Source: Escherichia coli
Lineage (GTDB): Bacteria > Pseudomonadota > Gammaproteobacteria > Enterobacterales > Enterobacteriaceae
DNA length: 64,000 bases
Strand: one strand, 5' to 3'
Assembly: GCF_003991155.1 (NCBI RefSeq)
Contig: NZ_CP031293.1
Shown: piece by piece, positions 1 to 64,000 of the stretch
How the letters are laid out: each line of letters opens with the position of its first letter
How positions within the stretch are numbered: position 1 is the stretch's first letter
Notes under the pieces: model-generated
What the model was told of the DNA's origin: nothing
Seen by the model: the letters and a program-made list of their open reading frames with translations, nothing else
The model's database searches: none
Program-made: the position numbers and the translations under genes

Positions 1-1
1 A

Positions 2-163
2 GCATTAGGCGGAGAAATTAAGGAAGGAAGAGGTTCGCGTTGTAAGTTCATACTAAATATGAGCGTTGCGTGTTTCCATCGGCCTCATCCGTCGCCAGAT
101 ACCGATAAAGGCGCTGTAGAAAGCGTGCGTGACTGGTTACTAAGTATAGGGGTAAAACCATGA
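2..163 (+). CDS. HicA-family toxin-like protein, 5' end truncated by window edge (partial)
   Basis: Open frame running to TGA at 161..163, overlapping the downstream ATG as ATGA. Translation ...EGRGSRCKFILNMSVACFHRPHPSPDTDKGAVESVRDWLLSIGVKP resembles the HicA fold pattern (GS-x-x-x-F ... HP ... D ... G ... L..G). Hand translated; not in ORF track. Confidence 0.45.
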   Translation, partial: ALGGEIKEGRGSRCKFILNMSVACFHRPHPSPDTDKGAVESVRDWLLSIGVKP

Positions 164-519
164 TCAAACTGAAGACGCCAAACTCTATGGAGATTGCCGG
201 GCAACCTGCTGTTATCACTTACGTGCCAGAACTGAATGCATTTCGTGGCAAATTCCTGGGCTTGTCAGGTTATTGTGATTTTGTCTCTGACAGCATTCAG
301 GGGCTGCAAAAAGAAGGGGAGCTTTCCCTGCGAGAGTATCTTGAGGATTGTAAAGCTGCGGGTATTGAGCCGTATGCGCGTACAGAAAAGATTAAGACCT
401 TTACATTACGCTATCCAGAATCGCTGAGTGAACGCCTTAATAATGCGGCTGCGCAGCAACAAGTCTCTGTAAATACTTATATTATTGAAACGCTAAATGA
501 GCGTTTGAATCATTTATAA
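160..519 (+). CDS. HicB-family antitoxin-like protein with C-terminal ribbon-helix-helix-like segment
   Basis: ORF track 119 aa. N-terminal region YVPELNAFRGKFLGLSGYCDF and C-terminal KIKTFTLRYPESLSERLNNAAAQQQVSVNTYIIETLNERL look like a HicB antitoxin with an RHH DNA-binding tail. Start overlaps upstream stop (ATGA). Confidence 0.6.
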   Translation: MIKLKTPNSMEIAGQPAVITYVPELNAFRGKFLGLSGYCDFVSDSIQGLQKEGELSLREYLEDCKAAGIEPYARTEKIKTFTLRYPESLSERLNNAAAQQQVSVNTYIIETLNERLNHL

Positions 520-572
520 ATTTTAGCGGCGTGCATTACGCAGAGTATCTGCCTTTACAGGATCTATCTATG

Positions 573-607
573 TAACTGAACTTAATTTTATAAATTAAGT
601 TCAGTTA
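573..607. terminator. Near-perfect 16-bp-arm inverted repeat between convergent hicB-like gene and nikR; possible bidirectional terminator
   Basis: taactgaacttaattt / aaattaagttcagtta arms read directly from sequence; followed by T-rich tract on + strand. Confidence 0.4.
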
Positions 608-638
608 ATATCTTTTCTTTCCTCGTTTTAGAAATAAC

Positions 639-3441
<2,803 letters not shown>

Positions 3442-3445
<4 letters not shown>

Positions 3446-4386
3446 GCGTGGGCTCCTTCATGACGACGAATACGCGGGTCCAGCGCGGCGTTGAGCAAAT
3501 CGACAATCAAATTACAGACCACAAAAACCACCACCATCATCAGCGTAAAGCACTGGATCACCGGATAGTCACGGTTGAAAATCGCCGACACCGCATAGCG
3601 CCCGACGCCCGGCCAGGCAAAGATGTTTTCGATAATCATCGTCCCGCCAATCAGTTCGCCAATGTGCATCCCCACGGCGGTGATCATCGGCAGCGAGGCA
3701 TTGCGCAGGATGTGGCGGCGTTCGGTCTGTTTGTCGTTCAGGCCGCGCAGTCGCGCCCAGGTCACATGACGCTGACCGGCGACGTCCAGCATACTGGCGC
3801 GCAGCAGACGCGCGTTAATCGCCAGCGACATAAAAGCGATGGAAACCGCAGGCAAAATGATGTGCTGCCAGCCGCCGTAACCCATCGCGGGCAGCCATTG
3901 CAGATACACTGAAAATGCCATCACCAGTAAAAACGCCAACCAGAAGTTAGGCATCGACACGCCAAGAAACGCGATAAAACGCACGGCGAAATCCGGCAGG
4001 CGGTCGCGATGGCGCGCCGCCCAGATGCCGAGCGGCACGGAAGTGAGCAGAATTAATACCAGCGCCGCACCCGCCAGCTCCAGCGTGGCGGGCAGGAAGG
4101 TCAGCATATCGTCCAGCACCGGGCGTTGGCTGGCGAATGAGATACCAAAGTCAAGATGCAGCGCTTTCCACAACCAGGTTCCGTACTGCACGTACAACGG
4201 CTGATCCAGCCCCAGCATGGTGCGGGTAGAAGCCAGCATTTCCGGCGTCGGCGGCAGGTTAGACAGACGCAGATAATCGAGCGCCGGGTCGCCGGTGCCG
4301 AGGCGCAGCATCAGAAAAATGATCACCGAGGCGGCGAGCACCATCGGGATCAGCAGCAGAAAGCGGCGTAATACATAACGCAACAT
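3442..4386 (-). CDS. nikB: Nickel ABC transporter permease NikB
   Basis: ORF track 314 aa polytopic membrane protein; 4-nt overlap with nikC. Confidence 0.93.
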
Positions 4387-5960
4387 TAAGGTTTCACCGG
4401 TTTAATCTGTTCGAACGGGATTTCGGTGGCGATCGGCGCGTAGGGGATGTTACCCAGTTCCGGTTTTGAAACCACCATCATTGAGATATAGCTGATGGGC
4501 AGATAAACCGCCTCGTTATGCAGACGGGTCAGAATGTCGCGATACAGTGCCTGACGTTGTGTTTCGTCGTGTGTCGCCAGCACTTCGCCAATCTCTTTAT
4601 CAATCAGTGGCTTGTCGGCTAAACCTTGCTGTGCCTGGAAGTCAGCGTGCGACGGTACGCGCATTGAACTCAGGAAGGCGTGTGGATCGTATGGCGCGCC
4701 CCAGGTACGGTGGAAAATCATGCCAAAACGACCGTCGCGCTGACGAGCATAGATACTGCTCTCTTCTTCGCCGATCAGCGTGACATCCGCGCCAATCTGG
4801 CGCATATCAGCCTGAATGATTTCGGCCATTGATTTGCTTAACGCATCGGTGCCGATGAACGACAGTTCAATGCGCAGCGGCTGACCATTTTTCTCGCGGA
4901 TGTCTTTGCCTGCGGGCAGCGTCCAGCCTGCTTGTTCCAGCAACGCTTTCGCTTTCTGCGGATCGTACTGGCGCGGTTTCAGGCCGAGATTGGCATAGGG
5001 CACGGAAGGGGCAAACAGGGTGTCGGCGACCTGCTGGGTGCCATACAACGCGTTATCGATCAGCGATTTTTTGTTTACCGCGTAATTAAGAGCTTCACGG
5101 ACTGCCAGCTCGTTGGTGGGGGCTTTGGCAGTATTGAGCGCCAGCATCACGGTTTCGATCGGCTGTGACAGTTGGGTGTGGTAAGCCGGGTTCTGGCTAA
5201 AGCGGGCGAAGGTATCGAGCGGTAATAGCCCTTCATTACCGTATAGTAGATCGATATCGCCGGTTTCAAACGCTACTGCGCGGGTAGTCGGGTCCGGGAT
5301 CACGTTAAAGGTGATCTTTTTAATCGCCGGCTTTTCGCCCCAGTAGTTTTCGTTACGGACGAAGACATCGTACTGATTCAGTTTCGATTCCTGTAAAACC
5401 CACGGCCCGGTGCCAATCGGCGCTTTAATTCCGTTCATGGTTTCGTGGTTTTTAAACTGCGAGGGGGCGATAAAGCGGAAAGGACGGGGCAGGGCCAGTT
5501 CTTGCAGGAAAGGGTAGTAGGCGCTTTTCAGGGTGATTTGCAGCTCGGTTTTACTGAGAGCTTTGACATCAACAATCTGGTTTGCCAGCTCCAGCCAGGC
5601 GTGACGTTGACGGTTGTCGAGCACAGCGCGGAAGTTTTCTGCCGCGGCCTCTGCATCAAACGGTTCACCGTTAGAGAATTTCACATCATCACGCAGGGTG
5701 AAGGTCCAGGTTTTGCCATCTTCTGAATGGGTCCAGCTTTTTGCCAGCCACGGGATCACCGAACCGTCTGCCTGATATTTCACCAGTGGTTCATAAACCA
5801 TGCTCTGGGCGAACATTTGGTTAGGCGTGTAAAGGTGCGGGTTTAGTGGCCCGACATTCACCGGCCAGGCGGTGGTGATTTCATCTGGTGCAGCGGCATG
5901 GACGATAAAAGACGCACAAGCCAGCAGCGCAAATAGAGTGCGGCGGAGTGTAGAGAACAT
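4386..5960 (-). CDS. nikA: Periplasmic nickel-binding protein NikA
   Basis: ORF track 524 aa with signal peptide; family 5 substrate-binding protein; first gene of nik operon. Confidence 0.93.
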
Positions 5961-5998
5961 GGTAACCCCAATGGATTAAAATAGATGGCGGAAATAAG

Positions 5999-6026
5999 TA
6001 TGACGATTTTAAGTATTCGTCATACT
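5999..6026. promoter_or_regulatory. NikR operator (GTATGA-N16-TCATAC) in nikA promoter
   Basis: gtatgacgattttaagtattcgtcatac read directly upstream of nikA; matches the established NikR operator half-site spacing. Confidence 0.7.
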
Positions 6027-6070
6027 GATTACCTGTTCTGGATCAATAGATGGGCAGTCGGGTGGGCGGA

Positions 6071-6658
6071 TCAGTTAACTGAATCGATCCATTGCACACT
6101 GTCGGCGGTGAGCGTAAAGGGGGTAGGGGTGCAGATCGCCAGGCTTAAATTTTCTAGCTGACAATGGCTGACTGACAGCGAGGAGTTATAGGTGCTGTCT
6201 ACGCTGACGATTTGCCAGGCGCTGCCGCCACGCTGTTTAACGATGGCTTCTTTGCGCGTCCAGATGCGCCAGAACATTTCCAGTTGCTGATCAGGATGCA
6301 CGGCGTCCATCTCGGCATGTTCCCCAAGGCTGAATACGGCGTTCGCCAGCCAGCGCCAGTTGGCGCGCGGGCGAATCACTTCGATATCGCAGCCGACTTC
6401 GCCTTCATCGCTCAACAGCAGGGCGATATCGTCACCGCTATGGCTTAAGTTGAACCATAGCGGCGTTTCCGGCGCGAATGCAGGTTTGCCTTGTTCGCCA
6501 TAGATGATCTCCGGTAGCGGGGAAAGCGTGTGCGAAAGCAATGCACGCCCCGCCAGCCAGCGTTCGCGTCGTGGACCTTGCGGTGCTTGCTCGCGTAAAC
6601 CCGGTGGCAGAGGAGCTGCGCTTAAGGTCGAAACTTTCCCCAGAACTATCCGATACAT
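6071..6658 (-). CDS. acpT: Holo-ACP synthase-like phosphopantetheinyl transferase AcpT
   Basis: ORF track 195 aa; synteny between nikA and yhhT. Confidence 0.88.
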   Translation of the reverse strand: MYRIVLGKVSTLSAAPLPPGLREQAPQGPRRERWLAGRALLSHTLSPLPEIIYGEQGKPAFAPETPLWFNLSHSGDDIALLLSDEGEVGCDIEVIRPRANWRWLANAVFSLGEHAEMDAVHPDQQLEMFWRIWTRKEAIVKQRGGSAWQIVSVDSTYNSSLSVSHCQLENLSLAICTPTPFTLTADSVQWIDSVN

Positions 6659-6712
6659 ATCAGGGCCAACGTTTAATGGAAAATGAAAGTGCGTATCGTA
6701 ACACTTGTCGCC

Positions 6713-7762
6713 TCATCCCGGTAATCGACTTTTCGGTCTGCCCGGTCCCAGTAAAATCGCCAGTTTGCTACCGCCTTTGGTGGTTTCCATCCAGATTTTA
6801 CACACGCTGGTTAATGGTACCGAAAGTAGCATCCCTACCGGGCCGAGCAGCCATCCCCAAATTAACAATGAAAGAAATACCACCATGGTGGACATCCCCA
6901 GGCGATGGCCCATCATCCGTGGTTCTAAAATATTGCCGATGACCATATGGACCACTAAAAACAATGCGCCGACCAGAATACATTCGTAAACGCCATTAAA
7001 CAGCAGCACCTGAATCATTGGCGGTACGGCGGAAATTACCGCGCCGATATTGGGCACGTAGTTGAGCAAAAACGCCAGTACTGCCCACATCAGCGCAAAC
7101 TGTACGCCCATTAGCGCCAGCCCCAGCCAGACGATTACGCCTGTCCATAAACTTAGCAGTGTCTTCAATGCAAGATAGTGCGAAACACCTTTTAAGGCGC
7201 GGTGTAGTCCGGCGATGTGAATCTGTGGATTATTCAACGCAAAACGCATTTTGTAAGGGACGTGGCGCACTTCAAACAGCATGAAAACTACGGTCATCAC
7301 CAGCAAAAGCACGCTCGCCATTGCCCCGGAAAGCCCGGTCATTAGCGCCGTGGTGAAGGTAACCATTTTTTCCGAGTCCATCCGCTGCAGCATTCGCTCC
7401 GGCGACATATGCAAATTAAGAAAAGGCAACATCTCCTGCAATTTAAAAAGTTTGCGCGTCAGCTCCTTATTAAACTTCGGCAGCATAGAGATAAATTCGT
7501 TAAACGATGCCGCCAGTACGCCGACCAGCGCGGTTAGTGCGATCAGCATCACCACCACCACAATCGTAATGGCAACGGGGCGTTGTACTCCCCGACGAAT
7601 AAACCAGGTGACGAGCGGGTTGAGGACGATGGCAAAAAACAGCGCCAGTAACAGCTGCACAATGATATCTGCCGCTGCGTGAATTCCCGCGAGGATCACC
7701 ACCAGCGAGGCCAGCTTGAGCAGAATGTGCATGCCCGTTTTATCGGGTTGAGGGGTTTCCAT
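6713..7762 (-). CDS. yhhT: AI-2E family transporter YhhT
   Basis: ORF track 6713..7843; start moved to internal Met (METPQPDKTGMHILL...) giving 349 aa; polytopic membrane protein. Confidence 0.88.
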   Translation of the reverse strand: METPQPDKTGMHILLKLASLVVILAGIHAAADIIVQLLLALFFAIVLNPLVTWFIRRGVQRPVAITIVVVVMLIALTALVGVLAASFNEFISMLPKFNKELTRKLFKLQEMLPFLNLHMSPERMLQRMDSEKMVTFTTALMTGLSGAMASVLLLVMTVVFMLFEVRHVPYKMRFALNNPQIHIAGLHRALKGVSHYLALKTLLSLWTGVIVWLGLALMGVQFALMWAVLAFLLNYVPNIGAVISAVPPMIQVLLFNGVYECILVGALFLVVHMVIGNILEPRMMGHRLGMSTMVVFLSLLIWGWLLGPVGMLLSVPLTSVCKIWMETTKGGSKLAILLGPGRPKSRLPG

Positions 7763-7893
7763 TGGGGCTTCCTTGTGACTTTTTGTATTAAGTGTAGCGG
7801 GAGTCACGCCAGCAATATTCTGATTCTTACTGCTGATTTTCACGTCAGCACGTGGTAAAAATGAAACACTGTTGTAAAAATGTGGTGATCCTC

Positions 7894-9111
7894 ATGCCCG
7901 AACCCGTAGCCGAACCCGCGCTAAACGGATTGCGCCTGAATTTGCGCATTGTCTCCATTGTCATGTTTAACTTCGCCAGCTACCTCACCATCGGGTTGCC
8001 GCTCGCTGTATTACCGGGCTATGTCCATGATGTGATGGGCTTTAGCGCTTTTTGGGCAGGATTGGTTATCAGCCTGCAATATTTCGCCACCTTGCTGAGC
8101 CGCCCTCATGCCGGACGTTACGCCGATTTGCTGGGACCCAAAAAGATTGTCGTCTTTGGTTTATGCGGCTGCTTTTTGAGCGGTTTGGGGTATCTGACGG
8201 CAGGATTAACCGCCAGTCTGCCCGTCATCAGCCTGTTATTACTGTGCCTGGGGCGCGTGATCCTTGGGATTGGGCAAAGTTTTGCCGGAACGGGATCGAC
8301 CCTATGGGGCGTTGGCGTGGTTGGTTCGCTGCATATCGGGCGGGTGATTTCGTGGAACGGCATTGTCACTTACGGGGCGATGGCGATGGGTGCGCCGTTA
8401 GGTGTCGTGTTTTATCACTGGGGCGGCTTGCAGGCGTTAGCGTTAATCATTATGGGCGTGGCGCTGGTGGCCATTTTGTTGGCGATCCCGCGTCCGACGG
8501 TAAAAGCCAGTAAAGGCAAACCGCTGCCGTTTCGTGCGGTGCTTGGGCGCGTCTGGCTGTACGGTATGGCGCTGGCACTGGCTTCCGCCGGATTTGGCGT
8601 TATCGCCACCTTTATCACGCTGTTTTATGACGCTAAAGGTTGGGACGGTGCGGCTTTCGCGCTGACGCTGTTTAGCTGTGCGTTTGTCGGTACGCGTTTG
8701 TTATTTCCTAACGGCATTAACCGTATCGGCGGCTTAAACGTGGCGATGATTTGCTTTAGCGTTGAGATAATCGGCCTGCTACTGGTTGGCGTGGCGACTA
8801 TGCCGTGGATGGCGAAAATCGGCGTCTTACTCGCGGGGGCGGGGTTTTCGCTGGTGTTCCCGGCATTGGGCGTAGTGGCGGTAAAAGCGGTTCCGCAGCA
8901 AAATCAGGGGGCGGCGCTGGCAACTTACACCGTATTTATGGATTTATCGCTTGGCGTGACCGGACCACTGGCTGGGCTGGTGATGAGTTGGGCGGGCGTC
9001 CCGGTGATTTATCTGGCGGCGGCGGGACTGGTCGCAATCGCGTTATTACTGACGTGGCGATTAAAAAAACGGCCTCCGGTGGAAATACCTGAGGCCATCT
9101 CATCATCTTAA
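7894..9111 (+). CDS. yhhS: MFS transporter YhhS
   Basis: ORF track 7852..9111; start moved to ATG at 7894 (MPEPVAEP...) giving 405 aa; 12-TM MFS-like. Confidence 0.88.
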   Translation: MPEPVAEPALNGLRLNLRIVSIVMFNFASYLTIGLPLAVLPGYVHDVMGFSAFWAGLVISLQYFATLLSRPHAGRYADLLGPKKIVVFGLCGCFLSGLGYLTAGLTASLPVISLLLLCLGRVILGIGQSFAGTGSTLWGVGVVGSLHIGRVISWNGIVTYGAMAMGAPLGVVFYHWGGLQALALIIMGVALVAILLAIPRPTVKASKGKPLPFRAVLGRVWLYGMALALASAGFGVIATFITLFYDAKGWDGAAFALTLFSCAFVGTRLLFPNGINRIGGLNVAMICFSVEIIGLLLVGVATMPWMAKIGVLLAGAGFSLVFPALGVVAVKAVPQQNQGAALATYTVFMDLSLGVTGPLAGLVMSWAGVPVIYLAAAGLVAIALLLTWRLKKRPPVEIPEAISSS

Positions 9112-9114
9112 AAC

Positions 9115-9672
9115 TTACTGAATAACCAGCGTATTAATGATGTTTTCTGCGGTGGTCTGTGCTTTTTGCTGATCGTCAGCGGGCAGCGTAATTTGCATGG
9201 TTAGCAGTTGATTACCCACGTTACCCAGAATAACGGAAGAGTACGCCGTCTGGCCTTTCGCGGAGATAATGCTGTCTAACTGCTGCATTTTGTGACCTTT
9301 CAGCTCAATGGCTTTATTGGTTACCACTTGCAGCTGCGGATCGCGGCTACGTTGCTGATCTTCCAGGCGCTTCGCCAGCACCGCCAGATCTTCTTTCGGA
9401 TCATCGCCCATGATGACGATGACTGCTTTCTGCCCGGTGGCGTCGGACCAGACATGCATGTTATTAGCCTGCGTTCCCAGCTTACCGCTCTGGTCGGTCA
9501 TATCCGCTGGCAGCGAGAAACTTAACTTGCCATCAAGCAGGTTGACGGGATTCCCGGTAGCGTTACTTTCCGCGACCGAACCCTGCGCCGTAGCGTTAGT
9601 GTCTTTATCATCACAGGCCGCAAGCCCCATAACCAGCAGGCCAATTCCGACATATTTAACCAGATTGCGCAT
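9115..9672 (-). CDS. dcrB: Periplasmic lipoprotein DcrB
   Basis: ORF track 9115..9726; start moved to [20 protein letters not shown] (lipobox) giving 185 aa. Confidence 0.88.
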
Positions 9673-9744
9673 TGAATTCTTCCTTTCGATAAACGGCCAT
9701 AACGGCTCATTCATCCATCTTATCACAACTCTGATAACGAACCT

Positions 9745-10410
9745 TTAACTCGCCTGCAAAGCGTTGATTTCGGATTTATCTGCCAGTCTTTTCAACAGCA
9801 TATTGAGTAATACGCCATACATTGGCAGGAAGAAAACGATACTGATTAACACTTTGAAACAGTAATCGACCAGCGCGATTTCCATCCAGTGTTCAGCCAT
9901 AAAGGCATCCGGGCTACGCCAGAAGGCAATGAAGAAGAAGGCCAGCGTGTCGCTGACGTTACCAAACAGGGTGGAAGCCGTCGGTGCCAGCCACCAGTGA
10001 CGACTCTGACGCAGGCGGTTAAAAACGTGCACGTCGAGGATCTGCCCCAGCGCGTAGGCCATGAAACTGGCGGTGGCGATACGGGCGACAAACAGGTTGA
10101 AGTGGGCGAGCGCGCCGAATCCTTGCCATGACCCCATATAAAACAGCGATGAGATGATGTAGGAGATCAGCAATGCGGGGATCATTACCGCAAAGATGAT
10201 GCGACGAGCCAGCGGTGCGCCAAAAATACGCACAGTCAGGTCGGTAGCAAGGAAAATAAACGGAAAGCTAAACGCGCCCCAGGTGGTATGGAAACCAAAA
10301 ATGGATACGGGAAGCTGAACCAGATAGTTACTGGAGGTGATCACCAGAAGATGAAATAACGATAACCAGAACAACGCCTTATAGCGTTGAGTTTGCGAGA
10401 AAACGTTCAT
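9745..10410 (-). CDS. yhhQ: Queuosine-precursor transporter family inner membrane protein YhhQ
   Basis: ORF track 221 aa; polytopic membrane protein; synteny. Confidence 0.88.
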   Translation of the reverse strand: MNVFSQTQRYKALFWLSLFHLLVITSSNYLVQLPVSIFGFHTTWGAFSFPFIFLATDLTVRIFGAPLARRIIFAVMIPALLISYIISSLFYMGSWQGFGALAHFNLFVARIATASFMAYALGQILDVHVFNRLRQSRHWWLAPTASTLFGNVSDTLAFFFIAFWRSPDAFMAEHWMEIALVDYCFKVLISIVFFLPMYGVLLNMLLKRLADKSEINALQAS

Positions 10411-10630
10411 ATTGTACCTTTTTGATTAACCATTGGGGTGAGGGAACCCAATACGTACGACACGTCTGTTACCTTAACATAATAACGTGCTGACCCTTTT
10501 TTCGAGCCGCCGCATGATACTGCTTTACGTTAACAATGCAATGGTTAATTTTCACGCAATCGTTAACCTGGTTTGCTTACGGACTCACAGGGCGTAAACT
10601 AGCGCCGTTTTTTTATGTGATGAGAAGAAA

Positions 10631-10876
10631 ATGACCGATCTCTTTTCCAGCCCTGACCACACACTCGACGCACTTGGCCTGCGCTGCCCGGAACCAGTAA
10701 TGATGGTGCGCAAAACAGTGCGCAATATGCAGCCAGGTGAAACGTTGCTGATTATTGCTGACGATCCGGCGACGACACGCGATATTCCTGGGTTTTGTAC
10801 CTTTATGGAACACGAACTGGTTGCGAAAGAGACGGATGGACTGCCTTATCGTTATTTGATTCGCAAATCGGGGTAA
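10631..10876 (+). CDS. tusA: Sulfur carrier protein TusA
   Basis: ORF track 81 aa; conserved CPxP motif (LRCPEPVM). Confidence 0.95.
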
Positions 10877-10929
10877 GGTGGATCAGGCTAGCGGACCGAT
10901 CGCGCTCAATTTTGCGGCTTGCAACCGGT

Positions 10930-11070
10930 TTGTAGGACGGATAAAAAGTTCAAGCTGCATCTGGCGATACGGTGCGCAATGCCTGATGCGACGCTGTCGC
11001 GTCTTATCATGCCTACGAGTTCGATGCCCTGTGTAGGCCAGATAAGGCGTTTACGCCGCATCCGGCACGC
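10930..11070. repeat. BIME / REP element cluster
   Basis: REP-type palindromic units gcctgatgcgacgctgtcgcgtcttatcatgcctac and tgtaggccagataaggcgtttacgccgcatccggca read from sequence. Confidence 0.7.
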
Positions 11071-11090
11071 AAACGTAATGGAATGCACAA

Positions 11091-11399
11091 ATGGATTATT
11101 TAATTCCAGTTTGTCTGGCATTGCTGGGATTGCTCGCGATCTTCACCCCCAATTGGCTGATCCCTGTTTTTATCGTCGTGGGGGGATGGCTGGGGGTACT
11201 TGCCTGGGGTTGGCTCTGGCTAATGATTTTTTTACCTTTACTTAACGGTGTCGGGCTTGCTTATGCCCTGTGGTTGATGTTCAAAAGGCCATCCATAGCA
11301 TCCCGCCTGGTTGCTGCATGCTGTGTTATCTCCGTCATTCTGATGTTAGCGCTTTATTATGCTTTCCTGACTATGCCGCCGTTCCCGCCTCAGCACTAA
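11091..11399 (+). CDS. Hypothetical small Trp-rich membrane protein (about 3 TM segments)
   Basis: ORF track 102 aa in the convergent tusA/zntA gap, just downstream of the BIME; strongly hydrophobic, coding-like codon usage by eye; weak RBS. Not a gene I recognise. Confidence 0.35.
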   Translation: MDYLIPVCLALLGLLAIFTPNWLIPVFIVVGGWLGVLAWGWLWLMIFLPLLNGVGLAYALWLMFKRPSIASRLVAACCVISVILMLALYYAFLTMPPFPPQH

Positions 11400-11431
11400 G
11401 CCTGATAGCCAGAGGCTATCAGGCAACACTT

Positions 11432-13630
11432 TTACTTCCTGCGCAACAATCTTAACGCATTCGCCGTCACCAGCACCGTCGCACCCGTATCTGCCAGCAC
11501 CGCCAGCCATAGCCCGGTCATTCCTAACAGTGTGGTGACGAGGAAAACGCCTTTCAGCCCCAGCGCAATGGTGATGTTCTGGCGGATATTGGCGTGAGTG
11601 GCGCGTGCCAGTTCAATCATTTGCACCAGACCGCGCAGGTGGTTATGGGTTAATGCTGCATCGGCGGTTTCCAGCGCCACGTCTGTGCCACTGCCCATTG
11701 CAATCCCGATGGCGGCAGCTTTCATCGCTGGCGCGTCGTTAATACCATCACCGACCATCGCCAGCGGCGCATGTTGATTCAGCTCGGTCACCGCTTTGAC
11801 TTTATCTTCCGGCAACAGGCCCGCTTTAAATTCCAGCCCCAACTCCCCGGCAATTGCCGCCGCGGCGCGTGGATTATCGCCGGTGAGGATCACTCCTTTA
11901 ACCCCCAGCGCGTTCAGTTCACTGATAGCAGTTGCAGCATCGGCGCGCAGGGTATCCTGCAACGCAATGACACCCAGCACGTCATCATTACGTACTACCA
12001 GCACTACCGTTTGCCCGGCGCTTTCCAGTTCATTAATCAAACCAGCAAATGCATCAGCAGGATGTTTTCCGGCAGCGCATATCAACACGCGCTCACCGTT
12101 AACCTGCGCTTCAATGCCAGACCCGACCAGCGCCCGCTGTGATTGGGCGGTGGGAATGGCGAGTTCAGCAACCTGTGCTTCGCGCACAATGGCTTGTGCC
12201 AGTGGATGCGTCGCGCCTTGCTCGACCGCCGCCGCCAGTGTCAGCAGTTCAGATTCACTAATACCCGTTGCCGGATGAATCGCGGTAACGCGCGGTTTAC
12301 CGACGGTCAGCGTACCGGTTTTATCAAACGCCACCTGGGTAACACGACCCAGCTGCTCCAGCGCCGCGCCGCCTTTAATCAACGCCCCACGACGCGCTGC
12401 TGCCGCCAGCCCGGAGGTAATCGCCGCGGGCGTGGAGATAACTAACGCACACGGGCAACCAATCAGCAGCAGCGTCAGCCCTTTATAAATCCACTCTTGC
12501 CAGCTGGCGGCAAACAGCAGCGGCGGCACCAGCGTTACCAGCAGGGCGACGGCCATAATCGCTGGCGTATAAATACGGCTGAAGCGGTCGATAAACCGCT
12601 CAATGGGCGCGCGGCGCTCTTCGGCTTCTTCGATCAGTTTCAGAATCCGGTCAATGGCGCTGGCACCCGGTTCTGACAGCACTTCCAGCGTTACCAGACG
12701 GTCTACGCTGGTGGCTCCTGCAGGAACTTTATCGCCCGTTGCGCGCTCCACAGGAATGGATTCGCCGGTCAGGGCGCTTTCATCAAAACTGGCAAACGGT
12801 GAGAGCAGTTTACCGTCGGCAGGCAAACGCCCACCTGCGGCGACTTCAATCACATCGCCAGGGCGCAGGCTGTTAATCGCCACCTCTTCACGCTCACCGT
12901 TACGCAGACGCGTGGCGGTTTCCGGTTTCAGCGCCATTAACGCGCTAACGCCCTGACGCGCGCGGCTGGCGGCCCAGCCTTCCAGTCGTTCACCAATCAA
13001 AAACAGCAGCAACACCATCGCAGCTTCAGCCGTTGCGCCAATAAACAGCGCACCAATAGCGGCTACGCTCATTAACGTTTCAATGGCGAAGTAGCTGCCG
13101 GATTTGATCAGCCGTAATGCCTGACGAGCAATCGGGTACAGCCCAACCAGCGTGGTCGCGATAAACGCCAGTTGCCCGAACGGATGATTGAACTGCTCCA
13201 GACCCCAGCTGATTGCCATCATCACGATTAGCGTAATCAGCGGCAGATTCTCTTTCAGGCGTGATGCTTGTGGTTCGTCGGTAGCCTGTTCATCGCGCAG
13301 GGAATAGCCCGCTTTTTGCACCGCAGATTCAACTTGTGCACGGATGTCATTGTCGGCATCCACCACCAGTTTTTCGGTGGCGAACAACACCTGTACCTGA
13401 TTCACGCCTGCAAGCTGGCGCACGGCATTTTCTACCTTGCGCGCACAGGCGGCGCAGTCCATGCCGCTGACTTTCCAGCTATAGCGGGTGCCGGAGACGT
13501 TTTCAGAGAGCGTTGGCGTGCTGGAACATGCGCCGTCGCAGCAACAGTCGTTGGTGTTCTGTACCGTAGTTAGCGGTTTGAACGCAGCAAAGTGAGGGGC
13601 TTTCTTGCCGTGATTGTCAGGAGTCGACAT
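11432..13630 (-). CDS. zntA: Zn/Cd/Pb-exporting P-type ATPase ZntA
   Basis: ORF track 732 aa; N-terminal GMDCAAC metal-binding motif, CPC transmembrane motif, DKTGTLT phosphorylation site. Confidence 0.95.
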   Translation of the reverse strand: MSTPDNHGKKAPHFAAFKPLTTVQNTNDCCCDGACSSTPTLSENVSGTRYSWKVSGMDCAACARKVENAVRQLAGVNQVQVLFATEKLVVDADNDIRAQVESAVQKAGYSLRDEQATDEPQASRLKENLPLITLIVMMAISWGLEQFNHPFGQLAFIATTLVGLYPIARQALRLIKSGSYFAIETLMSVAAIGALFIGATAEAAMVLLLFLIGERLEGWAASRARQGVSALMALKPETATRLRNGEREEVAINSLRPGDVIEVAAGGRLPADGKLLSPFASFDESALTGESIPVERATGDKVPAGATSVDRLVTLEVLSEPGASAIDRILKLIEEAEERRAPIERFIDRFSRIYTPAIMAVALLVTLVPPLLFAASWQEWIYKGLTLLLIGCPCALVISTPAAITSGLAAAARRGALIKGGAALEQLGRVTQVAFDKTGTLTVGKPRVTAIHPATGISESELLTLAAAVEQGATHPLAQAIVREAQVAELAIPTAQSQRALVGSGIEAQVNGERVLICAAGKHPADAFAGLINELESAGQTVVLVVRNDDVLGVIALQDTLRADAATAISELNALGVKGVILTGDNPRAAAAIAGELGLEFKAGLLPEDKVKAVTELNQHAPLAMVGDGINDAPAMKAAAIGIAMGSGTDVALETADAALTHNHLRGLVQMIELARATHANIRQNITIALGLKGVFLVTTLLGMTGLWLAVLADTGATVLVTANALRLLRRK

Positions 13631-13703
13631 GGCATCCTCCGGTTAAGTTTTTTCTCATTAACCGAAGGATACACTCTGGAGTCGACTCCAGAGTCAAGTT
13701 TTA

Positions 13704-14330
13704 TCAGAGATACAGCGAGCGGACGATGAGGAAATGACCGGCAAAGTAGCAGGCCGCAGCAATCGCGTTATCTGCCCGGAAGCGGCGGCGATAGTGACTA
13801 CCCAGCCAGACAAAGTTACTGATAAATAGCAACGAAGCGCCGACAAACGCAGAGAGCGCCGGAGCGGTCGGACGGAAGAACCACAGTTCACCTGCCAGCC
13901 ACACCATCACCAGCGTCATGCCGATAAACGTGCAGATAGGCCAACGATACTCTTCCAGCCGCGTCCAGATAATCGCCAGTAACAGCGCACCCAGAACCAG
14001 CAACACCAGTGGCAGAGGCCAGAAGAAAGAGAGCGTCATCTGACTGGCGAAATAGATGGTGTACAGCAGGTGCGAGAGGAAAAACGCGCCGATGGCGTAC
14101 ATCAGACGTTGACGTGGCAACAGGGTTAGCGCATCGCCCAGCAGTGAGGCGCACAGTCCCGCCAGCACCAGATAGCTAATGGCGTCGAACATCGGCGCTT
14201 GCCAGGCCAGCAACAGCAGGAGAAGAAGGGTTAATGGTTTAAATACCCAGCGTTGCCAGGTTGGCCCACGATACGATGCATCCACAGATAGCCATGCGGA
14301 AAGACAGACAGCGATAAACGACCAAAGCAT
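13704..14330 (-). CDS. yhhN: Inner membrane protein YhhN
   Basis: ORF track 208 aa polytopic membrane protein; synteny. Confidence 0.88.
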
Positions 14331-14470
14331 CTTAGTTCCTTGAATTCGTTATTTTTTCGTAAGCGGAATGCCTACGGTCTTGCTTCCAGTTTAGTGGCGA
14401 GGGTGGACGGATGACAACACCATAACTGGCAGGGTATGCTTATTTCCGCATTTTCCGATGAGGGATAAAG

Positions 14471-14830
14471 ATGAGTAAACCACCTCTTTTCTTTATTGTT
14501 ATCATTGGCTTAATCATCGTCGCCGCATCGTTTCGTTTTATGCAACAACGACGGGAAAAAGCTGATAATGATATGGCACCGCTCCAGCAAAAGCTGGTGG
14601 TGGTGAGCAACAAGCGGGAAAAACCGATTAACGATCGCCGTTCGCGCCAGCAGGAAGTGACTCCGGCAGGCACCAGTATGCGCTATGAGGCAAGCTTCAA
14701 ACCGCAAAGCGGAGGAATGGAGCAGACGTTTCGCCTCGACGCCCAGCAGTACCACGCCCTGACAGTGGGCGATAAAGGTACGCTGAGCTATAAAGGAACG
14801 CGCTTTGTCAGCTTTGTTGGCGAACAATAA
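14471..14830 (+). CDS. yhhM: DUF2500-family protein YhhM
   Basis: ORF track 119 aa with N-terminal TM helix; synteny. Confidence 0.85.
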   Translation: MSKPPLFFIVIIGLIIVAASFRFMQQRREKADNDMAPLQQKLVVVSNKREKPINDRRSRQQEVTPAGTSMRYEASFKPQSGGMEQTFRLDAQQYHALTVGDKGTLSYKGTRFVSFVGEQ

Positions 14831-14832
14831 GG

Positions 14833-15102
14833 TTATTTTTTAACTTTAAATTTCTTCTGCCAGACCAGCAGTTCAAACACGCCGAAAAGGAAAATGCGCA
14901 CCTTTTCGGCGGTGGTCATCTGCGGGCCATCTTTCGGCAAAGTGGATTTCAATAGCGCCAGCTGCATACCATGCATCAGCACGGTAAAAATCAGCGCCAC
15001 GTTAACAAAAATATTCAGCGGACGTGGGAAGGGATGCACCAGGTTGAGGATTAAAAATCCCCAAACGCAGAGCATTAACAAACGTCCAATATTAATCAAC
15101 AT
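14833..15102 (-). CDS. yhhL: Small membrane protein YhhL (DUF1145)
   Basis: ORF track 14833..15225; start moved to internal Met (MLINIGRLL...) giving 89 aa; stop of rsmD overlaps this start. Confidence 0.78.
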   Translation of the reverse strand: MLINIGRLLMLCVWGFLILNLVHPFPRPLNIFVNVALIFTVLMHGMQLALLKSTLPKDGPQMTTAEKVRIFLFGVFELLVWQKKFKVKK

Positions 15103-15688
15103 CACTTTCTCCTTGTGCTTCGCGTCGATACAGCCGATAAGCCACCTGACCCGCCACTTTTTCCCGATGTAATGACCAGTTCGCCGGAACAGTGGGCAGA
15201 CCGTTTTCGACTTCGCTTTCGACATAAATCAGGGCTTCGTCAGCCAGCCAGCCGTTATCTTCCAGTAAATTTATCGTCTCTTCTAACAATCCACGGCGGA
15301 ACGGTGGATCGACAAACACGATATTATGCGGTGTGCCTTTTTGCGCCAGGAATGACATCGCGTTGCTGTTCACCACGCGTGCATTGCCTGCTTTTAGTGT
15401 CGCCAGATTCTTAATTAACTGCTGAGAAACCACGCGATCCATCTCAATCAACGTGGCCCCCGCAGCGTAGCGCGATAACGCTTCCAGCCCCAGCGCGCCG
15501 CTCCCGGCGAAGCAATCCAGACATTGGGCGTCAACAATGACCGGAGCCAGCCAGTTAAACAACGTTTCGCGTACGCGGTCGGTGGTGGGGCGCAGACCTG
15601 GACTATCAGGAACCGGGAGTTTACGGCCTCGCCACTGCCCGCCAATAATGCGGATTTGGCCGCTGCCGGAATGATTCGGTTTTTTCAT
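15092..15688 (-). CDS. rsmD: 16S rRNA m2G966 methyltransferase RsmD
   Basis: ORF track 198 aa; DPPF motif (VDPPF) typical of N6/N2 methyltransferases; synteny next to ftsY. Confidence 0.9.
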   Translation of the reverse strand: MKKPNHSGSGQIRIIGGQWRGRKLPVPDSPGLRPTTDRVRETLFNWLAPVIVDAQCLDCFAGSGALGLEALSRYAAGATLIEMDRVVSQQLIKNLATLKAGNARVVNSNAMSFLAQKGTPHNIVFVDPPFRRGLLEETINLLEDNGWLADEALIYVESEVENGLPTVPANWSLHREKVAGQVAYRLYRREAQGESDVD

Positions 15689-15837
15689 GATAAATTGCTC
15701 AATCCGCCAGATAACACATACTTGCAGGCGGTGATGTGAATTAAGTTAAGTGATAGACTATTTCATCATTTTTTTAGCTGCTATGTACATAGCGTTAACG
15801 CTGTGCCATGAAGCAACAGCGAGGAGTGTAGTCGCAA

Positions 15838-17325
15838 ATGGCGAAAGAAAAAAAACGTGGCTTTTTTTCCTGGCTGGGCTTTGGTCAAAAAGAGCAGACC
15901 CCGGAAAAAGAGACAGAAGTTCAGAATGAACAACCGGTTGTAGAAGAAATCGTTCAGGCGCAAGAGCCTGTGAAGGCTTCTGAACAAGCCGTTGAAGAGC
16001 AGCCGCAGGCGCATACTGAGGCCGAGGCGGAAACTTTTGCTGCCGACGTTGTGGAAGTCACTGAACAGGTTGCTGAAAGTGAAAAAGCGCAGCCTGAAGC
16101 GGAAGTCGTTGCACAGCCGGAACTGGTCGCAGAAGAAACGCCGGAGCCAGTGGCTATCGAGCGTGAAGAACTGCCGTTGCCGGAAGACGTCAACGCCGAA
16201 GATGTTTCGCCAGAAGAGTGGCAGGCCGAAGCGGAAACCGTAGAGATTGTCGAAGCGGCGGAAGAAGAAGCGGCTAAAGAAGAAATCACCGACGAAGAGC
16301 TGGAAGCACAGGCGCTGGCTGCCGAAGAGGCGGTGATAGTGGTTTCTCCGGCAGAAGAAGAGCAGCCGGTGGAAGAAATCGCTCAGGAGCAGGAAAAACC
16401 GACCAAAGAAGGTTTCTTCGCGCGCCTGAAACGCAGCCTGTTAAAAACCAAAGAAAATCTCGGTTCCGGATTTATCAGCCTGTTCCGCGGTAAAAAAATC
16501 GACGATGATCTGTTTGAAGAGCTGGAAGAACAGCTGTTGATCGCCGATGTGGGCGTGGAAACCACACGTAAAATTATCACCAATCTGACGGAAGGCGCAT
16601 CCCGCAAGCAGCTTCGTGATGCCGAGGCGCTCTATGGCCTGCTGAAAGAAGAGATGGGCGAGATTCTGGCGAAAGTCGATGAGCCGCTGAATGTTGAAGG
16701 TAAAACGCCGTTCGTGATCCTGATGGTGGGCGTCAACGGTGTGGGTAAAACCACGACGATTGGTAAGCTGGCGCGTCAGTTTGAGCAGCAGGGTAAATCG
16801 GTGATGCTGGCGGCAGGCGATACTTTCCGTGCGGCAGCGGTTGAACAGCTTCAGGTCTGGGGTCAGCGCAACAATATTCCGGTGATTGCCCAGCATACCG
16901 GTGCGGATTCCGCTTCTGTTATCTTCGACGCCATTCAGGCCGCTAAAGCGCGTAACATCGACGTCCTGATTGCCGATACCGCCGGACGCCTGCAAAACAA
17001 ATCGCACCTGATGGAAGAGTTGAAGAAAATCGTCCGCGTGATGAAGAAACTCGACGTTGAAGCTCCGCATGAAGTTATGCTGACTATTGATGCCAGCACC
17101 GGGCAGAATGCGGTAAGCCAGGCCAAACTGTTCCACGAAGCCGTTGGCTTAACCGGCATCACGCTAACGAAACTGGACGGCACGGCGAAAGGCGGGGTAA
17201 TTTTCTCGGTGGCTGACCAGTTTGGTATCCCTATCCGCTACATTGGTGTCGGCGAACGTATTGAGGATTTGCGTCCGTTTAAGGCGGACGACTTTATAGA
17301 GGCACTTTTTGCCCGAGAGGATTAA
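15838..17325 (+). CDS. ftsY: Signal recognition particle receptor FtsY
   Basis: ORF track 495 aa; long acidic N-terminal domain, NG domain with GVNGVGKTTT and DTAGR motifs. Confidence 0.95.
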   Translation: MAKEKKRGFFSWLGFGQKEQTPEKETEVQNEQPVVEEIVQAQEPVKASEQAVEEQPQAHTEAEAETFAADVVEVTEQVAESEKAQPEAEVVAQPELVAEETPEPVAIEREELPLPEDVNAEDVSPEEWQAEAETVEIVEAAEEEAAKEEITDEELEAQALAAEEAVIVVSPAEEEQPVEEIAQEQEKPTKEGFFARLKRSLLKTKENLGSGFISLFRGKKIDDDLFEELEEQLLIADVGVETTRKIITNLTEGASRKQLRDAEALYGLLKEEMGEILAKVDEPLNVEGKTPFVILMVGVNGVGKTTTIGKLARQFEQQGKSVMLAAGDTFRAAAVEQLQVWGQRNNIPVIAQHTGADSASVIFDAIQAAKARNIDVLIADTAGRLQNKSHLMEELKKIVRVMKKLDVEAPHEVMLTIDASTGQNAVSQAKLFHEAVGLTGITLTKLDGTAKGGVIFSVADQFGIPIRYIGVGERIEDLRPFKADDFIEALFARED

Positions 17326-17327
17326 CA

Positions 17328-17996
17328 ATGATTCGCTTTGAACATGTCAGCAAGGCTTATCTCGGTGGGAGACAGGCGCTGCAGGGCGTTACGTTCCATA
17401 TGCAGCCGGGTGAGATGGCGTTTCTGACCGGTCATTCCGGCGCAGGGAAAAGTACCCTCCTGAAGCTGATCTGTGGGATTGAGCGGCCCAGCGCCGGGAA
17501 AATCTGGTTTAGCGGCCATGACATCACGCGTCTGAAAAACCGTGAAGTTCCGTTTCTGCGCCGCCAGATTGGCATGATTTTCCAGGATCACCATCTACTG
17601 ATGGACCGTACTGTCTACGATAATGTGGCGATCCCGCTGATTATCGCCGGTGCCAGCGGTGACGATATTCGTCGCCGGGTGTCGGCGGCACTGGATAAAG
17701 TCGGGCTACTGGACAAAGCGAAGAACTTTCCTATTCAGCTTTCCGGCGGTGAACAACAACGTGTTGGCATTGCCCGCGCGGTGGTGAACAAGCCTGCGGT
17801 ACTGCTGGCGGATGAACCGACCGGTAACCTGGACGACGCGTTGTCGGAAGGCATTTTACGTCTGTTTGAAGAGTTTAACCGCGTTGGGGTAACCGTATTG
17901 ATGGCAACGCACGACATCAACCTGATCTCGCGGCGTTCCTATCGCATGCTCACCCTGAGCGATGGTCACTTGCATGGAGGCGTGGGCCATGAATAA
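17328..17996 (+). CDS. ftsE: Cell division ABC ATPase FtsE
   Basis: ORF track 222 aa; Walker [10 protein letters not shown], signature LSGGEQQR. Confidence 0.95.
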
Positions 17997-19047
17997 GCGC
18001 GATGCAATCAATCATATTCGGCAGTTTGGCGGGCGTCTGGATCGCTTCCGTAAATCGGTCGGCGGCTCTGGCGACGGCGGTCGTAACGCGCCAAAACGGG
18101 CGAAATCCTCGCCAAAACCGGTAAATCGCAAAACCAACGTTTTCAACGAACAGGTGCGCTATGCCTTCCACGGCGCATTGCAGGATCTGAAAAGCAAACC
18201 GTTCGCCACGTTTTTAACGGTGATGGTTATCGCCATCTCCCTGACGCTGCCCAGCGTCTGTTATATGGTGTACAAAAACGTTAACCAGGCGGCGACGCAA
18301 TATTATCCGTCACCGCAAATCACTGTTTATCTGCAAAAAACGCTGGACGATGACGCCGCTGCGGGCGTGGTGGCACAGTTGCAGGCCGAGCAAGGCGTGG
18401 AGAAAGTGAATTATCTTTCTCGTGAAGACGCACTGGGCGAGTTCCGTAACTGGTCTGGTTTTGGTGGTGCGCTGGATATGCTGGAAGAAAACCCGCTTCC
18501 GGCAGTGGCGGTGGTGATCCCGAAACTCGATTTTCAGGGGACGGAATCACTGAATACGCTGCGTGATCGTATCACCCAGATCAACGGCATTGACGAAGTG
18601 CGGATGGATGACAGCTGGTTTGCCCGTCTGGCGGCGTTAACCGGGCTGGTCGGGCGCGTTTCCGCGATGATCGGCGTGTTGATGGTGGCAGCAGTGTTCC
18701 TCGTCATCGGTAACAGTGTGCGCCTGAGTATCTTTGCTCGCCGTGACTCCATTAACGTGCAGAAACTGATTGGTGCGACGGATGGTTTCATCCTGCGCCC
18801 GTTCCTATACGGAGGCGCATTGCTGGGATTTTCTGGCGCATTGTTGTCATTAATTTTGTCAGAAATTCTGGTGCTGCGATTGTCATCGGCGGTTGCGGAA
18901 GTGGCGCAGGTTTTCGGAACGAAGTTTGATATCAATGGTTTATCGTTCGATGAATGCCTGCTATTGCTGCTGGTATGCTCGATGATTGGCTGGGTGGCAG
19001 CGTGGCTTGCCACGGTACAACATTTACGCCACTTTACGCCTGAATAA
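17989..19047 (+). CDS. ftsX: Cell division ABC permease-like protein FtsX
   Basis: ORF track 17962..19047; start moved to ATG at 17989 ([12 protein letters not shown]), overlapping the ftsE stop; 352 aa. Confidence 0.93.
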
Positions 19048-19063
19048 TAAAAGCGTGTTATAC

Positions 19064-19099
19064 TCTTTCCCTGCAATGGGTTCCGTAGCAGGGAAAGAG
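19064..19099 (+). terminator. Perfect 12-bp-stem hairpin downstream of ftsX (no T-tract)
   Basis: ctctttccctgc ... gcagggaaagag read directly; lacks a following U-run so termination efficiency is uncertain. Confidence 0.4.
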
Positions 19100-19149
19100 A
19101 CCCCGTTGTCTCTTCCCGGTATTTCATCTCTATGTCACATTTTGTGCGT

Positions 19150-19291
19150 AATTTATTCACAGCGTTGCATTGAACTTGTGGATAAAATCACTGTCTGATA
19201 AAACAGTGAATGATAACCTCGTTGCTCTTAAGCTCTGGCACAGTTGTTGCTACCACTGAAGCGCCAGAAGATATCGATTGAGAGGATTTGA
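19150..19291 (+). promoter_or_regulatory. rpoH upstream promoter region (multiple promoters expected)
   Basis: Established knowledge that rpoH is driven by several promoters upstream of the ORF; exact elements not resolved here. Confidence 0.45.
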
Positions 19292-20146
19292 ATGACTGAC
19301 AAAATGCAAAGTTTAGCTTTAGCCCCAGTTGGCAACCTGGATTCCTACATCCGGGCAGCTAACGCGTGGCCGATGTTGTCGGCTGACGAGGAGCGGGCGC
19401 TGGCTGAAAAGCTGCATTACCATGGCGATCTGGAAGCAGCTAAAACGCTGATCCTGTCTCACCTGCGGTTTGTTGTTCATATTGCTCGTAATTATGCGGG
19501 CTATGGCCTGCCACAGGCGGATTTGATTCAGGAAGGTAACATCGGCCTGATGAAAGCAGTGCGCCGTTTTAACCCGGAAGTGGGTGTGCGCCTGGTCTCC
19601 TTCGCCGTTCACTGGATCAAAGCAGAGATCCACGAATACGTTCTGCGCAACTGGCGTATCGTCAAAGTTGCGACCACCAAAGCGCAGCGCAAACTGTTCT
19701 TCAACCTGCGTAAAACCAAGCAGCGTCTGGGCTGGTTTAACCAGGATGAAGTCGAAATGGTGGCCCGTGAACTGGGTGTAACCAGCAAAGACGTACGTGA
19801 GATGGAATCACGTATGGCGGCACAGGACATGACCTTTGACCTGTCTTCCGACGACGATTCCGACAGCCAGCCGATGGCTCCGGTGCTCTATCTGCAGGAT
19901 AAATCATCTAACTTTGCCGACGGCATCGAAGATGATAACTGGGAAGAGCAGGCGGCAAACCGTCTGACCGACGCGATGCAAGGTCTGGACGAGCGTAGCC
20001 AGGATATCATCCGCGCGCGCTGGCTGGACGAAGACAACAAGTCCACGTTGCAGGAACTGGCTGACCGTTACGGCGTTTCCGCTGAGCGTGTGCGCCAGCT
20101 GGAAAAGAACGCGATGAAAAAATTGCGCGCTGCCATTGAAGCGTAA
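19292..20146 (+). CDS. rpoH: RNA polymerase sigma-32 factor RpoH
   Basis: ORF track 284 aa; sigma-70 family regions 2 and 4, RpoH box-like segment. Confidence 0.97.
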
Positions 20147-20162
20147 TTTCCGCTATTAAGCA

Positions 20163-20200
20163 GAGAACCCTGGATGAGAGTCCGGGGTTTTTGTTTTTTG
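20163..20200 (+). terminator. Rho-independent terminator after rpoH
   Basis: GC-rich imperfect hairpin (ccctgga...tccgggg) followed by tttttgttttttg. Confidence 0.6.
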
Positions 20201-20417
20201 GGCCTCTACAATAATCAGTTTCCCCCTCCGGCAAAACGCCAATCCCCACGCAGATTGTTAATAAACTGTCAAAATAGCTATTCCAATATCATAAAAATGG
20301 GGTATGTTTTAGCAGAGTATGCTGCTAAAGCACGGGTAGCTACGTATAAAACGAAATAAAGTGCTGCACAACAACATCACAACACACGTAATAACCAGAA
20401 GAGTGGGGATTCTCAGG

Positions 20418-21521
20418 ATGAACATAAAGGGTAAAGCGTTACTGGCAGGATGTATCGCGCTGGCATTCAGCAATATGGCTCTGGCAGAAGATATTAAAGT
20501 CGCGGTCGTGGGCGCAATGTCCGGTCCGGTAGCCCAGTACGGTGACCAGGAGTTTACTGGTGCTGAGCAGGCGGTTGCGGATATCAATGCTAAAGGCGGC
20601 ATTAAAGGCAACAAACTGCAAATCGTGAAATATGACGATGCCTGTGACCCGAAACAGGCGGTTGCGGTGGCGAACAAAGTCGTTAACGACGGCATTAAAT
20701 ACGTGATTGGTCACCTCTGCTCTTCATCAACGCAGCCAGCGTCTGACATCTACGAAGACGAAGGCATTTTAATGATCACCCCAGCGGCAACCGCACCAGA
20801 GCTGACCGCCCGTGGCTATCAGCTGATCCTGCGCACCACCGGCCTGGACTCCGACCAGGGGCCGACGGCGGCGAAATATATTCTTGAGAAAGTGAAACCG
20901 CAACGCATTGCTATCGTTCACGACAAACAGCAGTACGGCGAAGGTCTGGCGCGTGCAGTGCAGGACGGCCTGAAGAAAGGCAATGCTAACGTGGTGTTCT
21001 TTGATGGTATCACCGCTGGGGAAAAAGATTTCTCAACCCTGGTGGCGCGTCTGAAGAAAGAGAATATCGACTTCGTTTACTACGGTGGTTATCACCCGGA
21101 AATGGGGCAAATCCTGCGTCAGGCACGCGCGGCAGGGTTGAAAACTCAGTTTATGGGGCCGGAAGGTGTGGCTAACGTTTCGCTGTCTAACATTGCGGGC
21201 GAATCAGCGGAAGGGCTGCTGGTGACCAAGCCGAAGAACTACGATCAGGTTCCGGCGAACAAACCCATTGTTGATGCGATCAAAGCGAAAAAACAGGACC
21301 CAAGCGGCGCGTTCGTCTGGACCACCTACGCCGCGCTGCAATCTTTGCAAGCGGGGCTGAATCAGTCTGACGATCCGGCGGAGATCGCTAAATACCTGAA
21401 AGCGAACTCGGTTGATACGGTGATGGGGCCGCTTAGCTGGGATGAGAAAGGCGATCTGAAAGGCTTTGAGTTCGGTGTGTTTGACTGGCACGCCAACGGC
21501 ACGGCGACTGATGCGAAGTAA
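20418..21521 (+). CDS. livJ: Leu/Ile/Val-binding periplasmic protein LivJ
   Basis: ORF track 20361..21521; start moved to [11 protein letters not shown] giving 367 aa; paralog of downstream LivK. Confidence 0.95.
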
Positions 21522-21579
21522 TCATTAATCGGCAACTTTGGGTTGCCGCCAAATTGCTAATATCGAGTACGTTGCTTCA

Positions 21580-21682
<103 letters not shown>

Positions 21683-21720
21683 TTCTCGTTGGTCATCACT
21701 TTTGAAATCAAACTTGACGA

Positions 21721-22104
21721 TTAACGCTTCTCCCAGCCACCCTGTTGTGCCGTAAATCCCAGTGCTCGCATAAACGCCGTCATCACGCCGCGATCTTCCA
21801 CGCCAGCATCCGCCATCCACCAACATGAAACGCCAGGATTGTTACGCAAAACCTCTTCCAGCAGATATTGCCCCACACCGCGACGTCGGGTGACTTCCCG
21901 CACGCGTAGAGAATCCAGTGCCCCCTCGGTGCCGCTTAAGGTTACCCGCACGGCAGCGAGCAGGCGCTCGTTAAAACGCGCGGCGTAGATACGGTGGTTA
22001 TCGTCAACCTGTAAAGAGGAAGGGGAATACTCCGGCCAGATCTTTTGCAGGTCAATCCGGTCCTGGTCGCTAAAGTTTTCTAATCGAATGATGGTCAGCT
22101 TCAT
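21721..22104 (-). CDS. panM: PanD maturation factor PanM (GNAT fold)
   Basis: ORF track 127 aa; synteny between livJ and livK. Confidence 0.88.
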   Translation of the reverse strand: MKLTIIRLENFSDQDRIDLQKIWPEYSPSSLQVDDNHRIYAARFNERLLAAVRVTLSGTEGALDSLRVREVTRRRGVGQYLLEEVLRNNPGVSCWWMADAGVEDRGVMTAFMRALGFTAQQGGWEKR

Positions 22105-22527
22105 GGGGAACCCGTGTAAATCACAAAAGTGGAACCAGTGTAGCGAAATAATTTAATCGGAGGCTTTCTCTTTTTTATTTCTTTTGGCAGGTGATTAATT
22201 TTTTTTCAGCAATAATTACAAAGTTAAAACATTAGAGAATGAAAAATATCCAGCATAATCCCCTAAATGGTAGTGAATTATTCTGCCCTTTGTACCGTTA
22301 TTTTATGCTGACAACGGCGCTTTTTTCTGTTTATCTATCAATAAATTCAGAATATTATCTGTTCTTAATTGACTGAAAAATAGGGATTTTAATCGCTATC
22401 ATCACAAAATGCTGCGCTAAACCCTTAATCAGACAGGTAAAAACAGTGCAGTATAAAAAAAGAACAGTTTGATTTGTTAACACATAAAAACAAAGCAACA
22501 CAACATCACGAATGGGGATTTTTGACT

Positions 22528-23637
22528 ATGAAACGGAATGCGAAAACTATCATCGCAGGGATGATTGCACTGACAATTTCACACACCGCTATGGCTGACG
22601 ATATTAAAGTCGCCGTTGTCGGCGCGATGTCCGGCCCGATTGCCCAGTGGGGCGATATGGAATTTAACGGCGCGCGTCAGGCAATTAAAGACATTAATGC
22701 CAAAGGGGGAATTAAGGGCGATAAACTGGTTGGCGTGGAATATGACGACGCCTGCGACCCGAAACAAGCCGTTGCGGTCGCCAACAAAATCGTTAACGAC
22801 GGCATTAAATATGTTATTGGTCATCTGTGTTCCTCCTCTACCCAACCTGCATCAGATATCTATGAAGACGAAGGTATTCTGATGATCTCGCCGGGAGCGA
22901 CCAATCCGGAGCTGACCCAACGCGGTTATCAATACATCATGCGTACTGCCGGGCTGGACTCTTCCCAGGGGCCAACGGCGGCAAAATACATTCTTGAGAC
23001 GGTGAAGCCCCAGCGCATCGCCATCATTCACGACAAACAACAGTATGGCGAAGGACTGGCACGTTCGGTGCAGGACGGGCTGAAAGCGGCTAACGCCAAC
23101 GTCGTCTTCTTCGACGGCATTACCGCTGGAGAGAAAGATTTCTCCGCGCTGATCGCCCGCCTGAAAAAAGAAAACATCGACTTCGTTTACTACGGCGGTT
23201 ACTACCCGGAAATGGGGCAGATGCTGCGCCAGGCCCGTTCCGTTGGCCTGAAAACCCAGTTTATGGGGCCGGAAGGTGTGGGTAATGCGTCGTTGTCGAA
23301 TATTGCTGGCGATGCTGCCGAAGGCATGTTGGTCACTATGCCAAAACGCTATGACCAGGATCCGGCAAACCAGGGCATCGTTGATGCGCTGAAAGCAGAC
23401 AAGAAAGATCCATCCGGGCCATATGTCTGGATCACCTACGCGGCGGTGCAATCTCTGGCAACAGCCCTTGAGCGTATCGGCAGCGATGAGCCGCTGGCGC
23501 TGGTGAAAGATTTAAAAGCTAACGGTGCAAATACCGTGATTGGGCCGCTGAACTGGGATGAAAAAGGCGATCTTAAGGGATTTGATTTTGGTGTCTTCCA
23601 GTGGCACGCCGACGGTTCATCCACGGCAGCCAAGTGA
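22528..23637 (+). CDS. livK: Leucine-specific binding protein LivK
   Basis: ORF track 22474..23637; start moved to [11 protein letters not shown] giving 369 aa. Confidence 0.95.
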
Positions 23638-23684
23638 TCATCCCACCGCCCGTGAAAAACGGGCGGGTTTAGAAAGGTTACCTT

Positions 23685-24611
23685 ATGTCTGAGCAGTTTT
23701 TGTATTTCTTGCAGCAGATGTTTAACGGCGTCACGCTGGGCAGTACCTACGCGCTGATAGCCATCGGCTACACCATGGTTTACGGCATTATCGGCATGAT
23801 CAACTTCGCCCACGGTGAGGTTTATATGATCGGCAGCTACGTCTCCTTTATGATCATCGCTGCACTGATGATGCTGGGAATTGATACCGGCTGGCTGCTG
23901 GTGGCGGCGGGATTCGTTGGCGCAATCGTCATTGCCAGCGCCTACGGCTGGAGTATCGAACGGGTGGCCTATCGCCCGGTGCGTAACTCTAAGCGCCTGA
24001 TTGCGCTCATCTCGGCAATCGGCATGTCCATCTTCCTGCAAAACTACGTCAGCCTGACCGAAGGTTCGCGCGACGTGGCGCTACCCAGCCTGTTTAACGG
24101 TCAGTGGGTTGTGGGCCATAGTGAAAACTTCTCTGCCTCTATTACCACCATGCAGGCGGTGATCTGGATTGTTACTTTCCTCGCCATGCTGGCGCTGACG
24201 ATTTTCATTCGCTATTCCCGCATGGGGCGCGCCTGTCGTGCCTGCGCGGAAGATCTGAAAATGGCGAGCCTGCTTGGCATCAACACCGATCGGGTGATTG
24301 CGCTGACCTTTGTGATTGGCGCGGCGATGGCGGCGGTGGCGGGTGTGCTGCTCGGTCAGTTCTACGGCGTAATTAACCCCTACATCGGCTTTATGGCCGG
24401 GATGAAAGCCTTTACCGCTGCGGTGCTCGGTGGGATTGGCAGCATTCCGGGAGCGATGATTGGCGGCCTGATTCTGGGGATTGCGGAGGCGCTCTCTTCT
24501 GCCTATCTGAGTACGGAATATAAAGATGTGGTCTCATTCGCCCTGCTGATTCTGGTGTTGCTGGTGATGCCGACCGGTATTCTGGGTCGCCCGGAGGTAG
24601 AGAAAGTATGA
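23685..24611 (+). CDS. livH: Branched-chain amino acid ABC permease LivH
   Basis: ORF track 308 aa membrane protein. Confidence 0.95.
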
Positions 24612-25885
24612 AACCGATGCATATTGCAATGGCGCTGCTCTCTGCCGCTATGTTCTTTGTGCTGGCGGGCGTCTTTATGGGCGTGCAACTGGAGCTGGAT
24701 GGCACCAAACTGGTGGTCGACACGGCTTCAGAGATCCGTTGGCAGTGGGTGTTTATCGGCACGGCGGTGGTCTTTTTCTTCCAGCTTTTGCGACCGGCTT
24801 TCCAGAAAGGGCTAAAAAGCGTTTCCGGGCCGAAGTTTATTCTGCCCGCGATTGATGGCTCCACGGTGAAGCAGAAACTGTTCCTCGTGGCGCTGCTGGT
24901 GCTTGCGGTGGCGTGGCCGTTTATGGTGTCACGCGGGACGGTGGATATCGCCACCCTGACCATGATCTACATTATTCTTGGTCTCGGGCTGAACGTGGTG
25001 GTAGGGCTTTCTGGTCTGCTGGTGCTGGGATACGGCGGCTTTTACGCCATCGGCGCTTACACTTTTGCGCTGCTCAATCACTATTACGGTCTGGGCTTCT
25101 GGACCTGTCTGCCGATTGCCGGGTTGATGGCGGCGGCGGCGGGCTTCCTGCTCGGCTTCCCGGTGTTGCGTCTGCGCGGTGACTATCTGGCGATCGTTAC
25201 CCTCGGTTTCGGCGAAATTGTGCGCATATTGCTGCTCAATAACACTGAAATCACCGGCGGTCCGAACGGAATCAGTCAGATCCCCAAACCGACACTCTTC
25301 GGACTCGAGTTCAGTCGTACTGCCCGCGAAGGCGGCTGGGACACGTTCAGTAATTTCTTTGGCCTGAAATACGATCCCTCCGATCGCGTCATTTTCCTCT
25401 ACCTGGTGGCGTTGCTGCTGGTGGTGTTAAGCCTGTTTGTCATTAACCGCCTGCTGCGGATGCCGCTGGGCCGCGCGTGGGAAGCGTTGCGTGAAGATGA
25501 AATCGCTTGTCGTTCGCTGGGCTTAAGCCCGCGTCGTATCAAGCTGACTGCTTTTACCATCAGTGCCGCGTTTGCCGGTTTTGCCGGAACGCTGTTCGCG
25601 GCGCGTCAGGGCTTTGTCAGTCCGGAATCCTTCACCTTTGCCGAATCGGCGTTTGTGCTGGCGATAGTGGTGCTCGGCGGTATGGGCTCGCAATTTGCAG
25701 TGATTCTGGCGGCAGTTCTGCTGGTGGTATCGCGCGAGTTGATGCGTGATTTCAACGAATACAGCATGTTAATGCTCGGTGGTTTGATGGTGCTGATGAT
25801 GATCTGGCGTCCGCAGGGTTTGCTGCCCATGACGCGCCCGCAACTCAAGCTGAAAAACGGCGCAGCAAAAGGAGAGCAGGCATGA
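24608..25885 (+). CDS. livM: Branched-chain amino acid ABC permease LivM
   Basis: ORF track 425 aa membrane protein; 4-nt overlap with livH. Confidence 0.95.
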
Positions 25886-26649
25886 GTCAGCCATTATTAT
25901 CTGTTAACGGCCTGATGATGCGCTTCGGCGGCCTGCTGGCGGTGAACAACGTCAATCTCGAACTGTACCCGCAGGAGATCGTCTCGTTAATCGGCCCTAA
26001 CGGTGCCGGAAAAACCACGGTCTTCAACTGCCTGACCGGATTCTATAAACCCACCGGCGGCACCATTTTACTGCGCGATCAGCATCTGGAAGGTTTACCG
26101 GGGCAGCAAATTGCCCGCATGGGCGTGGTGCGCACCTTCCAGCATGTACGTCTGTTCCGTGAAATGACGGTGATTGAAAACCTGCTGGTGGCACAGCATC
26201 AGCAACTGAAAACCGGGCTGTTCTCCGGCCTGTTGAAAACACCCTCTTTCCGTCGCGCCCAGAGCGAAGCGCTCGACCGCGCCGCCACCTGGCTTGAGCG
26301 CATTGGTTTGCTGGAACATGCCAACCGTCAGGCGAGTAACCTGGCCTATGGTGACCAGCGCCGTCTGGAGATTGCCCGCTGTATGGTGACGCAGCCGGAG
26401 ATTTTAATGCTCGACGAACCGGCAGCAGGTCTTAACCCGAAAGAGACGAAAGAGCTGGATGAGCTGATTGCCGAACTGCGTAACCATCACAACACCACTA
26501 TCTTGTTGATTGAACATGATATGAAGCTGGTGATGGGGATTTCAGACAGAATTTACGTGGTCAATCAGGGGACGCCGCTGGCAAACGGTACACCGGAGCA
26601 GATCCGTAATAACCCGGACGTGATCCGTGCCTATTTAGGTGAGGCATAA
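25882..26649 (+). CDS. livG: Branched-chain amino acid ABC ATPase LivG
   Basis: ORF track 255 aa; Walker [10 protein letters not shown]. Confidence 0.95.
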
Positions 26650-26650
26650 G

Positions 26651-27364
26651 ATGGAAAAAGTCATATTGTCCTTTGACAAAGTCAGCGCCCACTACGGCAA
26701 AATCCAGGCGCTGCATGAGGTGAGCCTGCATATCAATCAGGGCGAGATTGTCACCCTCATTGGCGCGAACGGGGCGGGGAAAACCACCTTGCTCAGCACG
26801 TTATGCGGCGATCCGCGCGCCACCAGTGGGCGAATTGTGTTTGATGATAAAGACATTACCGACTGGCAGACAGCGAAAATCATGCGCGAAGCGGTGGCGA
26901 TTGTTCCGGAAGGGCGTCGTGTTTTCTCGCGGATGACGGTGGAAGAGAACCTGGCGATGGGCGGCTTTTTTGCCGAACGCGACCAGTTCCAGGAGCGCAT
27001 AAAGTGGGTCTATGAACTGTTTCCACGTCTGCATGAGCGCCGTATTCAGCGGGCGGGCACCATGTCCGGCGGTGAACAGCAGATGCTGGCGATTGGTCGC
27101 GCGCTGATGAGCAATCCGCGTTTGTTGTTACTTGATGAGCCATCGCTCGGTCTTGCGCCGATTATCATCCAGCAAATTTTCGACACCATCGAGCAGCTGC
27201 GCGAGCAGGGGATGACTATCTTCCTCGTCGAGCAGAACGCCAACCAGGCGCTAAAGCTGGCGGATCGCGGCTACGTGCTGGAAAACGGTCATGTTGTGCT
27301 CTCCGATACTGGTGATGCGCTGCTGGCGAACGAAGCGGTGAGAAATGCGTATTTAGGCGGGTAA
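26651..27364 (+). CDS. livF: Branched-chain amino acid ABC ATPase LivF
   Basis: ORF track 26639..27364; start moved to MEKVILSF giving 237 aa; Walker A GANGAGKTT. Confidence 0.95.
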   Translation: MEKVILSFDKVSAHYGKIQALHEVSLHINQGEIVTLIGANGAGKTTLLSTLCGDPRATSGRIVFDDKDITDWQTAKIMREAVAIVPEGRRVFSRMTVEENLAMGGFFAERDQFQERIKWVYELFPRLHERRIQRAGTMSGGEQQMLAIGRALMSNPRLLLLDEPSLGLAPIIIQQIFDTIEQLREQGMTIFLVEQNANQALKLADRGYVLENGHVVLSDTGDALLANEAVRNAYLGG

Positions 27365-27424
27365 TAACACGTTGATTGATAAGGAGTCAAAAGACTCCTT
27401 TGAGACAGGTTACAAATGTAAAAT

Positions 27425-27527
<103 letters not shown>

Positions 27528-27619
27528 AAACGATGAGCAATCTGTAGAGTTTGATTCAGACCTTCTATTTTTCCCGCTTATCCGTGCCCCATCTCCCATT
27601 TTCCCTCGCCCGCGCCGTC

Positions 27620-27730
27620 ACCGCCTTGTCATCTTTCTGACACCTTACTATCTTAAAAATGTAACAAAAAAGTTATTTTTCTGTAATTCGAGCATGTCAT
27701 GTTACCCCGCGAGCATAAAACGCGTGAATT
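27620..27730 (+). promoter_or_regulatory. ugpB promoter region with Pho-box-like repeats
   Basis: ttgtcat-cttt-ctgacac at 27626..27643 and ctgtaat...catgtcat around 27681..27705 resemble PhoB boxes; ugp is an established Pho regulon operon. Confidence 0.5.
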
Positions 27731-27761
27731 CGCGCATTCGGTACAACAAGAGAGATAAACG

Positions 27762-29078
27762 ATGAAACCGTTACATTATACAGCTTCAGCACTGGCGCTC
27801 GGACTGGCGTTAATGGGGAATGCACAGGCAGTGACGACCATTCCGTTCTGGCATTCTATGGAAGGGGAACTGGGTAAAGAGGTGGATTCTCTGGCCCAAC
27901 GTTTTAACGCCGAAAACCCGGATTACAAAATTGTACCGACCTATAAAGGCAACTACGAACAGAATTTAAGCGCGGGGATTGCCGCATTTCGTACCGGCAA
28001 CGCTCCGGCTATTTTGCAGGTTTATGAAGTTGGCACCGCCACCATGATGGCGTCGAAAGCCATTAAACCGGTGTATGACGTATTTAAAGAGGCGGGGATT
28101 CAATTCGATGAGTCGCAGTTTGTGCCGACGGTTTCCGGTTACTACTCCGACAGCAAAACTGGGCACTTACTTTCCCAGCCGTTCAACAGTTCGACCCCCG
28201 TTCTCTATTACAACAAAGACGCCTTCAAGAAAGCAGGATTAGACCCGGAACAACCGCCGAAAACCTGGCAGGATCTGGCGGACTATGCCGCAAAACTGAA
28301 AGCCTCCGGTATGAAGTGCGGCTACGCCAGCGGCTGGCAGGGATGGATCCAACTGGAAAACTTTAGCGCCTGGAACGGTTTGCCGTTTGCCAGCAAAAAC
28401 AACGGCTTTGACGGCACAGACGCGGTGCTTGAGTTCAACAAGCCGGAGCAGGTGAAACACATCGCCATGCTCGAAGAGATGAACAAGAAGGGCGATTTCA
28501 GCTACGTTGGGCGTAAGGATGAATCCACTGAGAAGTTCTATAACGGTGATTGCGCGATGACGACCGCCTCTTCCGGTTCTCTTGCCAACATTCGCGAGTA
28601 CGCCAAATTTAACTATGGCGTAGGCATGATGCCTTACGATGCCGATGCGAAAGACGCGCCGCAAAACGCCATTATCGGCGGAGCCAGTCTATGGGTAATG
28701 CAGGGTAAAGATAAAGAAACCTACACCGGCGTGGCGAAGTTCCTCGACTTCCTCGCAAAGCCAGAAAACGCTGCCGAGTGGCATCAGAAAACCGGCTATC
28801 TGCCAATCACTAAAGCGGCGTATGACCTGACCCGTGAGCAGGGCTTTTACGAGAAAAACCCAGGGGCGGATACCGCGACGCGTCAGATGCTGAACAAGCC
28901 GCCGTTGCCGTTCACCAAAGGGCTGCGTCTGGGCAACATGCCGCAGATCCGCGTGATTGTGGATGAAGAGCTGGAGAGCGTGTGGACCGGTAAGAAGACG
29001 CCACAGCAGGCGCTGGATACCGCCGTTGAGCGTGGGAATCAGTTACTGCGCCGCTTTGAGAAATCGACGAAGTCTTAA
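27762..29078 (+). CDS. ugpB: sn-glycerol-3-phosphate-binding periplasmic protein UgpB
   Basis: ORF track 438 aa with signal peptide. Confidence 0.95.
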
Positions 29079-29087
29079 TCAGTGTAA

Positions 29088-29157
29088 TGTCGGATGCGTT
29101 TCGCTTATCTGACCTGGCATCGCGTGTAGGCCGGATAAGCGAAGCGCATCCGGCACA
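29088..29157. repeat. REP element pair
   Basis: gtcggatgcgtttcgcttatctgacc and tgtaggccggataagcgaagcgcatccggca read from sequence. Confidence 0.65.
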
Positions 29158-29175
29158 GTTCAGGAATTAACTGTA

Positions 29176-30063
29176 ATGTCATCATCCCGTCCGGTGTTCC
29201 GCTCGCGCTGGCTGCCTTATCTGCTGGTCGCGCCGCAGCTCATCATCACCGTTATCTTTTTTATCTGGCCTGCGGGTGAAGCGTTGTGGTACTCGCTGCA
29301 AAGTGTCGATCCGTTTGGTTTTTCCAGCCAGTTTGTCGGCCTGGATAACTTCGTCACGCTGTTTCATGACAGCTATTATCTCGACTCCTTCTGGACGACG
29401 ATAAAATTCAGCACCTTTGTCACCGTCAGCGGTTTGCTGGTGTCACTGTTCTTCGCGGCGTTGGTGGAGTACATCGTGCGCGGCAGCCGTTTCTATCAAA
29501 CCTTAATGCTGCTGCCTTACGCTGTGGCTCCCGCCGTTGCCGCCGTATTATGGATCTTCCTGTTTAACCCTGGTCGCGGGCTGATCACCCATTTTCTCGC
29601 TGAGTTCGGCTACGACTGGAACCACGCGCAAAACAGCGGTCAGGCAATGTTTCTGGTGGTGTTTGCCTCAGTATGGAAGCAAATCAGCTACAACTTCCTG
29701 TTCTTCTATGCCGCGCTGCAATCCATTCCCCGTTCGTTGATCGAAGCCGCAGCCATCGACGGTGCAGGGCCGATTCGCCGCTTCTTTAAGATTGCGCTGC
29801 CGCTTATCGCCCCGGTGAGTTTCTTCCTGCTGGTAGTGAACCTGGTGTATGCCTTCTTCGACACCTTCCCGGTGATCGACGCCGCCACGTCCGGCGGGCC
29901 GGTTCAGGCCACCACGACGCTGATTTATAAGATCTACCGCGAAGGTTTTACCGGACTGGATCTGGCTTCGTCTGCCGCACAGTCGGTGGTGTTGATGTTC
30001 CTCGTCATCGTGCTGACGGTGGTGCAGTTCCGCTATGTTGAAAGCAAGGTGCGTTACCAATGA
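29176..30063 (+). CDS. ugpA: G3P ABC permease UgpA
   Basis: ORF track 295 aa membrane protein. Confidence 0.95.
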
Positions 30064-30905
30064 TTGAGAACCGTCCGTGGCTGACGATATTCAGCCATAC
30101 CATGCTGATCCTCGGGATCGCGGTGATCCTCTTCCCGCTGTACGTGGCGTTTGTCGCGGCGACGCTGGATAAACAGGCCGTCTATGCCGCGCCGATGACG
30201 CTCATCCCCGGCACACATCTGCTGGAAAACATCCACAACATCTGGGTGAACGGGGTAGGCACGAATAGCGCGCCGTTCTGGCGGATGTTGCTTAACAGCT
30301 TTGTGATGGCGTTCAGCATTACGCTCGGCAAAATTACCGTCTCGATGCTCTCGGCATTTGCCATTGTCTGGTTTCGTTTTCCGCTACGTAACCTCTTCTT
30401 CTGGATGATTTTTATCACCCTGATGCTGCCGGTTGAAGTACGTATCTTCCCGACGGTGGAAGTCATCGCCAACCTGCAGATGCTCGACAGCTACGCCGGT
30501 TTAACGCTGCCGCTGATGGCCTCGGCGACCGCTACTTTCCTGTTCCGCCAGTTCTTTATGACGCTGCCGGATGAGCTGGTGGAAGCCGCGCGGATCGACG
30601 GCGCATCGCCAATGCGCTTCTTTTGCGACATCGTTTTTCCGCTCTCCAAAACTAATCTGGCGGCGCTGTTTGTGATCACCTTTATCTACGGCTGGAATCA
30701 GTATTTGTGGCCGTTGTTGATTATTACCGACGTTGATCTCGGCACCACCGTGGCAGGGATCAAAGGGATGATCGCCACTGGCGAAGGCACCACGGAATGG
30801 AACTCGGTAATGGCGGCGATGTTGTTAACGCTTATCCCTCCGGTGGTGATTGTTTTAGTGATGCAGCGTGCCTTCGTGCGCGGCCTGGTCGATAGTGAGA
30901 AATAA
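30060..30905 (+). CDS. ugpE: G3P ABC permease UgpE
   Basis: ORF track 281 aa membrane protein; 4-nt overlap with ugpA. Confidence 0.95.
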
Positions 30906-30906
30906 G

Positions 30907-31977
30907 ATGGCAGGACTGAAATTACAGGCAGTAACCAAAAGCTGGGATGGCAAAACCCAGGTGATTAAACCACTGACCCTTGATGTGGCGGATGGCGAAT
31001 TTATCGTGATGGTCGGGCCGTCTGGCTGCGGAAAATCGACGCTGCTGCGCATGGTTGCCGGGCTGGAGCGGGTGACGGAAGGCGATATCTGGATCAACGA
31101 CCAGCGCGTGACCGAAATGGAGCCGAAAGATCGCGGGATTGCGATGGTGTTCCAGAACTACGCGCTTTATCCGCATATGAGCGTCGAAGAAAACATGGCG
31201 TGGGGGCTGAAAATTCGCGGCATGGGCAAGCAGCAAATAGCCGAGCGCGTTAAAGAAGCGGCGCGCATTCTGGAGCTGGATGGCCTGCTTAAGCGCCGCC
31301 CGCGCGAGCTATCCGGCGGTCAGCGTCAGCGTGTGGCGATGGGTCGCGCGATTGTGCGCGATCCGGCGGTGTTCCTGTTTGATGAGCCGCTCTCTAACCT
31401 CGATGCCAAGCTGCGCGTGCAGATGCGCCTTGAGCTGCAACAGCTGCACCGTCGCCTGAAAACGACTTCACTCTACGTTACTCACGATCAGGTTGAAGCG
31501 ATGACGCTCGCCCAGCGAGTAATGGTGATGAACGGCGGCGTTGCCGAACAGATTGGCACACCAGTTGAAGTCTACGAAAAGCCCGCCAGCCTGTTTGTAG
31601 CGAGTTTTATCGGCAGTCCGGCGATGAACCTGCTGACAGGCCGCGTGAATAACGAAGGCACGCATTTCGAACTGGACGGCGGTATTGAGCTGCCGCTAAA
31701 CGGTGGCTACCGTCAGTATGCCGGGCGTAAAATGACTCTCGGCATTCGCCCGGAACATATTGCGCTAAGCTCGCAGGCAGAAGGCGGCGTACCGCTGGTG
31801 ATGGACACGCTGGAGATCCTCGGCGCAGATAACCTGGCGCACGGACGCTGGGGCGAGCAGAAGCTGGTGGTGCGACTGGCGCATCAGGAGCGCCCGACGG
31901 CAGGCAGCACGCTGTGGCTGCATCTGGCGGAAAATCAGCTGCATCTTTTTGATGGTGAAACAGGACAACGAGTATGA
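30907..31977 (+). CDS. ugpC: G3P ABC ATPase UgpC
   Basis: ORF track 30868..31977; start moved to MAGLKLQAV giving 356 aa; Walker [10 protein letters not shown]. Confidence 0.95.
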
Positions 31978-32717
31978 GTAACTGGCCTTATCCCCGCATC
32001 GTCGCTCATCGTGGCGGCGGTAAGCTGGCCCCGGAAAACACCCTGGCGGCAATCGACGTCGGGGCAAAATACGGTCATAAAATGATCGAATTTGACGCGA
32101 AGTTATCGAAAGATGGCGAGATCTTCCTGCTCCATGACGACAATCTCGAACGCACCAGCAACGGCTGGGGCGTCGCGGGTGAACTGAACTGGCAGGATTT
32201 ACTGCGCGTGGATGCGGGCAGTTGGTACAGCAAAGCGTTTAAAGGTGAGCCGCTGCCGTTGCTTTCGCAGGTGGCGGAACGCTGTCGCGAACACGGGATG
32301 ATGGCGAATATCGAAATCAAACCCACCACTGGCACTGGACCATTAACGGGCAAAATGGTGGCGCTGGCGGCACGCCAACTGTGGGCCGGTATGACGCCGC
32401 CGCTGCTGTCATCGTTTGAGATTGATGCTTTAGAAGCTGCACAGCTGGCGGCACCGGAACTGCCGCGTGGTTTATTGCTTGATGAGTGGCGCGACGACTG
32501 GCGCGAACTGACCGCGCGGCTGGGCTGCGTCTCTATTCATCTCAATCATAAGTTACTCGATAAAGTGCGAGTGATGCAGTTGAAAGACGCCGGACTGCGG
32601 ATTCTGGTTTATACCGTCAATAAACCCCAGCGCGCGGCAGAGTTGCTGCGCTGGGGCGTGGATTGCATCTGTACCGATGCGATTGACGTGATTGGTCCGA
32701 ACTTTACGGCCCAATAG
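31974..32717 (+). CDS. ugpQ: Glycerophosphodiester phosphodiesterase UgpQ
   Basis: ORF track 247 aa; 4-nt overlap with ugpC. Confidence 0.93.
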
Positions 32718-33144
32718 TTTTCAACGGAATGTCAGGCTGCGGCGTGCTGGGCTGATTCAGCATGTCGCCGTTTCTCCTCTCCGGCAGCATATGCTGCTGA
32801 TTCAACGAACTATCCGGATTACGGTTGCTGTTTAACATCCCGCCGTTGGTGTTGGGCAGCATTTGCTGCCGGGCGGGATTTCGCTCCCCCGGCTGTGACT
32901 GCAACACCCGCTGAGAATTATTGTTTATCTGGTTTTCTAAATGCTGCTGTTGCAACTGAGTTTGCGTTTTCAGTTGCTGATTCAGCATCCCTTTTTGCTG
33001 GATTTGCTGAGTCTGCATCTGGGTTTGCATCCGCTGCTGGCTGGGTATCTGATACCCCGGCTGGTTAGGGTTGTTCAGAGTATTAATGGGCTGTGCAAAG
33101 CCGACAAACGGCAGGAGTGCCGTAAGAATCAGAAGTCGTTTCAT
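32704..33144 (-). CDS. yhhA: Gln-rich secreted protein YhhA (DUF2756)
   Basis: ORF track 146 aa; signal peptide, Q-rich low-complexity body; synteny. Confidence 0.85.
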
Positions 33145-33263
33145 CGCGTATCCTCCTCTGAAGATATCCTTTAAGTTTACTCGCTTCCCGACAAAACGAT
33201 GATTAATTCAGAGTTATATACCAGGCTTAGCTGGGGTTGCCCCTTAATCTCTGGAGAATAACG

Positions 33264-35006
33264 ATGATAAAACCGACGTTTTTACGCCGGGTGGCCATTG
33301 CTGCTCTGCTCTCAGGAAGTTGTTTTAGCGCCGCCGCCGCGCCTCCTGCGCCGCCCGTCTCGTATGGTGTGGAGGAAGATGTCTTCCACCCGGTACGCGC
33401 GAAACAGGGAATGGTAGCGTCTGTGGACGCCACTGCCACTCAGGTGGGGGTGGATATTCTCAAGGAGGGCGGGAATGCCGTTGATGCCGCCGTGGCGGTG
33501 GGCTACGCGCTGGCGGTAACGCATCCGCAGGCAGGGAATCTGGGCGGTGGTGGTTTTATGTTAATCCGCTCGAAAAATGGCAATACCACGGCTATCGATT
33601 TCCGCGAAATGGCACCCGCCAAAGCGACCCGCGATATGTTCCTCGATGATCAGGGCAACCCGGACAGCAAAAAATCACTCACTTCGCATCTGGCTTCCGG
33701 CACACCGGGTACGGTAGCAGGTTTCTCGCTGGCGCTGGATAAATACGGCACCATGCCGCTGAACAAAGTCGTGCAGCCCGCGTTTAAACTGGCACGCGAT
33801 GGTTTTATCGTTAACGACGCGCTGGCTGACGATCTCAAAACCTACGGTAGCGAAGTGTTGCCGAATCACGAAAACAGTAAAGCTATCTTCTGGAAAGAGG
33901 GCGAGCCGCTGAAAAAGGGCGACACGCTGGTGCAGGCGAACCTGGCAAAGAGCCTGGAGATGATTGCTGAAAACGGCCCGGACGAATTCTATAAAGGCAC
34001 GATTGCGGAACAGATCGCCCAGGAGATGCAGAAAAACGGTGGCTTGATCACTAAAGAAGATTTAGCAGCCTATAAAGCGGTCGAACGTACTCCGATAAGC
34101 GGCGATTATCGCGGGTATCAGGTTTACTCCATGCCACCGCCATCCTCCGGCGGGATCCATATCGTACAAATCCTCAATATTCTGGAAAACTTCGATATGA
34201 AGAAATACGGCTTTGGCAGCGCCGATGCGATGCAAATCATGGCAGAAGCGGAGAAATACGCCTACGCCGACCGCTCGGAATATCTTGGCGACCCGGATTT
34301 TGTCAAAGTACCGTGGCAGGCGCTGACCAATAAAGCCTATGCCAAATCTATTGCCGATCAAATTGATATCAATAAAGCGAAGCCATCCAGCGAAATTCGC
34401 CCCGGCAAGCTTGCGCCTTATGAGAGTAATCAAACTACCCATTACTCAGTGGTGGATAAAGACGGCAACGCGGTGGCGGTGACCTATACGCTGAACACCA
34501 CCTTCGGGACGGGCATTGTCGCGGGCGAGAGCGGTATTCTGCTTAATAACCAGATGGATGATTTCTCCGCCAAACCGGGCGTACCGAACGTTTACGGGCT
34601 GGTGGGCGGTGATGCCAACGCGGTTGGGCCGAACAAACGCCCGCTGTCGTCGATGTCACCAACCATTGTGGTGAAAGACGGTAAAACCTGGCTGGTTACC
34701 GGTAGCCCTGGCGGGAGTCGGATTATTACCACCGTGCTGCAAATGGTGGTGAATAGCATCGATTATGGCATGAATGTCGCCGAAGCGACCAATGCACCGC
34801 GTTTCCACCATCAGTGGTTGCCGGACGAGCTGCGTGTCGAAAAAGGGTTTAGCCCGGATACGCTCAAGCTGCTGGAAGCAAAAGGTCAGAAAGTGGCGCT
34901 GAAAGAGGCGATGGGCAGTACACAAAGCATTATGGTTGGGCCGGACGGTGAGTTGTACGGCGCATCTGACCCGCGCTCGGTGGATGATTTAACGGCGGGG
35001 TATTAA
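33264..35006 (+). CDS. ggt: Gamma-glutamyltranspeptidase
   Basis: ORF track 33237..35006; start moved to MIKPTFLRR giving 580 aa; signal peptide; autoprocessing Thr region (...QTTHYSV...). Confidence 0.95.
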   Translation: MIKPTFLRRVAIAALLSGSCFSAAAAPPAPPVSYGVEEDVFHPVRAKQGMVASVDATATQVGVDILKEGGNAVDAAVAVGYALAVTHPQAGNLGGGGFMLIRSKNGNTTAIDFREMAPAKATRDMFLDDQGNPDSKKSLTSHLASGTPGTVAGFSLALDKYGTMPLNKVVQPAFKLARDGFIVNDALADDLKTYGSEVLPNHENSKAIFWKEGEPLKKGDTLVQANLAKSLEMIAENGPDEFYKGTIAEQIAQEMQKNGGLITKEDLAAYKAVERTPISGDYRGYQVYSMPPPSSGGIHIVQILNILENFDMKKYGFGSADAMQIMAEAEKYAYADRSEYLGDPDFVKVPWQALTNKAYAKSIADQIDINKAKPSSEIRPGKLAPYESNQTTHYSVVDKDGNAVAVTYTLNTTFGTGIVAGESGILLNNQMDDFSAKPGVPNVYGLVGGDANAVGPNKRPLSSMSPTIVVKDGKTWLVTGSPGGSRIITTVLQMVVNSIDYGMNVAEATNAPRFHHQWLPDELRVEKGFSPDTLKLLEAKGQKVALKEAMGSTQSIMVGPDGELYGASDPRSVDDLTAGY

Positions 35007-35011
35007 GGTTA

Positions 35012-35040
35012 GCGGCCCTCTTAGTGGGAAGAGGGCCGTA
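35012..35040. terminator. Bidirectional hairpin between ggt and yrhB frame
   Basis: cggccctctt ... aagagggccg inverted repeat read from sequence. Confidence 0.5.
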
Positions 35041-35043
35041 TTG

Positions 35044-35328
35044 TCAGGGCAAGCCGAAGGTAGCCTTTTTTATTTCATAATCCTGTAGATATTCTTCCAG
35101 TGGCTTTGCCGTTCCCAGAGAATGAATTTCACCACTGCCTTTATCAATAATAAAAGGTGCGTTACCAGCTAAGCGCGCGGCCTCATCTCCAGATTCAAGA
35201 AATTATTGTGATTCGAAACAGAAATACCAGCCCTGGCTAAAACGTCCATGCAGAGTGATGACGACAGGGAGATCTGCATCATCAAGGTAATGGTTCGCTT
35301 TCGCGAATGCGTCGTGATAAGTAATCAT
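35044..35328 (-). pseudogene. yrhB: yrhB-like reading frame interrupted by in-frame TAA (41 aa N-terminal part plus 52 aa continuing frame)
   Basis: Hand translation of minus strand: MITYHDAFAKANHYLDDADLPVVITLHGRFSQGWYFCFESQ-stop(35203..35205)-FLESGDEAARLAGNAPFIIDKGSGEIHSLGTAKPLEEYLQDYEIKKATFGLP-stop(35044..35046). The continuous 94-codon frame matches my recollection of the length of K-12 YrhB. Confidence 0.55.
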
Positions 35329-35777
35329 AATTATAATAAATATTATTGTTGATCGTTATATTATTATTCTTGCGTTATACTTTGAGAAAAGACGCGTTCA
35401 TCTTCGTCAAAGATATTATTAAATGCTGGTTTTGAAAAAAGTTCATCGGGTAATATACAGTCACGAAATAAGTATCTGCTAATGTTTTGTGATTTCTTTT
35501 TCAGAACGTCGAACGGGATTTTCTTATTTAAGATATCAGAATCTTATGATTCGGGTGAAATTCTAACTAAATCAACATGTCACTAAAATCATCATAGCCA
35601 TTAGCTATTTCGGCTAAAATAGAGATTACATGTCTTCGGTCCATCTCACTTAAGGAGTGTAGTTCCGTTGTAAGTTTTTCCATAGCTTGCATTGCTAAGT
35701 TTCGAACAAGGAATTTTCTGCTGGTAATCTCTAAAAAGATGGCATGGTTTATAATGATTTTTGTTACCTTTTGATTA

Positions 35778-36272
35778 TTATGAACAACTGTCCATGATTT
35801 CGTTTAAGAATGAAGAGAAATCACTAAACGAACTGAATATATTTTCTGTGCCAATATTATCTCTAATTTCAAAAAAGTTATTTTTAATGTCATAAGTAAA
35901 TATTGAAATGCTATCATCCCCGATCACTAACCGTTCTTGTAGATCAGGGTTTATGAAATCATCATTATTTCTATAAAATTCATTTACGGCAAAAAGGTTT
36001 TTAACTGAAGGTTCTGGAATCGAGAGGCTGAATAATCGTAATCCATTAACTTCGAATCCATCCATTGCTCTTAAAAAAGTAAGATAATCAGGTTGATTAT
36101 TAAAGAGAATACTAACTTCATTACATAACTTCTCCAGGCAATTAGTTGGATTAGAATTAAATTTTATTTGGATTATACTTTCAATAAATGATTCCTTGAG
36201 CGGTGCTTCAAATGGATAGTCTAAATCATTCATCATTTTTTTTAATTTATTTATTTGGGTTTTAGTCATCAT
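35778..36272 (-). CDS. Putative immunity protein for the upstream Hcp-HNH effector (yrhA-type position)
   Basis: ORF track 164 aa, AT-rich, start overlaps effector stop (ATGA); position immediately downstream of a polymorphic toxin gene. No catalytic motif recognised. Confidence 0.55.
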   Translation of the reverse strand: MMTKTQINKLKKMMNDLDYPFEAPLKESFIESIIQIKFNSNPTNCLEKLCNEVSILFNNQPDYLTFLRAMDGFEVNGLRLFSLSIPEPSVKNLFAVNEFYRNNDDFINPDLQERLVIGDDSISIFTYDIKNNFFEIRDNIGTENIFSSFSDFSSFLNEIMDSCS

Positions 36273-37447
36273 TTTGTGGGTTCCATAATATTTTTCATGG
36301 GAGGATAAATTGAGCCAGATGGAATGGCCCAGGGAGTGATTTTGCTTTCACCTACTAATATTCCCTTAGCTATTCGTGATTGCATGTTAGTAAAAACTTT
36401 ATGATATGGTTCGTTTTCGATTAATACTAAATTTTCGAAATCATTAGTACCACCATCATCTAGAGATAGTTTATGGTGAACATTATAATTTAGAGGAACA
36501 TTGCCCTTTCTCATTCTTAAAAGGTCTTCGGCGTTGAATCTTCCAGATGCTTCGGAGGTTTTTGCAAGTTTGATAAGAAAATTTTTTCTTACAGTTTTAT
36601 TAAACTCCTTTCGTAAGTTAGCTAAGTCTTTTGAAGGTCTCTTAATGTATATTATTTCTATTATGTCTATACCATCAAGAAGTTTTTGTTGACCTCTAAG
36701 TTTGCCTAAGTAACTATTTATTTCTGTATATGTATCAACATTAGAACGCTTTGTTAAAAGAATAGATGCTGTTGCTATCGCTATGCCCGCTGTTTTTTCA
36801 TTTAGTATTTGATCATAGCCTTTTATTGCATCTCCACCCAGTTTTTCCGCAGTATCTCTGAATCCTTCAATGTTCCCATTGTATACGCCACCAGCAGCAA
36901 GTAGCCTGCCAATAGCTTTGCTGTTTAACGTTTTGAAACGATTATTTGTTTGGTTTTTTGAATTTGGTAAAAACAAACAGTTATAATTTTCAGGGAGTGC
37001 CAAATAGCTGAACTCGGTATTTGCGATAATCTGTTGACAGAGGATAAATTCATAACTAACAGTTATTGTTTCTGTATCCAGTTGATTTTCAATGATCTGA
37101 TGATGAATAGCCGATAAAAAAGCGCCTCTTAGTTGTATATAATAATACTTTTCCCATCTACCAAATCTATTTATTCGATAGAAGTCAAATCCCATAAATA
37201 ATTGTTCATTATTGTTAATGGAATTAATAAATAATGGAGTGCTTTTATCAATTAATTTACAAAATGTTATACCATGGAACTGTGAACCAAGCCCCGTATT
37301 AGTAATACTATTTAAGAGTGAGAATGTAAATATTTCATCCTCATGCCCGCTCTGCCAGCGATTACCTGTAGACTCAGAAGTCCCACAACCTGCGGAGATG
37401 CTTCCTTGTTGTTCTCCCGTTACTGTCAGGTAAACAATATTACTCAT
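36269..37447 (-). CDS. yhhZ: Hcp-domain protein with C-terminal HNH-type nuclease toxin domain (Hcp-ET type, yhhZ)
   Basis: ORF track 392 aa. N-terminus MSNIVYLTVTGEQQGSISAGCGTSESTGNRW...GHEDEI matches the Hcp fold signature; C-terminus NYNVHHKLSLDDGGTNDFENLVLIENEPYHKVF carries an HNH-like motif. Confidence 0.82.
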   Translation of the reverse strand: MSNIVYLTVTGEQQGSISAGCGTSESTGNRWQSGHEDEIFTFSLLNSITNTGLGSQFHGITFCKLIDKSTPLFINSINNNEQLFMGFDFYRINRFGRWEKYYYIQLRGAFLSAIHHQIIENQLDTETITVSYEFILCQQIIANTEFSYLALPENYNCLFLPNSKNQTNNRFKTLNSKAIGRLLAAGGVYNGNIEGFRDTAEKLGGDAIKGYDQILNEKTAGIAIATASILLTKRSNVDTYTEINSYLGKLRGQQKLLDGIDIIEIIYIKRPSKDLANLRKEFNKTVRKNFLIKLAKTSEASGRFNAEDLLRMRKGNVPLNYNVHHKLSLDDGGTNDFENLVLIENEPYHKVFTNMQSRIAKGILVGESKITPWAIPSGSIYPPMKNIMEPTK

Positions 37448-37682
37448 CCCTGAAAAGTCCTTTTATGGCATGCTATTTTATTAATGGCACTATTATGCTT
37501 GTTAATTGTTATTTATTTACTCCAGGAAATTGTAGGCGTATATATTAATAATAAAATATTACACTTTAGGACGTAATTATGAGGTAAATCTCAATATATT
37601 TATTGGGCAAATAAATACATTAAAGGAAGATATGCCGATTTTGAATGACGCCCTTTTTCCATCTCAGAAAAAGGGCACTATC

Positions 37683-38171
37683 TTATTTCACCCGCGCCAT
37701 ATAATACGCATCGACATATTCACCATTACGTAATGCGTACTTCTTGCCAGTCCCTTCAATCTCAAAGCCGAATTTTTTATAGACCTTAATTGCTGGCGCG
37801 TTATCGACGAACACCGTTAGCTCGATACGATCTACCCGCAACCAGTTGTCGCACATATCAATCATTTCGCGCATCAGGGCGCTGGCGACGCCGCGGTTCT
37901 TCCAGCGAGAGTCGACACAGATACCAAAATCGGCAACATGACTGCGGCGCGGGCGTTGCTGTACATCAATGGTGAGATGACCTACTACGGTTCCATCAAT
38001 ACAGGCGACGAGTTGCTTGATGCCGGGGCGTTCGGCGAGTCGCTCCTGCCACATATAGTCTGAAGGATGAGGCACCTGTAGCGTGTTGTAATACACCTCC
38101 GGCTGGGCGTGAATCTGCCTGATGGCCTCGTAATCCCGTGTTTCTGCGTGGCGTATCACTATCTCACTCAT
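37683..38171 (-). CDS. yhhY: GNAT-family N-acetyltransferase YhhY
   Basis: ORF track 37683..38264; start moved to MSEIVIRHAET giving 162 aa; GNAT acetyl-CoA motif region (RWKNRGVASALM). Confidence 0.88.
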   Translation of the reverse strand: MSEIVIRHAETRDYEAIRQIHAQPEVYYNTLQVPHPSDYMWQERLAERPGIKQLVACIDGTVVGHLTIDVQQRPRRSHVADFGICVDSRWKNRGVASALMREMIDMCDNWLRVDRIELTVFVDNAPAIKVYKKFGFEIEGTGKKYALRNGEYVDAYYMARVK

Positions 38172-38266
38172 TCCTTTGTCCTCTTTGGGGTAAATGTCCC
38201 TTTCAACATCATTGACTTTCAAATGCGAGTCAAATGCATTTTTTTTGCAAAAAGTGTTGGACAAGT

Positions 38267-38289
38267 GCGAATGAGAATGATTATTATTG
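38267..38289 (+). promoter_or_regulatory. Fur box in ryhB promoter
   Basis: gcgaatgagaatgattattattg immediately upstream of the ryhB 5' end; resembles Fur consensus gataatgataatcattatc. Confidence 0.6.
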
Positions 38290-38293
38290 TCTT

Positions 38294-38386
38294 GCGATCA
38301 GGAAGACCCTCGCGGAGAACCTGAAAGCACGACATTGCTCACATTGCTTCCAGTATTACTTAGCCAGCCGGGTGCTGGCTTTTTTT
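38294..38386 (+). ncRNA. ryhB: Fur-regulated small RNA RyhB
   Basis: gcgatcaggaagaccctcgcggagaacctgaaagcacgacattgctcacattgcttccagtattacttagccagccgggtgctggctttt matches the RyhB sequence as I recall it, ending in a GC hairpin plus U-run; lies between yhhY and yhhX as in K-12. Confidence 0.85.
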
Positions 38387-38505
38387 TTGATCTTTCGTTT
38401 TCAAATTATCCACGGGAAGTGCTTGTGTTCGTTATGCGCACTCCAGTAGGAACCACGTCCGCTTTGCGCTAAGGTGTAAATAACCCCCTTAAAAAGGACG
38501 AAATC

Positions 38506-39543
38506 ATGGTCATCAACTGCGCCTTTATTGGCTTCGGCAAAAGCACCACCCGTTACCATCTGCCGTATGTACTTAACCGCAAGGATAGCTGGCATGTCGC
38601 GCATATTTTTCGCCGCCATGCGAAGCCGGAAGAACAGGCTCCCATTTACTCTCATATCCATTTCACCAGCGATCTCGACGAAGTGCTAAACGATCCCGAT
38701 GTTAAGCTGGTTGTCGTCTGCACCCACGCGGATAGCCATTTCGAATACGCGAAGCGCGCGCTGGAAGCCGGGAAAAATGTGCTGGTCGAAAAACCGTTCA
38801 CCCCGACGCTTGCCCAGGCGAAGGAGCTGTTTGAGTTGGCGAAAAGCAAAGGGCTGACCGTCACGCCGTATCAGAATCGTCGCTTTGATTCCTGCTTCCT
38901 GACGGCGAAAAAAGCGATTGAAAGCGGTAAGCTGGGAGAGATTGTTGAAGTGGAAAGCCATTTTGACTATTACCGCCCGGTGGCAGAAACCAAACCTGGG
39001 CTGCCGCAGGATGGCGCGTTCTATGGCCTTGGTGTGCATACCCTCGACCAGATTATCTCGCTGTTCGGTCGCCCGGATCACGTCGCTTATGACATCCGCA
39101 GCCTGCGTAATAAAGCCAATCCTGACGACACCTTCGAAGCGCAGCTGTTTTATGGCGATCTAAAAGCCATCGTCAAAACCAGCCATCTGGTGAAAATCGA
39201 TTATCCGAAATTTATCGTTCACGGTAAGAAAGGTTCGTTTATTAAATACGGTATCGACCAGCAGGAAACCAGCCTGAAGGCTAATATTATGCCGGGCGAA
39301 CCGGGATTCGCAGCGGATGATTCGGTCGGTGTGCTGGAGTATGTCAATGACGAGGGCGTGACGGTCAGAGAAGAGATGAAGCCGGAGGTGGGCGATTACG
39401 GGCGCGTTTATGATGCGTTGCATCAAACCATCACCAACGGTGCGCCAAATTACGTCAAGGAATCTGAAGTTCTTACCAATCTGGAAATCCTTGAACGCGG
39501 TTTTGAGCAAGCTTCTCCCTCCACAGTGACTCTCGCGAAGTAA
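38506..39543 (+). CDS. yhhX: Gfo/Idh/MocA-family NAD(P)-dependent oxidoreductase YhhX
   Basis: ORF track 345 aa; N-terminal Rossmann motif AFIGFGKS. Confidence 0.9.
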   Translation: MVINCAFIGFGKSTTRYHLPYVLNRKDSWHVAHIFRRHAKPEEQAPIYSHIHFTSDLDEVLNDPDVKLVVVCTHADSHFEYAKRALEAGKNVLVEKPFTPTLAQAKELFELAKSKGLTVTPYQNRRFDSCFLTAKKAIESGKLGEIVEVESHFDYYRPVAETKPGLPQDGAFYGLGVHTLDQIISLFGRPDHVAYDIRSLRNKANPDDTFEAQLFYGDLKAIVKTSHLVKIDYPKFIVHGKKGSFIKYGIDQQETSLKANIMPGEPGFAADDSVGVLEYVNDEGVTVREEMKPEVGDYGRVYDALHQTITNGAPNYVKESEVLTNLEILERGFEQASPSTVTLAK

Positions 39544-39548
39544 GTTTG

Positions 39549-39596
39549 ATGACCCCTCGAATAGTTCAATTTTTTTGAACAGAGGGGTCAATTTTC
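39549..39596 (+). terminator. Nested hairpin terminator after yhhX
   Basis: tgacccctc ... gaggggtca outer stem with inner gttcaa/ttgaac stem and T-run. Confidence 0.5.
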
Positions 39597-39665
39597 ACCC
39601 TCTATCATCCCAGGCTGATCGGGTCCACACTAAGCCCATCGAAATCATTCAGGGGGCGAATACAA

Positions 39666-40361
39666 ATGATCTACTTACGCAAAGCAAATGAACGTGGTCA
39701 TGCAAATCATGGCTGGCTGGACTCCTGGCATACTTTCTCTTTTGCCAACTACTACGACCCGAACTTTATGGGTTTCTCCGCGCTGCGCGTGATTAACGAC
39801 GACGTGATTGAAGCAGGGCAGGGCTTTGGCACTCACCCGCATAAAGATATGGAAATTTTGACCTACGTGCTGGAAGGTACTGTTGAGCACCAGGACAGCA
39901 TGGGCAATAAAGAGCAGGTTCCGGCGGGTGAGTTCCAGATTATGAGTGCGGGTACGGGTATCCGTCACTCTGAGTACAACCCAAGCAGCACCGAGCGTCT
40001 GCATCTGTATCAAATCTGGATCATGCCGGAAGAAAACGGCATCACGCCTCGCTATGAGCAGCGCCGTTTCGATGCCGTACAGGGCAAACAGCTGGTGCTC
40101 TCGCCGGATGCGCGAGATGGTTCGCTGAAAGTGCATCAGGATATGGAACTGTATCGTTGGGCATTGCTGAAAGATGAGCAGTCGGTGCATCAGATTGCCG
40201 CTGAACGCCGCGTCTGGATCCAGGTGGTGAAAGGCAATGTCACCATTAACGGCGTGAAAGCCTCGACCAGCGATGGTCTGGCAATCTGGGATGAGCAGGC
40301 AATCTCCATTCATGCGGATAGCGACAGCGAAGTGTTACTGTTCGATCTGCCGCCGGTTTAA
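39666..40361 (+). CDS. yhhW: Pirin-like quercetin 2,3-dioxygenase YhhW
   Basis: ORF track 231 aa; cupin His motifs (HPHKDMEI). Confidence 0.9.
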   Translation: MIYLRKANERGHANHGWLDSWHTFSFANYYDPNFMGFSALRVINDDVIEAGQGFGTHPHKDMEILTYVLEGTVEHQDSMGNKEQVPAGEFQIMSAGTGIRHSEYNPSSTERLHLYQIWIMPEENGITPRYEQRRFDAVQGKQLVLSPDARDGSLKVHQDMELYRWALLKDEQSVHQIAAERRVWIQVVKGNVTINGVKASTSDGLAIWDEQAISIHADSDSEVLLFDLPPV

Positions 40362-40584
40362 AACTCAACGGCATCTTTGAAGCCTGCCTTTTTGCAGGCT
40401 TCCTCGCTCGCTCCGGTCGCGTGCTGATATACGCTTCCGGGGTTTTGCCGTGTCGTTAGCACAATGCGATGCAATTGATTTAGTGTATATCTAATAATTG
40501 TAAACAAGCACTGTTTTCCCCGGGAAGGTTCTGATGCGTCCGTGTTAAACTAAGAGAATCTATCTCTTTTGTACCTTCAGGACG

Positions 40585-41580
40585 ATGAAAAAGAAAAGAC
40601 CCGTACTTCAGGATGTGGCTGACCGTGTAGGCGTGACCAAAATGACGGTCAGCCGTTTTTTACGCAACCCGGAGCAGGTTTCCGTCGCTCTACGCGGCAA
40701 GATTGCCGCCGCTCTTGATGAACTGGGTTATATTCCCAATCGCGCGCCCGATATCCTCTCTAACGCCACCAGCCGGGCGATTGGCGTCCTGTTACCTTCT
40801 CTCACCAACCAGGTTTTTGCGGAAGTATTACGCGGAATCGAAAGCGTCACCGACGCGCACGGTTATCAGACCATGCTGGCCCACTACGGTTATAAACCGG
40901 AAATGGAGCAAGAACGCCTCGAATCCATGCTCTCCTGGAATATCGACGGCCTGATCCTCACTGAACGTACGCACACGCCGCGCACCTTAAAGATGATTGA
41001 AGTGGCGGGGATTCCAGTGGTGGAACTGATGGACAGCAAGTCGCCATGCCTCGATATCGCCGTCGGTTTTGATAACTTTGAAGCGGCACGCCAGATGACC
41101 ACCGCCATTATTGCTCGCGGGCATCGTCACATTGCCTATCTCGGCGCACGCCTCGACGAACGTACTATCATCAAACAGAAGGGATACGAACAGGCGATGC
41201 TGGATGCAGGCCTGGTGCCGTATAGCGTGATGGTCGAGCAATCTTCTTCTTACTCTTCCGGTATTGAACTGATTCGCCAGGCGCGGCGGGAATATCCGCA
41301 GCTGGATGGCGTGTTCTGTACTAATGATGATCTGGCGGTCGGCGCGGCGTTTGAATGTCAGCGTCTGGGGTTAAAAGTTCCTGACGATATGGCGATTGCC
41401 GGTTTCCATGGTCATGACATTGGTCAGGTGATGGAACCACGGTTGGCGAGCGTACTGACGCCGCGTGAGCGGATGGGCAGTATTGGCGCTGAACGCCTGC
41501 TGGCGCGTATTCGTGGCGAATCTGTGACACCGAAAATGTTAGATTTAGGTTTCACCTTGTCACCGGGCGGATCTATTTAA
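40585..41580 (+). CDS. gntR: Gluconate repressor GntR (LacI family)
   Basis: ORF track 331 aa; N-terminal HTH (VTKMTVSRFL). Confidence 0.95.
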   Translation: MKKKRPVLQDVADRVGVTKMTVSRFLRNPEQVSVALRGKIAAALDELGYIPNRAPDILSNATSRAIGVLLPSLTNQVFAEVLRGIESVTDAHGYQTMLAHYGYKPEMEQERLESMLSWNIDGLILTERTHTPRTLKMIEVAGIPVVELMDSKSPCLDIAVGFDNFEAARQMTTAIIARGHRHIAYLGARLDERTIIKQKGYEQAMLDAGLVPYSVMVEQSSSYSSGIELIRQARREYPQLDGVFCTNDDLAVGAAFECQRLGLKVPDDMAIAGFHGHDIGQVMEPRLASVLTPRERMGSIGAERLLARIRGESVTPKMLDLGFTLSPGGSI

Positions 41581-41659
41581 GCCCACAAATTTGAAGTAGC
41601 TCACACTTATACATTTAAGGCACGGATGGATATTGCTTCTGATATTGTCCGGCCGGACA

Positions 41660-41688
41660 ATGTTACCGATAACAGTTACCCGTAACAT
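41660..41688. promoter_or_regulatory. GntR operator palindrome upstream of gntK
   Basis: atgttaccgataacagttacccgtaacat read from sequence; imperfect palindrome of the atgttac...gtaacat type. Confidence 0.6.
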
Positions 41689-41718
41689 TTTTAATTCTTG
41701 TATTGTGGGGGCACCACT

Positions 41719-42246
41719 TTGAGCACGACTAACCATGATCACCACATTTACGTCTTGATGGGCGTATCGGGCAGCGGCAAATCTGCGGTCGCCAGTGAAG
41801 TGGCGCATCAACTTCATGCCGCGTTTCTTGATGGCGATTTCCTCCATCCGCGCTGCAATATCGAAAAAATGGCGTCTGGCGAACCGCTGAATGACGACGA
41901 TCGCAAACCGTGGTTGCAGGCGCTGAACGACGCCGCGTTTGCTATGCAGCGCACTAATAAAGTGTCGCTGATTGTCTGTTCTGCACTGAAAAAACACTAT
42001 CGTGACCTGCTACGCGCGGGTAATCCGAATCTCTCTTTCATCTACCTGAAAGGCGATTTTGATGTGATTGAAAGCCGCCTGAAAGCGCGCAAAGGCCATT
42101 TCTTTAAAACCCAAATGTTGGTGACGCAGTTTGAAACGCTGCAGGAGCCGGGTGCGGACGAAACCGATGTACTGGTGGTAGATATCGATCAACCGCTGGA
42201 AGGTGTTGTGGCAAGCACCATTGAGGTTATTAAAAAAGGCAAATAA
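41719..42246 (+). CDS. gntK: Gluconokinase GntK (TTG start)
   Basis: ORF track 41698..42246; start placed at TTG 41719 giving MSTTNHDHHIYVLMGVSGSGKS, 175 aa; P-loop present. Confidence 0.88.
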   Translation: MSTTNHDHHIYVLMGVSGSGKSAVASEVAHQLHAAFLDGDFLHPRCNIEKMASGEPLNDDDRKPWLQALNDAAFAMQRTNKVSLIVCSALKKHYRDLLRAGNPNLSFIYLKGDFDVIESRLKARKGHFFKTQMLVTQFETLQEPGADETDVLVVDIDQPLEGVVASTIEVIKKGK

Positions 42247-42249
42247 GTA

Positions 42250-43590
42250 GTGACTACATTAACGCTTGTTTTAACAGCAGTAGGGTCTGTTTTACTGCTG
42301 CTGTTTTTAGTCATGAAGGCGCGTATGCACGCTTTCCTGGCTTTGATGGTGGTGTCCATGGGGGCTGGCCTTTTTTCCGGTATGCCGCTCGATAAAATCG
42401 CAGCGACGATGGAAAAAGGGATGGGAGGCACCCTCGGCTTTCTGGCGGTGGTTGTCGCCCTGGGAGCCATGTTTGGCAAGATCTTACATGAAACCGGCGC
42501 AGTCGATCAGATTGCCGTCAAAATGCTCAAATCCTTCGGTCACAGCCGCGCGCATTATGCCATCGGCCTTGCGGGGCTGGTCTGTGCGCTACCGCTGTTC
42601 TTTGAAGTGGCGATTGTTCTGCTGATTAGCGTTGCTTTCTCAATGGCGCGCCACACCGGTACGAACCTGGTGAAGCTGGTAATCCCATTATTCGCAGGCG
42701 TGGCGGCCGCGGCTGCGTTCCTGGTGCCTGGACCAGCGCCAATGCTGCTGGCATCGCAGATGAACGCCGACTTTGGCTGGATGATCCTGATTGGCCTGTG
42801 TGCGGCAATTCCGGGAATGATTATTGCCGGGCCGCTGTGGGGTAATTTCATCAGCCGCTACGTGGAGCTGCATATTCCTGACGACATCAGCGAACCACAT
42901 CTCGGTGAAGGCAAAATGCCGTCCTTCGGATTCAGCCTGTCGCTGATCCTGTTGCCACTGGTGCTGGTGGGGCTGAAAACCATTGCCGCGCGTTTTGTGC
43001 CAGAAGGCTCTACCGCTTACGAATGGTTCGAGTTTATCGGCCATCCGTTTACCGCGATTCTGGTTGCTTGTCTGGTAGCAATTTATGGCCTGGCAATGCG
43101 TCAGGGTATGCCAAAAGACAAAGTGATGGAGATTTGTGGTCACGCGCTGCAACCGGCGGGGATCATTCTGCTGGTGATTGGTGCAGGCGGCGTGTTCAAA
43201 CAGGTGCTGGTTGACTCTGGTGTCGGTCCGGCACTGGGCGAAGCGTTAACCGGCATGGGCCTGCCGATTGCCATCACCTGCTTCGTGCTGGCAGCTGCAG
43301 TGCGCATCATTCAGGGTTCTGCCACTGTTGCCTGTTTAACGGCGGTGGGACTGGTAATGCCGGTCATTGAACAACTGAACTACTCCGGTGCGCAAATGGC
43401 GGCGCTGTCGATTTGTATCGCCGGTGGTTCGATTGTTGTCAGCCACGTTAACGACGCGGGTTTCTGGTTGTTCGGTAAATTTACCGGCGCGACCGAAGCC
43501 GAAACGCTTAAAACCTGGACCATGATGGAAACCATCCTCGGCACTGTTGGTGCCATCGTTGGGATGATTGCGTTCCAGCTGTTGAGTTAA
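42250..43590 (+). CDS. gntU: Low-affinity gluconate transporter GntU (GTG start)
   Basis: ORF track 446 aa GntP-family permease. Confidence 0.9.
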   Translation: MTTLTLVLTAVGSVLLLLFLVMKARMHAFLALMVVSMGAGLFSGMPLDKIAATMEKGMGGTLGFLAVVVALGAMFGKILHETGAVDQIAVKMLKSFGHSRAHYAIGLAGLVCALPLFFEVAIVLLISVAFSMARHTGTNLVKLVIPLFAGVAAAAAFLVPGPAPMLLASQMNADFGWMILIGLCAAIPGMIIAGPLWGNFISRYVELHIPDDISEPHLGEGKMPSFGFSLSLILLPLVLVGLKTIAARFVPEGSTAYEWFEFIGHPFTAILVACLVAIYGLAMRQGMPKDKVMEICGHALQPAGIILLVIGAGGVFKQVLVDSGVGPALGEALTGMGLPIAITCFVLAAAVRIIQGSATVACLTAVGLVMPVIEQLNYSGAQMAALSICIAGGSIVVSHVNDAGFWLFGKFTGATEAETLKTWTMMETILGTVGAIVGMIAFQLLS

Positions 43591-43601
43591 TTACTGCGAC
43601 A

Positions 43602-43640
43602 AATTACTGCGAGCTTGCTCGCAGTAATTCATTTCTCTTA
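43602..43640 (+). terminator. Palindromic terminator after gntU
   Basis: aattactgcgagc-ttg-ctcgcagtaatt perfect palindrome followed by T-rich tract. Confidence 0.55.
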
Positions 43641-43729
43641 TCTCCTCTCTTCATCTTTTTGATCTCTCTCGCAAATTTACCTGCTAATAATCCGTTCTAA
43701 TCACTGCCTAAAGATCGCAGGAGATAAAG

Positions 43730-45826
43730 ATGGAAAAGCACGGAGCTGAATTGCTTTTACAGCGGATGTTAGGAAATACCACCGCTACTTTCAGGGAAGG
43801 GCAATGGGAAGCCATAGATGCAGTGGTTAATCAGCGGCGAAAACTGCTGGTTGTACAGCGCACCGGCTGGGGGAAAAGTGCCGTGTACTTCATCGCCAGT
43901 AAAATCTTCCGCGATCGCGGCGCTGGCCCGACAATTATCATCTCTCCTTTGCTTGCCCTGATGCGTAACCAGGTTGCCGCCGCTGAACGGTTAGGTATTA
44001 CGGCTGAAACGTTGAATTCTACAAACAGGGAAGAATGGCAGCGCATTAGCGATAAGTTGCTGCAAGGTGAGGTCGATTGCTTGCTGGTTTCCCCGGAACG
44101 TTTGGCAAACCAGGACTTTATCGAAACGGTTTTATATCCTATAGCCGATCGTATTGGCTTGCTTGTGGTCGACGAGGCGCACTGCATCTCTGATTGGGGC
44201 CACGATTTTCGCCCGGATTACCGACGTATATTAGATATTTTGCGCCAACTGCCTGCGAATACCCCTGTTCTGGGTACAACCGCGACAGCGAATAACCGTG
44301 TTGTTGAGGATATCCGTCAGCAATTGGGTGACATTGTGATTCAGCGTGGAACGCTGGCTCGCGAAAGTTTGGCGCTTGATGCCTTAGTCTTAGGAGAACA
44401 GTCATCCCGTCTGGCATGGTTAGCAACGGTTATCCCTCAGTTTTCCAAATCGGGAATTGTTTATACCCTGACGACTCGCGATGCTGAACTTGTCGCCGAG
44501 TGGTTAAGGAAAAATGGTATCAGTGCATTTGCTTACTACAGCGGCGTGACTTGTGAAGGCGCGGAAGATTCTAATACTGCCAGGGAATATCTGGAGCAGG
44601 CACTGCTGGCAAATAAAATCAAAGTGCTGGTCGCGACGACGGCATTAGGTATGGGGTTTGATAAACCTGATTTAGGTTTCGTCATTCATTATCAGATGCC
44701 GGGGTCTATTGTCGGTTACTACCAACAGGTGGGGCGTGCCGGGCGTGCTATAGATTCCGCAGTTGGCATATTGCTTTGTGGTGGTGAAGACCGCGCTATT
44801 CATCAATTCTTCCGTGAAAGCGCCTTTCCTGCGGAGGCGCAAATTCATGAAATACTCAACGTACTTAGCGAGAATGACGGTCTTACCCTACGAGGCATTG
44901 AACAACGGACGAATCTTCGTTATGGGCAAATAGAAAAAGCACTGAAATTATTGGTAGCGGAAAATCCATCGCCTGTGGTGTATACCGAGAAATTATGGCG
45001 CAGAACTATCGTCAGTTTTTCTCCTGATCATGAACGAATTAACCATTTGATGAATCAGAGAAAAAGTGAGCTGGCAGACGTTGAAAGCTATATCACGACC
45101 AAGGAGTGCAAAATGCAATTTCTGCGCCGTGCACTCGATGAGCCAAGTGCCGAACGTTGTGGTAAATGTAGCAGTTGTCTTCAACATCCGTTATTGTCGC
45201 CCGACATTGATAGCGGCTTACTCCATGCGGCAAATTTATTTATTAAACACGCTGACCTGCCGTTAAATCTCAATAAACAGGTGGCAGCTGGGGCTTTTAC
45301 GCAATACGGATTTAAAGGGAACTTGCCTGCGGGTTTACAAGGATCTACGGGGCGAATCCTTTCTCGTTGGGGAGATTCCGGGTGGGGAAAGCAGGTAGCA
45401 CAGGAGAAAAAAACGGGGCGCTTAAGTGATGAGCTGGTAGAAGCATGTGCGGAAATGGTTTGCCAACGCTGGAATCCGCATCCTGAACCAACCTGGGTAT
45501 GCTGCGTTCCTTCATTAAGGCACCTCGACCTGGTTCCTGATTTTGCCCGGCGACTGGCGGCGAAACTTGGCTTACCTTTTATTGATGCCATTGAAAAAGT
45601 CGTGGACAATCCACCGCAGAAAATGCAGCAAAACCGTTTTCACCAGTGTCAAAATCTCGACGGGGCGTTTGTGATTACCCCTCCTTTGATGCCAGGTCCG
45701 GCGTTGCTGGTTGACGATATCGTGGATTCTGCATGGACGCTGACAGTTCTGACAGCACTGTTACGCAAGGCAGGTTGCCCGACGGTTTATCCTCTTGCCC
45801 TTGCTTCTACCTCGGTAAAAAATTGA
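43730..45826 (+). CDS. RecQ-family SF2 helicase fused to Cys-cluster and C-terminal ComFC-like phosphoribosyltransferase-type domain
   Basis: ORF track 698 aa. Walker A QRTGWGKS, DEAH box VVDEAHCISDWGHDFRPDY (RecQ-type), TATA motif, motif VI QQVGRAGRA, Cys cluster CGKCSSC, C-terminal PRT-like loop ALLVDDIVDSAWT preceded by ComF-like segment. By my recollection not present at this position in K-12. Confidence 0.8.
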   Translation: MEKHGAELLLQRMLGNTTATFREGQWEAIDAVVNQRRKLLVVQRTGWGKSAVYFIASKIFRDRGAGPTIIISPLLALMRNQVAAAERLGITAETLNSTNREEWQRISDKLLQGEVDCLLVSPERLANQDFIETVLYPIADRIGLLVVDEAHCISDWGHDFRPDYRRILDILRQLPANTPVLGTTATANNRVVEDIRQQLGDIVIQRGTLARESLALDALVLGEQSSRLAWLATVIPQFSKSGIVYTLTTRDAELVAEWLRKNGISAFAYYSGVTCEGAEDSNTAREYLEQALLANKIKVLVATTALGMGFDKPDLGFVIHYQMPGSIVGYYQQVGRAGRAIDSAVGILLCGGEDRAIHQFFRESAFPAEAQIHEILNVLSENDGLTLRGIEQRTNLRYGQIEKALKLLVAENPSPVVYTEKLWRRTIVSFSPDHERINHLMNQRKSELADVESYITTKECKMQFLRRALDEPSAERCGKCSSCLQHPLLSPDIDSGLLHAANLFIKHADLPLNLNKQVAAGAFTQYGFKGNLPAGLQGSTGRILSRWGDSGWGKQVAQEKKTGRLSDELVEACAEMVCQRWNPHPEPTWVCCVPSLRHLDLVPDFARRLAAKLGLPFIDAIEKVVDNPPQKMQQNRFHQCQNLDGAFVITPPLMPGPALLVDDIVDSAWTLTVLTALLRKAGCPTVYPLALASTSVKN

Positions 45827-47028
45827 TGAATCTTTCAGCCAATGCACAAGCGACCCTCCTGCTAACCAGCGATTTTTCTCGCGCGGCGGCGAGTGAGTAT
45901 AAACCTCTTAGTAATAGTGAATGGGGGAAGTTTGCATTATGGCTGAAGCACCAACGTATCAGTCCCGCCGATCTTCTGGTGCCGCAACCGCAAGAGAAAC
46001 TTACAGGCTGGAGCGATCCGCGTATTTCTCAGGAGCGTATTCTTGGCTTGCTGGCGCGTGGCCATAGTCTGGCGTTGGCGGTAGATAAGTGGCAACGCGC
46101 CGGTTTATGGATCTTAACCCGCGGAGATGCCGATTATCCCGTTCGCTTGAAAAACCGATTGCGAACGGATGCACCTCCCGTTTTATTTGGCTGCGGGAAT
46201 AAAGCATTACTGCAAGCGGAAGGTATGGCGATTGTTGGCTCGCGAGATGCTCCGACTGCCGATTTGCGCTATACCCAACAACTGGCAGCGAAACTGGCCC
46301 AACAGGGGATTTGCGTTATCTCTGGTGGTGCGCGAGGTATTGATGAATGTGCAATGGCGTCGGCACTGGAGGCCGGGGGAACTGCCGTTGGCGTATTAGC
46401 TGATAGCTTGTTAAAAACGAGTACGTTAGTGAAATGGCGTGAAGGGCTTATAGCAGGCAACCTGGTGTTGATTTCGCCGTTTTACCCAGAGGTACGTTTC
46501 ACCGTCGGCAATGCGATGGCGCGAAATAAATATATTTATTGCCTTGCTGAAAGCGCAATGGTTGTACGTGCGGGAATGACCGGTGGAACGATAACCGGAG
46601 CGATGGAGGCGTTAAAACATCAGTGGCTGCCTGTGCAGGTTAAACCAAATCAGGATGTGCAATCAGCCAATTCACGATTAGTAGAAAATGGGGCGTCATG
46701 GAGTGCTGAACAGGCTGAGAATGTGACGATCAGACTGCCAGACGTTCCTGGGCTGATGTATGACAGAGCACTCCGTAACGCTCAACCAGAATTGTTTTCG
46801 CTGCACGAAGATGACGCAAATTACGCAGTGATGCCCTCGCATACCCCTGTCGATTTTTATCAACTTTTTGTGGCGGAACTGGCGATCCTTGCAAAGGAAT
46901 CGATAAGTATTGAAAGGCTGGCGTCTTGTACTGGTTTAACCATCGAACAAATTAGTGTGTGGCTGAACCGCGCAGAAGAAGAGGGAAGGGTTATCCGATT
47001 GGGCGAAGGTCATTATCAGTTCAGGTAA
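45826..47028 (+). CDS. DprA/Smf-family (SLOG superfamily) protein, paralog of housekeeping DprA
   Basis: ORF track 45733..47028; likely start ATG 45826 overlapping the helicase stop as TGATG (400 aa). Rossmann-type DprA core AIVGSRDAPTADLRYTQQLAAKLAQQGICVISGGARGIDECAMASALEAGG, N-terminal SAM-like region, C-terminal winged-helix-like tail. Confidence 0.8.
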   Translation: MNLSANAQATLLLTSDFSRAAASEYKPLSNSEWGKFALWLKHQRISPADLLVPQPQEKLTGWSDPRISQERILGLLARGHSLALAVDKWQRAGLWILTRGDADYPVRLKNRLRTDAPPVLFGCGNKALLQAEGMAIVGSRDAPTADLRYTQQLAAKLAQQGICVISGGARGIDECAMASALEAGGTAVGVLADSLLKTSTLVKWREGLIAGNLVLISPFYPEVRFTVGNAMARNKYIYCLAESAMVVRAGMTGGTITGAMEALKHQWLPVQVKPNQDVQSANSRLVENGASWSAEQAENVTIRLPDVPGLMYDRALRNAQPELFSLHEDDANYAVMPSHTPVDFYQLFVAELAILAKESISIERLASCTGLTIEQISVWLNRAEEEGRVIRLGEGHYQFR

Positions 47029-47031
47029 TAA

Positions 47032-47067
47032 AACAGGTGCCGCCTCTGGTTGTGTGCAGCACCTGTT
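47032..47067. terminator. Bidirectional hairpin between DprA-like gene and yhgN
   Basis: aacaggtgccgc ... gcagcacctgtt stem (11 of 12 paired) read from sequence. Confidence 0.5.
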
Positions 47068-47073
47068 TGAACC

Positions 47074-47667
47074 TTACCCTTTCATCCACATTCGAATGCC
47101 GTCGAGGAACATCTGGGTTGCCATCATCACCAGAATCAATCCCATCAGGCGTTCAAGTGCATTCACCCCTTTCTCGCCCAGCAGACGTAAAAATAGCGAA
47201 GACTGTAGCAGGATAACAAAGGTGCCACCCCAGGCCAGCAGCAGAGCAATTACCAGATGTCCCATCTGATTCGGGTACTGATGAGACAACAACATCAGCG
47301 TGGCGAGAATAGTCGGCCCGGCGACTAACGGAATTGCCAACGGCACGATAAACGGCTCTTCACCTGCCGGAAGCCCGCTGCTATTTCCTGAAGCGCTGGG
47401 GAAAATCATCTTAATGGCGATCAGAAACAGAATGATGCCGCCAGAAATGGAGACGGTTTCTGCTCGCAGGCTGAGAAATGCCAGAATTTTCTCACCCGCA
47501 AACAGGAACACCAGCATCACCAGGAGAGCAATAAGCAACTCCCGCACCATGATTGCCCGCCGTCTTTTCGGTTCAGTATGTTTCAGTACGGACATGAAAA
47601 TAGGTAGGTTTCCGAGCGGATCCATAATCAGGATCAATAAAACTGCTGCAGAAATGATTTCATTCAT
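47074..47667 (-). CDS. yhgN: MarC-family inner membrane protein YhgN
   Basis: ORF track 197 aa polytopic membrane protein; synteny next to asd. Confidence 0.9.
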   Translation of the reverse strand: MNEIISAAVLLILIMDPLGNLPIFMSVLKHTEPKRRRAIMVRELLIALLVMLVFLFAGEKILAFLSLRAETVSISGGIILFLIAIKMIFPSASGNSSGLPAGEEPFIVPLAIPLVAGPTILATLMLLSHQYPNQMGHLVIALLLAWGGTFVILLQSSLFLRLLGEKGVNALERLMGLILVMMATQMFLDGIRMWMKG

Positions 47668-47858
47668 AACTCAAATTCCCTGATAATTGCCGCGGACTTT
47701 CTGCGTGCTAACAAAGCAGGATAAGTCGCATTACTGATGGCTTCGCTATCATTGATTAATTTCACTTGCGACTTTGGCTGCTTTTTGTATGGTGAAAGAT
47801 GTGCCAGGAGGAGACCGGCACATTTATACAGCACACATCTTTGCAGGAAAAAACGCTT

Positions 47859-48962
47859 ATGAAAAATGTTGGTTTTATCGGCTGGCGCGGTATGGTCGGC
47901 TCCGTTCTCATGCAACGCATGGTTGAAGAGCGCGACTTCGACGCCATTCGCCCTGTCTTCTTTTCTACTTCTCAGCTTGGTCAGGCTGCGCCGTCTTTTG
48001 GCGGAACCACTGACACACTTCAGGATGCCTTTGATCTGGAGGCGCTAAAGGCCCTCGATATCATTGTGACCTGTCAGGGCGGCGATTATACCAACGAAAT
48101 CTATCCAAAGCTTCGTGAAAGCGGATGGCAAGGTTACTGGATTGACGCAGCATCATCTCTGCGCATGAAAGATGACGCCATCATCATTCTTGACCCCGTC
48201 AATCAGGACGTCATTACCGACGGATTAAATAATGGCATCAGGACTTTTGTTGGCGGTAACTGTACCGTAAGCCTGATGTTGATGTCGTTGGGTGGTTTAT
48301 TCGCCAATGATCTTGTTGATTGGGTGTCCGTTGCAACCTACCAGGCCGCTTCCGGCGGTGGTGCGCGACATATGCGTGAGTTATTAACCCAGATGGGCCA
48401 TCTGTATGGCCATGTGGCAGATGAACTCGCGACCCCGTCCTCTGCTATTCTCGATATCGAACGCAAAGTCACAACCTTAACCCGTAGCGGTGAGCTGCCG
48501 GTAGATAACTTTGGCGTGCCGCTGGCGGGTAGCCTGATTCCGTGGATCGACAAACAGCTTGATAACGGTCAGAGCCGCGAAGAGTGGAAAGGGCAGGCGG
48601 AAACCAACAAGATCCTCAACACATCTTCCGTAATTCCGGTAGATGGTTTATGTGTGCGTGTCGGGGCATTGCGCTGCCACAGCCAGGCATTCACTATTAA
48701 ATTGAAAAAAGATGTGTCTATTCCGACCGTGGAAGAACTGCTGGCTGCGCACAATCCGTGGGCGAAAGTTGTTCCAAACGATCGGGAAATCACTATGCGT
48801 GAGCTAACCCCAGCTGCCGTTACCGGCACGCTGACCACGCCGGTAGGCCGTCTGCGTAAGCTGAATATGGGACCGGAGTTCCTGTCAGCCTTTACCGTAG
48901 GCGACCAGCTGCTGTGGGGGGCCGCGGAGCCGCTGCGTCGGATGCTTCGTCAACTGGCGTAA
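47859..48962 (+). CDS. asd: Aspartate-semialdehyde dehydrogenase
   Basis: ORF track 47799..48962; start moved to [15 protein letters not shown] giving 367 aa. Confidence 0.95.
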
Positions 48963-49234
48963 TCTTTATTCATTAAATCTGGGGCGCGATGCCGCCCCTG
49001 CTAGTGCGTAATACAGGAGTAAGCGCAGATGTTTCATGATTTACCGGGAGTTAAATAGAGCATTGGCTATTCTTTAAGGGTGGCGGAATACACGAGTATT
49101 CACAGCCTTACCTGAAGTGAGGACGACGCAGAGAGGATGCACAGAGTGCTGCGCCGTTCAGGTCAAAAAAATGTCACAACCAGAAGTCAAAAATTCAGTT
49201 GGATGGGGTGACACAATAAAACAGGAAGACAAGC

Positions 49235-51421
49235 ATGTCCGATCGTATCGATAGAGACGTGATTAACGCGCTAATTGCAGGCCATTTTGCGGATCCTTTT
49301 TCCGTACTGGGGATGCATAAAACCACCGCGGGACTGGAAGTCCGTGCCCTTTTACCCGACGCTACCGATGTGTGGGTGATTGAACCGAAAACCGGGCGCA
49401 AACTCGCAAAACTGGAGTGTCTCGACTCCCGTGGATTCTTTAGCGGTGTCATTCCGCGACGTAAGAATTTTTTCCGCTATCAACTGGCTGTTGTCTGGCA
49501 TGGTCAGCAAAACCTGATAGATGATCCTTACCGTTTTGGTCCGCTAATCCAGGAAATGGATGCCTGGCTATTATCTGAAGGTACTCACCTGCGCCCGTAT
49601 GAAACCTTAGGCGCGCATGCAGATACTATGGATGGCGTCACAGGTACGCGTTTTTCTGTCTGGGCTCCAAACGCCCGTCGGGTCTCGGTGGTTGGGCAAT
49701 TCAACTACTGGGACGGTCGCCGTCATCCGATGCGCCTGCGTAAAGAGAGCGGCATCTGGGAACTGTTTATCCCTGGGGCGCATAACGGTCAGCTCTATAA
49801 ATATGAGATGATTGATGCCAATGGCAACTTGCGTCTGAAGTCCGACCCTTATGCCTTCGAAGCGCAAATGCGCCCGGAAACCGCGTCTCTTATTTGCGGG
49901 CTGCCGGAAAAGGTTGTGCAGACTGAAGAGCGCAAAAAAGCGAATCAGTTTGATGCGCCAATCTCTATTTATGAAGTTCACCTGGGCTCCTGGCGTCGCC
50001 ACACCGACAACAATTTCTGGTTGAGCTACCGCGAGCTGGCCGATCAACTGGTGCCTTATGCTAAATGGATGGGCTTTACCCATCTCGAGCTACTGCCCAT
50101 TAACGAGCATCCCTTCGATGGCAGTTGGGGTTATCAGCCAACCGGCCTGTATGCACCGACCCGCCGTTTTGGTACCCGCGACGACTTCCGTTATTTCATT
50201 GATGCCGCACACGCAGCTGGTCTGAACGTGATTCTCGACTGGGTGCCAGGCCACTTCCCGACCGATGACTTTGCGCTTGCCGAATTTGATGGCACGAACT
50301 TGTATGAACACAGCGATCCGCGCGAAGGCTATCATCAGGACTGGAACACGCTGATCTACAACTATGGTCGCCGTGAAGTTAGTAACTTCCTTGTCGGTAA
50401 CGCGCTTTACTGGATCGAACGTTTTGGTATTGATGCGCTGCGCGTCGATGCGGTGGCGTCAATGATTTATCGCGACTACAGCCGTAAAGAGGGGGAGTGG
50501 ATCCCGAACGAATTTGGCGGGCGCGAGAATCTTGAAGCGATTGAATTCTTGCGTAATACCAACCGTATTCTTGGTGAGCAGGTTTCCGGTGCGGTGACAA
50601 TGGCGGAGGAGTCTACCGATTTCCCTGGCGTTTCTCGTCCGCAGGACATGGGCGGTCTGGGCTTCTGGTACAAGTGGAACCTCGGCTGGATGCATGACAC
50701 CCTGGACTACATGAAGCTCGACCCGGTTTATCGTCAGTATCATCACGATAAACTGACCTTCGGGATGCTCTACAACTACACTGAAAACTTCGTCCTGCCG
50801 TTGTCGCATGATGAAGTGGTCCACGGTAAAAAATCGATTCTCGATCGGATGCCGGGCGACGCATGGCAGAAATTCGCTAACCTGCGCGCCTACTACGGCT
50901 GGATGTGGGCATTCCCGGGCAAGAAATTGCTGTTCATGGGGAACGAATTTGCCCAGGGCCGCGAGTGGAACCATGACGCCAGCCTCGACTGGCATCTGTT
51001 GGAAGGCGGCGATAACTGGCACCACGGTGTCCAGCGTCTGGTGCGCGATCTGAACCTCACCTACCGCCACCATAAAGCAATGCATGAACTGGATTTTGAC
51101 CCGTACGGCTTTGAATGGCTGGTGGTGGATGACAAAGAACGCTCGGTGCTGATCTTTGTGCGTCGCGATAAAGAGGGTAACGAAATCATCGTTGCCAGTA
51201 ACTTTACTCCGGTGCCGCGTCATGATTATCGCTTCGGCATTAACCAGCCGGGCAAATGGCGTGAAATCCTCAATACCGATTCCATGCACTATCACGGCAG
51301 TAATGCCGGCAATGGCGGCACGGTACACAGCGATGAGATTGCCAGCCACGGTCGTCAGCATTCACTAAGCCTGACACTACCACCGCTGGCCACTATCTGG
51401 CTGGTTCGGGAGGCAGAATGA
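49235..51421 (+). CDS. glgB: 1,4-alpha-glucan branching enzyme GlgB
   Basis: ORF track 728 aa; GH13 motifs. Confidence 0.95.
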
Positions 51422-53391
51422 CACAACTCGCCATTGGCAAACCCGCACCCCTCGGCGCGCATTACGACGGTCAGGGCGTCAACTTCACACTTTTCTCCGC
51501 TCATGCCGAGCGGGTAGAACTGTGTATCTTTGACGCCAATGGCCAGGAACATCGCTATGACTTGCCAGGGCACAGTGGCGACATTTGGCACGGTTATCTG
51601 CCGGATGCGCGTCCGGGTTTGCGTTATGGTTATCGCGTTCATGGCCCCTGGCAACCCGCCGAGGGGCATCGCTTTAACCCGGCGAAGTTGTTGATTGATC
51701 CTTGCGCGCGGCAAATTGACGGGGAGTTTAAAGATAACCCGCTGCTGCACGCCGGTCATAATGAACCTGACTATCGCGACAACGCCGCCATTGCGCCGAA
51801 ATGCGTAGTGGTGGTTGATCACTATGACTGGGAAGATGATGCCCCGCCGCGCACGCCGTGGGGCAGCACCATCATTTATGAAGCCCATGTCAAAGGATTA
51901 ACGTACCTGCACCCGGAGATCCCGGTCGAGATCCGTGGCACTTATAAAGCCCTGGGGCATCCGGTGATGATCAACTATTTGAAACAGTTGGGCATTACCG
52001 CGCTGGAACTGCTGCCGGTGGCGCAGTTTGCCAGTGAACCACGTCTGCAACGCATGGGGCTAAGTAACTACTGGGGTTACAACCCGGTGGCGATGTTTGC
52101 GCTGCATCCGGCGTATGCCTGCTCCCCAGAAACGGCGCTGCATGAGTTTCGCGATGCAATCAAAGCACTGCATAAAGCGGGTATCGAAGTCATTCTTGAT
52201 ATCGTGCTCAACCATAGCGCGGAACTGGACCTCGACGGCCCGTTATTCTCTCTGCGTGGGATCGACAACCGTAGCTATTATTGGATAAGAGAAGACGGCG
52301 ATTATCACAACTGGACCGGTTGTGGCAACACGCTCAATTTGAGTCATCCGGCGGTAGTGGATTATGCCAGCGCTTGCCTGCGTTATTGGGTAGAAACCTG
52401 CCACGTCGATGGTTTCCGCTTTGATCTGGCGGCAGTCATGGGCCGTACGCCAGAGTTCCGTCAGGATGCGCCGTTGTTTACCGCTATCCAGAACTGCCCC
52501 GTGCTCTCACAGGTGAAGTTAATTGCTGAACCGTGGGATATTGCGCCTGGTGGTTATCAGGTGGGAAATTTCCCGCCACTGTTTGCTGAGTGGAACGATC
52601 ATTTCCGCGATGCTGCCCGTCGTTTCTGGCTGCATTATGATTTGCCTCTGGGGGCGTTTGCCGGGCGTTTTGCTGCCTCCAGCGATGTTTTTAAACGTAA
52701 TGGTCGTCTGCCGAGTGCCGCGATTAATCTCGTCACCGCGCATGACGGTTTTACGCTTCGCGACTGCGTTTGCTTCAACCATAAACACAATGAAGCAAAC
52801 GGAGAAGAAAATCGCGACGGGACCAACAACAATTACAGTAACAATCATGGTAAAGAAGGGTTAGGCGGTACTCTTGATCTGGTTGAACGGCGGCGCGACA
52901 GCATTCACGCCCTGTTAACAACGTTGTTGCTCTCCCAGGGTACGCCGATGTTACTGGCCGGTGACGAACATGGTCACAGCCAGCATGGCAATAACAATGC
53001 CTACTGTCAGGATAACCAATTAACCTGGTTGGACTGGTCGCAGGCAAGCAGTGGTTTAACCGCATTTACCGCCGCGTTAATCCATCTGCGCAAGCGCATT
53101 CCCGCTTTGATGGAGAATCGCTGGTGGGAAGAAGGCGACGGCAATGTCCGTTGGCTAAATCGATATGCTCAACCTTTAAGCACGGATGAGTGGCAAAACG
53201 GGCCGAAACAGCTGCAAATTCTGCTTTCGGATCGCTTTTTGATCGCAATTAACGCCACGCTTGAGGTAACAGAGATTGTTTTACCTGCTGGGGAGTGGCA
53301 CGCCATTCCCCCATTCGCTGGAGAGGATAACCCAGTGATTACGGCTGTCTGGCAGGGACCTGCACACGGATTGTGTGTGTTCCAGAGATGA
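51418..53391 (+). CDS. glgX: Glycogen debranching enzyme GlgX
   Basis: ORF track 657 aa; 4-nt overlap with glgB. Confidence 0.95.
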
Positions 53392-53408
53392 TAAAAAAGG
53401 AGTTAGTC

Positions 53409-54704
53409 ATGGTTAGTTTAGAGAAGAACGATCACTTAATGTTGGCGCGCCAGCTGCCATTGAAATCTGTTGCCCTGATACTGGCGGGAGGACGTGGTAC
53501 CCGCCTGAAGGATTTAACCAATAAGCGAGCAAAACCGGCCGTACACTTCGGCGGTAAGTTCCGCATTATCGACTTTGCGCTGTCTAACTGCATCAACTCC
53601 GGGATCCGTCGTATGGGCGTGATCACCCAGTACCAGTCCCACACTCTGGTGCAGCACATTCAGCGCGGCTGGTCATTCTTCAATGAAGAAATGAACGAGT
53701 TTGTCGATCTGCTGCCAGCACAGCAGAGAATGAAAGGGGAAAACTGGTATCGCGGCACCGCAGATGCAGTTACCCAAAACCTCGACATTATCCGCCGTTA
53801 TAAAGCGGAATACGTGGTGATCCTGGCGGGCGACCATATCTACAAGCAAGACTACTCGCGTATGCTTATCGACCACGTCGAAAAAGGCGCACGTTGCACC
53901 GTTGCTTGTATGCCAGTACCGATTGAAGAAGCCTCCGCATTTGGCGTTATGGCGGTTGATGAGAACGATAAAATTATCGAATTCGTTGAAAAACCAGCTA
54001 ACCCGCCGTCAATGCCGAACGATCCGAGCAAATCTCTGGCGAGTATGGGTATTTACGTCTTTGACGCCGACTATCTGTATGAACTGCTGGAAGAAGACGA
54101 TCGCGATGAGAACTCCAGCCACGACTTTGGCAAAGATTTGATTCCCAAGATCACCGAAGCCGGTCTGGCCTATGCGCACCCGTTCCCGCTCTCTTGCGTA
54201 CAATCCGACCCGGATGCCGAGCCGTACTGGCGCGATGTGGGTACGCTGGAAGCTTACTGGAAAGCGAACCTCGATCTGGCCTCTGTGGTGCCGGAACTGG
54301 ATATGTACGATCGCAATTGGCCAATTCGCACCTACAATGAATCATTACCGCCAGCGAAATTCGTGCAGGATCGCTCCGGTAGCCACGGGATGACCCTTAA
54401 CTCACTGGTATCCGGCGGTTGTGTGATCTCCGGTTCGGTGGTGGTGCAGTCCGTTCTGTTCTCGCGCGTTCGCGTGAATTCATTCTGCAACATTGATTCC
54501 GCCGTATTGTTACCGGAAGTATGGGTAGGTCGCTCGTGCCGTCTGCGCCGCTGCGTCATCGATCGTGCTTGTGTTATTCCGGAAGGCATGGTGATTGGTG
54601 AAAACGCAGAGGAAGATGCACGTCGTTTCTATCGTTCAGAAGAAGGCATCGTGCTGGTAACGCGCGAAATGCTACGGAAGTTAGGGCATAAACAGGAGCG
54701 ATAA
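53409..54704 (+). CDS. glgC: Glucose-1-phosphate adenylyltransferase GlgC
   Basis: ORF track 53373..54704; start moved to [20 protein letters not shown] giving 431 aa. Confidence 0.95.
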
Positions 54705-56137
54705 TGCAGGTTTTACATGTATGTTCAGAGATGTTCCCGCTGCTTAAAACCGGCGGTCTGGCTGATGTTATTGGGGCATTACCCGCAGCACAAATCGCAG
54801 ACGGCGTTGACGCTCGCGTACTGTTGCCTGCATTTCCCGATATTCGCCGTGGCGTGACCGATGCGCAGGTAGTATCCCGTCGTGATACCTTCGCCGGACA
54901 TATCACGCTGTTGTTCGGTCATTACAACGGGGTTGGCATTTACCTGATTGACGCGCCGCATCTCTATGATCGTCCGGGAAGCCCGTATCACGATACCAAC
55001 TTATTTGCCTATACCGACAACGTGTTGCGTTTTGCGCTGCTGGGGTGGGTTGGGGCAGAAATGGCCAGCGGGCTTGACCCATTCTGGCGTCCTGATGTGG
55101 TGCATGCGCACGACTGGCATGCAGGCCTTGCGCCTGCGTATCTGGCGGCGCGCGGGCGTCCGGCGAAGTCGGTGTTTACTGTGCACAACCTGGCCTATCA
55201 AGGCATGTTTTATGCACATCACATGAATGACATCCAATTGCCATGGTCATTCTTTAATATTCATGGGCTGGAATTCAACGGACAAATCTCTTTTCTGAAG
55301 GCCGGTCTGTACTATGCCGATCACATTACGGCAGTCAGCCCAACCTACGCTCGCGAGATCACCGAACCGCAGTTTGCCTACGGTATGGAAGGTCTGTTGC
55401 AACAGCGTCACCGTGAAGGGCGTCTTTCCGGCGTACTGAACGGCGTGGACGAGAAAATCTGGAGTCCAGAGACGGACTTACTGTTGGCCTCGCGTTACAC
55501 CCGCGATACGTTGGAAGATAAAGCGGAAAATAAGCGCCAGTTACAAATCGCAATGGGGCTTAAGGTTGACGATAAAGTGCCGCTTTTTGCAGTGGTGAGC
55601 CGTCTGACCAGCCAGAAAGGTCTCGACCTGGTGCTGGAAGCCTTACCGGGCCTTCTGGAGCAGGGCGGGCAGCTGGCGCTACTCGGCGCGGGCGATCCGG
55701 TGCTGCAGGAAGGTTTCCTTGCGGCGGCAGCGGAATACCCCGGCCAGGTGGGCGTTCAGATTGGCTATCACGAAGCATTTTCGCATCGCATTATGGGCGG
55801 CGCGGACGTCATTCTGGTGCCCAGCCGTTTTGAACCGTGCGGCTTAACGCAACTTTATGGATTGAAGTACGGTACGCTGCCGTTAGTGCGGCGCACCGGT
55901 GGGCTTGCTGATACGGTTTCTGACTGTTCTCTTGAGAACCTTGCAGATGGCGTCGCCAGTGGGTTTGTCTTTGAAGATAGTAATGCCTGGTCGCTATTAC
56001 GGGCTATTCGACGTGCTTTTGTACTGTGGTCCCGTCCTTCACTGTGGCGGTTTGTGCAACGTCAGGCTATGGCAATGGATTTTAGCTGGCAGGTCGCGGC
56101 GAAGTCGTACCGTGAGCTTTACTATCGCTTGAAATAG
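54704..56137 (+). CDS. glgA: Glycogen synthase GlgA
   Basis: ORF track 477 aa; KTGGL motif. Confidence 0.95.
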
Positions 56138-58603
<2,466 letters not shown>

Positions 58604-58610
58604 GTTCGCT

Positions 58611-58648
58611 AAAAAACAGAACGGGGCCAAAAGGTCCCGTTTTTTTTC
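58611..58648 (+). terminator. Rho-independent terminator after glgP
   Basis: aacggggcc-aaaa-ggtcccgtt stem followed by tttttttt. Confidence 0.6.
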
Positions 58649-58719
58649 GCCTTTATTTAGGAAAAGTGTCCAGAGGGGGCGAGGGTTATCGGGGAGTATA
58701 ATTTCGCCATTCAGCAAGA

Positions 58720-60237
58720 ATGGAAAGAATAATGCAAAACGGAAAATGGATTTTGACCTCGCTGGTAATGACTTTTTTTGGCATCCCCATACTGGCGCAA
58801 TTTTTGGCAGCGGTTGTTGCCATGCTGGGGGCCGGGCTTGCCGCTATTCTTGAGGTTTGCAATTTACTCTTTACGCCAACAATTTATCTTCTACTCAACG
58901 TCTTTATGCTGACGCTGGGGGCGATAATCATATTTTTCTCTGGTCGCGTGTGGACTGGTGATAGCGCACCAGAAAAAAGAGAAATAGCCGCCTGGCGACA
59001 ATGCTTTTTTCTCTTACCCGCGCTATTAACCCTGATTGGCTGGATAATCGCGCTACATCTGGCAGATTATCAACTTCGCCAGATGGGAGCCGGTTGGTTG
59101 GCAAACCTTATGCTTCCCTGGTTGGGCGTTTTTACAGTCTCATTCGTCGGTGGTGAGTACTGGTGGATAGTCATTATTCCCGTTGGCGCGCATATCAGTT
59201 TTTCACTGGGATACGGCTGGCCGACCAGACACCCTTTAACCGGCACCTCCGGTCTACGTTGCCGTAATTTACTTCTGTTCATTCTTCTCTTACTGGGTAT
59301 TGTCGCTGGTTATCAGGCTTATTTATATAAACAGCTTAATCCCGGCGTCGGTGTGCGTGAAAATATTGATACCTGGGCCTGGCGACCCGATAAACTTAAT
59401 AATCAACTGACGCCACTGCGTGGTAAACCACAAATTCAATTTACGCAAAACTGGCCGCGACTCGATGGCGCTACGGCGGCGTACCCCATTTATGCCTCTG
59501 CATTTTATGCATTAAGTGTAATACCAGAGGATTTTCACGTTTGGGATTATCTGGATAACTCTCGTACGCCAGAAGCATATAACAAAATCGTTAACGGTGA
59601 TGCCGATATTATTTTCGTGGCGCAACCTTCCGATGGGCAAAAAAAACGCGCTGAGAAATCGGGCGTCACTTTGCTGTACACGCCATTTGCCCGTGAAGCG
59701 TTTGTTTTCATCGTCAATGCGGATAATCCGGTTAATTCCCTGACTGAACAACAAGTGCGTGACATTTTTAGTGGCGAAATTACCAACTGGCGCACGGTTG
59801 GCGGTAAGGATCAGGAGATCCAGACCTGGCAACGCCCGGAAGACTCTGGCAGCCAGACAGTGATGCAATCACAGGTCATGAAAAATGTCCGCATGATCTC
59901 GCCGCAGGAAACCGAAGTGGCAAGCATGATGGAGGGAATGATTAAAGTCGTTGCCGAATACCGTAATACAAACAACGCAATAGGCTACACCTTCCGCTAT
60001 TACGCAACACAAATGAATGCCGATAAAAATATAAAACTGCTAGCGATTAACGGTATTGCACCGACTGCGGAAAATATTCGTAACGGCAAATATCCGTATA
60101 TCATCGATGCCTTTATGGTAACGCGGGAAAATACTACGTCAGAAACACAAAAACTGGTCGAATGGTTTTTAACGCCGCAGGGACAGAGTCTGGTGGAAGA
60201 TGTGGGCTATGTGCCGCTGTATCCAACAATGAAATAA
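58720..60237 (+). CDS. Membrane-anchored PstS-like (PBP type 2) binding-domain protein: N-terminal polytopic domain fused to periplasmic binding domain
   Basis: ORF track 505 aa; about 200 aa hydrophobic N-terminus then PstS-like motifs GATAAYPIYASAF, VAQPSDGQKKRAE, INGIAPTAENIRNGKYPY. The region corresponds to the yzgL pseudogene position of K-12 as I recall it. Confidence 0.7.
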   Translation: MERIMQNGKWILTSLVMTFFGIPILAQFLAAVVAMLGAGLAAILEVCNLLFTPTIYLLLNVFMLTLGAIIIFFSGRVWTGDSAPEKREIAAWRQCFFLLPALLTLIGWIIALHLADYQLRQMGAGWLANLMLPWLGVFTVSFVGGEYWWIVIIPVGAHISFSLGYGWPTRHPLTGTSGLRCRNLLLFILLLLGIVAGYQAYLYKQLNPGVGVRENIDTWAWRPDKLNNQLTPLRGKPQIQFTQNWPRLDGATAAYPIYASAFYALSVIPEDFHVWDYLDNSRTPEAYNKIVNGDADIIFVAQPSDGQKKRAEKSGVTLLYTPFAREAFVFIVNADNPVNSLTEQQVRDIFSGEITNWRTVGGKDQEIQTWQRPEDSGSQTVMQSQVMKNVRMISPQETEVASMMEGMIKVVAEYRNTNNAIGYTFRYYATQMNADKNIKLLAINGIAPTAENIRNGKYPYIIDAFMVTRENTTSETQKLVEWFLTPQGQSLVEDVGYVPLYPTMK

Positions 60238-60262
60238 CGCTCGAGAGAAAGGAATCAGCGCA

Positions 60263-61255
60263 ATGAATAAATTCACCGGTGTTTTACTATTAGGTACGGC
60301 GCTACTGGCGGGATGTGTCGACCGGGAAGGGTACTATAACAGCGTCAGGGAAGAAGACAGCCATGGACTGACGTCTCTGCGGGGGCAACCTGAATTACGT
60401 TACAACGATGATTGGTCAAGATGGCCGAGAGTGTACGGCGCTACAGCCTTATACCCGCTGTATGCCTCCGCGTATTATGAATTAGTACCCGAGCCAAAAG
60501 ATAAGGATCGAACCTCGCTGGCCTGGCAGGCGTATGGTTTGCAACAAACCCGAACAGCTGAAGCCTACGATAGTCTGATTAAGGGTACCGCGACGGTTAT
60601 TTTTGTTGCACAACCGTCGGAAGGACAGAAAAAACGTGCAGAAGAAGCAGGTGTTAAACTCAAATATACCGCTTTCGCCCGCGAAGCCTTTGTCTTTATC
60701 GTTGATATCAAAAACCCGGTTAATTCACTTAGCGAACAGCAGGTCAAAGACATTTTTAGCGGTAAAGTGAGTCGCTGGAATAAAGTGGGCGGCGGTGACG
60801 AAAGTATAAAAGTCTGGCAGCGGCCAGAAGATTCTGGAAGCCAAACGGTTATGAAGGGACTGGTTATGCAAGATACTCCAATGCTGCCAGCCAAAAAATC
60901 CACTGTTATCGATCTTATGGGCGGTTTAATTACCGAAGTCGCCGACTACCAAAATACACCATCTTCTATTGGATACACCTTCTACTATTACGTCACACGT
61001 ATGAATGACAATATGCTCAAAATGCGCAAACAGATCAAACTGCTGGCTATAAATGGCGTTGCACCTACAGAGGAAAATATCCGTAACGGCACTTATCCGT
61101 ACATAATTCATGCTTATATGGTGACGCACGAAAACCCTACGCTGGAAACACAGAAATTCGTCGACTGGTTTTTAAGCCCGCAGGGACAGCAATTGGTAGA
61201 GGATGTGGGCTATGTGCCGATTTATGACGCATCATCCGAATCATCAGGACAATAA
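60263..61255 (+). CDS. PstS-like (PBP type 2) lipoprotein, paralog of the upstream binding domain
   Basis: ORF track 330 aa; lipobox LLAGC; same PstS-like motifs (GATALYPLYASAY, VAQPSEGQKKRAE, INGVAPTEENIRNGTYPY). Confidence 0.7.
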   Translation: MNKFTGVLLLGTALLAGCVDREGYYNSVREEDSHGLTSLRGQPELRYNDDWSRWPRVYGATALYPLYASAYYELVPEPKDKDRTSLAWQAYGLQQTRTAEAYDSLIKGTATVIFVAQPSEGQKKRAEEAGVKLKYTAFAREAFVFIVDIKNPVNSLSEQQVKDIFSGKVSRWNKVGGGDESIKVWQRPEDSGSQTVMKGLVMQDTPMLPAKKSTVIDLMGGLITEVADYQNTPSSIGYTFYYYVTRMNDNMLKMRKQIKLLAINGVAPTEENIRNGTYPYIIHAYMVTHENPTLETQKFVDWFLSPQGQQLVEDVGYVPIYDASSESSGQ

Positions 61256-61257
61256 AG

Positions 61258-61863
61258 ATGAATAAAATCAGACTTTATATTCCTCCGTTAATTCTTGGTT
61301 TTGTTATTGTGCCGTTGTTGGTGTGGCCGACGGTGGTTGCGCTGGCTGCTTGTGTTATCACGCTGAGTTTTATGGGAGAAATACTGTTCTCTATCCCGCT
61401 CATGTTCAGGAGTATTTCACTTCTGGAATTCCAACTTGGGTTATTGGCTGAATATGCACTTTTTTTCTGTGCCATGTGTTGCGTTGGTTGGCAATTTTCT
61501 TGCAGAACTCAATCTGAACTGAAAAGCAGACTCCATTGTTGGTTGGTATTTGCACCAGTTTATTTCTGGTTGCTCCTGTGGAATATCATTTTCTATGTCG
61601 CGCCAGCGCAAATTGCTTTGCTGGAAAATATGCGCAATTTCTTTCTGACCATTGTCTGGTTACCCCTGAATTTTTTTCAATTTGGGTCTCAGCCGTGGAC
61701 TGACTTTATCGGTCCGATAAGCGCCCAGCTTGGTTTTGCATTGGGATATTATTGCCAGTGGCGTAGCAAAAATAGAAGTCAGAGGAAGAAGTGGGGCGAG
61801 TGGGTAACGTGCTTAAGTTTGGCGATTTTAGCTCAGGGGCCGTTATTCAATTATTTACAATGA
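61258..61863 (+). CDS. Polytopic membrane protein resembling the N-terminal membrane domain of the 58720..60237 product
   Basis: ORF track 201 aa; hydrophobic; shares a short motif (GFALGYY vs SFSLGYGW) and size with the N-terminal domain of the first gene. Start 3 nt after the upstream stop. Confidence 0.6.
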   Translation: MNKIRLYIPPLILGFVIVPLLVWPTVVALAACVITLSFMGEILFSIPLMFRSISLLEFQLGLLAEYALFFCAMCCVGWQFSCRTQSELKSRLHCWLVFAPVYFWLLLWNIIFYVAPAQIALLENMRNFFLTIVWLPLNFFQFGSQPWTDFIGPISAQLGFALGYYCQWRSKNRSQRKKWGEWVTCLSLAILAQGPLFNYLQ

Positions 61864-61883
61864 ATAGTCTAAGAATCCAAATA

Positions 61884-61908
61884 GCCCGGTTGCACTTCAC
61901 AACCGGGC
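61884..61908. terminator. Bidirectional hairpin between membrane-protein gene and glpD
   Basis: gcccggttg ... caaccgggc inverted repeat read from sequence. Confidence 0.45.
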
Positions 61909-61915
61909 ATCATCC

Positions 61916-63421
61916 TTACGACGCCAGCGATAACCTCTGCTGCGTATACTCCACCAGCCACTGACTCACACGAGATTGTTGATCCGCATTCAGCCACATG
62001 CCTTGTTTTGTGCGACGCCACAGGGCATCGTCGGCGCGACGGACCCATTCGTGATCCACCAGGTATTTCAGTTCCGCTTCGTAGAACTCATGACCGAAAT
62101 CTTCCCCGAGGTCGCTTATCGCTCCCGCGTTGCCGAGCAGCAGTTCGCTGTTGCTGCCGTAAGTGCGCGCGTAGTGACGTGCCAGCGATTCGGTCAGGAA
62201 CGGGTAACGGCGGCGCAGGCGGGCGGCGTAATCGTCACGGTCGCCTTCAATGGCACCACCCGGCAGCACGCTCTCTTTCGTCCACGTCGGACCAATGCCC
62301 TGATAATATGGCGTCAGTTTTTCCAGCGCATGTTCTGCCAGTTTTCGGTAGGTGGTCAGCTTACCGCCGAATACCGACAGCAGCGGTGCTTTGCCGTTTT
62401 CATCATGGATATCAAGGGTGTAATCACGGGTAATAGCCTGCGGCGAGTCGGACTCATCATCACACAGCGGACGCACACCGGAATAGGTCCAGACGATATC
62501 GTCACGGCTAAGCTGTTTTTTAAAGTGCGCGTTATACACTTTCAGCAGGTAATTGATTTCACTCTCTTCAATCTTCACCGCTTTCGGATCGCCTTTGTAT
62601 TCCACATCGGTGGTGCCGATGATGGAAAACTCGTCCATCCACGGGATCACGAACACAATACGTTTATCTTCGTTTTGCAGAATGTAGGCTTGCTTCTGGG
62701 TATGCACGCGTGGCACCACAATATGGCTGCCTTTGATCAGGCGAATGCCATAAGGCGAAGGCAGATGCATCCCCTCGTCGAAGAACTGTTTCACCCACGG
62801 GCCGGTGGCGTTCACCAGGCCGCGCGCCTGCCAGGTGCATTTTTTGCCGGTATCGATATCTTCTGCTTCCACAATCCACAGGCCGTTTTCGCGGCGAGCA
62901 GAAGTGGCACGAGTACGAGTAAGCACTTCACCGCCTTTACGTACCACCATCTGGGCGTTGGCGAGTACCAGACGGGCGTCGTCTACCCAACAGTCAGAAT
63001 ATTCGAATCCGCGCTTAATTTCCGGTTTTAACACTGAGTTTGCGCCAAAACGCAAACCGGTTGATCCCGGCAGGCTGGTGCGTTTACCCAGATGATCGTA
63101 CATAAACAGACCAATGCGAATCATCCACGCCGGGCGCAGATGCGGACGATGTGGCAGGCGAAAACGCATCGGGAAGGCGATATGCGGAGCCATTTTCAGC
63201 AACACTTCACGTTCAGCCAGCGCCTCGCTGACCAGGCGGAATTCATAGTGCTCAAGGTAGCGCAGGCCACCGTGAATGAGTTTTGAACTGGCGGAAGAGG
63301 TCGCGCAAGCGAGATCCTGCGCCTCCAGCATCAGCACGGATAAACCGCGTCCAGCGGCGTCTGCCGCGATACCAGCACCATTGATGCCGCCACCTATCAC
63401 AATCAGATCTTTGGTTTCCAT
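61916..63421 (-). CDS. glpD: Aerobic glycerol-3-phosphate dehydrogenase GlpD
   Basis: ORF track 61916..63436; start moved to METKDLIVIGGGINGAGIA giving 501 aa; FAD-binding GxGxxG. Confidence 0.95.
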   Translation of the reverse strand: METKDLIVIGGGINGAGIAADAAGRGLSVLMLEAQDLACATSSASSKLIHGGLRYLEHYEFRLVSEALAEREVLLKMAPHIAFPMRFRLPHRPHLRPAWMIRIGLFMYDHLGKRTSLPGSTGLRFGANSVLKPEIKRGFEYSDCWVDDARLVLANAQMVVRKGGEVLTRTRATSARRENGLWIVEAEDIDTGKKCTWQARGLVNATGPWVKQFFDEGMHLPSPYGIRLIKGSHIVVPRVHTQKQAYILQNEDKRIVFVIPWMDEFSIIGTTDVEYKGDPKAVKIEESEINYLLKVYNAHFKKQLSRDDIVWTYSGVRPLCDDESDSPQAITRDYTLDIHDENGKAPLLSVFGGKLTTYRKLAEHALEKLTPYYQGIGPTWTKESVLPGGAIEGDRDDYAARLRRRYPFLTESLARHYARTYGSNSELLLGNAGAISDLGEDFGHEFYEAELKYLVDHEWVRRADDALWRRTKQGMWLNADQQSRVSQWLVEYTQQRLSLAS

Positions 63422-63439
63422 GCTGCCCTCATTCACTTT

Positions 63440-63500
63440 CGTTAAAGTTCATAAATGTTCGTTATCGAACATATTAGCAAAGAATCGCGCTTTGGGTAAC
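63440..63500. promoter_or_regulatory. glpD/glpE divergent control region with GlpR operator palindrome
   Basis: atgttcgttatcgaacat at 63455..63472 is a near-perfect palindrome of the GlpR operator type. Confidence 0.55.
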
Positions 63501-63532
63501 ATTGAAAAAACATTTTAGAGTGATATGTATAA

Positions 63533-63937
<405 letters not shown>

Positions 63938-63981
63938 CGCTTTATACTGTCCCCTTTTGTGTGGAATAAGCGACAGCAACG

Positions 63982-64000
63982 ATGTTGATGATTACCTCTT
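63982..64000 (+). CDS. glpG: Rhomboid protease GlpG, first codons only (partial at window edge)
   Basis: atgttgatgattacctct = MLMITS, the GlpG N-terminus as I recall it; synteny after glpE. Only 19 nt visible. Confidence 0.45.

Follow-up and report, generated by a model that had tools for sequence, protein, structure and literature searches.

The question raised by the yhhZ-yrhA locus is why a gene for an Hcp-nuclease fusion, together with its predicted immunity gene, is kept intact in an Escherichia coli genome in which no T6SS sheath gene is found. We analyzed this locus within a 64-kb stretch of E. coli DNA (the window). It is very probable, in our judgment, that yhhZ-yrhA is a T6SS effector-immunity module of the Hcp-ET1/ETI1 type, which is fired by T6SS-2 in other strains and is an orphan here, most likely kept for immunity.

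The list of open reading frames in the 64-kb window contains two minus-strand frames of 392 and 164 aa (Table 1), which overlap by the four nucleotides ATGA at 36269-36272, with the stop codon of yhhZ sharing bases with the start codon of yrhA. The coordinates, lengths and overlap, as well as the motif HH...DDGG...N...H pointed out in the initial annotation, were all borne out when the sequence was read again. The same holds for the AT-rich character of the islet relative to its neighbors: the GC content is 0.29-0.34 over 35200-37600, within an AT-rich stretch of 2.7 kb, whereas it is 0.50-0.58 in the flanking ggt and yhhY. The gene order ggt, yrhB, yrhD, yrhA, yhhZ, yhhY is the same in the window, in K-12 and in 55989. 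Promoter-like matches in the region 5' of yhhZ (37448..37682) were no more common than in shuffled sequence, and no promoter was assigned; an Rfam search of 34900-38600 gave only RyhB, which lies outside the islet.

Table 1. Features of the yhhZ-yrhA islet (positions in the 64-kb window)
Feature	Coordinates	Strand	Basis or remark
yhhZ, 392-aa Hcp-ET1-type effector: Hcp domain, helical linker and putative HNH DNase toxin	36269..37447	-	ORF; 98% identity to K-12 YhhZ, 97% to 55989 protein
Hcp (TssD) tube-protein domain, residues 1 to ~150	36998..37447	-	TIGR03344, PF05638, PDB Hcp3
Helical linker ('pre-toxin' region), residues ~151-242	36722..36997	-	Homology boundary K172-T-L-N-S-K-A; model
HNH / His-Me-finger toxin core (putative DNase), residues ~243-385; beta-beta-alpha motif 321-360 with H324/H325, N339, H349	36293..36721	-	
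yrhA, 164-aa ETI1-type predicted cognate immunity protein, modeled SUKH/SMI1-KNR4 fold, translationally coupled to yhhZ	35778..36272	-	ATGA overlap
AT-rich operon 5' region, between yhhY stop/hairpin and yhhZ start	37448..37682	-	Sequence
Hairpin	37650-37676		Within the AT-rich 5' region of yhhZ-yrhA
yrhD remnant, small ORF, role unassigned	35570..35683	-	Partial pseudogene in RefSeq
yrhB pseudogene, Imm35-type orphan immunity gene	35044..35328	-	RefSeq 'internal stop'; TAA visible in sequence
Variable islet, ggt stop codon to yhhY stop codon	35007..37683	.	Homology breaks against empty ST131 site; GC profile

The pair is already known: it is named in K-12 and annotated, and its orthologue has reportedly been characterized as Hcp-ET1/ETI1. 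In the annotation of K-12 MG1655, yhhZ is a 'putative endonuclease YhhZ', yrhA is split by IS1E, and yrhD and yrhB are present; RefSeq labels YhhZ an Hcp-family T6SS effector. Blondel et al. (2009) saw in YhhZ an 'evolved Hcp', unlinked to a T6SS cluster, whose HNH domain is 'degenerate' (PMC2907695), and Jablonska et al. (2017) placed it in His-Me finger group 32 (PMC5714182). A preprint (bioRxiv 10.1101/2024.03.05.583533) identifies the 55989 and C227-11 proteins as Hcp-ET1 with the neighboring ETI1. Orthology of YhhZ to Hcp-ET1 is found through the 55989 protein so named (97% identity, same locus), and YrhA of the window has 96% amino-acid identity to its 55989 counterpart. According to reviews on Ma et al. 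2017 (PMC6730261, PMC6099711, PMC9990079), Hcp-ET1 of STEC004 and O104:H4, a predicted HNH DNase, degrades the DNA of the target cell, travels via T6SS-2 and not T6SS-1, and is neutralized by ETI1. The activity, neutralization and T6SS-2 dependence thus come from these reviews and the preprint, for an allele 97% identical to that in the window; our own observations are of domain identities, folds, conserved catalytic residues, co-variation, orthology and the absence of tssC. Together, the orthology, the Hcp profile, the HNH fold and the SUKH fold support the original reading of the locus as an Hcp-nuclease effector with a putative immunity gene.

The N-terminal Hcp signature proposed from the sequence is well beyond chance: NCBIfam TIGR03344 matched residues 1-147 with 112.4 bits (curated cut-off, 58.9), Pfam T6SS_HCP (PF05638) matched with an E value of 1.9e-10, and a PDB search gave solved Hcp structures with E values from 2e-11 (Hcp3, 3he1) to 5e-6. 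The N-terminal Hcp/TssD domain of an Hcp-ET is therefore present in YhhZ (TIGR03344, PF05638, 3he1). We compared residues 1-170 with the four Hcp proteins of 55989 and found that the closest was the T6SS-2 Hcp RS01120 (37% identity, E 3e-32), followed by the other T6SS-2 Hcp, RS01205 (30%, E 7e-15), and by the T6SS-1 Hcp (E 1e-4), while AaiC of T6SS-3 was without a match. That the Hcp domain of YhhZ is nearest to the Hcp of T6SS-2 agrees with the reported T6SS-2 dependence of Hcp-ET1.

The HNH-like motif at the C-terminus (...NV-H324-H325-KLSL-D330-D331-G332-G333-T-N335-DFE-N339-LVLIENEPY-H349) is present; the HNH assignment is weak when the single sequence is considered and becomes firm at the level of family and fold. 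In a Pfam search of YhhZ, which takes in the comparison with the HNH and colicin-DNase families suggested in the initial annotation, Pfam HNH (PF01844) matched weakly (E 0.013 over 22 residues) and Col-Pyo_DNase insignificantly (E 1.9). Among 1.84 billion representative proteins, residues 171-392 had 648 relatives. Their conserved core, corresponding to residues ~243-383 of YhhZ, is C-terminal in every relative, although the relatives span 170-1542 aa, and among those sampled Pfam HNH matched at E<=0.1 in 65 of 67 and at E<=0.001 in 10 of 67. Their N-termini include LXG, WXG100, PT-TG, PAAR, Tox-PAAR-like, DUF4280, RHS, MuF_C and Hcp; the same C-terminal core behind many N-terminal modules marks it as the C-terminal domain of polymorphic toxins, the kind of toxin extension, here with an HNH fold, that an Hcp-ET carries.

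Twelve residues (R279, F282, H324, H325, D330, G333, N335, N339, L342, H349, Q356 and Y381) were invariant in 67 diverse homologues; in a set of 115 sequences H324, H325, N335 and N339 were invariant and H349 was nearly so. All of the catalytic residues that are invariant in the family are present in YhhZ of the window. In an AlphaFold model of residues 166-392 (mean pLDDT 85.5), the core exceeded 95 and the linker formed 4-5 helices with pLDDT 50-85. The modeled ββα-metal finger has a strand at 321-325 that ends in HH, N339 just before a strand at 340-344, and a helix at 345-360 that bears H349, and Foldseek ranked the DNases of pyocins S2/AP41/S8 and colicins E7/E9/E2 at the top with a probability of about 1.0. 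YhhZ thus shows the beta-beta-alpha-metal fold together with the conserved catalytic His, structural Asn and metal-binding His/Asn of the HNH / His-Me finger. Alignment and model firmly indicate, at the family and fold level, that the C-terminal ~140 aa of YhhZ belong to a widespread polymorphic-toxin HNH family; DNase activity of this domain is putative, the DNase label being taken from the literature on Hcp-ET1.

YrhA has an NCBIfam family of its own, NF038335 (E 3e-37). Pfam gave nothing for it at E<=10, the SMI1_KNR4/SUKH profiles included, and thus a fold search was required to place it. By structure prediction and fold search, the YrhA model has the alpha+beta fold of SUKH (SMI1/KNR4), and it is by this modeled fold only that YrhA is placed in the SUKH superfamily; some UniRef entries label close homologues SMI1/KNR4. 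SUKH was reportedly described by Zhang, Iyer and Aravind in 2011 as a classic immunity fold against nuclease toxins in polymorphic toxin systems. Across the Hcp loci and the DUF8093 loci described below, YrhA-type immunity co-varies with the YhhZ-type toxin domain. With its position directly downstream (4-nt overlap), its predicted fold and this co-variation, yrhA has the features of the immunity gene of an Hcp-ET, and by analogy with ETI1 its product would neutralize the toxin domain of YhhZ.

From residue 172 onward, YhhZ is 58-70% identical to proteins of ~380 aa in Enterobacter, Leclercia, Pantoea, Franconibacter, Erwinia and Serratia, whose N-terminal ~170 aa are PF26362 (DUF8093), a domain unrelated to Hcp; hhalign of the N-terminal profiles gave a probability of 0.2% for a likeness between them. 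The homology boundary lies at K172-T-L-N-S-K-A, and the linker from 172 is common to both. At every DUF8093 locus examined, the next gene downstream encodes 164-167 aa, and the one product compared, from Enterobacter, is a YrhA homologue (62% identity). No T6SS genes were found within 8-10 kb of the two-gene DUF8093-HNH loci. Nearly all copies of the linker, HNH toxin and YrhA are two-gene orphans. These three parts might form a mobile cassette that was grafted onto Hcp in Escherichia and Citrobacter and onto DUF8093 in Enterobacter, Pantoea, Franconibacter, Erwinia and Serratia, an idea that we regard as doubtful. If it is correct, DUF8093 could be an unrecognized trafficking domain.

The contents of the ggt-yhhY spacer vary among E. 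coli strains: some have the complete islet and others just yrhB, O157:H7 has a DUF4225 gene there, and in ST131 the spacer is empty and 60 bp long. Homology to the empty ST131 site stops exactly at the stop codons of ggt and yhhY, while homology to O157:H7 continues about 36 nt beyond the ggt stop codon. Direct or inverted repeats flanking the islet were limited to short AT-rich chance matches, and no tRNA or integrase gene is annotated beside it in RefSeq. At the same site, Citrobacter freundii has Hcp-HNH, YrhA and a YrhB homologue, and the acquisition of the islet is therefore old. The 294-aa gene beside yhhY in C. freundii showed no similarity to the O157 DUF4225 protein. K-12 YrhB matches Pfam Imm35 (PF15567) with an E value of 4.6e-23; thus, the islet is a small toxin/immunity cluster, in which the orphan immunity gene yrhB is broken in the present strain. 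An anti-phage defense reading found no support, PADLOC being blank on YhhZ, YrhA, the O157 DUF4225 protein and the Enterobacter DUF8093 protein.

No T6SS structural genes had been noticed in the window, and the RefSeq annotation of the matching 64-kb stretch agrees, showing no T6SS gene other than yhhZ. This stretch is from NZ_CP029747.1 (strain 2016C-3878), which is 100% identical to the window over 1-32498 and 39998-64000, with one mismatch in 32000-40700. A genome-wide search for T6SS core genes, as initially suggested, was carried out as tssC probes on this chromosome. The tssC probes, which cover all three T6SS types of E. coli, came from strain 55989, where T6SS-2 adjoins tRNA-Asp (aspV), and T6SS-3 (aai) and T6SS-1 (sci-1, tle1/tli1) share one island, and they were joined with the pair into two chimeric megablast queries, one with tssC of T6SS-2 and the other with tssC of T6SS-1 and T6SS-3. 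On the NZ_CP029747.1 chromosome, the one replicon of that strain covered, tssC of T6SS-1, -2 or -3 was not found and the islet was the sole match; likewise, in all 31 chromosomes with the identical pair, only the islet matched and tssC of the three types was not found. The aspV site of NZ_CP029747.1 reads dnaQ, tRNA-Asp, yafV, with no insert. Since tssC is absent and the aspV site is empty, yhhZ-yrhA is a true orphan in the lineage of NZ_CP029747.1, and since the chromosome has no T6SS sheath gene, the YhhZ toxin is not expected to be delivered there.

The same queries served for a census by megablast over 5426 complete E. coli genomes, in which the islet was found solely on chromosomes. The pair occurs in 3812 genomes at 3827 places, and in 3767 genomes an unbroken match covers at least 80% of both genes. 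The pair or tssC of T6SS-2 occurs in 4328 genomes at 6102 places. Overlaps were derived by subtraction from the chimeric queries, and the resulting figures are bounds rather than exact counts: tssC of T6SS-2 at about 2275 places and tssC of T6SS-1 or T6SS-3 at 1318; the pair together with T6SS-2 tssC in at most about 1759 genomes; at least 2053 pair carriers (54%) without T6SS-2 tssC; at least 735 (19%) without any of the three tssC types; and about 516 genomes, including O157:H7, with T6SS-2 and without the pair.

In our preferred explanation, in strains with T6SS-2 the Hcp domain of YhhZ would become part of the inner tube, probably together with ordinary Hcp, as the literature suggests. YhhZ would then be fired into a neighboring bacterium, where its C-terminal HNH (beta-beta-alpha-metal) nuclease would cut DNA, while YrhA, with its SUKH fold, would bind and block the nuclease in producing cells and their kin. 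In a host without T6SS, YrhA may protect against Hcp-ET1 from T6SS-2-positive E. coli, and the toxin gene may be carried along under weaker constraint. How YhhZ is delivered and what selection keeps the pair are both what we infer; protection by YrhA is the most likely reason why the pair persists in a T6SS-less genome. Substitution patterns lean towards yrhA being more tightly constrained than yhhZ: in pairwise comparisons over six alleles, with 1-27 substitutions per comparison, dN/dS was 0.18-0.90 for yhhZ and 0.08-0.69 for yrhA, ranges that overlap, and the value for yrhA was the lower in all nine strain pairs with both values defined. Furthermore, one genome has a premature stop codon in yhhZ and an intact yrhA. 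However, K-12 keeps an intact yhhZ while IS1 splits its yrhA, which weakens the case for retention for immunity.

One alternative, which we consider rather unlikely but the one that survives best, is that the module lost its function together with T6SS-2 and is a relic drifting to a pseudogene, its intactness being a matter of time. In this strain the neighbors yrhB and yrhD have already become pseudogenes; besides IS1 in K-12 yrhA and the internal stop codon in yhhZ of another genome, insertion sequences are found in others; dN/dS of yhhZ reaches 0.8-0.9 between close alleles; and the locus is empty or otherwise filled in about 30% of genomes. Against a relic of this kind stand the 3767 of 5426 genomes that retain at least 80% of both genes unbroken, the at least 735 carriers that lack all three tssC types and still have the pair, and the family-invariant catalytic residues, all of which are intact in YhhZ of the window. 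The dN/dS of yrhA, moreover, lies at 0.08-0.28 and that of yhhZ at 0.28-0.38 across the A/B1-to-B2 distance, and the synteny of the pair in Citrobacter implies long persistence. For the present state of the pair, retention for immunity, or else slow decay, is likeliest.

Another possibility, improbable to us, is a role independent of T6SS inside the producing cell, where the pair would serve for addiction in the manner of a toxin-antitoxin system, or for abortive infection or other anti-phage defense, with the Hcp domain irrelevant or repurposed. Many T6SS-less genomes keep the pair, the cassette also occurs with DUF8093 as two-gene orphans with T6SS genes absent within 8-10 kb, and a suggestion of Blondel et al. 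(2009) was that YhhZ has no link to T6SS function (PMC2907695). A secretion-independent role of the cassette could also explain why the Hcp version is intact in 735 or more E. coli genomes without T6SS, that of the window among them. Nevertheless, the PADLOC defense models do not match YhhZ or YrhA, and the intact yhhZ beside a broken yrhA in K-12 argues against a classical addiction module. The Hcp domain shows good conservation, scores above the curated cut-off and is specifically similar to the Hcp of T6SS-2, and published work reports T6SS2-dependent delivery of Hcp-ET1 (PMC6730261, PMC6099711, bioRxiv 10.1101/2024.03.05.583533). Finally, of the two options offered by the initial annotation, delivery by a T6SS elsewhere in the same genome or retention for immunity, the former has only a very slight chance and is largely refuted for this strain by the empty aspV site and the lack of tssC in NZ_CP029747.1 and in all 31 chromosomes with the identical pair, even though the pair and a T6SS-2 sheath gene coexist in about 1750 genomes, for example 55989, and such delivery is normal in many strains; the latter, or slow decay, is favored.

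As an orphaned module of the Hcp-ET1/ETI1 type, yhhZ-yrhA is a clean case of an effector-immunity pair that outlives its own secretion system. The census sets a floor on the frequency of such orphan pairs and bears on orphan immunity in gut competition among E. coli strains. New leads are mild only, namely the swap to DUF8093 and the scale of orphan retention, and there are small gains in annotation: YrhB in the Imm35 family, the SUKH fold of YrhA, and DUF8093 replacing Hcp in relatives.

Among known systems, Hcp-ET1/ETI1 of STEC004, O104:H4 C227-11 and 55989 (Ma et al. 2017, Virulence 8:1189) has the same locus and architecture, Hcp and HNH with a downstream immunity gene. The window pair differs from that of 55989 by 10 residues in YhhZ and 6 in YrhA, its host lacks T6SS-2, the reported delivery system, and yrhB and yrhD are pseudogenes. 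YhhZ (b3442) and YrhA (b3443) of K-12 lie at the same locus in a host likewise without T6SS, but there yrhA is the pseudogene, split by IS1E, whereas in the window yrhA is intact and yrhB is broken instead. The DUF8093-HNH proteins resemble the window pair in the linker, the toxin, the YrhA-like immunity and the two-gene orphan state, and differ in having DUF8093 in place of Hcp at the N-terminus. Compared with other SUKH proteins, such as B. subtilis YobK and RhsPI, the immunity protein of RhsP-WHH, YrhA differs in matching no Pfam SUKH profile and in having its own family, NF038335. Colicins E7/E9 and pyocins S2/AP41 are delivered by a receptor/translocation domain and countered by four-helix Im proteins, whereas YhhZ has the Hcp tube as its carrier and YrhA has the modeled SUKH fold. 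In Rhs2-CT/RhsI2 of Serratia marcescens and other Rhs-, PAAR- or LXG-linked HNH toxins, the carrier is an Rhs cage or a PAAR spike, while that of YhhZ is the Hcp tube protein.

The spacer between ggt and yhhY is a polymorphic cargo site (coordinates of this and the other features are collected in the table). Across the compared genomes it holds the full islet (yhhZ, yrhA, the yrhD remnant and yrhB), yrhB only, a DUF4225 gene, which is the case in O157:H7, or nothing; in the ST131 lineage the empty spacer is 60 bp. When the islet was compared with this empty site, its breakpoints were exactly the stop codons of ggt and yhhY, and the homology of the O157:H7 sequence extends about 36 nt beyond the ggt stop. 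No mobile-element signatures were found at the islet.

The pair of the Hcp-HNH toxin gene yhhZ and the overlapping putative immunity gene yrhA was found in opposite states of decay in two strains. In K-12 MG1655, yhhZ is intact and yrhA, the presumed immunity gene, is interrupted by IS1E. This combination implies one of three things: the K-12 yhhZ is silent, its product does no harm at native levels, or a truncated YrhA still gives protection. The reverse state was observed in strain GPT24-02, where an internal stop interrupts yhhZ at codon 264 and yrhA is intact.

Positions and attributes of the features discussed (those marked "about" are approximate, as they were mapped by alignment from the annotation of NZ_CP029747.1, an E. 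coli chromosome with a stretch essentially identical to the window)
Feature	Location	Strand	Remark
ggt-yhhY spacer	window 35007-37683		compared loci L020, L021, L024
yrhB pseudogene	window 35044-35328	-	internal TAA
RyhB small RNA	window 38323-38387	+	Rfam RF00057, 83 bits
hicA/hicB type II toxin-antitoxin pair	window about 1-519		very start of window, between nikR and yhhJ
DprA-like gene and RecQ-family helicase gene	window about 43730-47028		mutually overlapping
Two PstS-family phosphate-binding protein genes and a hypothetical gene	window about 58729-61863		between glpD and glgP
K-12 MG1655, yrhA split by IS1E	L010 3539-4810
GPT24-02, yhhZ with internal stop	L018 592-1770
DUF8093-linked cassettes	L004 8001-9663; L022 10001-11656; L023 10001-11648

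Among the other features of the window, RyhB lies between yhhX and yhhY, immediately outside the islet. The DprA-like and RecQ-family helicase genes are an insertion between yhgN and gntU, which adjoin each other in strain 55989, and may constitute a defence or mobile islet. In NZ_CP029747.1, judged against the K-12 gene order, the yhhZ region (about 4.08-4.15 Mb) and the regions of leu, dnaQ and cirA (0.5-2.75 Mb) point in opposite directions, a sign of either a large inversion in that chromosome or a difference in the orientation of the assembly.

Elsewhere, the cassette of linker, HNH toxin and YrhA is preceded by a different N-terminal domain, PF26362 (DUF8093), which is uncharacterised and unrelated to Hcp; we found no mention of it in the literature searched. 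Members of Enterobacter, Pantoea, Franconibacter and further genera carry this form as an orphan pair of genes, and no T6SS gene lies within 8-10 kb of it.

The intact K-12 YrhB carries the annotation 'putative heat shock chaperone'. In Pfam it hits Imm35 (immunity protein 35) with an E value of 4.6e-23, and by this match yrhB appears to be an orphan immunity gene of the polymorphic-toxin kind inside the yhhZ-yrhA islet. At the same ggt-yhhY site, Citrobacter freundii carries Hcp-HNH and YrhA together with Imm35.

Follow-up and report, generated by a model that had tools for sequence, protein, structure and literature searches.

The sequence at positions 38294–38388 (+ strand) of the 64-kb window, by which we mean the whole stretch of DNA that was analysed, is almost certainly the known chromosomal ryhB gene, encoding an independent, Fur-repressed and Hfq-dependent small RNA (sRNA) whose function we take from the identical sequence of Escherichia coli K-12. 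In a pairwise alignment, all 95 nt were 100% identical to K-12 ryhB (b4451), which the RefSeq record of K-12 MG1655 lists as a 95-nt ncRNA located between yhhX and yhhY. The copy described here is already known, and its sequence is identical to that of the type example. To search for structured RNAs, the full 64-kb window was scanned with all 4227 Rfam families. The RyhB family (RF00057, gathering score 55) matched at 38323–38387 (+), covering model positions 1–67 of 67 with 83.1 bits and an E value of 3.6e-14, and no other family reached its gathering threshold anywhere in the window. All features that define RyhB at the sequence level were found: a covariance-model score above the threshold, the target-pairing core, a promoter with a Fur box, a terminator and the Escherichia synteny. 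The initial annotation had proposed RyhB with a Fur box at this place and had named a covariance-model search and an alignment to K-12 ryhB as checks. This proposal is borne out by the RF00057 match above the gathering score, by the identity at each base of 38294–38388 and by a Fur box that agrees with the consensus at 16 of 19 positions.

On the + strand, the locus (37900–38800) reads as an AT-rich segment, gacaagtgcgaatgagaatgattattattgtctt, followed by gcgatcaggaagaccctcgcggagaacctgaaagcacgacattgctcacattgcttccagtattacttagccagccgggtgctggc and then nine T. The 5′ start of the RNA is G38294 and the 3′ end lies inside the U run, which gives a length of 90–95 nt; by the original description RyhB is 90 nt long, which here corresponds to an end at 38383 (PMC3423075). 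The 93 nt (38294–38386) that had been assigned to RyhB fall inside the range allowed by the run of nine T. The wider interval marked before, 38267–38386, contains the features that were described for it, but leaves out the −35 hexamer (38258–38263) and the final two T. In the minimum free energy (MFE) fold of the 95-nt RNA (−24.1 kcal/mol), a 5′ stem and a central hairpin are followed by a single-stranded A/U stretch and then by the hairpin of the terminator. Compared to shuffled sequences, no excess of stability was observed (z = −0.67). Such unremarkable fold stability is usual for Hfq-dependent sRNAs with a long single-stranded seed. Fold stability is uninformative at this z value and was dropped as evidence, so the case for RyhB rests on the covariance model, the identity to K-12 and the conservation.

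The ryhB promoter, a sigma-70-like site, is located at 38258–38287 (+). It consists of a −35-like hexamer TGGACA (38258–38263), a spacer of 18 nt and a −10 hexamer TATTAT (38282–38287), the latter at −12 to −7 relative to 38294 and ending 7 nt before the start. Both hexamers are those of K-12. In a consensus scan this was the sole promoter-like site within 37900–38700, although the sensitivity of the scan was limited, as a promoter-like site for yhhY was not found on the other strand either. The Fur box (operator) spans 38273–38291, that is, −21 to −3 of ryhB, and overlaps the −10 hexamer. Its sequence, GACAATAATAATCATTCTC, matches the 19-bp consensus GATAATGATAATCATTATC at 16 of 19 positions. 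It was the single match with at most three mismatches on both strands of the 64-kb window, where shuffled sequences lead to an expectation of 0.01. The Fur-box-like palindrome that had been noticed upstream of the RNA is therefore present and unique in the window, and like the −35 and −10 hexamers it is identical to that of K-12. Placement of a Fur box over the −10 hexamer is the arrangement that would be expected for repression via promoter occlusion. For the K-12 ryhB promoter, whose Fur site is identical, a cluster of Fur sites with 25.2 bits and its centre at about −15 was predicted by Chen et al., who confirmed the binding of Fur by gel shift (PMC2189734).

The conserved core of the RNA, ACAUUGCUCACAUUGCUUCCAG, occupies 38332–38353 (+), corresponding to nucleotides 39–60 of RyhB. 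These 22 nt (ACATTGCTCACATTGCTTCCAG) occur once in the 64-kb window. In K-12, RyhB pairs with its targets via the region around C28–U68, for example C45–A65 with fepB (PMC4666370), and the core falls inside this target-pairing region. A variant of this region was observed in the clinical isolate E. coli 23AR0151 (NZ_CP195448.1; locus L005, 4001–4104), where 9 nt of the RyhB seed, ACATTGCTC, are duplicated in tandem. This strain has three ACATTGCT units instead of two, the gene being otherwise identical, and the duplication could alter target pairing.

The core is followed by an A/U-rich spacer, UAUUACUU, at 38354–38361 (+), which is unpaired in the fold and directly precedes the terminator. 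The Hfq-binding module of such RNAs comprises an A/U stretch, a hairpin and a 3′ poly-U tail (PMC4509938), and we infer that the spacer is part of this module. The Rho-independent terminator extends from 38362 to 38388 (+). Its stem-loop (AGCCAGC, loop CGGGU, GCUGGCU; 38362–38380) has seven pairs, five of them G-C, and a loop of 5 nt, and it is followed by a run of nine U at 38380–38388, just as the GC hairpin and U-run had been described before. In K-12, the nine-U terminator of ryhB is read through by about 20% of polymerases; the read-through products no longer bind Hfq, and the terminated RNA is the active, Hfq-binding form (PMC4509938). A second, weak terminator-like hairpin is present in the 5′ region of yhhX (38411–38427), with six pairs, three of them G-C, and a poor T tail. 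It was not taken as a feature, since the number of sites in the region (two found, 0.7 ± 0.9 expected) does not exceed what chance would give.

The ryhB locus (371 bases) was matched in 5424 of 5426 complete E. coli genomes, between the annotated genes yhhY and yhhX, and gave no match in the other two. The 95-nt RNA was at least 99% identical in 5358 of the 5424 genomes and was always chromosomal. The description of ryhB as core sequence is thus well founded. Altogether 5429 ryhB places were counted in the 5424 genomes, with at most three copies per genome. It had also been claimed that annotation centred on coding sequences misses this gene, and this was indeed observed: ryhB is unlabelled in a genome that is 100% identical to the window as well as in 8 of 8 evenly sampled RefSeq genomes. 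The NCBI PGAP pipeline gave no ryhB feature in the sampled non-K-12 E. coli genomes, whereas the curated K-12 record names it. The value of the present record is only one of annotation: few bacterial sRNAs have been studied as well as RyhB, and CDS-centred pipelines leave this intact, canonical copy unlabelled.

Beyond E. coli, a scan of species-representative genomes found the 22-nt core exactly in at least 120 loci of other Gammaproteobacteria. The matches listed come from Enterobacterales, Vibrionaceae, Aeromonadaceae and related metagenome-assembled genomes, and many of these species have two copies. The paired copies outside Escherichia (e.g. L007/L008, L010/L011 and L015/L016) are consistent with the known RyhB paralogues (‘sibling sRNAs’). 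In Salinivibrio sharmensis (L042, 11701–12028), two exact cores were observed in tandem, 306 bp apart. For the analysis of flanking elements we used the 117 core loci with complete flanks among the matches listed. Within the 70 nt of the expected promoter, a Fur box with at most four mismatches was found in 74% of these 117 loci and one with at most five mismatches in 88%. The controls, for which random segments were taken from these loci and the 70 nt were shuffled, gave 0.0% with at most four mismatches and 0.2–0.4% with at most five. A clean hairpin with a T-run was present within 45 nt downstream of the core in 93 of the 117 loci. Among the listed loci, 54 distinct terminator hairpins were observed with compensatory changes in the stem, for example GCCAGC/GCUGGC, GCCCGC/GCGGGC, GCCGGC/GCCGGC, GCCAAC/GUUGGC and GCCCAC/GUGGGC. 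An RNAalifold consensus of a MAFFT alignment of 82 distinct 3′ parts recovered only three terminator pairs, as variation in loop length broke the alignment. The covariation was therefore read from the list of hairpins of the individual sequences.

The genes on both sides place ryhB as in K-12, with a divergent neighbour, yhhY, on one side and a co-directional neighbour, yhhX, on the other. The gene yhhY (37683–38171, − strand) encodes a GNAT N-acetyltransferase of 162 aa (Pfam Acetyltransf_1, E 3.2e-19) and is named yhhY in the matching genomes. The gene yhhX (38506–39543, + strand) starts 117 nt downstream of ryhB and encodes a GFO/IDH/MocA oxidoreductase of 345 aa, as judged by a Pfam match. 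Among the loci listed, a divergent yhhY homologue was located 160–210 bp from the core in Escherichia, Citrobacter, Enterobacter, Klebsiella, Pluralibacter and Pseudescherichia, and a divergent yhhY neighbour was also present in Yersinia, Serratia, Pantoea, Erwinia and Rahnella. A same-strand yhhX downstream of RyhB was observed among these loci only in the Escherichia/Citrobacter/Enterobacter group. This restriction agrees with the report that ryhB of Klebsiella pneumoniae has yhhY, and not yhhX, as a flanking gene (PMC3423075).

We considered whether the region might instead encode a small protein, the match to an RNA family being incidental. Open reading frames on the + strand do exist mechanically at 38234–38449 (71 aa), 38287–38472 (61 aa) and 38109–38324 (71 aa). 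However, the T-run at 38239–38246 in the yhhY–ryhB intergenic region has eight T here and seven in K-12, and this one-T indel shifts the frames between strains. The frame at 38234–38449 encodes 71 aa here and 29 aa of a different sequence in K-12 and O157, and the frame at 38109–38324 encodes 71 aa here and 54 aa in both of those strains. The start contexts of the overlapping frames are missing in E. albertii, Citrobacter and Enterobacter. Moreover, the frames cross a terminator and start upstream of or inside the promoter, and conservation is seen at the nucleotide level (22 of 22 core positions) and not in any single frame. The frames spanning ryhB were rejected as protein-coding because of this frame instability, and the small-protein explanation is extremely improbable. 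To our knowledge, RyhB does not encode a peptide, in contrast to sgrS. It is also very unlikely that ryhB is present but impaired in this lineage. Such an impairment would have to come from the base at position −1 (38293, + strand), which is T here and C in K-12, O157:H7, 23AR0151 and E. albertii, and which might shift the choice of start or the strength of the promoter. Of 5424 E. coli genomes, only 394 have the exact 75-nt segment of promoter and 5′ region that carries this T, which thus looks like a minority allele. On the other hand, the T lies outside the Fur box, the RNA and both promoter hexamers. Sigma-70 promoters favour initiation at a purine (+1) that is preceded by a pyrimidine (−1), and this context is kept (T-G instead of C-G). 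Hundreds of independent isolates, of human, cattle, chicken and wastewater origin, furthermore carry the allele. The −1 T probably has no effect on initiation, although it could tune ryhB initiation in this lineage. Outside the RNA, the intergenic sequence differs from that of K-12 by an extra T near 38239, substitutions at 38400, 38405 and 38486 and an extra A at 38417; neither these changes nor the −1 base would be expected to cause a functional difference.

A further explanation starts from yhhX. The stretch might mainly be the 5′ leader of a Fur-regulated yhhX mRNA, with the RNA of about 90 nt arising as a mere by-product of attenuation. In line with this idea, yhhX lies 117 nt downstream on the same strand, it is always found downstream on the same strand where it is present among the loci listed, and the consensus scan detected no promoter-like site between the RyhB terminator and yhhX (38389–38505). 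The terminator is passed by about 20% of polymerases (PMC4509938), and iron limitation raises the level of yhhX mRNA, but no longer does so after deletion of ryhB together with its promoter (PMC8896160). Read-through from the ryhB promoter probably accounts for the transcription of yhhX, and the lack of another promoter-like site agrees with this, as weak evidence; transcription of yhhX from this promoter has been proposed, and direct proof was reported as lacking (PMC8896160, PMC4509938). Co-transcription is nevertheless compatible with the main explanation, an independent RyhB sRNA, and is not an alternative to it. The RNA, the Fur box and the terminator are kept in many genera, among them Yersinia, Serratia, Pantoea, Erwinia, Vibrio and Aeromonas, where no yhhX follows downstream. 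It is the terminated RNA that is active and binds Hfq, which the read-through products do not (PMC4509938), and control of many targets in trans is documented (PMC4666370). That the stretch is mainly a leader is accordingly a highly unlikely explanation. A deletion of ryhB in K-12 has reportedly already been complemented in trans by the 90-nt RNA alone.

For the independent sRNA, the mode of action can be outlined from the literature on the identical K-12 sequence, where Fur- and iron-dependent expression, the need for Hfq, read-through and the repression of sodB, sdh and other targets are documented (PMC2189734, PMC4666370, PMC4509938, PMC4211561). RyhB was reportedly first described by Masse and Gottesman in 2002 as a Fur-repressed, iron-sparing sRNA (cited via PMC4211561 and PMC2189734). 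When iron is sufficient, Fe2+-Fur would sit on the operator at 38273–38291, which overlaps both the start region and the −10 hexamer, and would thereby block RNA polymerase. Under iron scarcity, Fur would leave the operator and transcription would start at G38294. Most transcripts would terminate within the U run that follows the hairpin at 38362–38380, giving an RNA of 90–95 nt, and a fraction would read through the terminator into yhhX. Hfq is expected to bind the A/U stretch, the hairpin and the 3′ poly-U of this RNA. The central region (nucleotides 39–60 and their neighbours) would then pair with the ribosome-binding regions of mRNAs for non-essential iron proteins, with sodB, sdhCDAB, acnB, ftnA, bfr and others as targets, and this pairing would block translation and trigger decay of the target mRNA. 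A few targets (shiA, cirA) would be activated as part of the ‘iron-sparing’ response. In K-12, RyhB represses many genes of non-essential iron proteins under iron limitation by pairing near their ribosome-binding sites; it alters translation and/or mRNA stability, activates shiA and cirA, and the overall response is termed ‘iron-sparing’ (PMC4666370, PMC4211561). By analogy with sgrS–setA, we tentatively suggest, as a possibility that we rate somewhat below even, that ryhB and yhhX may form a Fur-controlled sRNA–mRNA operon in which the efficiency of the RyhB terminator, reportedly increased under stress, sets the ratio of the regulator to the YhhX oxidoreductase. If this operon is real, YhhX would be an unrecognised member of the iron-starvation response.

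The surroundings of ryhB include a variable AT-rich islet, as the initial annotation had stated. The AT-rich block at about 35007–37682 has a GC content of 0.28–0.39 compared to about 0.5–0.58 in its flanks. At least 80% of it was present in 3757 of 5426 genomes, and 1334 genomes showed no match. In the genome that is 100% identical, the islet carries yrhB, a yrhD fragment, yrhA and yhhZ/tssD. Of these genes, yrhB is marked with an internal stop and yrhA (35778–36272, − strand, 164 aa) is intact. The product of yhhZ/tssD (36269–37447, − strand, 392 aa) has an N-terminal Pfam T6SS_HCP domain (E 1.1e-10), and at E ≤ 0.001 Pfam gave no other domain for YhhZ. Its place among the Hcp1-family effectors, and its C-terminal His-Me (HNH) nuclease domain, were assigned in the literature (PMC5714182). 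The interval between ggt and yhhY is a variable cargo site. In K-12 an IS1E is inserted in yrhA, in strain HZ13 only an IS1 separates ggt from yhhY, and O157:H7 PV15-279 carries a DUF4225 gene in place of the ggt–yhhY islet cargo. In a four-way alignment, the right junction of the islet was located at about 37636 of the window for HZ13 and at the yhhY stop codon (37683) for O157:H7. The right boundary of the islet is therefore the 3′ end of yhhY. The claims that ryhB lies directly adjacent to the effector islet and that it defines the right-hand boundary of the islet did not hold. The start of ryhB at 38294 is 610–660 bp past the junction, and the whole of yhhY (37683–38171) and a conserved intergenic region of 122 bp intervene. 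The yhhY–ryhB(–yhhX) block belongs to the ancient core genome. Placing ryhB correctly prevents a misreading of the islet, as the ggt–yhhY cargo site ends at yhhY.

Among known systems, the closest is K-12 ryhB itself, where the RNA, the −35 and −10 hexamers and the Fur box are the same and where yhhY and yhhX flank the gene at equal distances and in equal orientation. The orthologues RfrA/RyhB-1 of Salmonella, RyhB1 of Yersinia and RyhB of Klebsiella occupy the same context next to yhhY and have the core, the terminator and a promoter with a Fur box in common with it (PMC4211561, PMC3423075). The 5′ thirds of these orthologues diverge, and the published identity is 82% for RfrA and 66–72% for the Yersinia copies (PMC4211561). 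Many of these species possess a second paralogue elsewhere, whereas E. coli and the window have one copy. A likeness also exists to sgrS–setA, where a co-directional protein gene lies downstream of an sRNA whose Rho-independent terminator is leaky, and ryhB–yhhX appears to behave similarly (PMC4509938, PMC8896160). The two systems differ in the RNA family, in the stress signal and in the regulator, which is SgrR for sgrS and Fur for ryhB.

What the first reader, a model, noticed from the sequence alone, without database searches (positions are those of the whole stretch)
43591..47073. About 3.4 kb segment between gntU and yhgN with no mobility signatures, bracketed by palindromic terminators
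Seen in sequence: the two-gene module sits between the gntU terminator palindrome (43602..43629) and a bidirectional hairpin (47032..47067) shared with yhgN. There are no direct repeats, integrase, transposase or tRNA, and GC content looks host-like by eye. By my recollection gntU and yhgN are adjacent in K-12. Inference: either an old, ameliorated insertion into an intergenic hotspot or an ancestral locus deleted in the K-12 lineage.
Basis: partly seen in the sequence, partly recalled or inferred. Interest (0 to 1): 0.55.

Follow-up and report, generated by a model that had tools for sequence, protein, structure and literature searches.

The report
Known PsyrTA (RqlHI) toxin–antitoxin operon
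The 3.5 kb between gntU and yhgN is the already described rqlHI / PsyrTA toxin–antitoxin (phage-defence) operon, here as an old, immobile chromosomal resident that about 30% of E. coli carry and the rest, including K-12, lack.

Summary
A 3,483-bp segment with two co-oriented genes lies between gntU and yhgN. It is bounded by two real hairpins and has no repeats, tRNA or recombinase. K-12 has only 56 bp there.

The genes are not unknown. They match the PADLOC profiles PsyrT (1062 bits) and PsyrA (670 bits) over their full length. Knock-out primers published for rqlH/rqlI of ExPEC strain F11 map onto the locus. The toxin is a RecQ-like helicase fused to a phosphoribosyltransferase (PRTase) domain, and a DprA-like partner restrains it.

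Across 5,426 complete E. coli genomes the site has two states only:
- 1,650 genomes carry the module.
- 3,774 carry the same 56-bp empty junction.
- None carries other cargo, so this is not a swapping hotspot.

Several results point to an ancient resident locus that was later lost, not a recent insertion:
- Synonymous divergence of the module within E. coli equals that of its neighbours.
- Both genes are under purifying selection.
- The pair sits at the same position in Citrobacter werkmanii, Silvania and Klebsiella grimontii, with a homologous upstream spacer.
- Module distances track flank distances.

Verdict: already known. The only new content is the modest account of its evolutionary history.

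The parts
43591..47073 (+). Whole variable segment between the gntU stop and the yhgN stop. It replaces the 56-bp spacer of K-12.
   Evidence: Homology with K-12 breaks exactly at both stop codons. The segment is present in 1,650 of 5,426 complete E. coli genomes.
43602..43629 (+). Hairpin after gntU, the probable gntU terminator. It belongs to the module-bearing allele.
   Evidence: dG -16.6, z -5.5. It is terminator-like and homologous to the hairpins in Silvania and K. grimontii, but not to the K-12 hairpin.
43719..43723 (+). Shine-Dalgarno sequence AGGAG, 6 nt before the psyrT/rqlH ATG.
   Evidence: Read from the sequence.
43730..45826 (+). psyrT = rqlH, the toxin. It is a RecQ-like SF2 helicase (GWGKS 46-50, DEAH 148-151, QQVGRAGR 332-339, Zn-Cys 460-483) with a C-terminal PRTase domain (VDDIVDSAWT 661-670).
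   Evidence: PADLOC PsyrT 1061.7 bits over residues 3-697. Pfam DEAD, Helicase_C, RecQ_Zn_bind and Pribosyltran. NCBIfam recQ_fam passes its cutoff. Motifs. The F11 rqlH primers map at 43690-43709 and 45806-45845.
45826..47028 (+). psyrA = rqlI, the antitoxin. It has a DprA-like Rossmann/SLOG domain (GSR 138-140, GGARGID 167-173) and a possible C-terminal HTH. The start overlaps the psyrT stop (TGATG).
   Evidence: PADLOC PsyrA 669.5 bits over residues 1-400. Pfam DNA_processg_A E 2e-50. RqlI is 400 aa in PMC4670107.
47031..47068 (.). Hairpin between the convergent genes psyrA and yhgN. It is a good intrinsic terminator only on the - strand (yhgN).
   Evidence: dG -22.5 and -26.3, z -3.9 and -4.5. 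Inverted repeat I21.

Best explanation
The segment is the chromosomal rqlHI operon, the PsyrTA toxin-antitoxin/anti-phage family.

Gene products. PsyrT/RqlH is a RecQ-type DNA helicase with a C-terminal PRTase domain. PsyrA/RqlI is a DprA-like protein translated from a start codon that overlaps the toxin's stop codon.

Shown for the F11 ortholog in the literature. The two genes form an operon and the proteins bind each other. [quoted passage not shown]

Inferred. During phage infection the antitoxin's restraint is lost, either through host shut-off with an unstable antitoxin or through titration by phage ssDNA. This is what has been proposed for the related DprA-like antitoxin ShosA. The helicase-tethered PRTase then damages DNA or nucleotide metabolism and aborts the infection.

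Evolution, shown here. The module is not mobile. It is an old resident of the gntU-yhgN interval in Enterobacteriaceae and has diverged together with its neighbours. In E. coli it persists as a strict presence/absence polymorphism against a single 56-bp empty allele.
For: Identity:
- Full-length PADLOC hits to PsyrT and PsyrA.
- Domain architecture and intact motifs.
- Published rqlH primers map to 43690-43709 and 45806-45845.
- MG1655 lacks both genes, RqlI is 400 aa, the genes form an operon, the proteins interact, and the PRTase domain is toxic (PMC4670107).
- PsyrTA = RqlHI is listed among the phage-resistance systems of Millman et al..

Population:
- 1,650 of 5,426 genomes carry it, always on the chromosome.
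- 3,774 have the intact empty junction, and the two classes sum to every matching genome.
- All 41 sampled module-less genomes have gntU and yhgN adjacent.

Age:
- Module nucleotide identity between lineages is 95.9-99.9%, like the flanks.
- dS of psyrT is 0.10-0.17 against 0.10-0.13 for gntR/gntU. dS of psyrA is 0.04-0.05 against 0.03-0.08 for yhgN/asd. dN/dS is 0.06-0.08 for psyrT and 0.23-0.40 for psyrA.
- The same synteny occurs in Silvania, K. grimontii, C. werkmanii and three unidentified contigs.
- The left spacer and its hairpin are homologous across genera.
- Module distance correlates with flank distance, rho 0.74 and 0.62.
Against: - Anti-phage activity of this E. coli allele is not shown. 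In strain NILS69, neither deleting PsyrTA nor expressing it in K-12 gave detectable protection (10.1101/2024.12.20.629700).
- The PRTase acceptor substrate and the trigger are unknown, and no structure of the family is solved.
- GC3 is 10-15 points below the neighbours, which keeps an ultimately foreign origin possible.
- No species-representative genome of another Escherichia species carries a copy. A regain by recombination early in E. coli history therefore cannot be excluded.
- The pairs used for the distance correlation are not independent.
Confidence: 0.9

Rival explanations
1. A horizontally acquired, ameliorated islet, recently inserted into an intergenic integration hotspot where different defence cargos alternate.
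For: The segment is variable (30% of genomes). GC3 is lower than in the neighbours. The family is scattered widely in other genomic contexts across Proteobacteria.
Against: - There is no alternative cargo in 5,424 genomes.
- There are no repeats, tRNA or recombinase.
- The module's dS equals that of the flanks within E. coli.
- Position and upstream spacer are the same in other genera.
Confidence: 0.05
2. A selfish addiction module. The toxin-antitoxin pair persists because losing it is costly, with no net benefit to the host such as defence.
For: - A rqlI deletion is deleterious only when rqlH is present (PMC4670107).
- No protection was detected in a native host.
- O157:H7 keeps an intact antitoxin next to a frameshifted toxin, the decay order expected for an addiction pair.
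Against: - Purifying selection acts on the toxin across lineages (dN/dS 0.06-0.08).
- Millman et al. place the family among verified phage-resistance systems.
- 70% of genomes have lost it cleanly, so the addiction is weak.
Confidence: 0.2
3. A resident DNA-processing or repair module. A helicase, a ComF-like PRTase and a DprA-like protein mirror ComFA/ComFC/DprA of natural transformation. On this reading the toxicity is a side effect of an unbalanced complex.
For: - The domain parallel with ComFA/ComFC/DprA was noted by Russell & Mulvey.
- One genome annotation calls the split C-terminal part a 'ComF family protein' (H30).
- The locus is fixed, vertically inherited and lies among housekeeping genes.
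- rqlI contributes to fitness in infection models.
Against: - The authors detected no transformation in ExPEC.
- The module is dispensable in 70% of E. coli.
- Both proteins score below the curated cutoffs for true RecQ and true DprA.
Confidence: 0.12

Closest known systems
RqlH/RqlI of ExPEC strains F11, CFT073 (c4222 = rqlI) and 536 (ECP_3529) (Russell & Mulvey 2015, PMC4670107)
   Same: It is the same operon at the same locus. Published primers map with one mismatch each. RqlI is 400 aa, the gene order is the same and the start and stop codons overlap. MG1655 lacks it.
   Different: It is an allelic variant. A lineage that shares the 131-bp yhhW-gntR deletion (FDAARGOS_1373), whose phylogroup was not determined, is about 97% identical in DNA and differs by 12 aa in PsyrT and 9 aa in PsyrA. 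No sequence from F11, CFT073 or 536 was compared directly.
PsyrTA toxin-antitoxin / anti-phage family (Sberro 2013; Millman 2022; PADLOC PDLC03928 and PDLC03927)
   Same: Both profiles match end to end, with 1062 and 670 bits. The toxin is RecQ-like plus PRTase, and the antitoxin is DprA-like.
   Different: Defence has not been shown for this E. coli allele. A native-host test was negative.
ShosTA (PRTase-pyrophosphatase toxin with the DprA-like antitoxin ShosA; PMC11961720, PMC12961424)
   Same: The logic is shared: a DprA-like antitoxin and a PRTase-based genotoxic toxin that causes filamentation. ShosA is the nearest solved antitoxin-type structure (9vzo).
   Different: ShosT has no helicase. 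PsyrA scores only 92 bits on the ShosA profile against 670 on PsyrA. ShosA does not bind ShosT, whereas RqlI binds RqlH.
M. smegmatis RqlH (RecQ-like helicase with a PRTase tail, PMC3378886)
   Same: It has the same helicase-PRTase fusion. Its 3'-5' helicase activity has been shown biochemically.
   Different: It stands alone, without an RqlI partner, as in most Gram-positive bacteria.

Membership tests
PsyrTA / RqlHI | The toxin has an N-terminal RecQ-type SF2 helicase core. | tested here: met
   Pfam DEAD, Helicase_C and RecQ_Zn_bind. TIGR00614 recQ_fam scores 252.8, above its cutoff of 219.8. The motifs GWGKS, DEAH and QQVGRAGR and the Zn-Cys cluster are present.
PsyrTA / RqlHI | A C-terminal PRTase domain is fused to the helicase. 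| tested here: met
   Pfam Pribosyltran covers 605-684, weakly (E 0.004). The PRPP-loop motif VDDIVDSAWT is at 661-670. The PsyrT profile is matched through residue 697.
PsyrTA / RqlHI | A DprA-like antitoxin is encoded immediately downstream, on the same strand, close to or overlapping the toxin gene. | tested here: met
   PF02481 E 2e-50. PsyrA profile 1-400. TGATG overlap at 45824-45828.
PsyrTA / RqlHI | The toxin is toxic through its PRTase domain and is neutralised by direct binding of the antitoxin. | not testable with these tools
   Shown experimentally for the F11 ortholog (PMC4670107). Orthology to this locus is shown by primer mapping.
PsyrTA / RqlHI | It confers resistance to phage. 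| not testable with these tools
   Reported for the family. Not detected for E. coli NILS69 PsyrTA.
ShosTA | A ShosA-type antitoxin and a ShosT toxin (PRTase plus pyrophosphatase, no helicase). | tested here: not met
   The ShosA profile gives only 92.5 bits, over residues 85-266. The toxin carries a RecQ helicase core, and no ShosT profile is among the 25 listed PADLOC hits.
Canonical RecQ / canonical DprA (housekeeping) | The score reaches the NCBIfam equivalog cutoff. | tested here: not met
   recQ TIGR01389 scores 296 against a cutoff of 640. dprA TIGR00732 scores 102 against a cutoff of 191.
Dpd (7-deazaguanine DNA modification) system, DpdF | The DpdF equivalog score is reached and other dpd genes lie nearby. 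| tested here: not met
   NF041063 DpdF scores 149 against a cutoff of 550. The neighbours are gntU and yhgN.
Genomic island / mobile element | Integrase or transposase, a tRNA or att target, and flanking direct repeats. | tested here: not met
   All 1,659 matching places are chromosomal, and nearly every genome has one copy.
Defence-island hotspot with alternating cargo | Different gene content at the same junction in different strains. | tested here: not met
   1,650 module alleles plus 3,774 identical-type empty junctions equal all 5,424 matching genomes. All 41 sampled module-less genomes have the empty span.

The most novel reading that the evidence does not exclude
The pair may not be primarily a mobile defence cargo. 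It could be an anciently resident chromosomal DNA-processing module: a helicase, a ComF-like PRTase and a DprA-like partner, echoing ComFA/ComFC/DprA. On this reading it has co-diverged with its neighbours since before Escherichia, Citrobacter and Klebsiella split. In E. coli it would be kept as a long-lived presence/absence polymorphism by balancing selection, with the antitoxin evolving faster than the toxin.
Probability: 0.15. Interest if true: 0.45.

Novelty: already known. Interest (0 to 1): 0.15.

Why it matters
The finding adds little as a discovery. The operon was named and functionally dissected in 2015 (rqlHI), and it is detected routinely by PADLOC and DefenseFinder as PsyrTA.

The useful by-products are descriptive:
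- In E. coli this system is a fixed-locus, strictly two-state polymorphism with no mobility machinery.
- It is as old as its housekeeping neighbours.
- It is syntenic in several enterobacterial genera.

This makes it a clean natural case for asking why a toxin-antitoxin/defence pair is kept in some lineages and lost in others. The mechanism also remains open: the PRTase substrate, the trigger and the structure are all unknown.

Tried and rejected
- K-12 spacer: I searched its 56 bp for remnants of the module in eight module-bearing loci. Only chance 9-10-mers matched, so a simple deletion scar could not be shown.
- Outgroup empty site: Phytobacter has gntU and yhgN adjacent, but its REP-like spacer is unrelated to the K-12 spacer and to both module-end spacers. 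It therefore says nothing about the origin of the E. coli empty allele.
- Promoter scan: no sigma-70 consensus was found upstream of psyrT.
- Rfam: no hit in 43300-47400 at E <= 1.
- PDB: no solved PsyrT or PsyrA, only RecQ cores, DprA and ShosA.
- Third published primer (CGAATGTGGATGAAGGGTA): no match within 2 mismatches. The window has one extra base in that stretch of the yhgN end, which may be strain variation or a text-extraction error.
- DpdF, canonical RecQ, canonical DprA and ShosTA were considered and rejected on curated cutoffs or profile scores.
- The organism of contig L093 (PsyrT 87%, PsyrA 72.5%) could not be identified.
Full report
**1. The observation**

The window carries gntR-gntK-gntU on the + strand, ending at 43590. 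yhgN lies on the - strand at 47074-47667, followed by asd and glgB.

Between gntU and yhgN are 3,483 bp holding two + strand ORFs. The first runs 43730-45826 and encodes 698 aa. The second ends at 47028. Its longest reading starts at 45733, but an ATG at 45826 overlaps the upstream stop codon (TGATG) and gives 400 aa.

- 43602-43629 folds at -16.6 kcal/mol (z -5.5).
- 47031-47068 folds at -22.5 kcal/mol on the + strand and -26.3 on the - strand. Only the - strand version has a good U-tract.

There is no tRNA within 10 kb, no direct repeat at the boundaries and no recombinase ORF.

Bulk GC is 49.4% against 53.5% in the flanks. GC3 is 46.5% against 57-62% for gntU, asd and glgB, so the composition is only roughly host-like.

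In K-12, gntU and yhgN are 56 bp apart.

The window is 100% identical to E. coli 2016C-3878 over both regions queried, 43591-47073 and 39600-51000.

**2. What the genes are**

ORF1 matches the PADLOC profile PsyrT end to end (1061.7 bits, residues 3-697). ORF2 matches PsyrA end to end (669.5 bits, residues 1-400).

Pfam finds the following:
- ORF1: DEAD, Helicase_C, a weak RecQ zinc-binding module and a weak C-terminal Pribosyltran domain.
- ORF2: DNA_processg_A (E 2e-50) with a SLOG fold.

NCBIfam places ORF1 in the RecQ family but far below the cutoff for true RecQ. ORF2 is far below the cutoff for true DprA.

Catalytic motifs are intact. In the toxin these are GWGKS, DEAH, QQVGRAGR, the Zn cysteines and the PRPP loop VDDIVDSAWT. 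In the antitoxin they are GSR and GGARGID.

PsyrTA is the same system as RqlHI. Russell & Mulvey (PMC4670107) characterised rqlH/rqlI in ExPEC strain F11. They reported that:
- the genes form an operon and the proteins interact;
- RqlH is genotoxic through its PRTase domain when RqlI is absent;
- RqlI is 400 aa;
- MG1655 lacks both genes.

Their knock-out and confirmation primers map uniquely in the window, one mismatch each. One lies just upstream of ORF1 (43690-43709). The other spans the ORF1 stop and ORF2 start (45806-45845). The locus is therefore rqlHI itself, not merely a relative.

**3. Distribution in E. coli**

Among 5,426 complete genomes, 1,650 carry the segment (1,641 of them at 80% coverage or more). 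It is always chromosomal and nearly always a single copy. Identity is 95% or higher.

A query spanning the K-12 empty junction is intact in 3,774 genomes. In all the others it splits exactly at the two stop codons. 3,774 plus 1,650 equals 5,424, which is every genome with a match.

In a rank-spread sample with an 11.4-kb query, all 41 module-less genomes had gntU and yhgN directly adjacent.

The interval is therefore strictly two-state. No alternative cargo exists, and the idea of a hotspot with swapping cargo is not supported.

The empty allele is a single type, the same 56-bp spacer with its own hairpin. It occurs well beyond K-12, including the B2 strain UTI89 at 97.8% identity.

The 56 bp share nothing detectable with the module or with its end spacers.

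**4. Age and origin**

Between E. coli lineages the module is 95.9-99.9% identical, like its flanks.

| Genes | dS | dN/dS |
|---|---|---|
| psyrT | 0.10-0.17 | 0.06-0.08 |
| gntR, gntU | 0.10-0.13 | 0-0.07 (all flanking genes) |
| psyrA | 0.04-0.05 | 0.23-0.40 |
| yhgN, asd | 0.03-0.08 | 0-0.07 (all flanking genes) |

So synonymous divergence of each module gene matches that of its neighbours, and both genes are under purifying selection. The module has been in place for as long as the surrounding core genes have been diverging within the species.

Outside E. coli, a scan of one genome per species found the closest relatives in Silvania hatchlandensis and Klebsiella grimontii. Exact-protein look-ups added Citrobacter werkmanii and three unidentified contigs.

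Where the contig extends far enough (Silvania, K. grimontii, C. werkmanii, L090 and L091), the pair sits in the same yhhW-gntRKU-psyrTA-(yhgN)-asd-glgBX context. yhgN is missing in K. grimontii and L090. The short contig L093 shows only yhgN downstream.

The gntU-psyrT spacer, including its hairpin, is homologous across genera. The downstream spacer is not.

Module protein distances track flank distances, with Spearman rho 0.74 for PsyrT and 0.62 for PsyrA. The pairs are not independent.

The module evolves several times faster than its flanks. Between E. coli and C. werkmanii, PsyrT is 74% and PsyrA 63% identical, against 96% for the flanks. The antitoxin evolves faster than the toxin.

The other 78 loci returned by the scan, at 44-67% identity, lie in unrelated contexts.

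No species-representative genome of another Escherichia species carries a copy. Only one unidentified contig is intermediate, with PsyrT at 87%.

The best reading is an ancient resident of this locus in Enterobacteriaceae with repeated loss. In E. coli a single derived empty allele then coexists with it and spreads by recombination. An early re-acquisition by homologous recombination cannot be excluded.

**5. Mechanism**

Shown in the literature for the ortholog:
- RqlI binds RqlH.
- Unrestrained RqlH causes SOS induction, filamentation and mutagenesis through its PRTase domain.

Shown for the family: it is listed among the systems that confer phage resistance, and a psyrA deletion could not be transformed.

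Inferred by analogy with ShosTA:
- Infection may remove the antitoxin's restraint. This could happen through transcription shut-off with an unstable antitoxin (PMC11961720). It could also happen through competition from phage ssDNA at a DprA-like sensor (PMC12961424).
- The PRTase, tethered to DNA by the helicase, would then cause an abortive infection.

Caveats:
- ShosA does not bind ShosT, whereas RqlI binds RqlH, so the analogy is partial.
- In E. coli NILS69 neither deleting PsyrTA nor expressing it in K-12 gave measurable protection.
- No structure of the family is solved.

**6. Verdict**

It is neither a swapping hotspot nor a K-12-specific deletion.

The element itself is already known (rqlHI/PsyrTA). 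What is added here is a population and comparative description of the locus, which is of modest interest.

Noticed in passing
L083 (O157:H7 SS52) 4131-6255; window equivalents 44245 and 45516: In O157:H7 the toxin gene is a pseudogene, while the antitoxin gene is intact. It has a 1-bp deletion at window position 44245 and a 29-bp insertion, unverified as a tandem duplication (AAAGCACCTCGACCTGGTTCCTGATTTTG), after 45516. About one fifth of the sampled module-bearing genomes show this +28-bp allele.
   Followed up: partly
window 45733-45825: RefSeq/PGAP annotates the DprA-like gene from 45733 (431 aa), overlapping psyrT by 94 nt. The PsyrA profile, orthologs of 394-403 aa and the published 400-aa RqlI all point to the ATG at 45826.
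   Followed up: yes
H30 (NZ_OZ501598.1); Shigella sonnei partial DprA, P0012: A few genomes carry split copies: 9 extra places among 1,650 records. In H30 the C-terminal toxin fragment is annotated as 'ComF family protein'. S. sonnei has truncated copies, in line with the IS-disrupted rqlH reported for S. sonnei 53G.
   Followed up: no
window about 40362-40585 (yhhW-gntR intergenic): A 131-bp presence/absence indel separates lineages. FDAARGOS_1373 and several module-less strains lack it. The sequence contains a GC-rich hairpin (GAAGCCTGCCTTTTTGCAGGCTTC) but was not characterised further.
   Followed up: partly
L005 (K. grimontii) 7165-7565 and L090 7213-7630: These two module-bearing loci lack yhgN altogether. 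psyrA is followed directly by about 400 bp and then asd.
   Followed up: no
L095 (GCA_031985045.1) 4698-8446: One contig encodes a YhgN identical to that of Phytobacter. Next to yhgN, instead of gntU, it has an HTH_3/AAA_28 gene, a RadA-like gene and a HAD hydrolase gene. This indicates a rearrangement at this junction in that genome.
   Followed up: no
13 plasmid places: Thirteen E. coli plasmid records carry a glgB homolog about 82% identical to the chromosomal gene (for example NZ_LR890350.1).
   Followed up: no
window 43591-43612: A short direct repeat, TTACTGCGA (43591-43599 and 43604-43612), lies immediately after the gntU stop. The second copy forms part of the left hairpin arm.
   Followed up: no

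Follow-up and report, generated by a model that had tools for sequence, protein, structure and literature searches.

An Escherichia coli helicase–phosphoribosyltransferase gene and its overlapping DprA-like partner very probably represent the known toxin–antitoxin-type module RqlHI (PsyrTA)

Introduction

Which system is encoded by two overlapping genes of Escherichia coli, the first specifying a RecQ-type helicase fused to a phosphoribosyltransferase (PRTase) domain and the second a DprA-type protein? A preliminary description, made from a stretch of 64,000 nucleotides (the window), had regarded this helicase-fused architecture as undescribed. With high confidence we assign the locus to E. 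coli rqlH-rqlI (PsyrTA), a toxin–antitoxin-type two-gene module on a small accessory segment that separates gntU from yhgN. The pair is already published and contained in catalogues of anti-phage defence, and is no new system. RqlH and RqlI were described together with their operon structure in the ExPEC strain F11 (Russell & Mulvey 2015, PMC4670107), and the same pair is the PsyrTA of Sberro 2013 and Millman 2022.

Results and Discussion

Gene 1 (rqlH/psyrT, the toxin component; 43730..45826, plus strand, 698 aa) is preceded by a Shine-Dalgarno-like AGGAG (43719..43723, plus strand), read from the sequence 6 nt before the ATG. In the protein, a RecQ-like SF2 helicase is followed by a zinc motif and, at the C-terminus, by a PRTase domain, an architecture of about 699 aa that is widespread. 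The PADLOC model for PsyrT covers it nearly completely (E=0, 1061.7 bits, aa 3–697 corresponding to positions 5–687 of 689), the NCBIfam subfamily recQ_fam is matched with 252.8 bits above a cutoff of 219.8, and PGAP names the product 'RecQ family ATP-dependent DNA helicase'. The helicase core (aa 20–347; 43787..44770, plus strand) is defined by Pfam DEAD (4.9e-25) and Helicase_C (4.2e-13) as well as by a sequence match of aa 4–347 to E. coli RecQ in the PDB (1oyw, 2.1e-53). It contains TGWGKS at aa 45 (Walker A, K49), DEAH at aa 148 (D148) and QQVGRAGRA at aa 332 (motif VI). Four cysteines spaced Cys460-X16-Cys477-X2-Cys480-X2-Cys483 form a RecQ-type zinc-binding motif (45107..45178, plus strand), for which the Pfam match to RecQ_Zn_bind is marginal (aa 443–484, E=1.4e-3). 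These matches bear out the RecQ-type helicase with a Cys cluster that had been proposed earlier.

Helicase core and zinc-binding Cys motif are shared with canonical RecQ, which also provides the nearest solved structures (2e-53). Assignment as canonical RecQ was rejected, however: gene 1 scores 296.3 bits where TIGR01389 demands 640.2, and 225.5 where NF008279 demands 1015. The NCBIfam recQ model leaves gene 1 unmatched past approximately aa 365 and RecQ structures align with aa 4–356 only; a PRTase domain is present in RqlH instead.

This type-I PRTase-fold domain comprises aa 500–698 (45227..45823, plus strand). For the single sequence, the Pfam match to Pribosyltran is marginal (3.9e-3), and the same model is found at E<=1e-3 in 25 of 41 family members. 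A profile built from these 41 sequences of the domain retrieved PRPP synthetases and PRTases from the PDB (best 1.1e-6), with 47 of the 48 matches being phosphoribosyltransferase or PRPP-synthetase entries. The AlphaFold2 model of the domain reached a pLDDT of 95.4. Used as a Foldseek query, it gave entries of the same two classes for 48 of the 50 top matches, the remaining two being chains of 7f06, the title of which states no function. H. pylori ComFC (7p0h) ranked second with the highest query TM-score (0.55 over 197 columns, 15% identity). As judged from this model, the domain is a ComFC-like PRTase fold and the similarity to 7p0h is one of fold only; profile, Pfam on homologues, AlphaFold2 and Foldseek agree here with the earlier proposal. 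Alignments to homologues and to the PRPP loop of PRPP synthetases locate the PRPP-binding-loop motif LLVDDIVDSAWT at aa 659–670 (45704..45739, plus strand), and D163, D164 and S168 of this loop (domain-alignment numbering) are invariant in the 41 homologues. The published mutants concern the same region: deletion of aa 509–690 abolished both toxicity and RqlI binding, and the F11 variants DIVD663EVME and D663A were non-toxic (PMC4670107).

Gene 2 (rqlI/psyrA, the DprA-like antitoxin component; 45826..47028, plus strand, 400 aa) matches PADLOC PsyrA over its entire length (4.2e-202, aa 1–400 corresponding to positions 1–397 of 398). Its Rossmann-like DprA/SLOG domain (aa 89–292; 46090..46701, plus strand) is recognized by Pfam DNA_processg_A (2.2e-50, aa 89–292) and SLOG cluster4 (9.9e-11, aa 135–280), and sequence matches in the PDB comprise DprA (3maj, 4ljr) and the ShosA structures 9vzo and 8zva. 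The DprA-type character noticed earlier holds accordingly. Canonical DprA/Smf was rejected by 102.1 bits for TIGR00732 (cutoff 191.15) and 80.1 for NF008007 (cutoff 495). ShosA belongs to a sister family and not to the same family: the PADLOC ShosA models match at 7.1e-27 and 3.5e-8, far more weakly than PsyrA. A conserved C-terminal segment (approximately aa 345–400; 46858..47025, plus strand), delimited by a block in the homologue alignment, is a putative helix-turn-helix with a weak match to Pfam HTH_26 (E=0.35); according to truncation data it is dispensable for antitoxin activity (PMC4670107).

The two genes overlap as TGATG at 45824–45828, where the stop codon of gene 1 and the start codon of gene 2 have one base in common. 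The earlier reading of this junction is confirmed, and translational coupling from rqlH to rqlI is plausible. RefSeq/PGAP, which names the product 'DNA-processing protein DprA', places the start at an upstream ATG (45733), resulting in 431 aa and a 94-bp overlap. The 31 additional N-terminal residues show no conservation in homologues, and the published length of RqlI is 400 aa (PMC4670107). The same arrangement of toxin gene and DprA-like gene is also present in homologous loci: a pair from Alcaligenes, flanked by hsdS and hsdR within a type I R-M operon, and a pair on a metagenome contig both overlap by 4 bp.

Agreement with the published F11 pair extends to gene order, overlapping stop and start codons, the set of domains and both protein lengths (698 aa, 400 aa). 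As far as lengths and residue numbers can be matched, K49, D148, DIVD663 and RqlI 1–400 carry the published F11 numbering. The features of PsyrTA members are found here, namely a helicase–PRTase toxin of ~690–700 aa, an adjoining DprA-like gene on the same strand and the residues addressed by mutagenesis. The construct SG127 'PsyrTA' from E. coli STEC 1299 contains the same 3.5-kb gntU–yhgN insert (Millman 2022) and begins at window position 43590. Compared with those of the window, its proteins show allelic substitutions only, at 1 position in 143 and 6 positions in 232 (~1–3% of compared residues).

A PADLOC search, suggested earlier as a check, returned full-length matches to both PsyrT and PsyrA. 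With dedicated PADLOC models (PDLC03928/PDLC03927) and several papers on this very locus, a previously undescribed system is rejected with near certainty. The architecture believed to be novel is that of RqlH/RqlI (PMC4670107) and of the PsyrTA papers; the locus looked unannotated because the PGAP names are only generic. Taken together, the anatomy of the pair and the guess of a conflict system were sound and the claim of novelty was not.

In K-12 MG1655 the core genes gntU and yhgN are separated by a spacer of 56 bp. BLAST of this empty site against the window shows homology up to the stop codon of gntU (43590) and again from 47074 onwards; an accessory segment of 3483 bp (43591..47073, without strand) stands in place of the spacer. 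Neither an integrase nor flanking direct repeats were seen for this segment. Among 5426 complete E. coli genomes, 1641 contain the full locus, each of them on the chromosome between gntU and yhgN; 70% lack it, K-12 included. Neighbours in the window are housekeeping genes (gntRKU, yhgN, asd and glg genes), and no defence island or mobile element was recognisable around rqlHI.

Directly 3' of gntU the terminator scan located a terminator-like hairpin (43602..43629, plus strand) with a 12-bp stem and a T-rich tail. Its position implies that rqlHI has its own candidate promoter within 43630–43718; the same scan gave no match to the sigma-70 consensus upstream of gene 1. At the other end rqlI and yhgN are convergent, and between them an inverted repeat, ACAGGTGC...GCACCTGT (47033..47066, without strand), was read from the sequence. 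It may be a terminator common to both genes; it was missed by the terminator scan, its loop being too long.

The published behaviour is that of a toxin and its antitoxin. RqlH, a RecQ-like 3'-5' helicase, is genotoxic on its own in F11 via the PRTase domain, and in this near-identical allele the effects comprise SOS induction, filamentation and a higher mutation rate (PMC4670107). Toxicity requires the aspartates of the PRPP loop, and the isolated PRTase domain is insufficient, other parts of RqlH being needed as well (PMC4670107). RqlI binds RqlH via the PRTase domain and neutralises its toxicity; co-immunoprecipitation is lost with RqlH 1–509 (PMC4670107).

The closest comparison is provided by ShosTA, likewise a two-gene, toxin–antitoxin-type anti-phage system of a PRTase-domain toxin and a DprA-like antitoxin (Kimelman 2012; Rousset 2022; Millman 2022). 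The preliminary description had guessed correctly at a conflict- or toxin-type system akin to a half-remembered DprA plus PRTase pair, which is ShosTA (Rousset 2022). Toxicity of ShosT requires PRPP binding and is accompanied by disturbed purine metabolism; no PRTase activity was obtained on four common purines. ShosA binds ssDNA and RecA. ShosT lacks a helicase, whereas gene 1 carries a full RecQ-like one, and PADLOC ShosT matched neither gene 1 nor its C-terminal domain alone. Furthermore, ShosA reportedly neutralises ShosT without binding it, while RqlI co-immunoprecipitates with RqlH, so that the analogy between ShosTA and RqlHI is imperfect.

PsyrTA from Bacillus sp. FJAT-29814 (SG128) was scored 'v' for phage protection, and PsyrTA of E. 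coli STEC 1299 (SG127) was scored 'x', with no phage defence observed (Millman 2022). The Millman preprint reports defence for PsyrTA, the construct with the score 'v' being the Bacillus one; attempts to transform a delta-psyrA construct failed there. Deletion or overexpression of PsyrTA in E. coli NILS69 left phage infectivity unchanged and caused a growth defect only. Both searches for anti-phage activity of an E. coli allele were therefore negative. The phage-panel challenge of the cloned pair that had been suggested earlier has already been performed in the form of the near-identical, negative STEC 1299 allele.

By analogy to ShosTA and Bacillus PsyrTA, the pair would most likely act as a latent abortive-infection or growth-arrest device. 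RqlI, made from the overlapping downstream gene, holds RqlH in check by binding to its PRTase domain. The helicase-tethered PRTase would be released by a disturbance, for which loss of RqlI, its titration by RecA filaments or foreign ssDNA, and arrest of host protein synthesis are candidates. Through a putative enzymatic activity, the latter could then consume or misuse PRPP and harm DNA replication.

Alternatively, RqlH could primarily be a RecQ paralogue of housekeeping type that serves DNA repair or recombination at damaged or stalled DNA. RqlI would then be its dedicated regulator, a DprA-like ssDNA/RecA mediator, and toxicity an artefact of imbalance. M. smegmatis RqlH, 41% identical to F11 RqlH over the full length (PMC4670107), has the same layout of RecQ-like helicase, zinc motif and C-terminal PRTase domain. 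It is a biochemically proven 3'-5' helicase (Ordonez, Unciuleac & Shuman 2012, via PMC4670107); its PRTase domain is dispensable for helicase activity, and the protein occurs without an RqlI partner, like most Gram-positive homologues. About 55% of the strains with an RqlH homologue, e.g. M. smegmatis and Streptomyces, have no RqlI (PMC4670107), a distribution easier to reconcile with an ordinary DNA-repair helicase than with a toxin. F11 delta-rqlI suffers DNA stress under low oxygen and lower host fitness (PMC4670107), ShosA promotes recombination and repair besides binding RecA, and the negative phage tests of the STEC 1299 and NILS69 alleles point in the same direction. Nevertheless, we consider a repair function unlikely: the locus is accessory and missing from most complete E. 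coli genomes, homologues are located within R-M operons, the Bacillus homologue protects against phages, and toxicity maps to the PRTase loop and not to helicase activity (PMC4670107).

It is also conceivable, at low probability, that E. coli rqlHI is no phage-defence system and that the helicase carries the PRTase along ssDNA. The domain would then act on DNA directly, e.g. by phosphoribosylating bases that are exposed or damaged or by otherwise using PRPP on them, with RqlI gating it through sensing of ssDNA and RecA. Room is left for this idea because toxicity needs the PRPP loop together with other parts of RqlH and both E. coli defence assays were negative.

We give very little credence to a DNA-uptake or competence-like module, the alternative raised in the preliminary description, in which the fused protein would combine the roles of ComFA and ComFC and would import or process incoming ssDNA with a DprA paralogue. 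The same three kinds of domain do occur in ComFA, ComFC and DprA (GntX and Smf in E. coli for the latter two), a parallel that Iyer et al. 2017 have already drawn in print and that Russell & Mulvey also discuss (PMC4670107). Over its full length the PRTase-domain model is most similar to H. pylori ComFC, gene 2 has a DprA domain, and GntX is the best, though very weak, NCBIfam match of the domain alone. That match, however, reaches 15.8 bits against the cutoff of 304 (NF008616), so that the GntX/ComFC equivalog was rejected, and gene 2 stays below the dprA equivalog cutoff as given above. The helicase is of the RecQ family and not of the ComFA type, pilus or ComEC genes were not found nearby, and ExPEC isolates possess, in addition, a DprA nearer to the canonical one, which showed no detectable effect on transformation in K-12 (PMC4670107). 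Toxicity and its neutralisation are the sole demonstrated phenotypes.

Identification of gene 1 as DpdF of the Dpd 7-deazaguanine DNA-modification/restriction island is practically excluded: PADLOC DpdF models match at up to 1.2e-92 and two short 'DpdF' models match the PRTase domain, but the PsyrT model is much the stronger match (1062 bits, compared with 310), the NCBIfam equivalog NF041063 yields 149 bits where 550 are required, and the neighbourhood contains core genes only and none of dpdA–K.

Conclusion

Locus, architecture, toxin–antitoxin behaviour, catalogue listing and competence analogy of rqlHI have all been published, and the present identification has no discovery value. Generic RefSeq names conceal this known system, so that scans of raw sequence keep rediscovering it. 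Residual interest lies in the biochemistry of the helicase-tethered PRTase and in what triggers the E. coli allele, which is carried by ~30% of complete genomes and was negative in two phage assays. If the PRTase domain of RqlH did act on DNA, it would represent a new DNA-directed PRTase chemistry.

Identity and locus of the gene pair

Gene 1 (rqlH, 43730-45826, plus strand, 698 aa) and gene 2 (rqlI, ATG at 45826, end at 47028, 400 aa) are the published and already known pair RqlHI, also named PsyrTA. The preliminary description had presented them as an undescribed system; its anatomy and general category were right, whereas its novelty is refuted by full-length PADLOC matches, by the residue numbering of the ExPEC strain F11 and by near-identity to the cloned construct SG127. 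PADLOC already models the pair, with gene 1 matching the toxin component PsyrT over aa 3-697 (E=0, 1061.7 bits) and gene 2 the antitoxin component PsyrA over aa 1-400 (4.2e-202). The numbering of Russell and Mulvey 2015, who studied RqlHI in F11 (K49A, D148A, DIVD663, PRTase domain 509-690, RqlI 1-400), fits the window sequence exactly (PMC4670107). SG127 is given in Table S2 of Millman et al. as 'PsyrTA, Escherichia coli STEC 1299, 3485 bp'. Comparison with its printed start places the beginning of the cloned sequence at window 43590, and its proteins of 698 and 400 aa differ from those of the window at 1/143 and 6/232 comparable residues, respectively. PsyrTA and RqlHI are treated as one system in the Millman et al. 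preprint, and every testable defining feature of that system was found in the window pair. The locus seemed undescribed because the RefSeq names are generic, reading 'RecQ family ATP-dependent DNA helicase' and 'DNA-processing protein DprA' and nothing further. A study of defence islands across the E. coli pan-genome names PsyrTA and does not mention the gntU/yhgN site.

The pair lies on the E. coli chromosome in the order yhhY-yhhX-yhhW-gntR-gntK-gntU, gene 1, gene 2, yhgN-asd-glgB-glgX. A segment of 3483 bp (43591-47073) stands in place of the 56-bp spacer of K-12, and in comparison with K-12 neither an integrase nor repeats were found in it. Of 5426 complete E. coli genomes, 1641 carry the locus, chromosomal and flanked by gntU and yhgN in every case, and it is found with 100% identity in many sequenced strains.

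Both open reading frames and their TGATG overlap, in which the TGA of gene 1 and the ATG of gene 2 have one A in common, are as first described. An AGGAG can be read at 43719-43723 before gene 1. In RefSeq/PGAP gene 2 begins at an upstream ATG (45733), so that the product has 431 aa and the overlap with rqlH extends over 94 bp. This start is less likely, as initiation at 45826, with a product of 400 aa, agrees with the published RqlI and with the PADLOC PsyrA model; the 31 additional N-terminal residues (45733-45825) are unconserved in two homologues. In F11, rqlH and rqlI form one operon (PMC4670107). A strong terminator-like hairpin is located 3' of gntU (43602-43629), and a promoter scan of the ~90 bp 5' of rqlH (43630-43718) revealed no sigma-70 consensus promoter.

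Two further observations concern other parts of the window, with gene annotations taken from an E. coli strain that is 100% identical over 43400-47300. The stretch at ~35000-37500 is low in GC (34-35% vs ~52% around it). Its counterpart carries a yrhB pseudogene, a yrhD fragment, yrhA and tssD, the latter encoding 392 aa annotated as 'Hcp1 family type VI secretion system effector'; this looks like a C-terminally extended Hcp followed by a small gene. Coordinate transfer from the same strain places a HicA/HicB type II toxin-antitoxin pair at ~1-520, adjoining nikR, with hicA truncated by the window edge.

Domain architecture

All motifs quoted for gene 1 were found: TGWGKS at aa 45, DEAH at 148, QQVGRAGRA at 332 and CGKCSSC at 477, the last forming with C460 a RecQ-type zinc motif C-X16-C-X2-C-X2-C. 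Pfam assigns DEAD (4.9e-25) and Helicase_C (4.2e-13), with RecQ_Zn_bind (1.4e-3) and Pribosyltran (3.9e-3) as marginal calls. The nearest solved structures are RecQ helicases (2e-53, PDB). The protein clears an NCBIfam RecQ-family subfamily model (252.8 bits vs 219.8) and falls short of the equivalog for canonical RecQ (296 vs 640 bits). In two aligned Shigella sonnei homologues of 656-657 aa (P0002 and P0008) aa 134-175 are lost in frame and the DEAH box with them, which looks like a natural helicase-dead variant retaining the PRTase domain. Other S. sonnei homologues (P0009-P0013) are shorter, at 593-604 aa.

Since the Pribosyltran call was marginal, the phosphoribosyltransferase (PRTase) domain was tested separately. 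As a single sequence, the C-terminal 199 aa gave weak PRTase matches in phmmer against PDB (E=0.14) and sub-threshold matches in NCBIfam (GntX, E=0.007). Therefore, an alignment of 41 sequences was built from the 1636 relatives obtained in a search of 1.84 billion representatives. In this alignment D163, D164 and S168 of the PRPP-loop motif are invariant, and 25 of the 41 members match Pribosyltran at E<=1e-3. Its profile retrieved PRPP synthetases and PRTases from PDB (best E 1.1e-6), entries of these two kinds making up 47/48 matches. With the AlphaFold2 model of the domain (pLDDT 95.4), 48 of the best 50 Foldseek matches were likewise PRTase or PRPP-synthetase entries; H. pylori ComFC (7p0h) ranked second with the highest full-length TM-score (0.55). 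Because profile search, Pfam on the members, AlphaFold2 and Foldseek agree on a PRTase, the ComFC-like fold proposed earlier is supported.

Gene 2 is a DprA paralogue, as the preliminary description had it. It matches DNA_processg_A (2.2e-50), SLOG cluster 4, and DprA and ShosA structures in PDB, and it scores under the equivalog cutoff for canonical DprA (102 vs 191 bits).

Among related families, ShosTA, the sister system of a PRTase toxin (ShosT) and a DprA-like antitoxin (ShosA), has no helicase, and the window pair gave no ShosT match in PADLOC; ShosT structures were also not among the best 50 Foldseek matches of the PRTase-domain model. A ComFC/GntX assignment is not borne out by curated cutoffs and gene context, and the same evidence rules out DpdF, which the PADLOC match list had suggested. 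Two PADLOC models labelled 'DpdF', PDLC02869 and PDLC02866 (74 and 255 positions), match the PRTase domain at 45227-45823 with 5.5e-54 and 2.2e-14. Both appear to be pieces of PsyrT-like proteins and might get PsyrT mislabelled as DpdF. The analogy to ComFA/ComFC/DprA was drawn before by Russell and Mulvey (PMC4670107) and Iyer et al. 2017.

Function and proposed mechanism

In F11, RqlH without RqlI switches on the SOS response and causes filamentation and a higher mutation rate. Toxicity is gone after deletion of the PRTase domain or mutation of D663 or DIVD663, the PRTase domain by itself is insufficient, and helicase-dead K49A and D148A RqlH still cut the recovery of viable cells. RqlH and RqlI co-immunoprecipitate, an interaction absent with RqlH 1-509 (all PMC4670107). 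The RqlH of M. smegmatis, as cited in PMC4670107, unwinds DNA as a 3'-5' helicase. Attempts by Millman et al. at a delta-psyrA construct were unsuccessful.

PsyrTA is among the phage-resistance systems listed by Millman et al., the positive-scoring construct being that of Bacillus sp. FJAT-29814. Against a defence role of the window allele, SG127 showed no phage defence, deletion or overexpression of PsyrTA in E. coli NILS69 had no effect, and RqlI is absent from more than half of the strains in which an RqlH homologue occurs (PMC4670107). The window locus, too, is flanked by housekeeping genes outside any defence island. In Alcaligenes nematophilus (CP088159.1, locus L004, 1634-11743) a 66% identical psyrT-psyrA pair occurs in the order hsdM-hsdS-psyrT-psyrA-hsdR; such a setting, inside a type I R-M operon, is typical of defence genes.

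The working model for RqlHI rests on ShosTA. There, PRPP binding by ShosT is required for toxicity, and purine metabolism and replication are disturbed; ShosA is an unstable protein that binds ssDNA and RecA, and T7 gp0.7 triggers the system. By analogy, rqlHI probably acts as a latent device for growth arrest or abortive infection: once RqlI is lost or titrated away, the helicase-tethered PRTase would be unleashed.

Follow-up and report, generated by a model that had tools for sequence, protein, structure and literature searches.

RqlHI and PsyrTA are two names for one system, and its described members are the closest known relatives of the locus analysed here. The fusion of a helicase to a phosphoribosyltransferase (PRTase) domain has been known since 2012, when the ComF-like, PRTase-like C-terminal domain of mycobacterial RqlH was described (Ordonez et al., 2012; PMC3378886), together with a tetracysteine zinc domain in the M. 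smegmatis protein (PMC3378886). The "atypical" PRTase domain and its DD mutants followed in 2015 in a study in which RqlH is genotoxic, as indicated by SOS induction and filamentation, and full-length RqlI spans aa 1–400 (Russell & Mulvey, 2015; PMC4670107). There, the mutations D663A and DIVD663EVME abolish growth inhibition and SOS induction, as does deletion of the PRTase domain (aa 509–690), and the PRTase domain on its own is not toxic. The ATPase-dead mutants K49A and D148A are more lethal than wild type (WT), D663A rescues this lethality, and the double mutant K49A/D663A restores viability. RqlI fails to co-precipitate with RqlH truncated at residue 509 or lacking aa 509–690, indicating that aa 510–698 are required, and a parallel was drawn between the set of helicase, PRT domain, and DprA-like protein and the set of ComFA, ComFC, and DprA (PMC4670107). 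PsyrTA is an experimentally verified anti-phage defence system (Sberro 2013; Millman 2022) that has been catalogued since 2022.

PRT domains are found in the toxins PsyrT and ShosT, the type III retron effector, and Ophion OpnC, and the question that these proteins raise is what use is made of PRPP. According to a 2025 preprint, ShosT alone among defence PRTases has been functionally characterized. Crystal structures of ShosT with PRPP exist (PDB 8ZVB/8ZVD), the mutation D331A/D332A abolishes toxicity, the backbone amides of residues 336–338 hold a sulfate at the 5'-phosphate site, and the protein binds PRPP but not the purines tested. ShosT carries an N-terminal pyrophosphatase where RqlH has a RecQ helicase, its loop has D/E336-G337-N338 (numbered as in the paper) where RqlH has S-A-W, and RqlI associates with the PRT domain of RqlH, while ShosT is not bound by ShosA. 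ComFC, represented by the H. pylori protein (PDB 7P0H), and GntX are stand-alone small competence proteins that lack a helicase and are not toxins. A crystal structure of ComFC with PRPP and Mg exists, and the mutation T165A, at the position equivalent to T670 of RqlH, abolishes nucleotide binding. Phosphoribosyl transfer has not been reported for RqlH, ShosT, or ComFC, nor has an acceptor.

Identity and setting of the locus

The window, a stretch of 64,000 nucleotides of Escherichia coli DNA (GCF_003991155.1, NZ_CP031293.1), contains the gene pair and the features listed in Table 1. The product of the upstream gene, named "RecQ family ATP-dependent DNA helicase" in RefSeq (WP_000410855.1), matches the PADLOC profile PsyrT (PDLC03928) with E = 0 and 1061.7 bits (aa 3–697 on profile positions 5–687 of 689), and the product of the downstream gene matches PADLOC PsyrA with 669.5 bits (aa 1–400 on profile positions 1–397 of 398) and TIGR00732 dprA with E = 2.5e-29. 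The ATG of rqlI and the TGA of rqlH share one base in a TGATG overlap within the same operon, and the published RqlH numbering agrees exactly for K49, D148, and D663 and for the block DIVD663. The identity of the system as RqlHI/PsyrTA follows from the full-length matches to both PADLOC profiles, the shared residue numbers, the operon overlap, and the common locus. The upstream ORF is PsyrT/RqlH, and almost certainly the same orthologue as RqlH of ExPEC E. coli F11, from which it differs in nothing material: the length of 698 aa, K49, D148, D663, the D663-I-V-D666 block at its published position, a PRTase domain at about aa 509–690, the 400-aa DprA-like partner downstream, and the full-length PADLOC match are all in common. 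The domain, the DD-pair mutants, and the defence system are all already known, and the present finding adds little to them; its sole additions to the published picture are the family-wide statistics (a DS[R/G/A]WT loop with near-invariant W669) and the structural placement beside ComFC.

Table 1. Position, strand, and description of features of the rqlHI locus, numbered from the first letter of the window.
Feature	Position	Strand	Description
Perfect 13-bp hairpin, terminator-like	43602..43629	+	After gntU; upstream boundary of rqlHI insert
rqlH / psyrT	43730..45826	+	698-aa ORF, RecQ-like helicase-PRTase toxin
SF2 helicase core	43796..44749	+	DEAD aa 23–194, Helicase_C aa 239–340
Four-cysteine zinc-binding element	45110..45181	+	C461, C478, C481, C484; directly before PRT domain
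ComFC-like type I PRT-fold domain	45251..45823	+	aa 508–698
Core strand and following loop, presumed PPi-loop region	45494..45529	+	WVCCVPSLRHLD, aa 589–600
ComF-like "flexible loop" segment	45590..45676	+	IEKVVDNPPQKMQQNRFHQCQNLDGAFVI, aa 621–649
Predicted PRPP (ribose-5-phosphate) binding loop	45701..45739	+	ALLVDDIVDSAWT, aa 658–670
rqlI / psyrA	45826..47028	+	400-aa DprA-like antitoxin gene directly downstream of rqlH
Hairpin	47031..47068		Between rqlI and convergent yhgN

The pair is flanked by gntR-gntK-gntU upstream and yhgN-asd downstream, and an identical rqlHI locus is annotated in E. coli chromosomes. Among 5426 complete E. coli genomes, 1641 (∼30%) carry rqlHI between gntU and yhgN, and the remainder match the flanks only. 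The spacers around the pair are very short (43591–43729 and 47029–47073). Inspection of the flanks of the insert for direct repeats and for scars of mobile elements yields short chance matches and the two terminator-like hairpins only, and no integrase was found.

In RefSeq the DprA-like gene starts at the ATG at 45733, giving a protein of 431 aa (WP_072652752.1) and a 94-nt overlap with rqlH, and this ATG falls within the codons for A668 and W669. The RefSeq start is probably over-extended; the ATG at 45826 is favoured by the span of the PsyrA profile match and by the published length of 400 aa for RqlI. The product of 45826–47028 also weakly matches LOG-like Rossmann families (TIGR00725, E = 5.9e-8; TIGR00730, E = 0.001), consistent with the relationship between the DprA and LOG (SLOG) folds.

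The N-terminal two thirds of RqlH constitute a RecQ-family SF2 helicase, as indicated by matches to PF00270 (E = 4.9e-25), PF00271 (E = 4.2e-13), and TIGR00614 recQ_fam (252.8 bits against a cutoff of 219.8). Pfam RecQ_Zn_bind matches aa 443–484 with E = 0.0014. The interval 45250–45826, to which the earlier note had drawn attention, comprises the last ∼190 codons of the ORF.

Fold of the C-terminal domain and its PRPP loop

The family set consists of 150 representatives at 50% identity, from a library in which 1636 proteins have E ≤ 0.001. An AlphaFold2 model computed on an alignment of 60 domain sequences plus the query reaches a pLDDT of 92.4 and a pTM of 0.89. Structural alignment of a model with ComFC and type I PRTases had been proposed in the earlier note, and in a Foldseek search of the PDB with this model H. 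pylori ComFC (7p0h) is the first match, followed by APRTs, HGXPRTs, OPRT, and PurF. Structural comparison gives values of 15.1 for ComFC (163 residues aligned), 10.8 for PurF, 9.7 for ShosT-PRPP (8zvb), 9.4 for both APRT and HGXPRT, and 9.3 for PRPP synthetase, so that the PRT domain of RqlH, with its upstream four-cysteine element, is structurally closest to ComFC. The profile of the same alignment detects PRPP synthetases among PDB sequences at E = 5.5e-7 and aligns over 151 columns with GntX, the orthologue of ComFC in E. coli (95% probability, E = 3e-8). When the domain sequence by itself is compared with PDB sequences in phmmer, the matches are marginal only (best E 0.14), and the family profile is needed. 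Pfam Pribosyltran (PF00156) gives a weak, partial match on aa 605–684 (E = 0.0039, 17.0 bits), and the domain alone yields sub-threshold NCBIfam matches only, of which GntX is the best (E = 0.007, 15.8 bits against a cutoff of 304). ShosT is absent among the matches listed in the HMMER searches of the PDB, both with the single sequence and among the best 60 with the family profile. On the strength of the model, RqlH's C-terminal domain has a type I PRT fold.

Two further conserved segments of the domain lie where this fold would have its PPi loop and flexible loop. The model places a strand at aa 589–592 and, beyond an intervening loop, a helix at 601–613; P594 is invariant in the family alignment, where conservation of W589, S595, L601, and V602 reaches at least 90%. 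The assignment of aa 589–600 as the PPi loop is putative and is made by position in the PRT fold. The segment at aa 621–649, which aligns with TQHFLSARLRKRNLKNAF of GntX, is the least confident stretch of the model core (means of 81 and 74 for its 10-residue blocks); in the family alignment Q630 does not vary, and conservation is 90% or higher at N635, N642, and G645.

The loop peptide quoted in the earlier note, LLVDDIVDSAWT, is real and corresponds to aa 659–670 of the ORF (45704–45739). The 13-residue PRPP motif, consisting of four hydrophobic residues, the acidic pair, two hydrophobic residues, and the 5'-phosphate loop ending in S/T, is present in RqlH. All 13 positions fit the pattern in the wording that we take to be that of PROSITE PS00103, of which the length of 13 alone is confirmed; in this wording it fits 33 of 141 family members, with an Arg at 668 lying outside the pattern. 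The geometry of the model at the loop is canonical and of high confidence (strand 658–665, loop 666–668, helix 669–680), and three independent alignments, two with PRPP synthetases and one with GntX, pass through the loop ungapped. From the acidic pair onward, the RqlH loop reads DDIVDSAWT, compared with DDVVTTGST in E. coli GntX, DDIITTGTT in H. pylori ComFC, DDIIDTAGT in B. subtilis PRPP synthetase, DDMIDTGGT in the E. coli-type PRPP synthetase, and DDVVSTGST in Thermus APRT. With class I PRPP synthetases and purine PRTases, RqlH shares the 13-residue motif without gaps and the same strand-loop-helix geometry, although the likeness in sequence is limited to about 50 residues around the loop.

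Conservation was counted in about 142–145 aligned diverse representatives. The acidic pair, which the earlier note had described as kept, is indeed nearly invariant (D662 in 145/145, D663 in 142/145), and D666 occurs in 118 of 142, S667 in 141, W669 in 140, and T670 in 137. Thus D662, D663, S667, W669, and T670 are each at least 96% conserved, and the signature of the family is DD-h-h-D-S-[R/G/A]-W-T. At position 668, where classical loops have Gly, over half of the members carry Arg (R 78, G 47, A 8), and E. coli carries Ala. W669 occupies a free "x" position of the pattern, where PRPP synthetases and purine PRTases have Gly or a small or polar residue, and a Trp at this position is absent from the PDB PRTase loops in these alignments.

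These results bear on the proposal in the earlier note that the small Thr/Gly positions of a canonical TTG-T loop are replaced by D, S, A, and W. Four positions do differ from the loop of ComFC and GntX, but the template is too narrow, describing the ComFC/OPRT type (TTGxT). Because RqlH aligns without gaps with the loops of PRPP synthetase and GntX, D666, S667, and A668 are ordinary type I PRTase variants, and W669 alone is unusual, as a conserved signature of the family. With D in place of T at 666, the loop comes closer to that of PRPP synthetases (D[ST][GA]xT). An Asp at the position of 666 also occurs in the 6-oxopurine PRTase type, where it serves as general base, and both types are active enzymes.

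Use of the pocket

In known PRT structures the acidic pair binds Mg2+ and the hydroxyls of the ribose, and the 5'-phosphate is bound by S/T residues together with backbone amides of the loop; at the positions equivalent to 668 and 669, it is the backbone amides that touch the phosphate. RqlH retains all the side chains through which PRPP is usually contacted (D662, D663, S667, and T670). If RqlH resembles the solved PRT structures, D662 and D663 would bind Mg2+ and the hydroxyls of the ribose, and the 5'-phosphate would be bound by S667 and T670 and by backbone amides at the N-terminal end of helix 669–680; W669 is a near-invariant, family-specific addition that may stack on the acceptor base or else touch RqlI or the helicase. 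The RqlH loop is best explained as an intact, family-specific form of the PRPP (ribose-5-phosphate) binding loop. Since the contact residues are kept and nearly invariant, and since 668 and 669 act through the backbone, the loop offers no argument against PRPP binding or catalysis, and the contention that its substitutions make catalysis unlikely is unsupported. The loop should not be read as degenerate, and the near-invariant Trp and the variable position 668 mark residues worth mutating. Mutation of the DD pair in vivo, suggested in the earlier note as a check, had already been published in 2015, and the finding that D663A and DIVD663EVME abolish toxicity shows that the pocket is needed and indicates that it works as a ligand site. 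The view that the domain binds a ligand rather than catalysing a reaction is upheld in its first part; its second part does not follow from the loop, as sequence does not decide between catalysis and sensing.

The explanation that accounts best for these observations, and which as a whole we regard as highly probable, is that the interval encodes a ComFC-like domain of type I PRT fold at the C-terminus of RqlH, which is the toxin in a toxin-antitoxin pair that also acts against phage (RqlHI/PsyrTA), with an intact PRPP loop and toxicity that requires the pocket. The helicase part would bring the PRT domain to DNA, where the pocket would use PRPP or a 5'-phosphoribosyl nucleotide, most likely as the substrate for transfer to some acceptor; such transfer would cause the DNA damage, and RqlI would neutralize toxicity by binding or masking the PRT domain. 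On the other side stand the weak Pfam Pribosyltran match, the Arg at 668 in more than half of the family, which may mean that the pocket is tuned to a ligand other than PRPP, and the greater toxicity of helicase-dead mutants compared with WT, which would also fit a model of a ligand-gated roadblock without chemistry.

In one alternative, which takes up the earlier note's reading of binding without catalysis, the PRT pocket is a ligand sensor and not an enzyme. PRPP or a nucleotide would serve purely as a signal that allosterically governs how RqlH engages DNA, a role found in PurR and PyrR and suggested for ComFC, and toxicity would arise from the DNA-bound helicase. This alternative is possible, if clearly the less likely of the two. 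The catalytic-type signature of the loop is complete, with D666 at the position of the general base of 6-oxopurine PRTases, and the sequence gives no positive sign that catalysis has been lost. In addition, ShosT fuses a PRT domain to a pyrophosphatase, an arrangement that is sensible mainly if PPi is made.

A more specific version of the preferred explanation treats RqlH as a DNA-directed phosphoribosyltransferase: the helicase would expose single-stranded DNA, W669 would stack on a flipped-out base, and ribose-5-phosphate would be moved from PRPP to that base, leaving a replication-blocking adduct. RqlI, whose DprA/SLOG-fold core has weak LOG-like matches, would then bind the PRT domain and either block the adduct or reverse it as a phosphoribohydrolase would. 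In this detailed form the proposal, which takes further a speculative scheme drawn by Russell & Mulvey (2015; PMC4670107) in their Fig 10, is improbable.

That the PRT fold is degenerate and serves, free of ligand, as a mere scaffold or docking surface for RqlI would agree with the requirement for aa 510–698 in co-immunoprecipitation of RqlI, with the weak Pfam match, and with the frequent Arg at the small-residue position 668. The near-invariance of D662, D663, S667, and T670 across phyla, also in lineages that have no RqlI, and the loss of toxicity in D663A, a point mutant that is expressed, make this very improbable. Equally hard to sustain is the notion that RqlH joins a genuine orthologue of ComFC to a helicase and works in DNA uptake and transformation instead of as a toxin: ComFC is the best structural match, and the helicase, PRT, and DprA-like parts parallel ComFA, ComFC, and DprA, but the GntX score lies far below its equivalog cutoff, the TTGxT signature of the ComFC loop is not kept, E. 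coli has a separate gntX, toxin-antitoxin behaviour and anti-phage activity are published, and homologues are nested in restriction-modification (R-M) and BREX operons.

Homologues on other replicons

In a sample of nine plasmid or replicon loci, the family signature is kept on plasmids of bacteria and haloarchaea, with or without a DprA-like partner. Residue 668 is G, R, G, and R in the loci with the partner and R, R, R, G, and G in those without it, which in this small sample forms no pattern. Two haloarchaeal plasmids (L007, L008) and three actinobacterial replicons (L009–L011) carry helicase-PRT fusions with no adjacent DprA-like gene, and in these the S-[R/G]-W-[T/S] loop is kept; the two haloarchaeal proteins among these RqlH-type fusions have N or G in place of D at the position of D666. 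On pSymB of Sinorhizobium meliloti (CP090106.1, 4092–5518 of locus L006) the PLSDB gene table, which is incomplete, has no gene downstream of rqlH, and tblastn detects an RqlI homologue that covers residues 3–247 only, so that the antitoxin of this locus may be truncated or pseudogenized. Two other defence operons enclose a homologous rqlH-rqlI pair: a type I R-M system on an E. coli IncF plasmid (NZ_OX030731.1, 1983–5500 of locus L003), in which the pair is flanked by hsdS and hsdR, and a BREX-1 system on an Acinetobacter plasmid (NZ_CP090068.1, 2007–5536 of locus L004), in which pglX is on one side of the pair and a DUF262 gene plus pglZ on the other.

Follow-up and report, generated by a model that had tools for sequence, protein, structure and literature searches.

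The DprA-like gene rqlI of Escherichia coli almost certainly starts at the ATG that overlaps the stop codon of the helicase gene rqlH, and the 431-codon frame that begins further 5' is almost certainly an accidental, E. coli-specific over-extension. We analyzed the locus in a 64,000-nucleotide stretch of the E. coli contig NZ_CP031293.1 (the window), where the gene pair is the published rqlH-rqlI operon, known under the alias PsyrTA as a toxin-antitoxin and anti-phage system. Very probably, RqlI is the DprA-like antitoxin of RqlHI/PsyrTA with a length of 400 residues, its translation is coupled by reinitiation at the ATG at position 45826, and the ATG at position 45733 is accidental. Both the system and the 400-residue form of RqlI are already known, and the question of the start is an ordinary annotation problem. 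Of 5426 complete E. coli genomes, 1650 carry the rqlH-rqlI locus, flanked by gntU and yhgN.

RqlH matches the PADLOC PsyrT model at E=0 (1061.7 bits) over model positions 5–687 of 689. RqlI matches the PADLOC model PDLC03927 PsyrA at E 5.5e-202 (669 bits) over model positions 1–397 of 398, which correspond to residues 32–431 of the long open reading frame (ORF). The toxin gene lies directly 5' of the antitoxin gene on the same strand and overlaps it, as is the order in PsyrTA. Pfam recovers DEAD and Helicase_C domains in RqlH along with weak matches to RecQ_Zn_bind and Pribosyltran, the NCBIfam model recQ_fam scores 252.8 (cut-off 219.8), and RefSeq names the product 'RecQ family ATP-dependent DNA helicase'. 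The Pribosyltran score of 18.6 is under the cut-off of 26.3, so that RqlH is called a PRTase on the strength of its full-length match to PsyrT and of published work (PMC4670107). The features of the locus are listed in Table 1.

Table 1. Features of the rqlHI locus in window coordinates.
Feature	Position	Strand	Evidence
Terminator-like hairpin 3' of gntU, parting rqlHI from the gnt operon	43602..43629	+	terminator scan
AGGAG Shine-Dalgarno sequence of rqlH, 6 nt 5' of its ATG	43719..43723	+	
rqlH (psyrT), toxin helicase, 698 codons	43730..45826	+	PADLOC PsyrT, Pfam, RefSeq
5' extension of 31 codons in the PGAP-annotated long ORF	45733..45825	+	
Stop/start junction TGATGA: rqlH TGA 45824-45826, rqlI ATG 45826-45828, second rqlH-frame TGA 45827-45829	45824..45829	+	sequence reading
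rqlI (psyrA), DprA-like antitoxin, 400 aa, preferred gene model	45826..47028	+	PADLOC PsyrA, homologues, literature
Inverted repeat aaacaggtgc / gcacctgttt with 18-nt loop, between convergent rqlI and yhgN	47031..47068	.	sequence reading

The inverted repeat between rqlI and yhgN is possibly a bidirectional terminator; a simple terminator scan made no call at this repeat. A promoter scan of the + strand detected no sigma-70-like site 5' of rqlH or rqlI.

Direct inspection agrees with an earlier sequence-only reading of this DNA, according to which the longest ORF starts at an ATG inside the helicase gene in another frame and a second ATG overlaps the helicase stop codon. The long ORF (45733..47028, + strand, 431 codons) overlaps the helicase gene by 94 nt. 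ATG 45826 lies in the same frame, 31 codons further 3', and the two genes therefore overlap either by 94 nt or by 1 nt (TGATG), in the latter case with one base common to the helicase TGA and the ATG. The rqlH frame closes with tandem stops, TGA TGA. The short form starts with MNLSANAQATLLL, the N-terminal sequence that the earlier reading had given for it, and the extension comprises the 31 residues MDADSSDSTVTQGRLPDGLSSCPCFYLGKKL. Further in-frame TTG codons of the long ORF are located at 45775 and 45823. The two frames are offset in such a way that the third codon position of the helicase is the first position of the DprA-like frame. The extension most likely represents an out-of-frame reading of the rqlH 3' end, and is untranslated as a part of RqlI.

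The comparison with homologues was based on 119 representatives of non-E. coli homologue clusters and, at the DNA level, on 77 orthologous loci of species other than E. coli. Of 80 loci, 26 escaped a first N-terminal regular expression, among them those of Pseudomonas and of relatives in the alphaproteobacteria, and a relaxed motif left only three unrecovered. In all 119 homologues the N-terminus MNLS/T..AQATLLL is found at the methionine equivalent to ATG 45826. The register is identical in 100 of them, and 19 carry an insertion of 4–16 residues after MN.S. None of the 119 representatives covers residues 1–31 of the long ORF in the homologue alignments. At the DNA level, an in-frame stop closes the frame fewer than 31 codons 5' of the conserved ATG in 53 of the 77 loci, and does so within two codons in 18. 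No alternative ATG, GTG or TTG is present upstream in 60 of the 77 loci, and an upstream ATG occurs in only three. An extension that no homologue has or conserves, read in a frame that is closed in most orthologous loci, makes it extremely unlikely that RqlI is a 431-residue protein initiated at ATG 45733 with a 94-nt dual-coding overlap, as in RefSeq, even though this is the longest ORF and the choice of PGAP.

The junction ATG, on the other hand, is present in every locus, and is the sole start conserved among the 77 from other species. The helicase stop could be located in 70 of these loci, and in 69 of the 70 the conserved ATG lies no more than 4 nt from it (45 loci have ATGA, 12 have a 1-nt TAATG or TGATG overlap, and 12 have a spacer of 1 nt). 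Such a recurrence of the stop/start overlap across loci is far from chance. Relatives close to E. coli have the codons AAT GGA TGA at the junction, where E. coli has AAT TGA TGA. The ubiquity of the junction ATG also bears on initiation at TTG 45823 or TTG 45775 in place of ATG 45826, the probability of which we consider negligible. Both codons are in frame within the open stretch, and TTG 45823 is only one codon 5' of the ATG. In relatives, however, the codon at −1 is TGG, TTC, CTC, CTA or GGG, with TTG restricted to two loci (L078 and L089), and a start codon at −17 is confined to the window, L089 (TTG) and L004 (ATG). Both TTG codons were rejected because neither is conserved.

The pattern of substitutions in the overlap follows the helicase gene. 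The entropy at positions −93 to −1 amounts to 1.42, 0.50 and 0.29 for the three positions of the DprA-like frame; the peak at the first of these means that the third codon position of the helicase is the most variable. The helicase-only region further upstream displays the same pattern (1.66, 0.80 and 0.60), and 3' of ATG 45826 the entropy switches to 0.63, 0.51 and 1.42. Variability in the 93 nt tracks the helicase frame only, with no constraint from a second frame, which argues against the 431-residue form. The sequence-only reading had leaned towards ATG 45826 and 1-nt coupling, and had named conservation of the upstream 31 codons as a check. That check upholds its choice: the longer N-terminus is not conserved among homologues, the upstream frame is mostly closed or lacks a start, and the substitution pattern is that of the helicase alone.

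ATG 45733 is formed by the adjoining codons GCA|TGG, which encode Ala and Trp in rqlH. The site encodes Gly-Trp in 50 of 52 relatives, and the base before TGG in the 52 is C (29), T (18), A (4) or G (1). The nearest outgroup, L089 (72% identical), has CTG at the position of ATG 45733 and keeps the TGATGA junction; the lack of the upstream ATG so close to E. coli is a further argument against the longer protein. By this comparison, ATG 45733 owes its existence to a GCA codon for Ala that is specific to E. coli and precedes a conserved Trp codon, TGG. The two codons happen to spell ATG, and the frame 3' of it is open by chance. It is very unlikely that this E. coli-only Gly-to-Ala change in RqlH (GGN to GCA) created an internal start that yields a minor 431-residue RqlI independently of termination. 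If it did, the isoform would represent a young overlapping-gene extension, and could supply antitoxin when translation of rqlH is cut short, as in O157:H7, whose rqlI is intact and whose rqlH is a pseudogene.

Variation within E. coli was assessed in seven alleles, which differ by about 1–2%. ATG 45733 is kept in all seven, a point in favor of the longer form that says little either way given a diversity of only about 2%. Downstream of 45826, 11 of 14 SNPs fall on the third position of the rqlI frame. The extension contains two clean SNPs, too few for a statistic; both are non-synonymous in the hypothetical extension (D7N and Q12P, the latter a Gln/Pro exchange), which speaks against its being translated. 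RefSeq/PGAP carries the long form in all seven E. coli records examined. One E. coli allele occurs in databases both with 431 residues (RefSeq/PGAP, 945 contigs) and with 400 residues (GenBank submitters, 879 contigs). As PGAP calls the long form and other pipelines the short one, annotation is no evidence either way. The practical value of the analysis lies in annotation: the comparative evidence backs the 400-residue model, and MNLSANAQ... should be used as the N-terminus for expressing, modelling or tagging RqlI/PsyrA.

Shine-Dalgarno sequences were scored by the energy of the duplex with the 3' end of 16S rRNA and ranked among all ATGs of the window. The duplex of rqlH (−7.4 kcal/mol) belongs to the strongest 2%. 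At ATG 45826 the energy is −3.0 kcal/mol, a value equalled or bettered by 39% of window ATGs, and ATG 45733, with a weak Shine-Dalgarno-like GUGGA, also resembles random ATGs at −3.1 kcal/mol. By this measure the start of the 431-residue form is no worse than that of the 400-residue form. The inspection of ribosome-binding sites proposed in the sequence-only reading therefore fails to discriminate between the two ATGs; since both score like random ones, it only shows that rqlI has no autonomous ribosome-binding site.

Weak Shine-Dalgarno pairing at both ATGs fits coupling by termination and reinitiation. The two genes constitute a single operon, very probably driven from 5' of rqlH, which has a strong Shine-Dalgarno sequence. 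Given that rqlI has no such sequence of its own and that one base is common to its ATG and the stop codon of rqlH (TGATG, then a second TGA), ribosomes that end the toxin most likely reinitiate on the antitoxin. The overlap and the weak pairing point to reinitiation; the stoichiometric coupling of RqlH and RqlI raised in the sequence-only reading would follow from the same anatomy. Reinitiation would tie the synthesis of the antitoxin to that of the toxin in a toxin-first operon, an order that is unusual among toxin-antitoxin systems (PMC4670107). Compared with the overlapping stop/start coupling of other bacterial operons (ATGA, TGATG, TAATG), rqlHI shares 1 nt and most of its relatives share 4 nt. 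As in coupled gene pairs, the downstream gene, rqlI, is without a strong Shine-Dalgarno sequence, and overlap or abutment is kept in 69 of 70 loci. The presence of the stop/start overlap throughout the family suggests that antitoxin output may be tied to toxin translation. Such a tie bears on the possible sensing of a phage-induced shutdown of host expression, an idea that is not new.

Both starts might be used, with the 400-residue protein as the major, coupled product and a minor, E. coli-specific isoform of 431 residues supplying some antitoxin independently of termination at the end of rqlH. The open frame with its ATG and the weak GUGGA are consistent with this and nothing else is positive; ATG 45733 is situated in an actively translated, more structured region (local fold of −13.3 kcal/mol, versus −6.6 kcal/mol around 45826), and the extension displays neither conservation nor any sign of selection. 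The chance that both starts are used is accordingly very slim, and we infer the absence of any long RqlI isoform.

In the AlphaFold2 model of the 400-residue RqlI (pLDDT 83.8), a helical domain at the N-terminus is followed by a Rossmann/SLOG domain and, at the C-terminus, by a winged helix. Residues 5–14, the conserved AQATLLL helix, are confidently folded right after Met1 and open the N-terminal domain; in the 431-residue form, MDADSSDSTVTQGRLPDGLSSCPCFYLGKKL would not be part of the N-terminal fold of the family. The best Foldseek match of the model is the three-domain DprA 3MAJ, aligned over the full length (E 2.3e-17, 412 aligned columns), which together with the model bears out the full three-domain DprA layout proposed in the earlier reading; for 3UQZ the alignment spans the N-terminal and Rossmann domains. 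No solved structure of RqlI/PsyrA turned up in a search, which found only DprA and ShosA relatives. RqlI matches Pfam DNA_processg_A at 2e-50, and its family alignment shows invariant GSR and SGGARG motifs. It misses the cut-offs of both DprA equivalog models, with scores of 101.8 for TIGR00732 (cut-off 191.15) and 79.8 for NF008007 (cut-off 495). RqlI belongs to the DprA/SLOG superfamily as a paralogue and is not DprA. It has the three-domain layout in common with canonical DprA/Smf, the recombination mediator of natural transformation (PDB 3MAJ, 3UQZ, 4LJK). Unlike canonical DprA, it has a disordered linker of ~35 residues (306–341), invariably occurs together with a toxin helicase, and has been published as an antitoxin, not as a transformation protein.

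RqlH and RqlI were described in extraintestinal pathogenic E. coli F11 as co-transcribed proteins of 698 and 400 aa, with rqlH first (Russell & Mulvey 2015, PMC4670107). The FLAG-RqlI(1-400) construct of that study, cloned with a primer starting ATGAATCTT..., complements an rqlI deletion, prevents the toxicity of RqlH in MG1655 and is co-immunoprecipitated with the helicase (PMC4670107). The start of the construct corresponds to 45826, and the stop is the same as in the window. The two operons agree in species, lengths and gene order and show no difference of substance, F11 being another E. coli strain with alleles about 1–2% apart. The study adopted the 400-residue model without discussing the upstream ATG or determining the native N-terminus (PMC4670107). 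The full function of the 400-residue form counts against the 431-residue protein as a demonstration of sufficiency, with which a longer isoform may still coexist.

The window proteins match the PsyrT and PsyrA models of PsyrTA (Sberro 2013; Millman 2022, bioRxiv 10.1101/2022.05.11.491447) at full length. The PsyrTA toxin carries a PRTase domain and its antitoxin is DprA-like; anti-phage activity was shown with the system of another donor (bioRxiv 10.1101/2022.05.11.491447). With the native E. coli PsyrTA of strain NILS69, no protection was detected against any of the phages that were tried. Another related system is ShosTA (PMC11961720; PDB 8ZVA, 9VZO), the antitoxin of which combines a SAM-like N-terminal domain with a DprA Rossmann fold, like RqlI. 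ShosA is the second-best Foldseek match of the RqlI model (E 2.9e-15) and also a match by sequence (PADLOC ShosA, 8.1e-27). The likeness extends to a PRTase toxin that causes filamentation and DNA damage, although ShosT, unlike RqlH, is without a RecQ helicase module. Of the two antitoxins, only ShosA was shown to bind ssDNA (PMC11961720); in RqlI, for which the sequence-only reading suggested that DNA binding is retained, it is putative. ShosA is reported not to bind ShosT (type IV; PMC11961720), whereas RqlI co-immunoprecipitates with RqlH (PMC4670107).

The rqlI gene very probably starts at ATG 45826, on the stop codon of the helicase gene rqlH, and its 431-codon RefSeq model, which begins at ATG 45733, is an over-extension. 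Direct reading of the sequence confirmed the layout described in the sequence-only reading, with one ATG inside the helicase gene and another on its stop codon. The latter (45826-45828) lies in the same frame, 31 codons further on, and its A is common to the helicase TGA; the overlap of the two genes is 94 nt with the upstream start and 1 nt (TGATG) with the downstream one, whose product begins with MNLSANAQATLLL. Not remarked on earlier were the in-frame TTG codons at 45775 and 45823, the tandem stops that close the helicase frame at 45824-45829 (AAT TGA TGA), and the register of the frames, in which codon position 1 of the DprA-like gene is codon position 3 of the helicase.

Reading frames at the junction and predicted domains of the 400-residue RqlI
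Feature	Position	Strand	Basis
Helicase ORF preceding the DprA-like ORF (698 codons; TGA stop at 45824-45826)	43730..45826	+	
Long DprA-like ORF (431 codons)	45733..47028	+	Sequence read directly
Helical N-terminal domain (conserved AQATLLL segment forms its first helix, 5-14)	residues 1-91		AlphaFold2
Rossmann/SLOG domain	residues 95-300		AlphaFold2
Disordered linker	residues 306-341		AlphaFold2
C-terminal winged helix	residues 344-400		AlphaFold2

Using PADLOC, we identified the helicase as PsyrT (E=0, 1061.7 bits, model positions 5-687 of 689) and the DprA-like protein as PsyrA (5.5e-202). The helicase belongs to the RecQ family (NCBIfam recQ_fam, 252.8 against a cut-off of 219.8), and its C-terminal PRTase-like region gives a weak Pfam match of 18.6 bits, under the cut-off. 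The DprA-like protein has a Pfam DNA_processg_A domain (2e-50) yet falls below both DprA equivalog cut-offs, and is a paralogue of DprA, as previously proposed. Under the name rqlH-rqlI, the same operon has been described in extraintestinal pathogenic E. coli F11 (PMC4670107); Millman et al. treat it as identical to PsyrTA, which is a toxin-antitoxin pair having anti-phage activity. Prior work already covers the RqlHI/PsyrTA system and its 400-residue protein, as well as the general principle of stop/start coupling. The 3.4-kb segment is 100% identical in many RefSeq genomes and is present in 1650 of 5426 complete E. coli genomes, as a single chromosomal copy between gntU and yhgN-asd. Loci from Citrobacter and a relative (L090 and L091) carry rqlHI at the same site (gntU, rqlHI, yhgN or asd), with proteins 63-65% identical to those of E. 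coli. The presence/absence pattern in E. coli looks like that of an old syntenic locus, not a recent island.

We searched 5.8 billion proteins for homologues of RqlI and took the best 120 cluster representatives. The sole E. coli cluster among them has 431 aa; the other 119 are 48-72% identical, each with at most 93% query coverage. None of these 119 aligned to residues 1-31 of the long ORF. The BLASTP alignments of 100 of them pair the homologue's first residue with query residue 32, and the remaining 19 carry an insertion of 4-16 residues directly after the N-terminal MN.S. The N-terminus M-N-L-S/T-x-x-A-Q-A-T-L-L-L is almost invariant across representatives, and position 1 of the PsyrA profile (398 positions) pairs with long-ORF residue 32.

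Because protein starts are themselves gene-caller decisions, we examined the DNA of orthologous loci. From 80 fetched loci of other species, the junction was analysed in the 77 having a locatable N-terminal motif. An ATGA overlap between the conserved ATG and the helicase stop is present in 45 of the 77; a 1-nt overlap (TAATG or TGATG) occurs in 12 (13 counting the window) and a 1-nt spacer after the helicase stop in another 12, while seven loci were left unassigned (contig end or broken helicase) and one is aberrant. In the frame upstream of the conserved ATG, a stop lies fewer than 31 codons away in 53 of the 77 loci and within 2 codons in 18. No alternative upstream ATG, GTG or TTG was found in 60/77, and an upstream ATG in just three (Klebsiella grimontii, Rahnella laticis and Xenorhabdus griffiniae). 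These stops and missing starts indicate that the longer N-terminus is not conserved: conservation of such an N-terminus by homologues, which the sequence-only reading had set against the short start, is seen neither across the homologous proteins nor across the 77 loci. The junction sequence TC(A/T)TCTTCGGTGAAAGACTCATGAAT, 20 nt upstream of the rqlI ATG, is identical or nearly so in loci L015, L016, L021, L025, L027, L041-L048 and others, from the distant gammaproteobacteria Providencia, Chelonobacter, Psychrobacter, Photorhabdus and HdN1, whose proteins are merely ~50% identical to the E. coli protein. This likeness suggests that the translation-initiation region is under added constraint, or that horizontal transfer has recently taken place among these genera.

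Fifty distinct orthologous sequences were anchored on the conserved ATG, and column entropy was calculated by position in the DprA-like frame. In the putative extension (-93..-1) it is 1.42, 0.50 and 0.29 at positions 1, 2 and 3; variation there falls mainly at helicase third positions, matching the helicase-only region (-150..-94; 1.66, 0.80 and 0.60). Past the conserved ATG, the pattern changes over to the rqlI frame (0.63, 0.51 and 1.42 in rqlI codons 2-40). The 93 nt thus evolve in a single frame, as helicase coding sequence. Seven E. coli alleles display the same switch, with SNPs before 45733 mostly on helicase position 3 and 11/14 SNPs after 45826 on rqlI position 3. The two clean SNPs inside 45733-45825, too few for a statistic, both alter the hypothetical extension (D7N and Q12P, Pro being the majority allele of the latter).

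ATG 45733 straddles an Ala and a Trp codon (GCA TGG, 45731-45736), taking the final base of the former and the first two of the latter; both belong to the helicase motif D-S-A-W-T, in the segment just past the PRTase V-D-D motif. The Ala-Trp pair of E. coli RqlH corresponds to Gly-Trp in 50 of 52 relatives, and the base ahead of TGG is C (29 relatives), T (18), A (4) or G (1). The nearest outgroup (L089, RqlI 72% identical) has GGC TGG, giving CTG in the other frame, and shares the TGATGA junction with E. coli. One lineage-specific residue change in RqlH, Ala for Gly, creates the upstream ATG, which is confined to the E. coli lineage. The stop opening the long ORF, 7 codons before ATG 45733, is the TGA within GTT GAC GAT of the V-D-D motif; chance features of helicase codons thus delimit the long ORF. 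At the junction, close relatives (Silvania L002, Citrobacter L091, K. grimontii L004) read AAT GGA TGA against AAT TGA TGA in E. coli and L089, and the 1-nt TGATG is therefore derived from the family-typical ATGA overlap. The second TGA in E. coli and L089 is the retained ancestral helicase stop, and their helicase has become one residue shorter than in the GGA TGA relatives.

Shine-Dalgarno inspection, previously suggested as a check and run here at window ATGs, does not discriminate between the starts, because both score unremarkably (duplex energy -3.0 kcal/mol at ATG 45826, -3.1 at ATG 45733). The AGGAG of rqlH (43719-43723; -7.4 kcal/mol) is among the strongest 2% of window ATGs. The surroundings of 45826 are A-rich and weakly structured (-6.6 vs -13.3 kcal/mol near 45733). 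In essentially every relative the rqlI ATG overlaps the upstream stop, and rqlI is without its own ribosome-binding site, which is the classic anatomy of termination-reinitiation. This anatomy makes it likely that rqlH and rqlI are translationally coupled in this way.

In E. coli O157:H7 ECP19-198 (L083), the toxin helicase is annotated as a pseudogene (frameshift and internal stop) and the antitoxin gene is intact, an orphan typical of toxin-antitoxin decay. If rqlI translation is coupled to rqlH, its expression in O157:H7 may be altered. In E. coli SJ7 (L088, 1-2965), phage genes directly upstream of rqlI replace the 3' part of rqlH, with the break near window 45758. They encode Com-family regulator, DUF1378, DUF826 and DUF6645 proteins and are presumably Mu-like; the 434-residue PGAP 'DprA' ORF starts within the inserted DNA.

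Russell and Mulvey reported 698 residues for RqlH and 400 for RqlI (PMC4670107). The forward primer of their full-length construct pCWR16 sets a FLAG tag immediately ahead of ATGAATCTT..., and the reverse primer matches window 47010-47028 (PMC4670107); the primer text is two letters short relative to the window, probably a text-extraction artefact. FLAG-RqlI(1-400) partially complements an rqlI deletion, protects MG1655 against RqlH and is recovered together with RqlH in co-immunoprecipitation, and function is lost on removal of the N-terminal 84 residues (PMC4670107). The activity of FLAG-RqlI(1-400) indicates that the 400-residue form is sufficient.

With a 26-sequence alignment as input, the AlphaFold2 model of this form reached a mean pLDDT of 83.8, and in it folded RqlI is predicted to start essentially at Met 45826. 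Its domains and the top Foldseek PDB match, three-domain DprA 3MAJ (E 2.3e-17, 412 columns), support the three-domain layout proposed in the sequence-only reading; ShosA 8ZVA and S. pneumoniae DprA 3UQZ come next. The GSR and SGGARG motifs are invariant in the family alignment. We take these to be the DprA nucleotide-binding and ssDNA-binding loops, a correspondence that serves only as a lead. DNA binding is a feature of ShosA (PMC11961720).

The same allele stands in databases under both lengths (431 residues in 945 contigs, 400 in 879), so the useful outcome is correction of the rqlI annotation. Between the convergent rqlI and yhgN stops, a 10-bp inverted repeat (aaacaggtgc ... gcacctgttt, 18-nt loop) at 47031-47068 may be a bidirectional terminator; a simple terminator scan made no call there. 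According to the RefSeq annotation of locus L001 (offset +29699), a yrhB pseudogene, a truncated yrhD and yrhA lie at ~35000-37450, where an 'Hcp1 family type VI secretion system effector' (tssD) adjoins yhhY, and two neighbouring PstS-family genes follow glgP at ~58700-61000.
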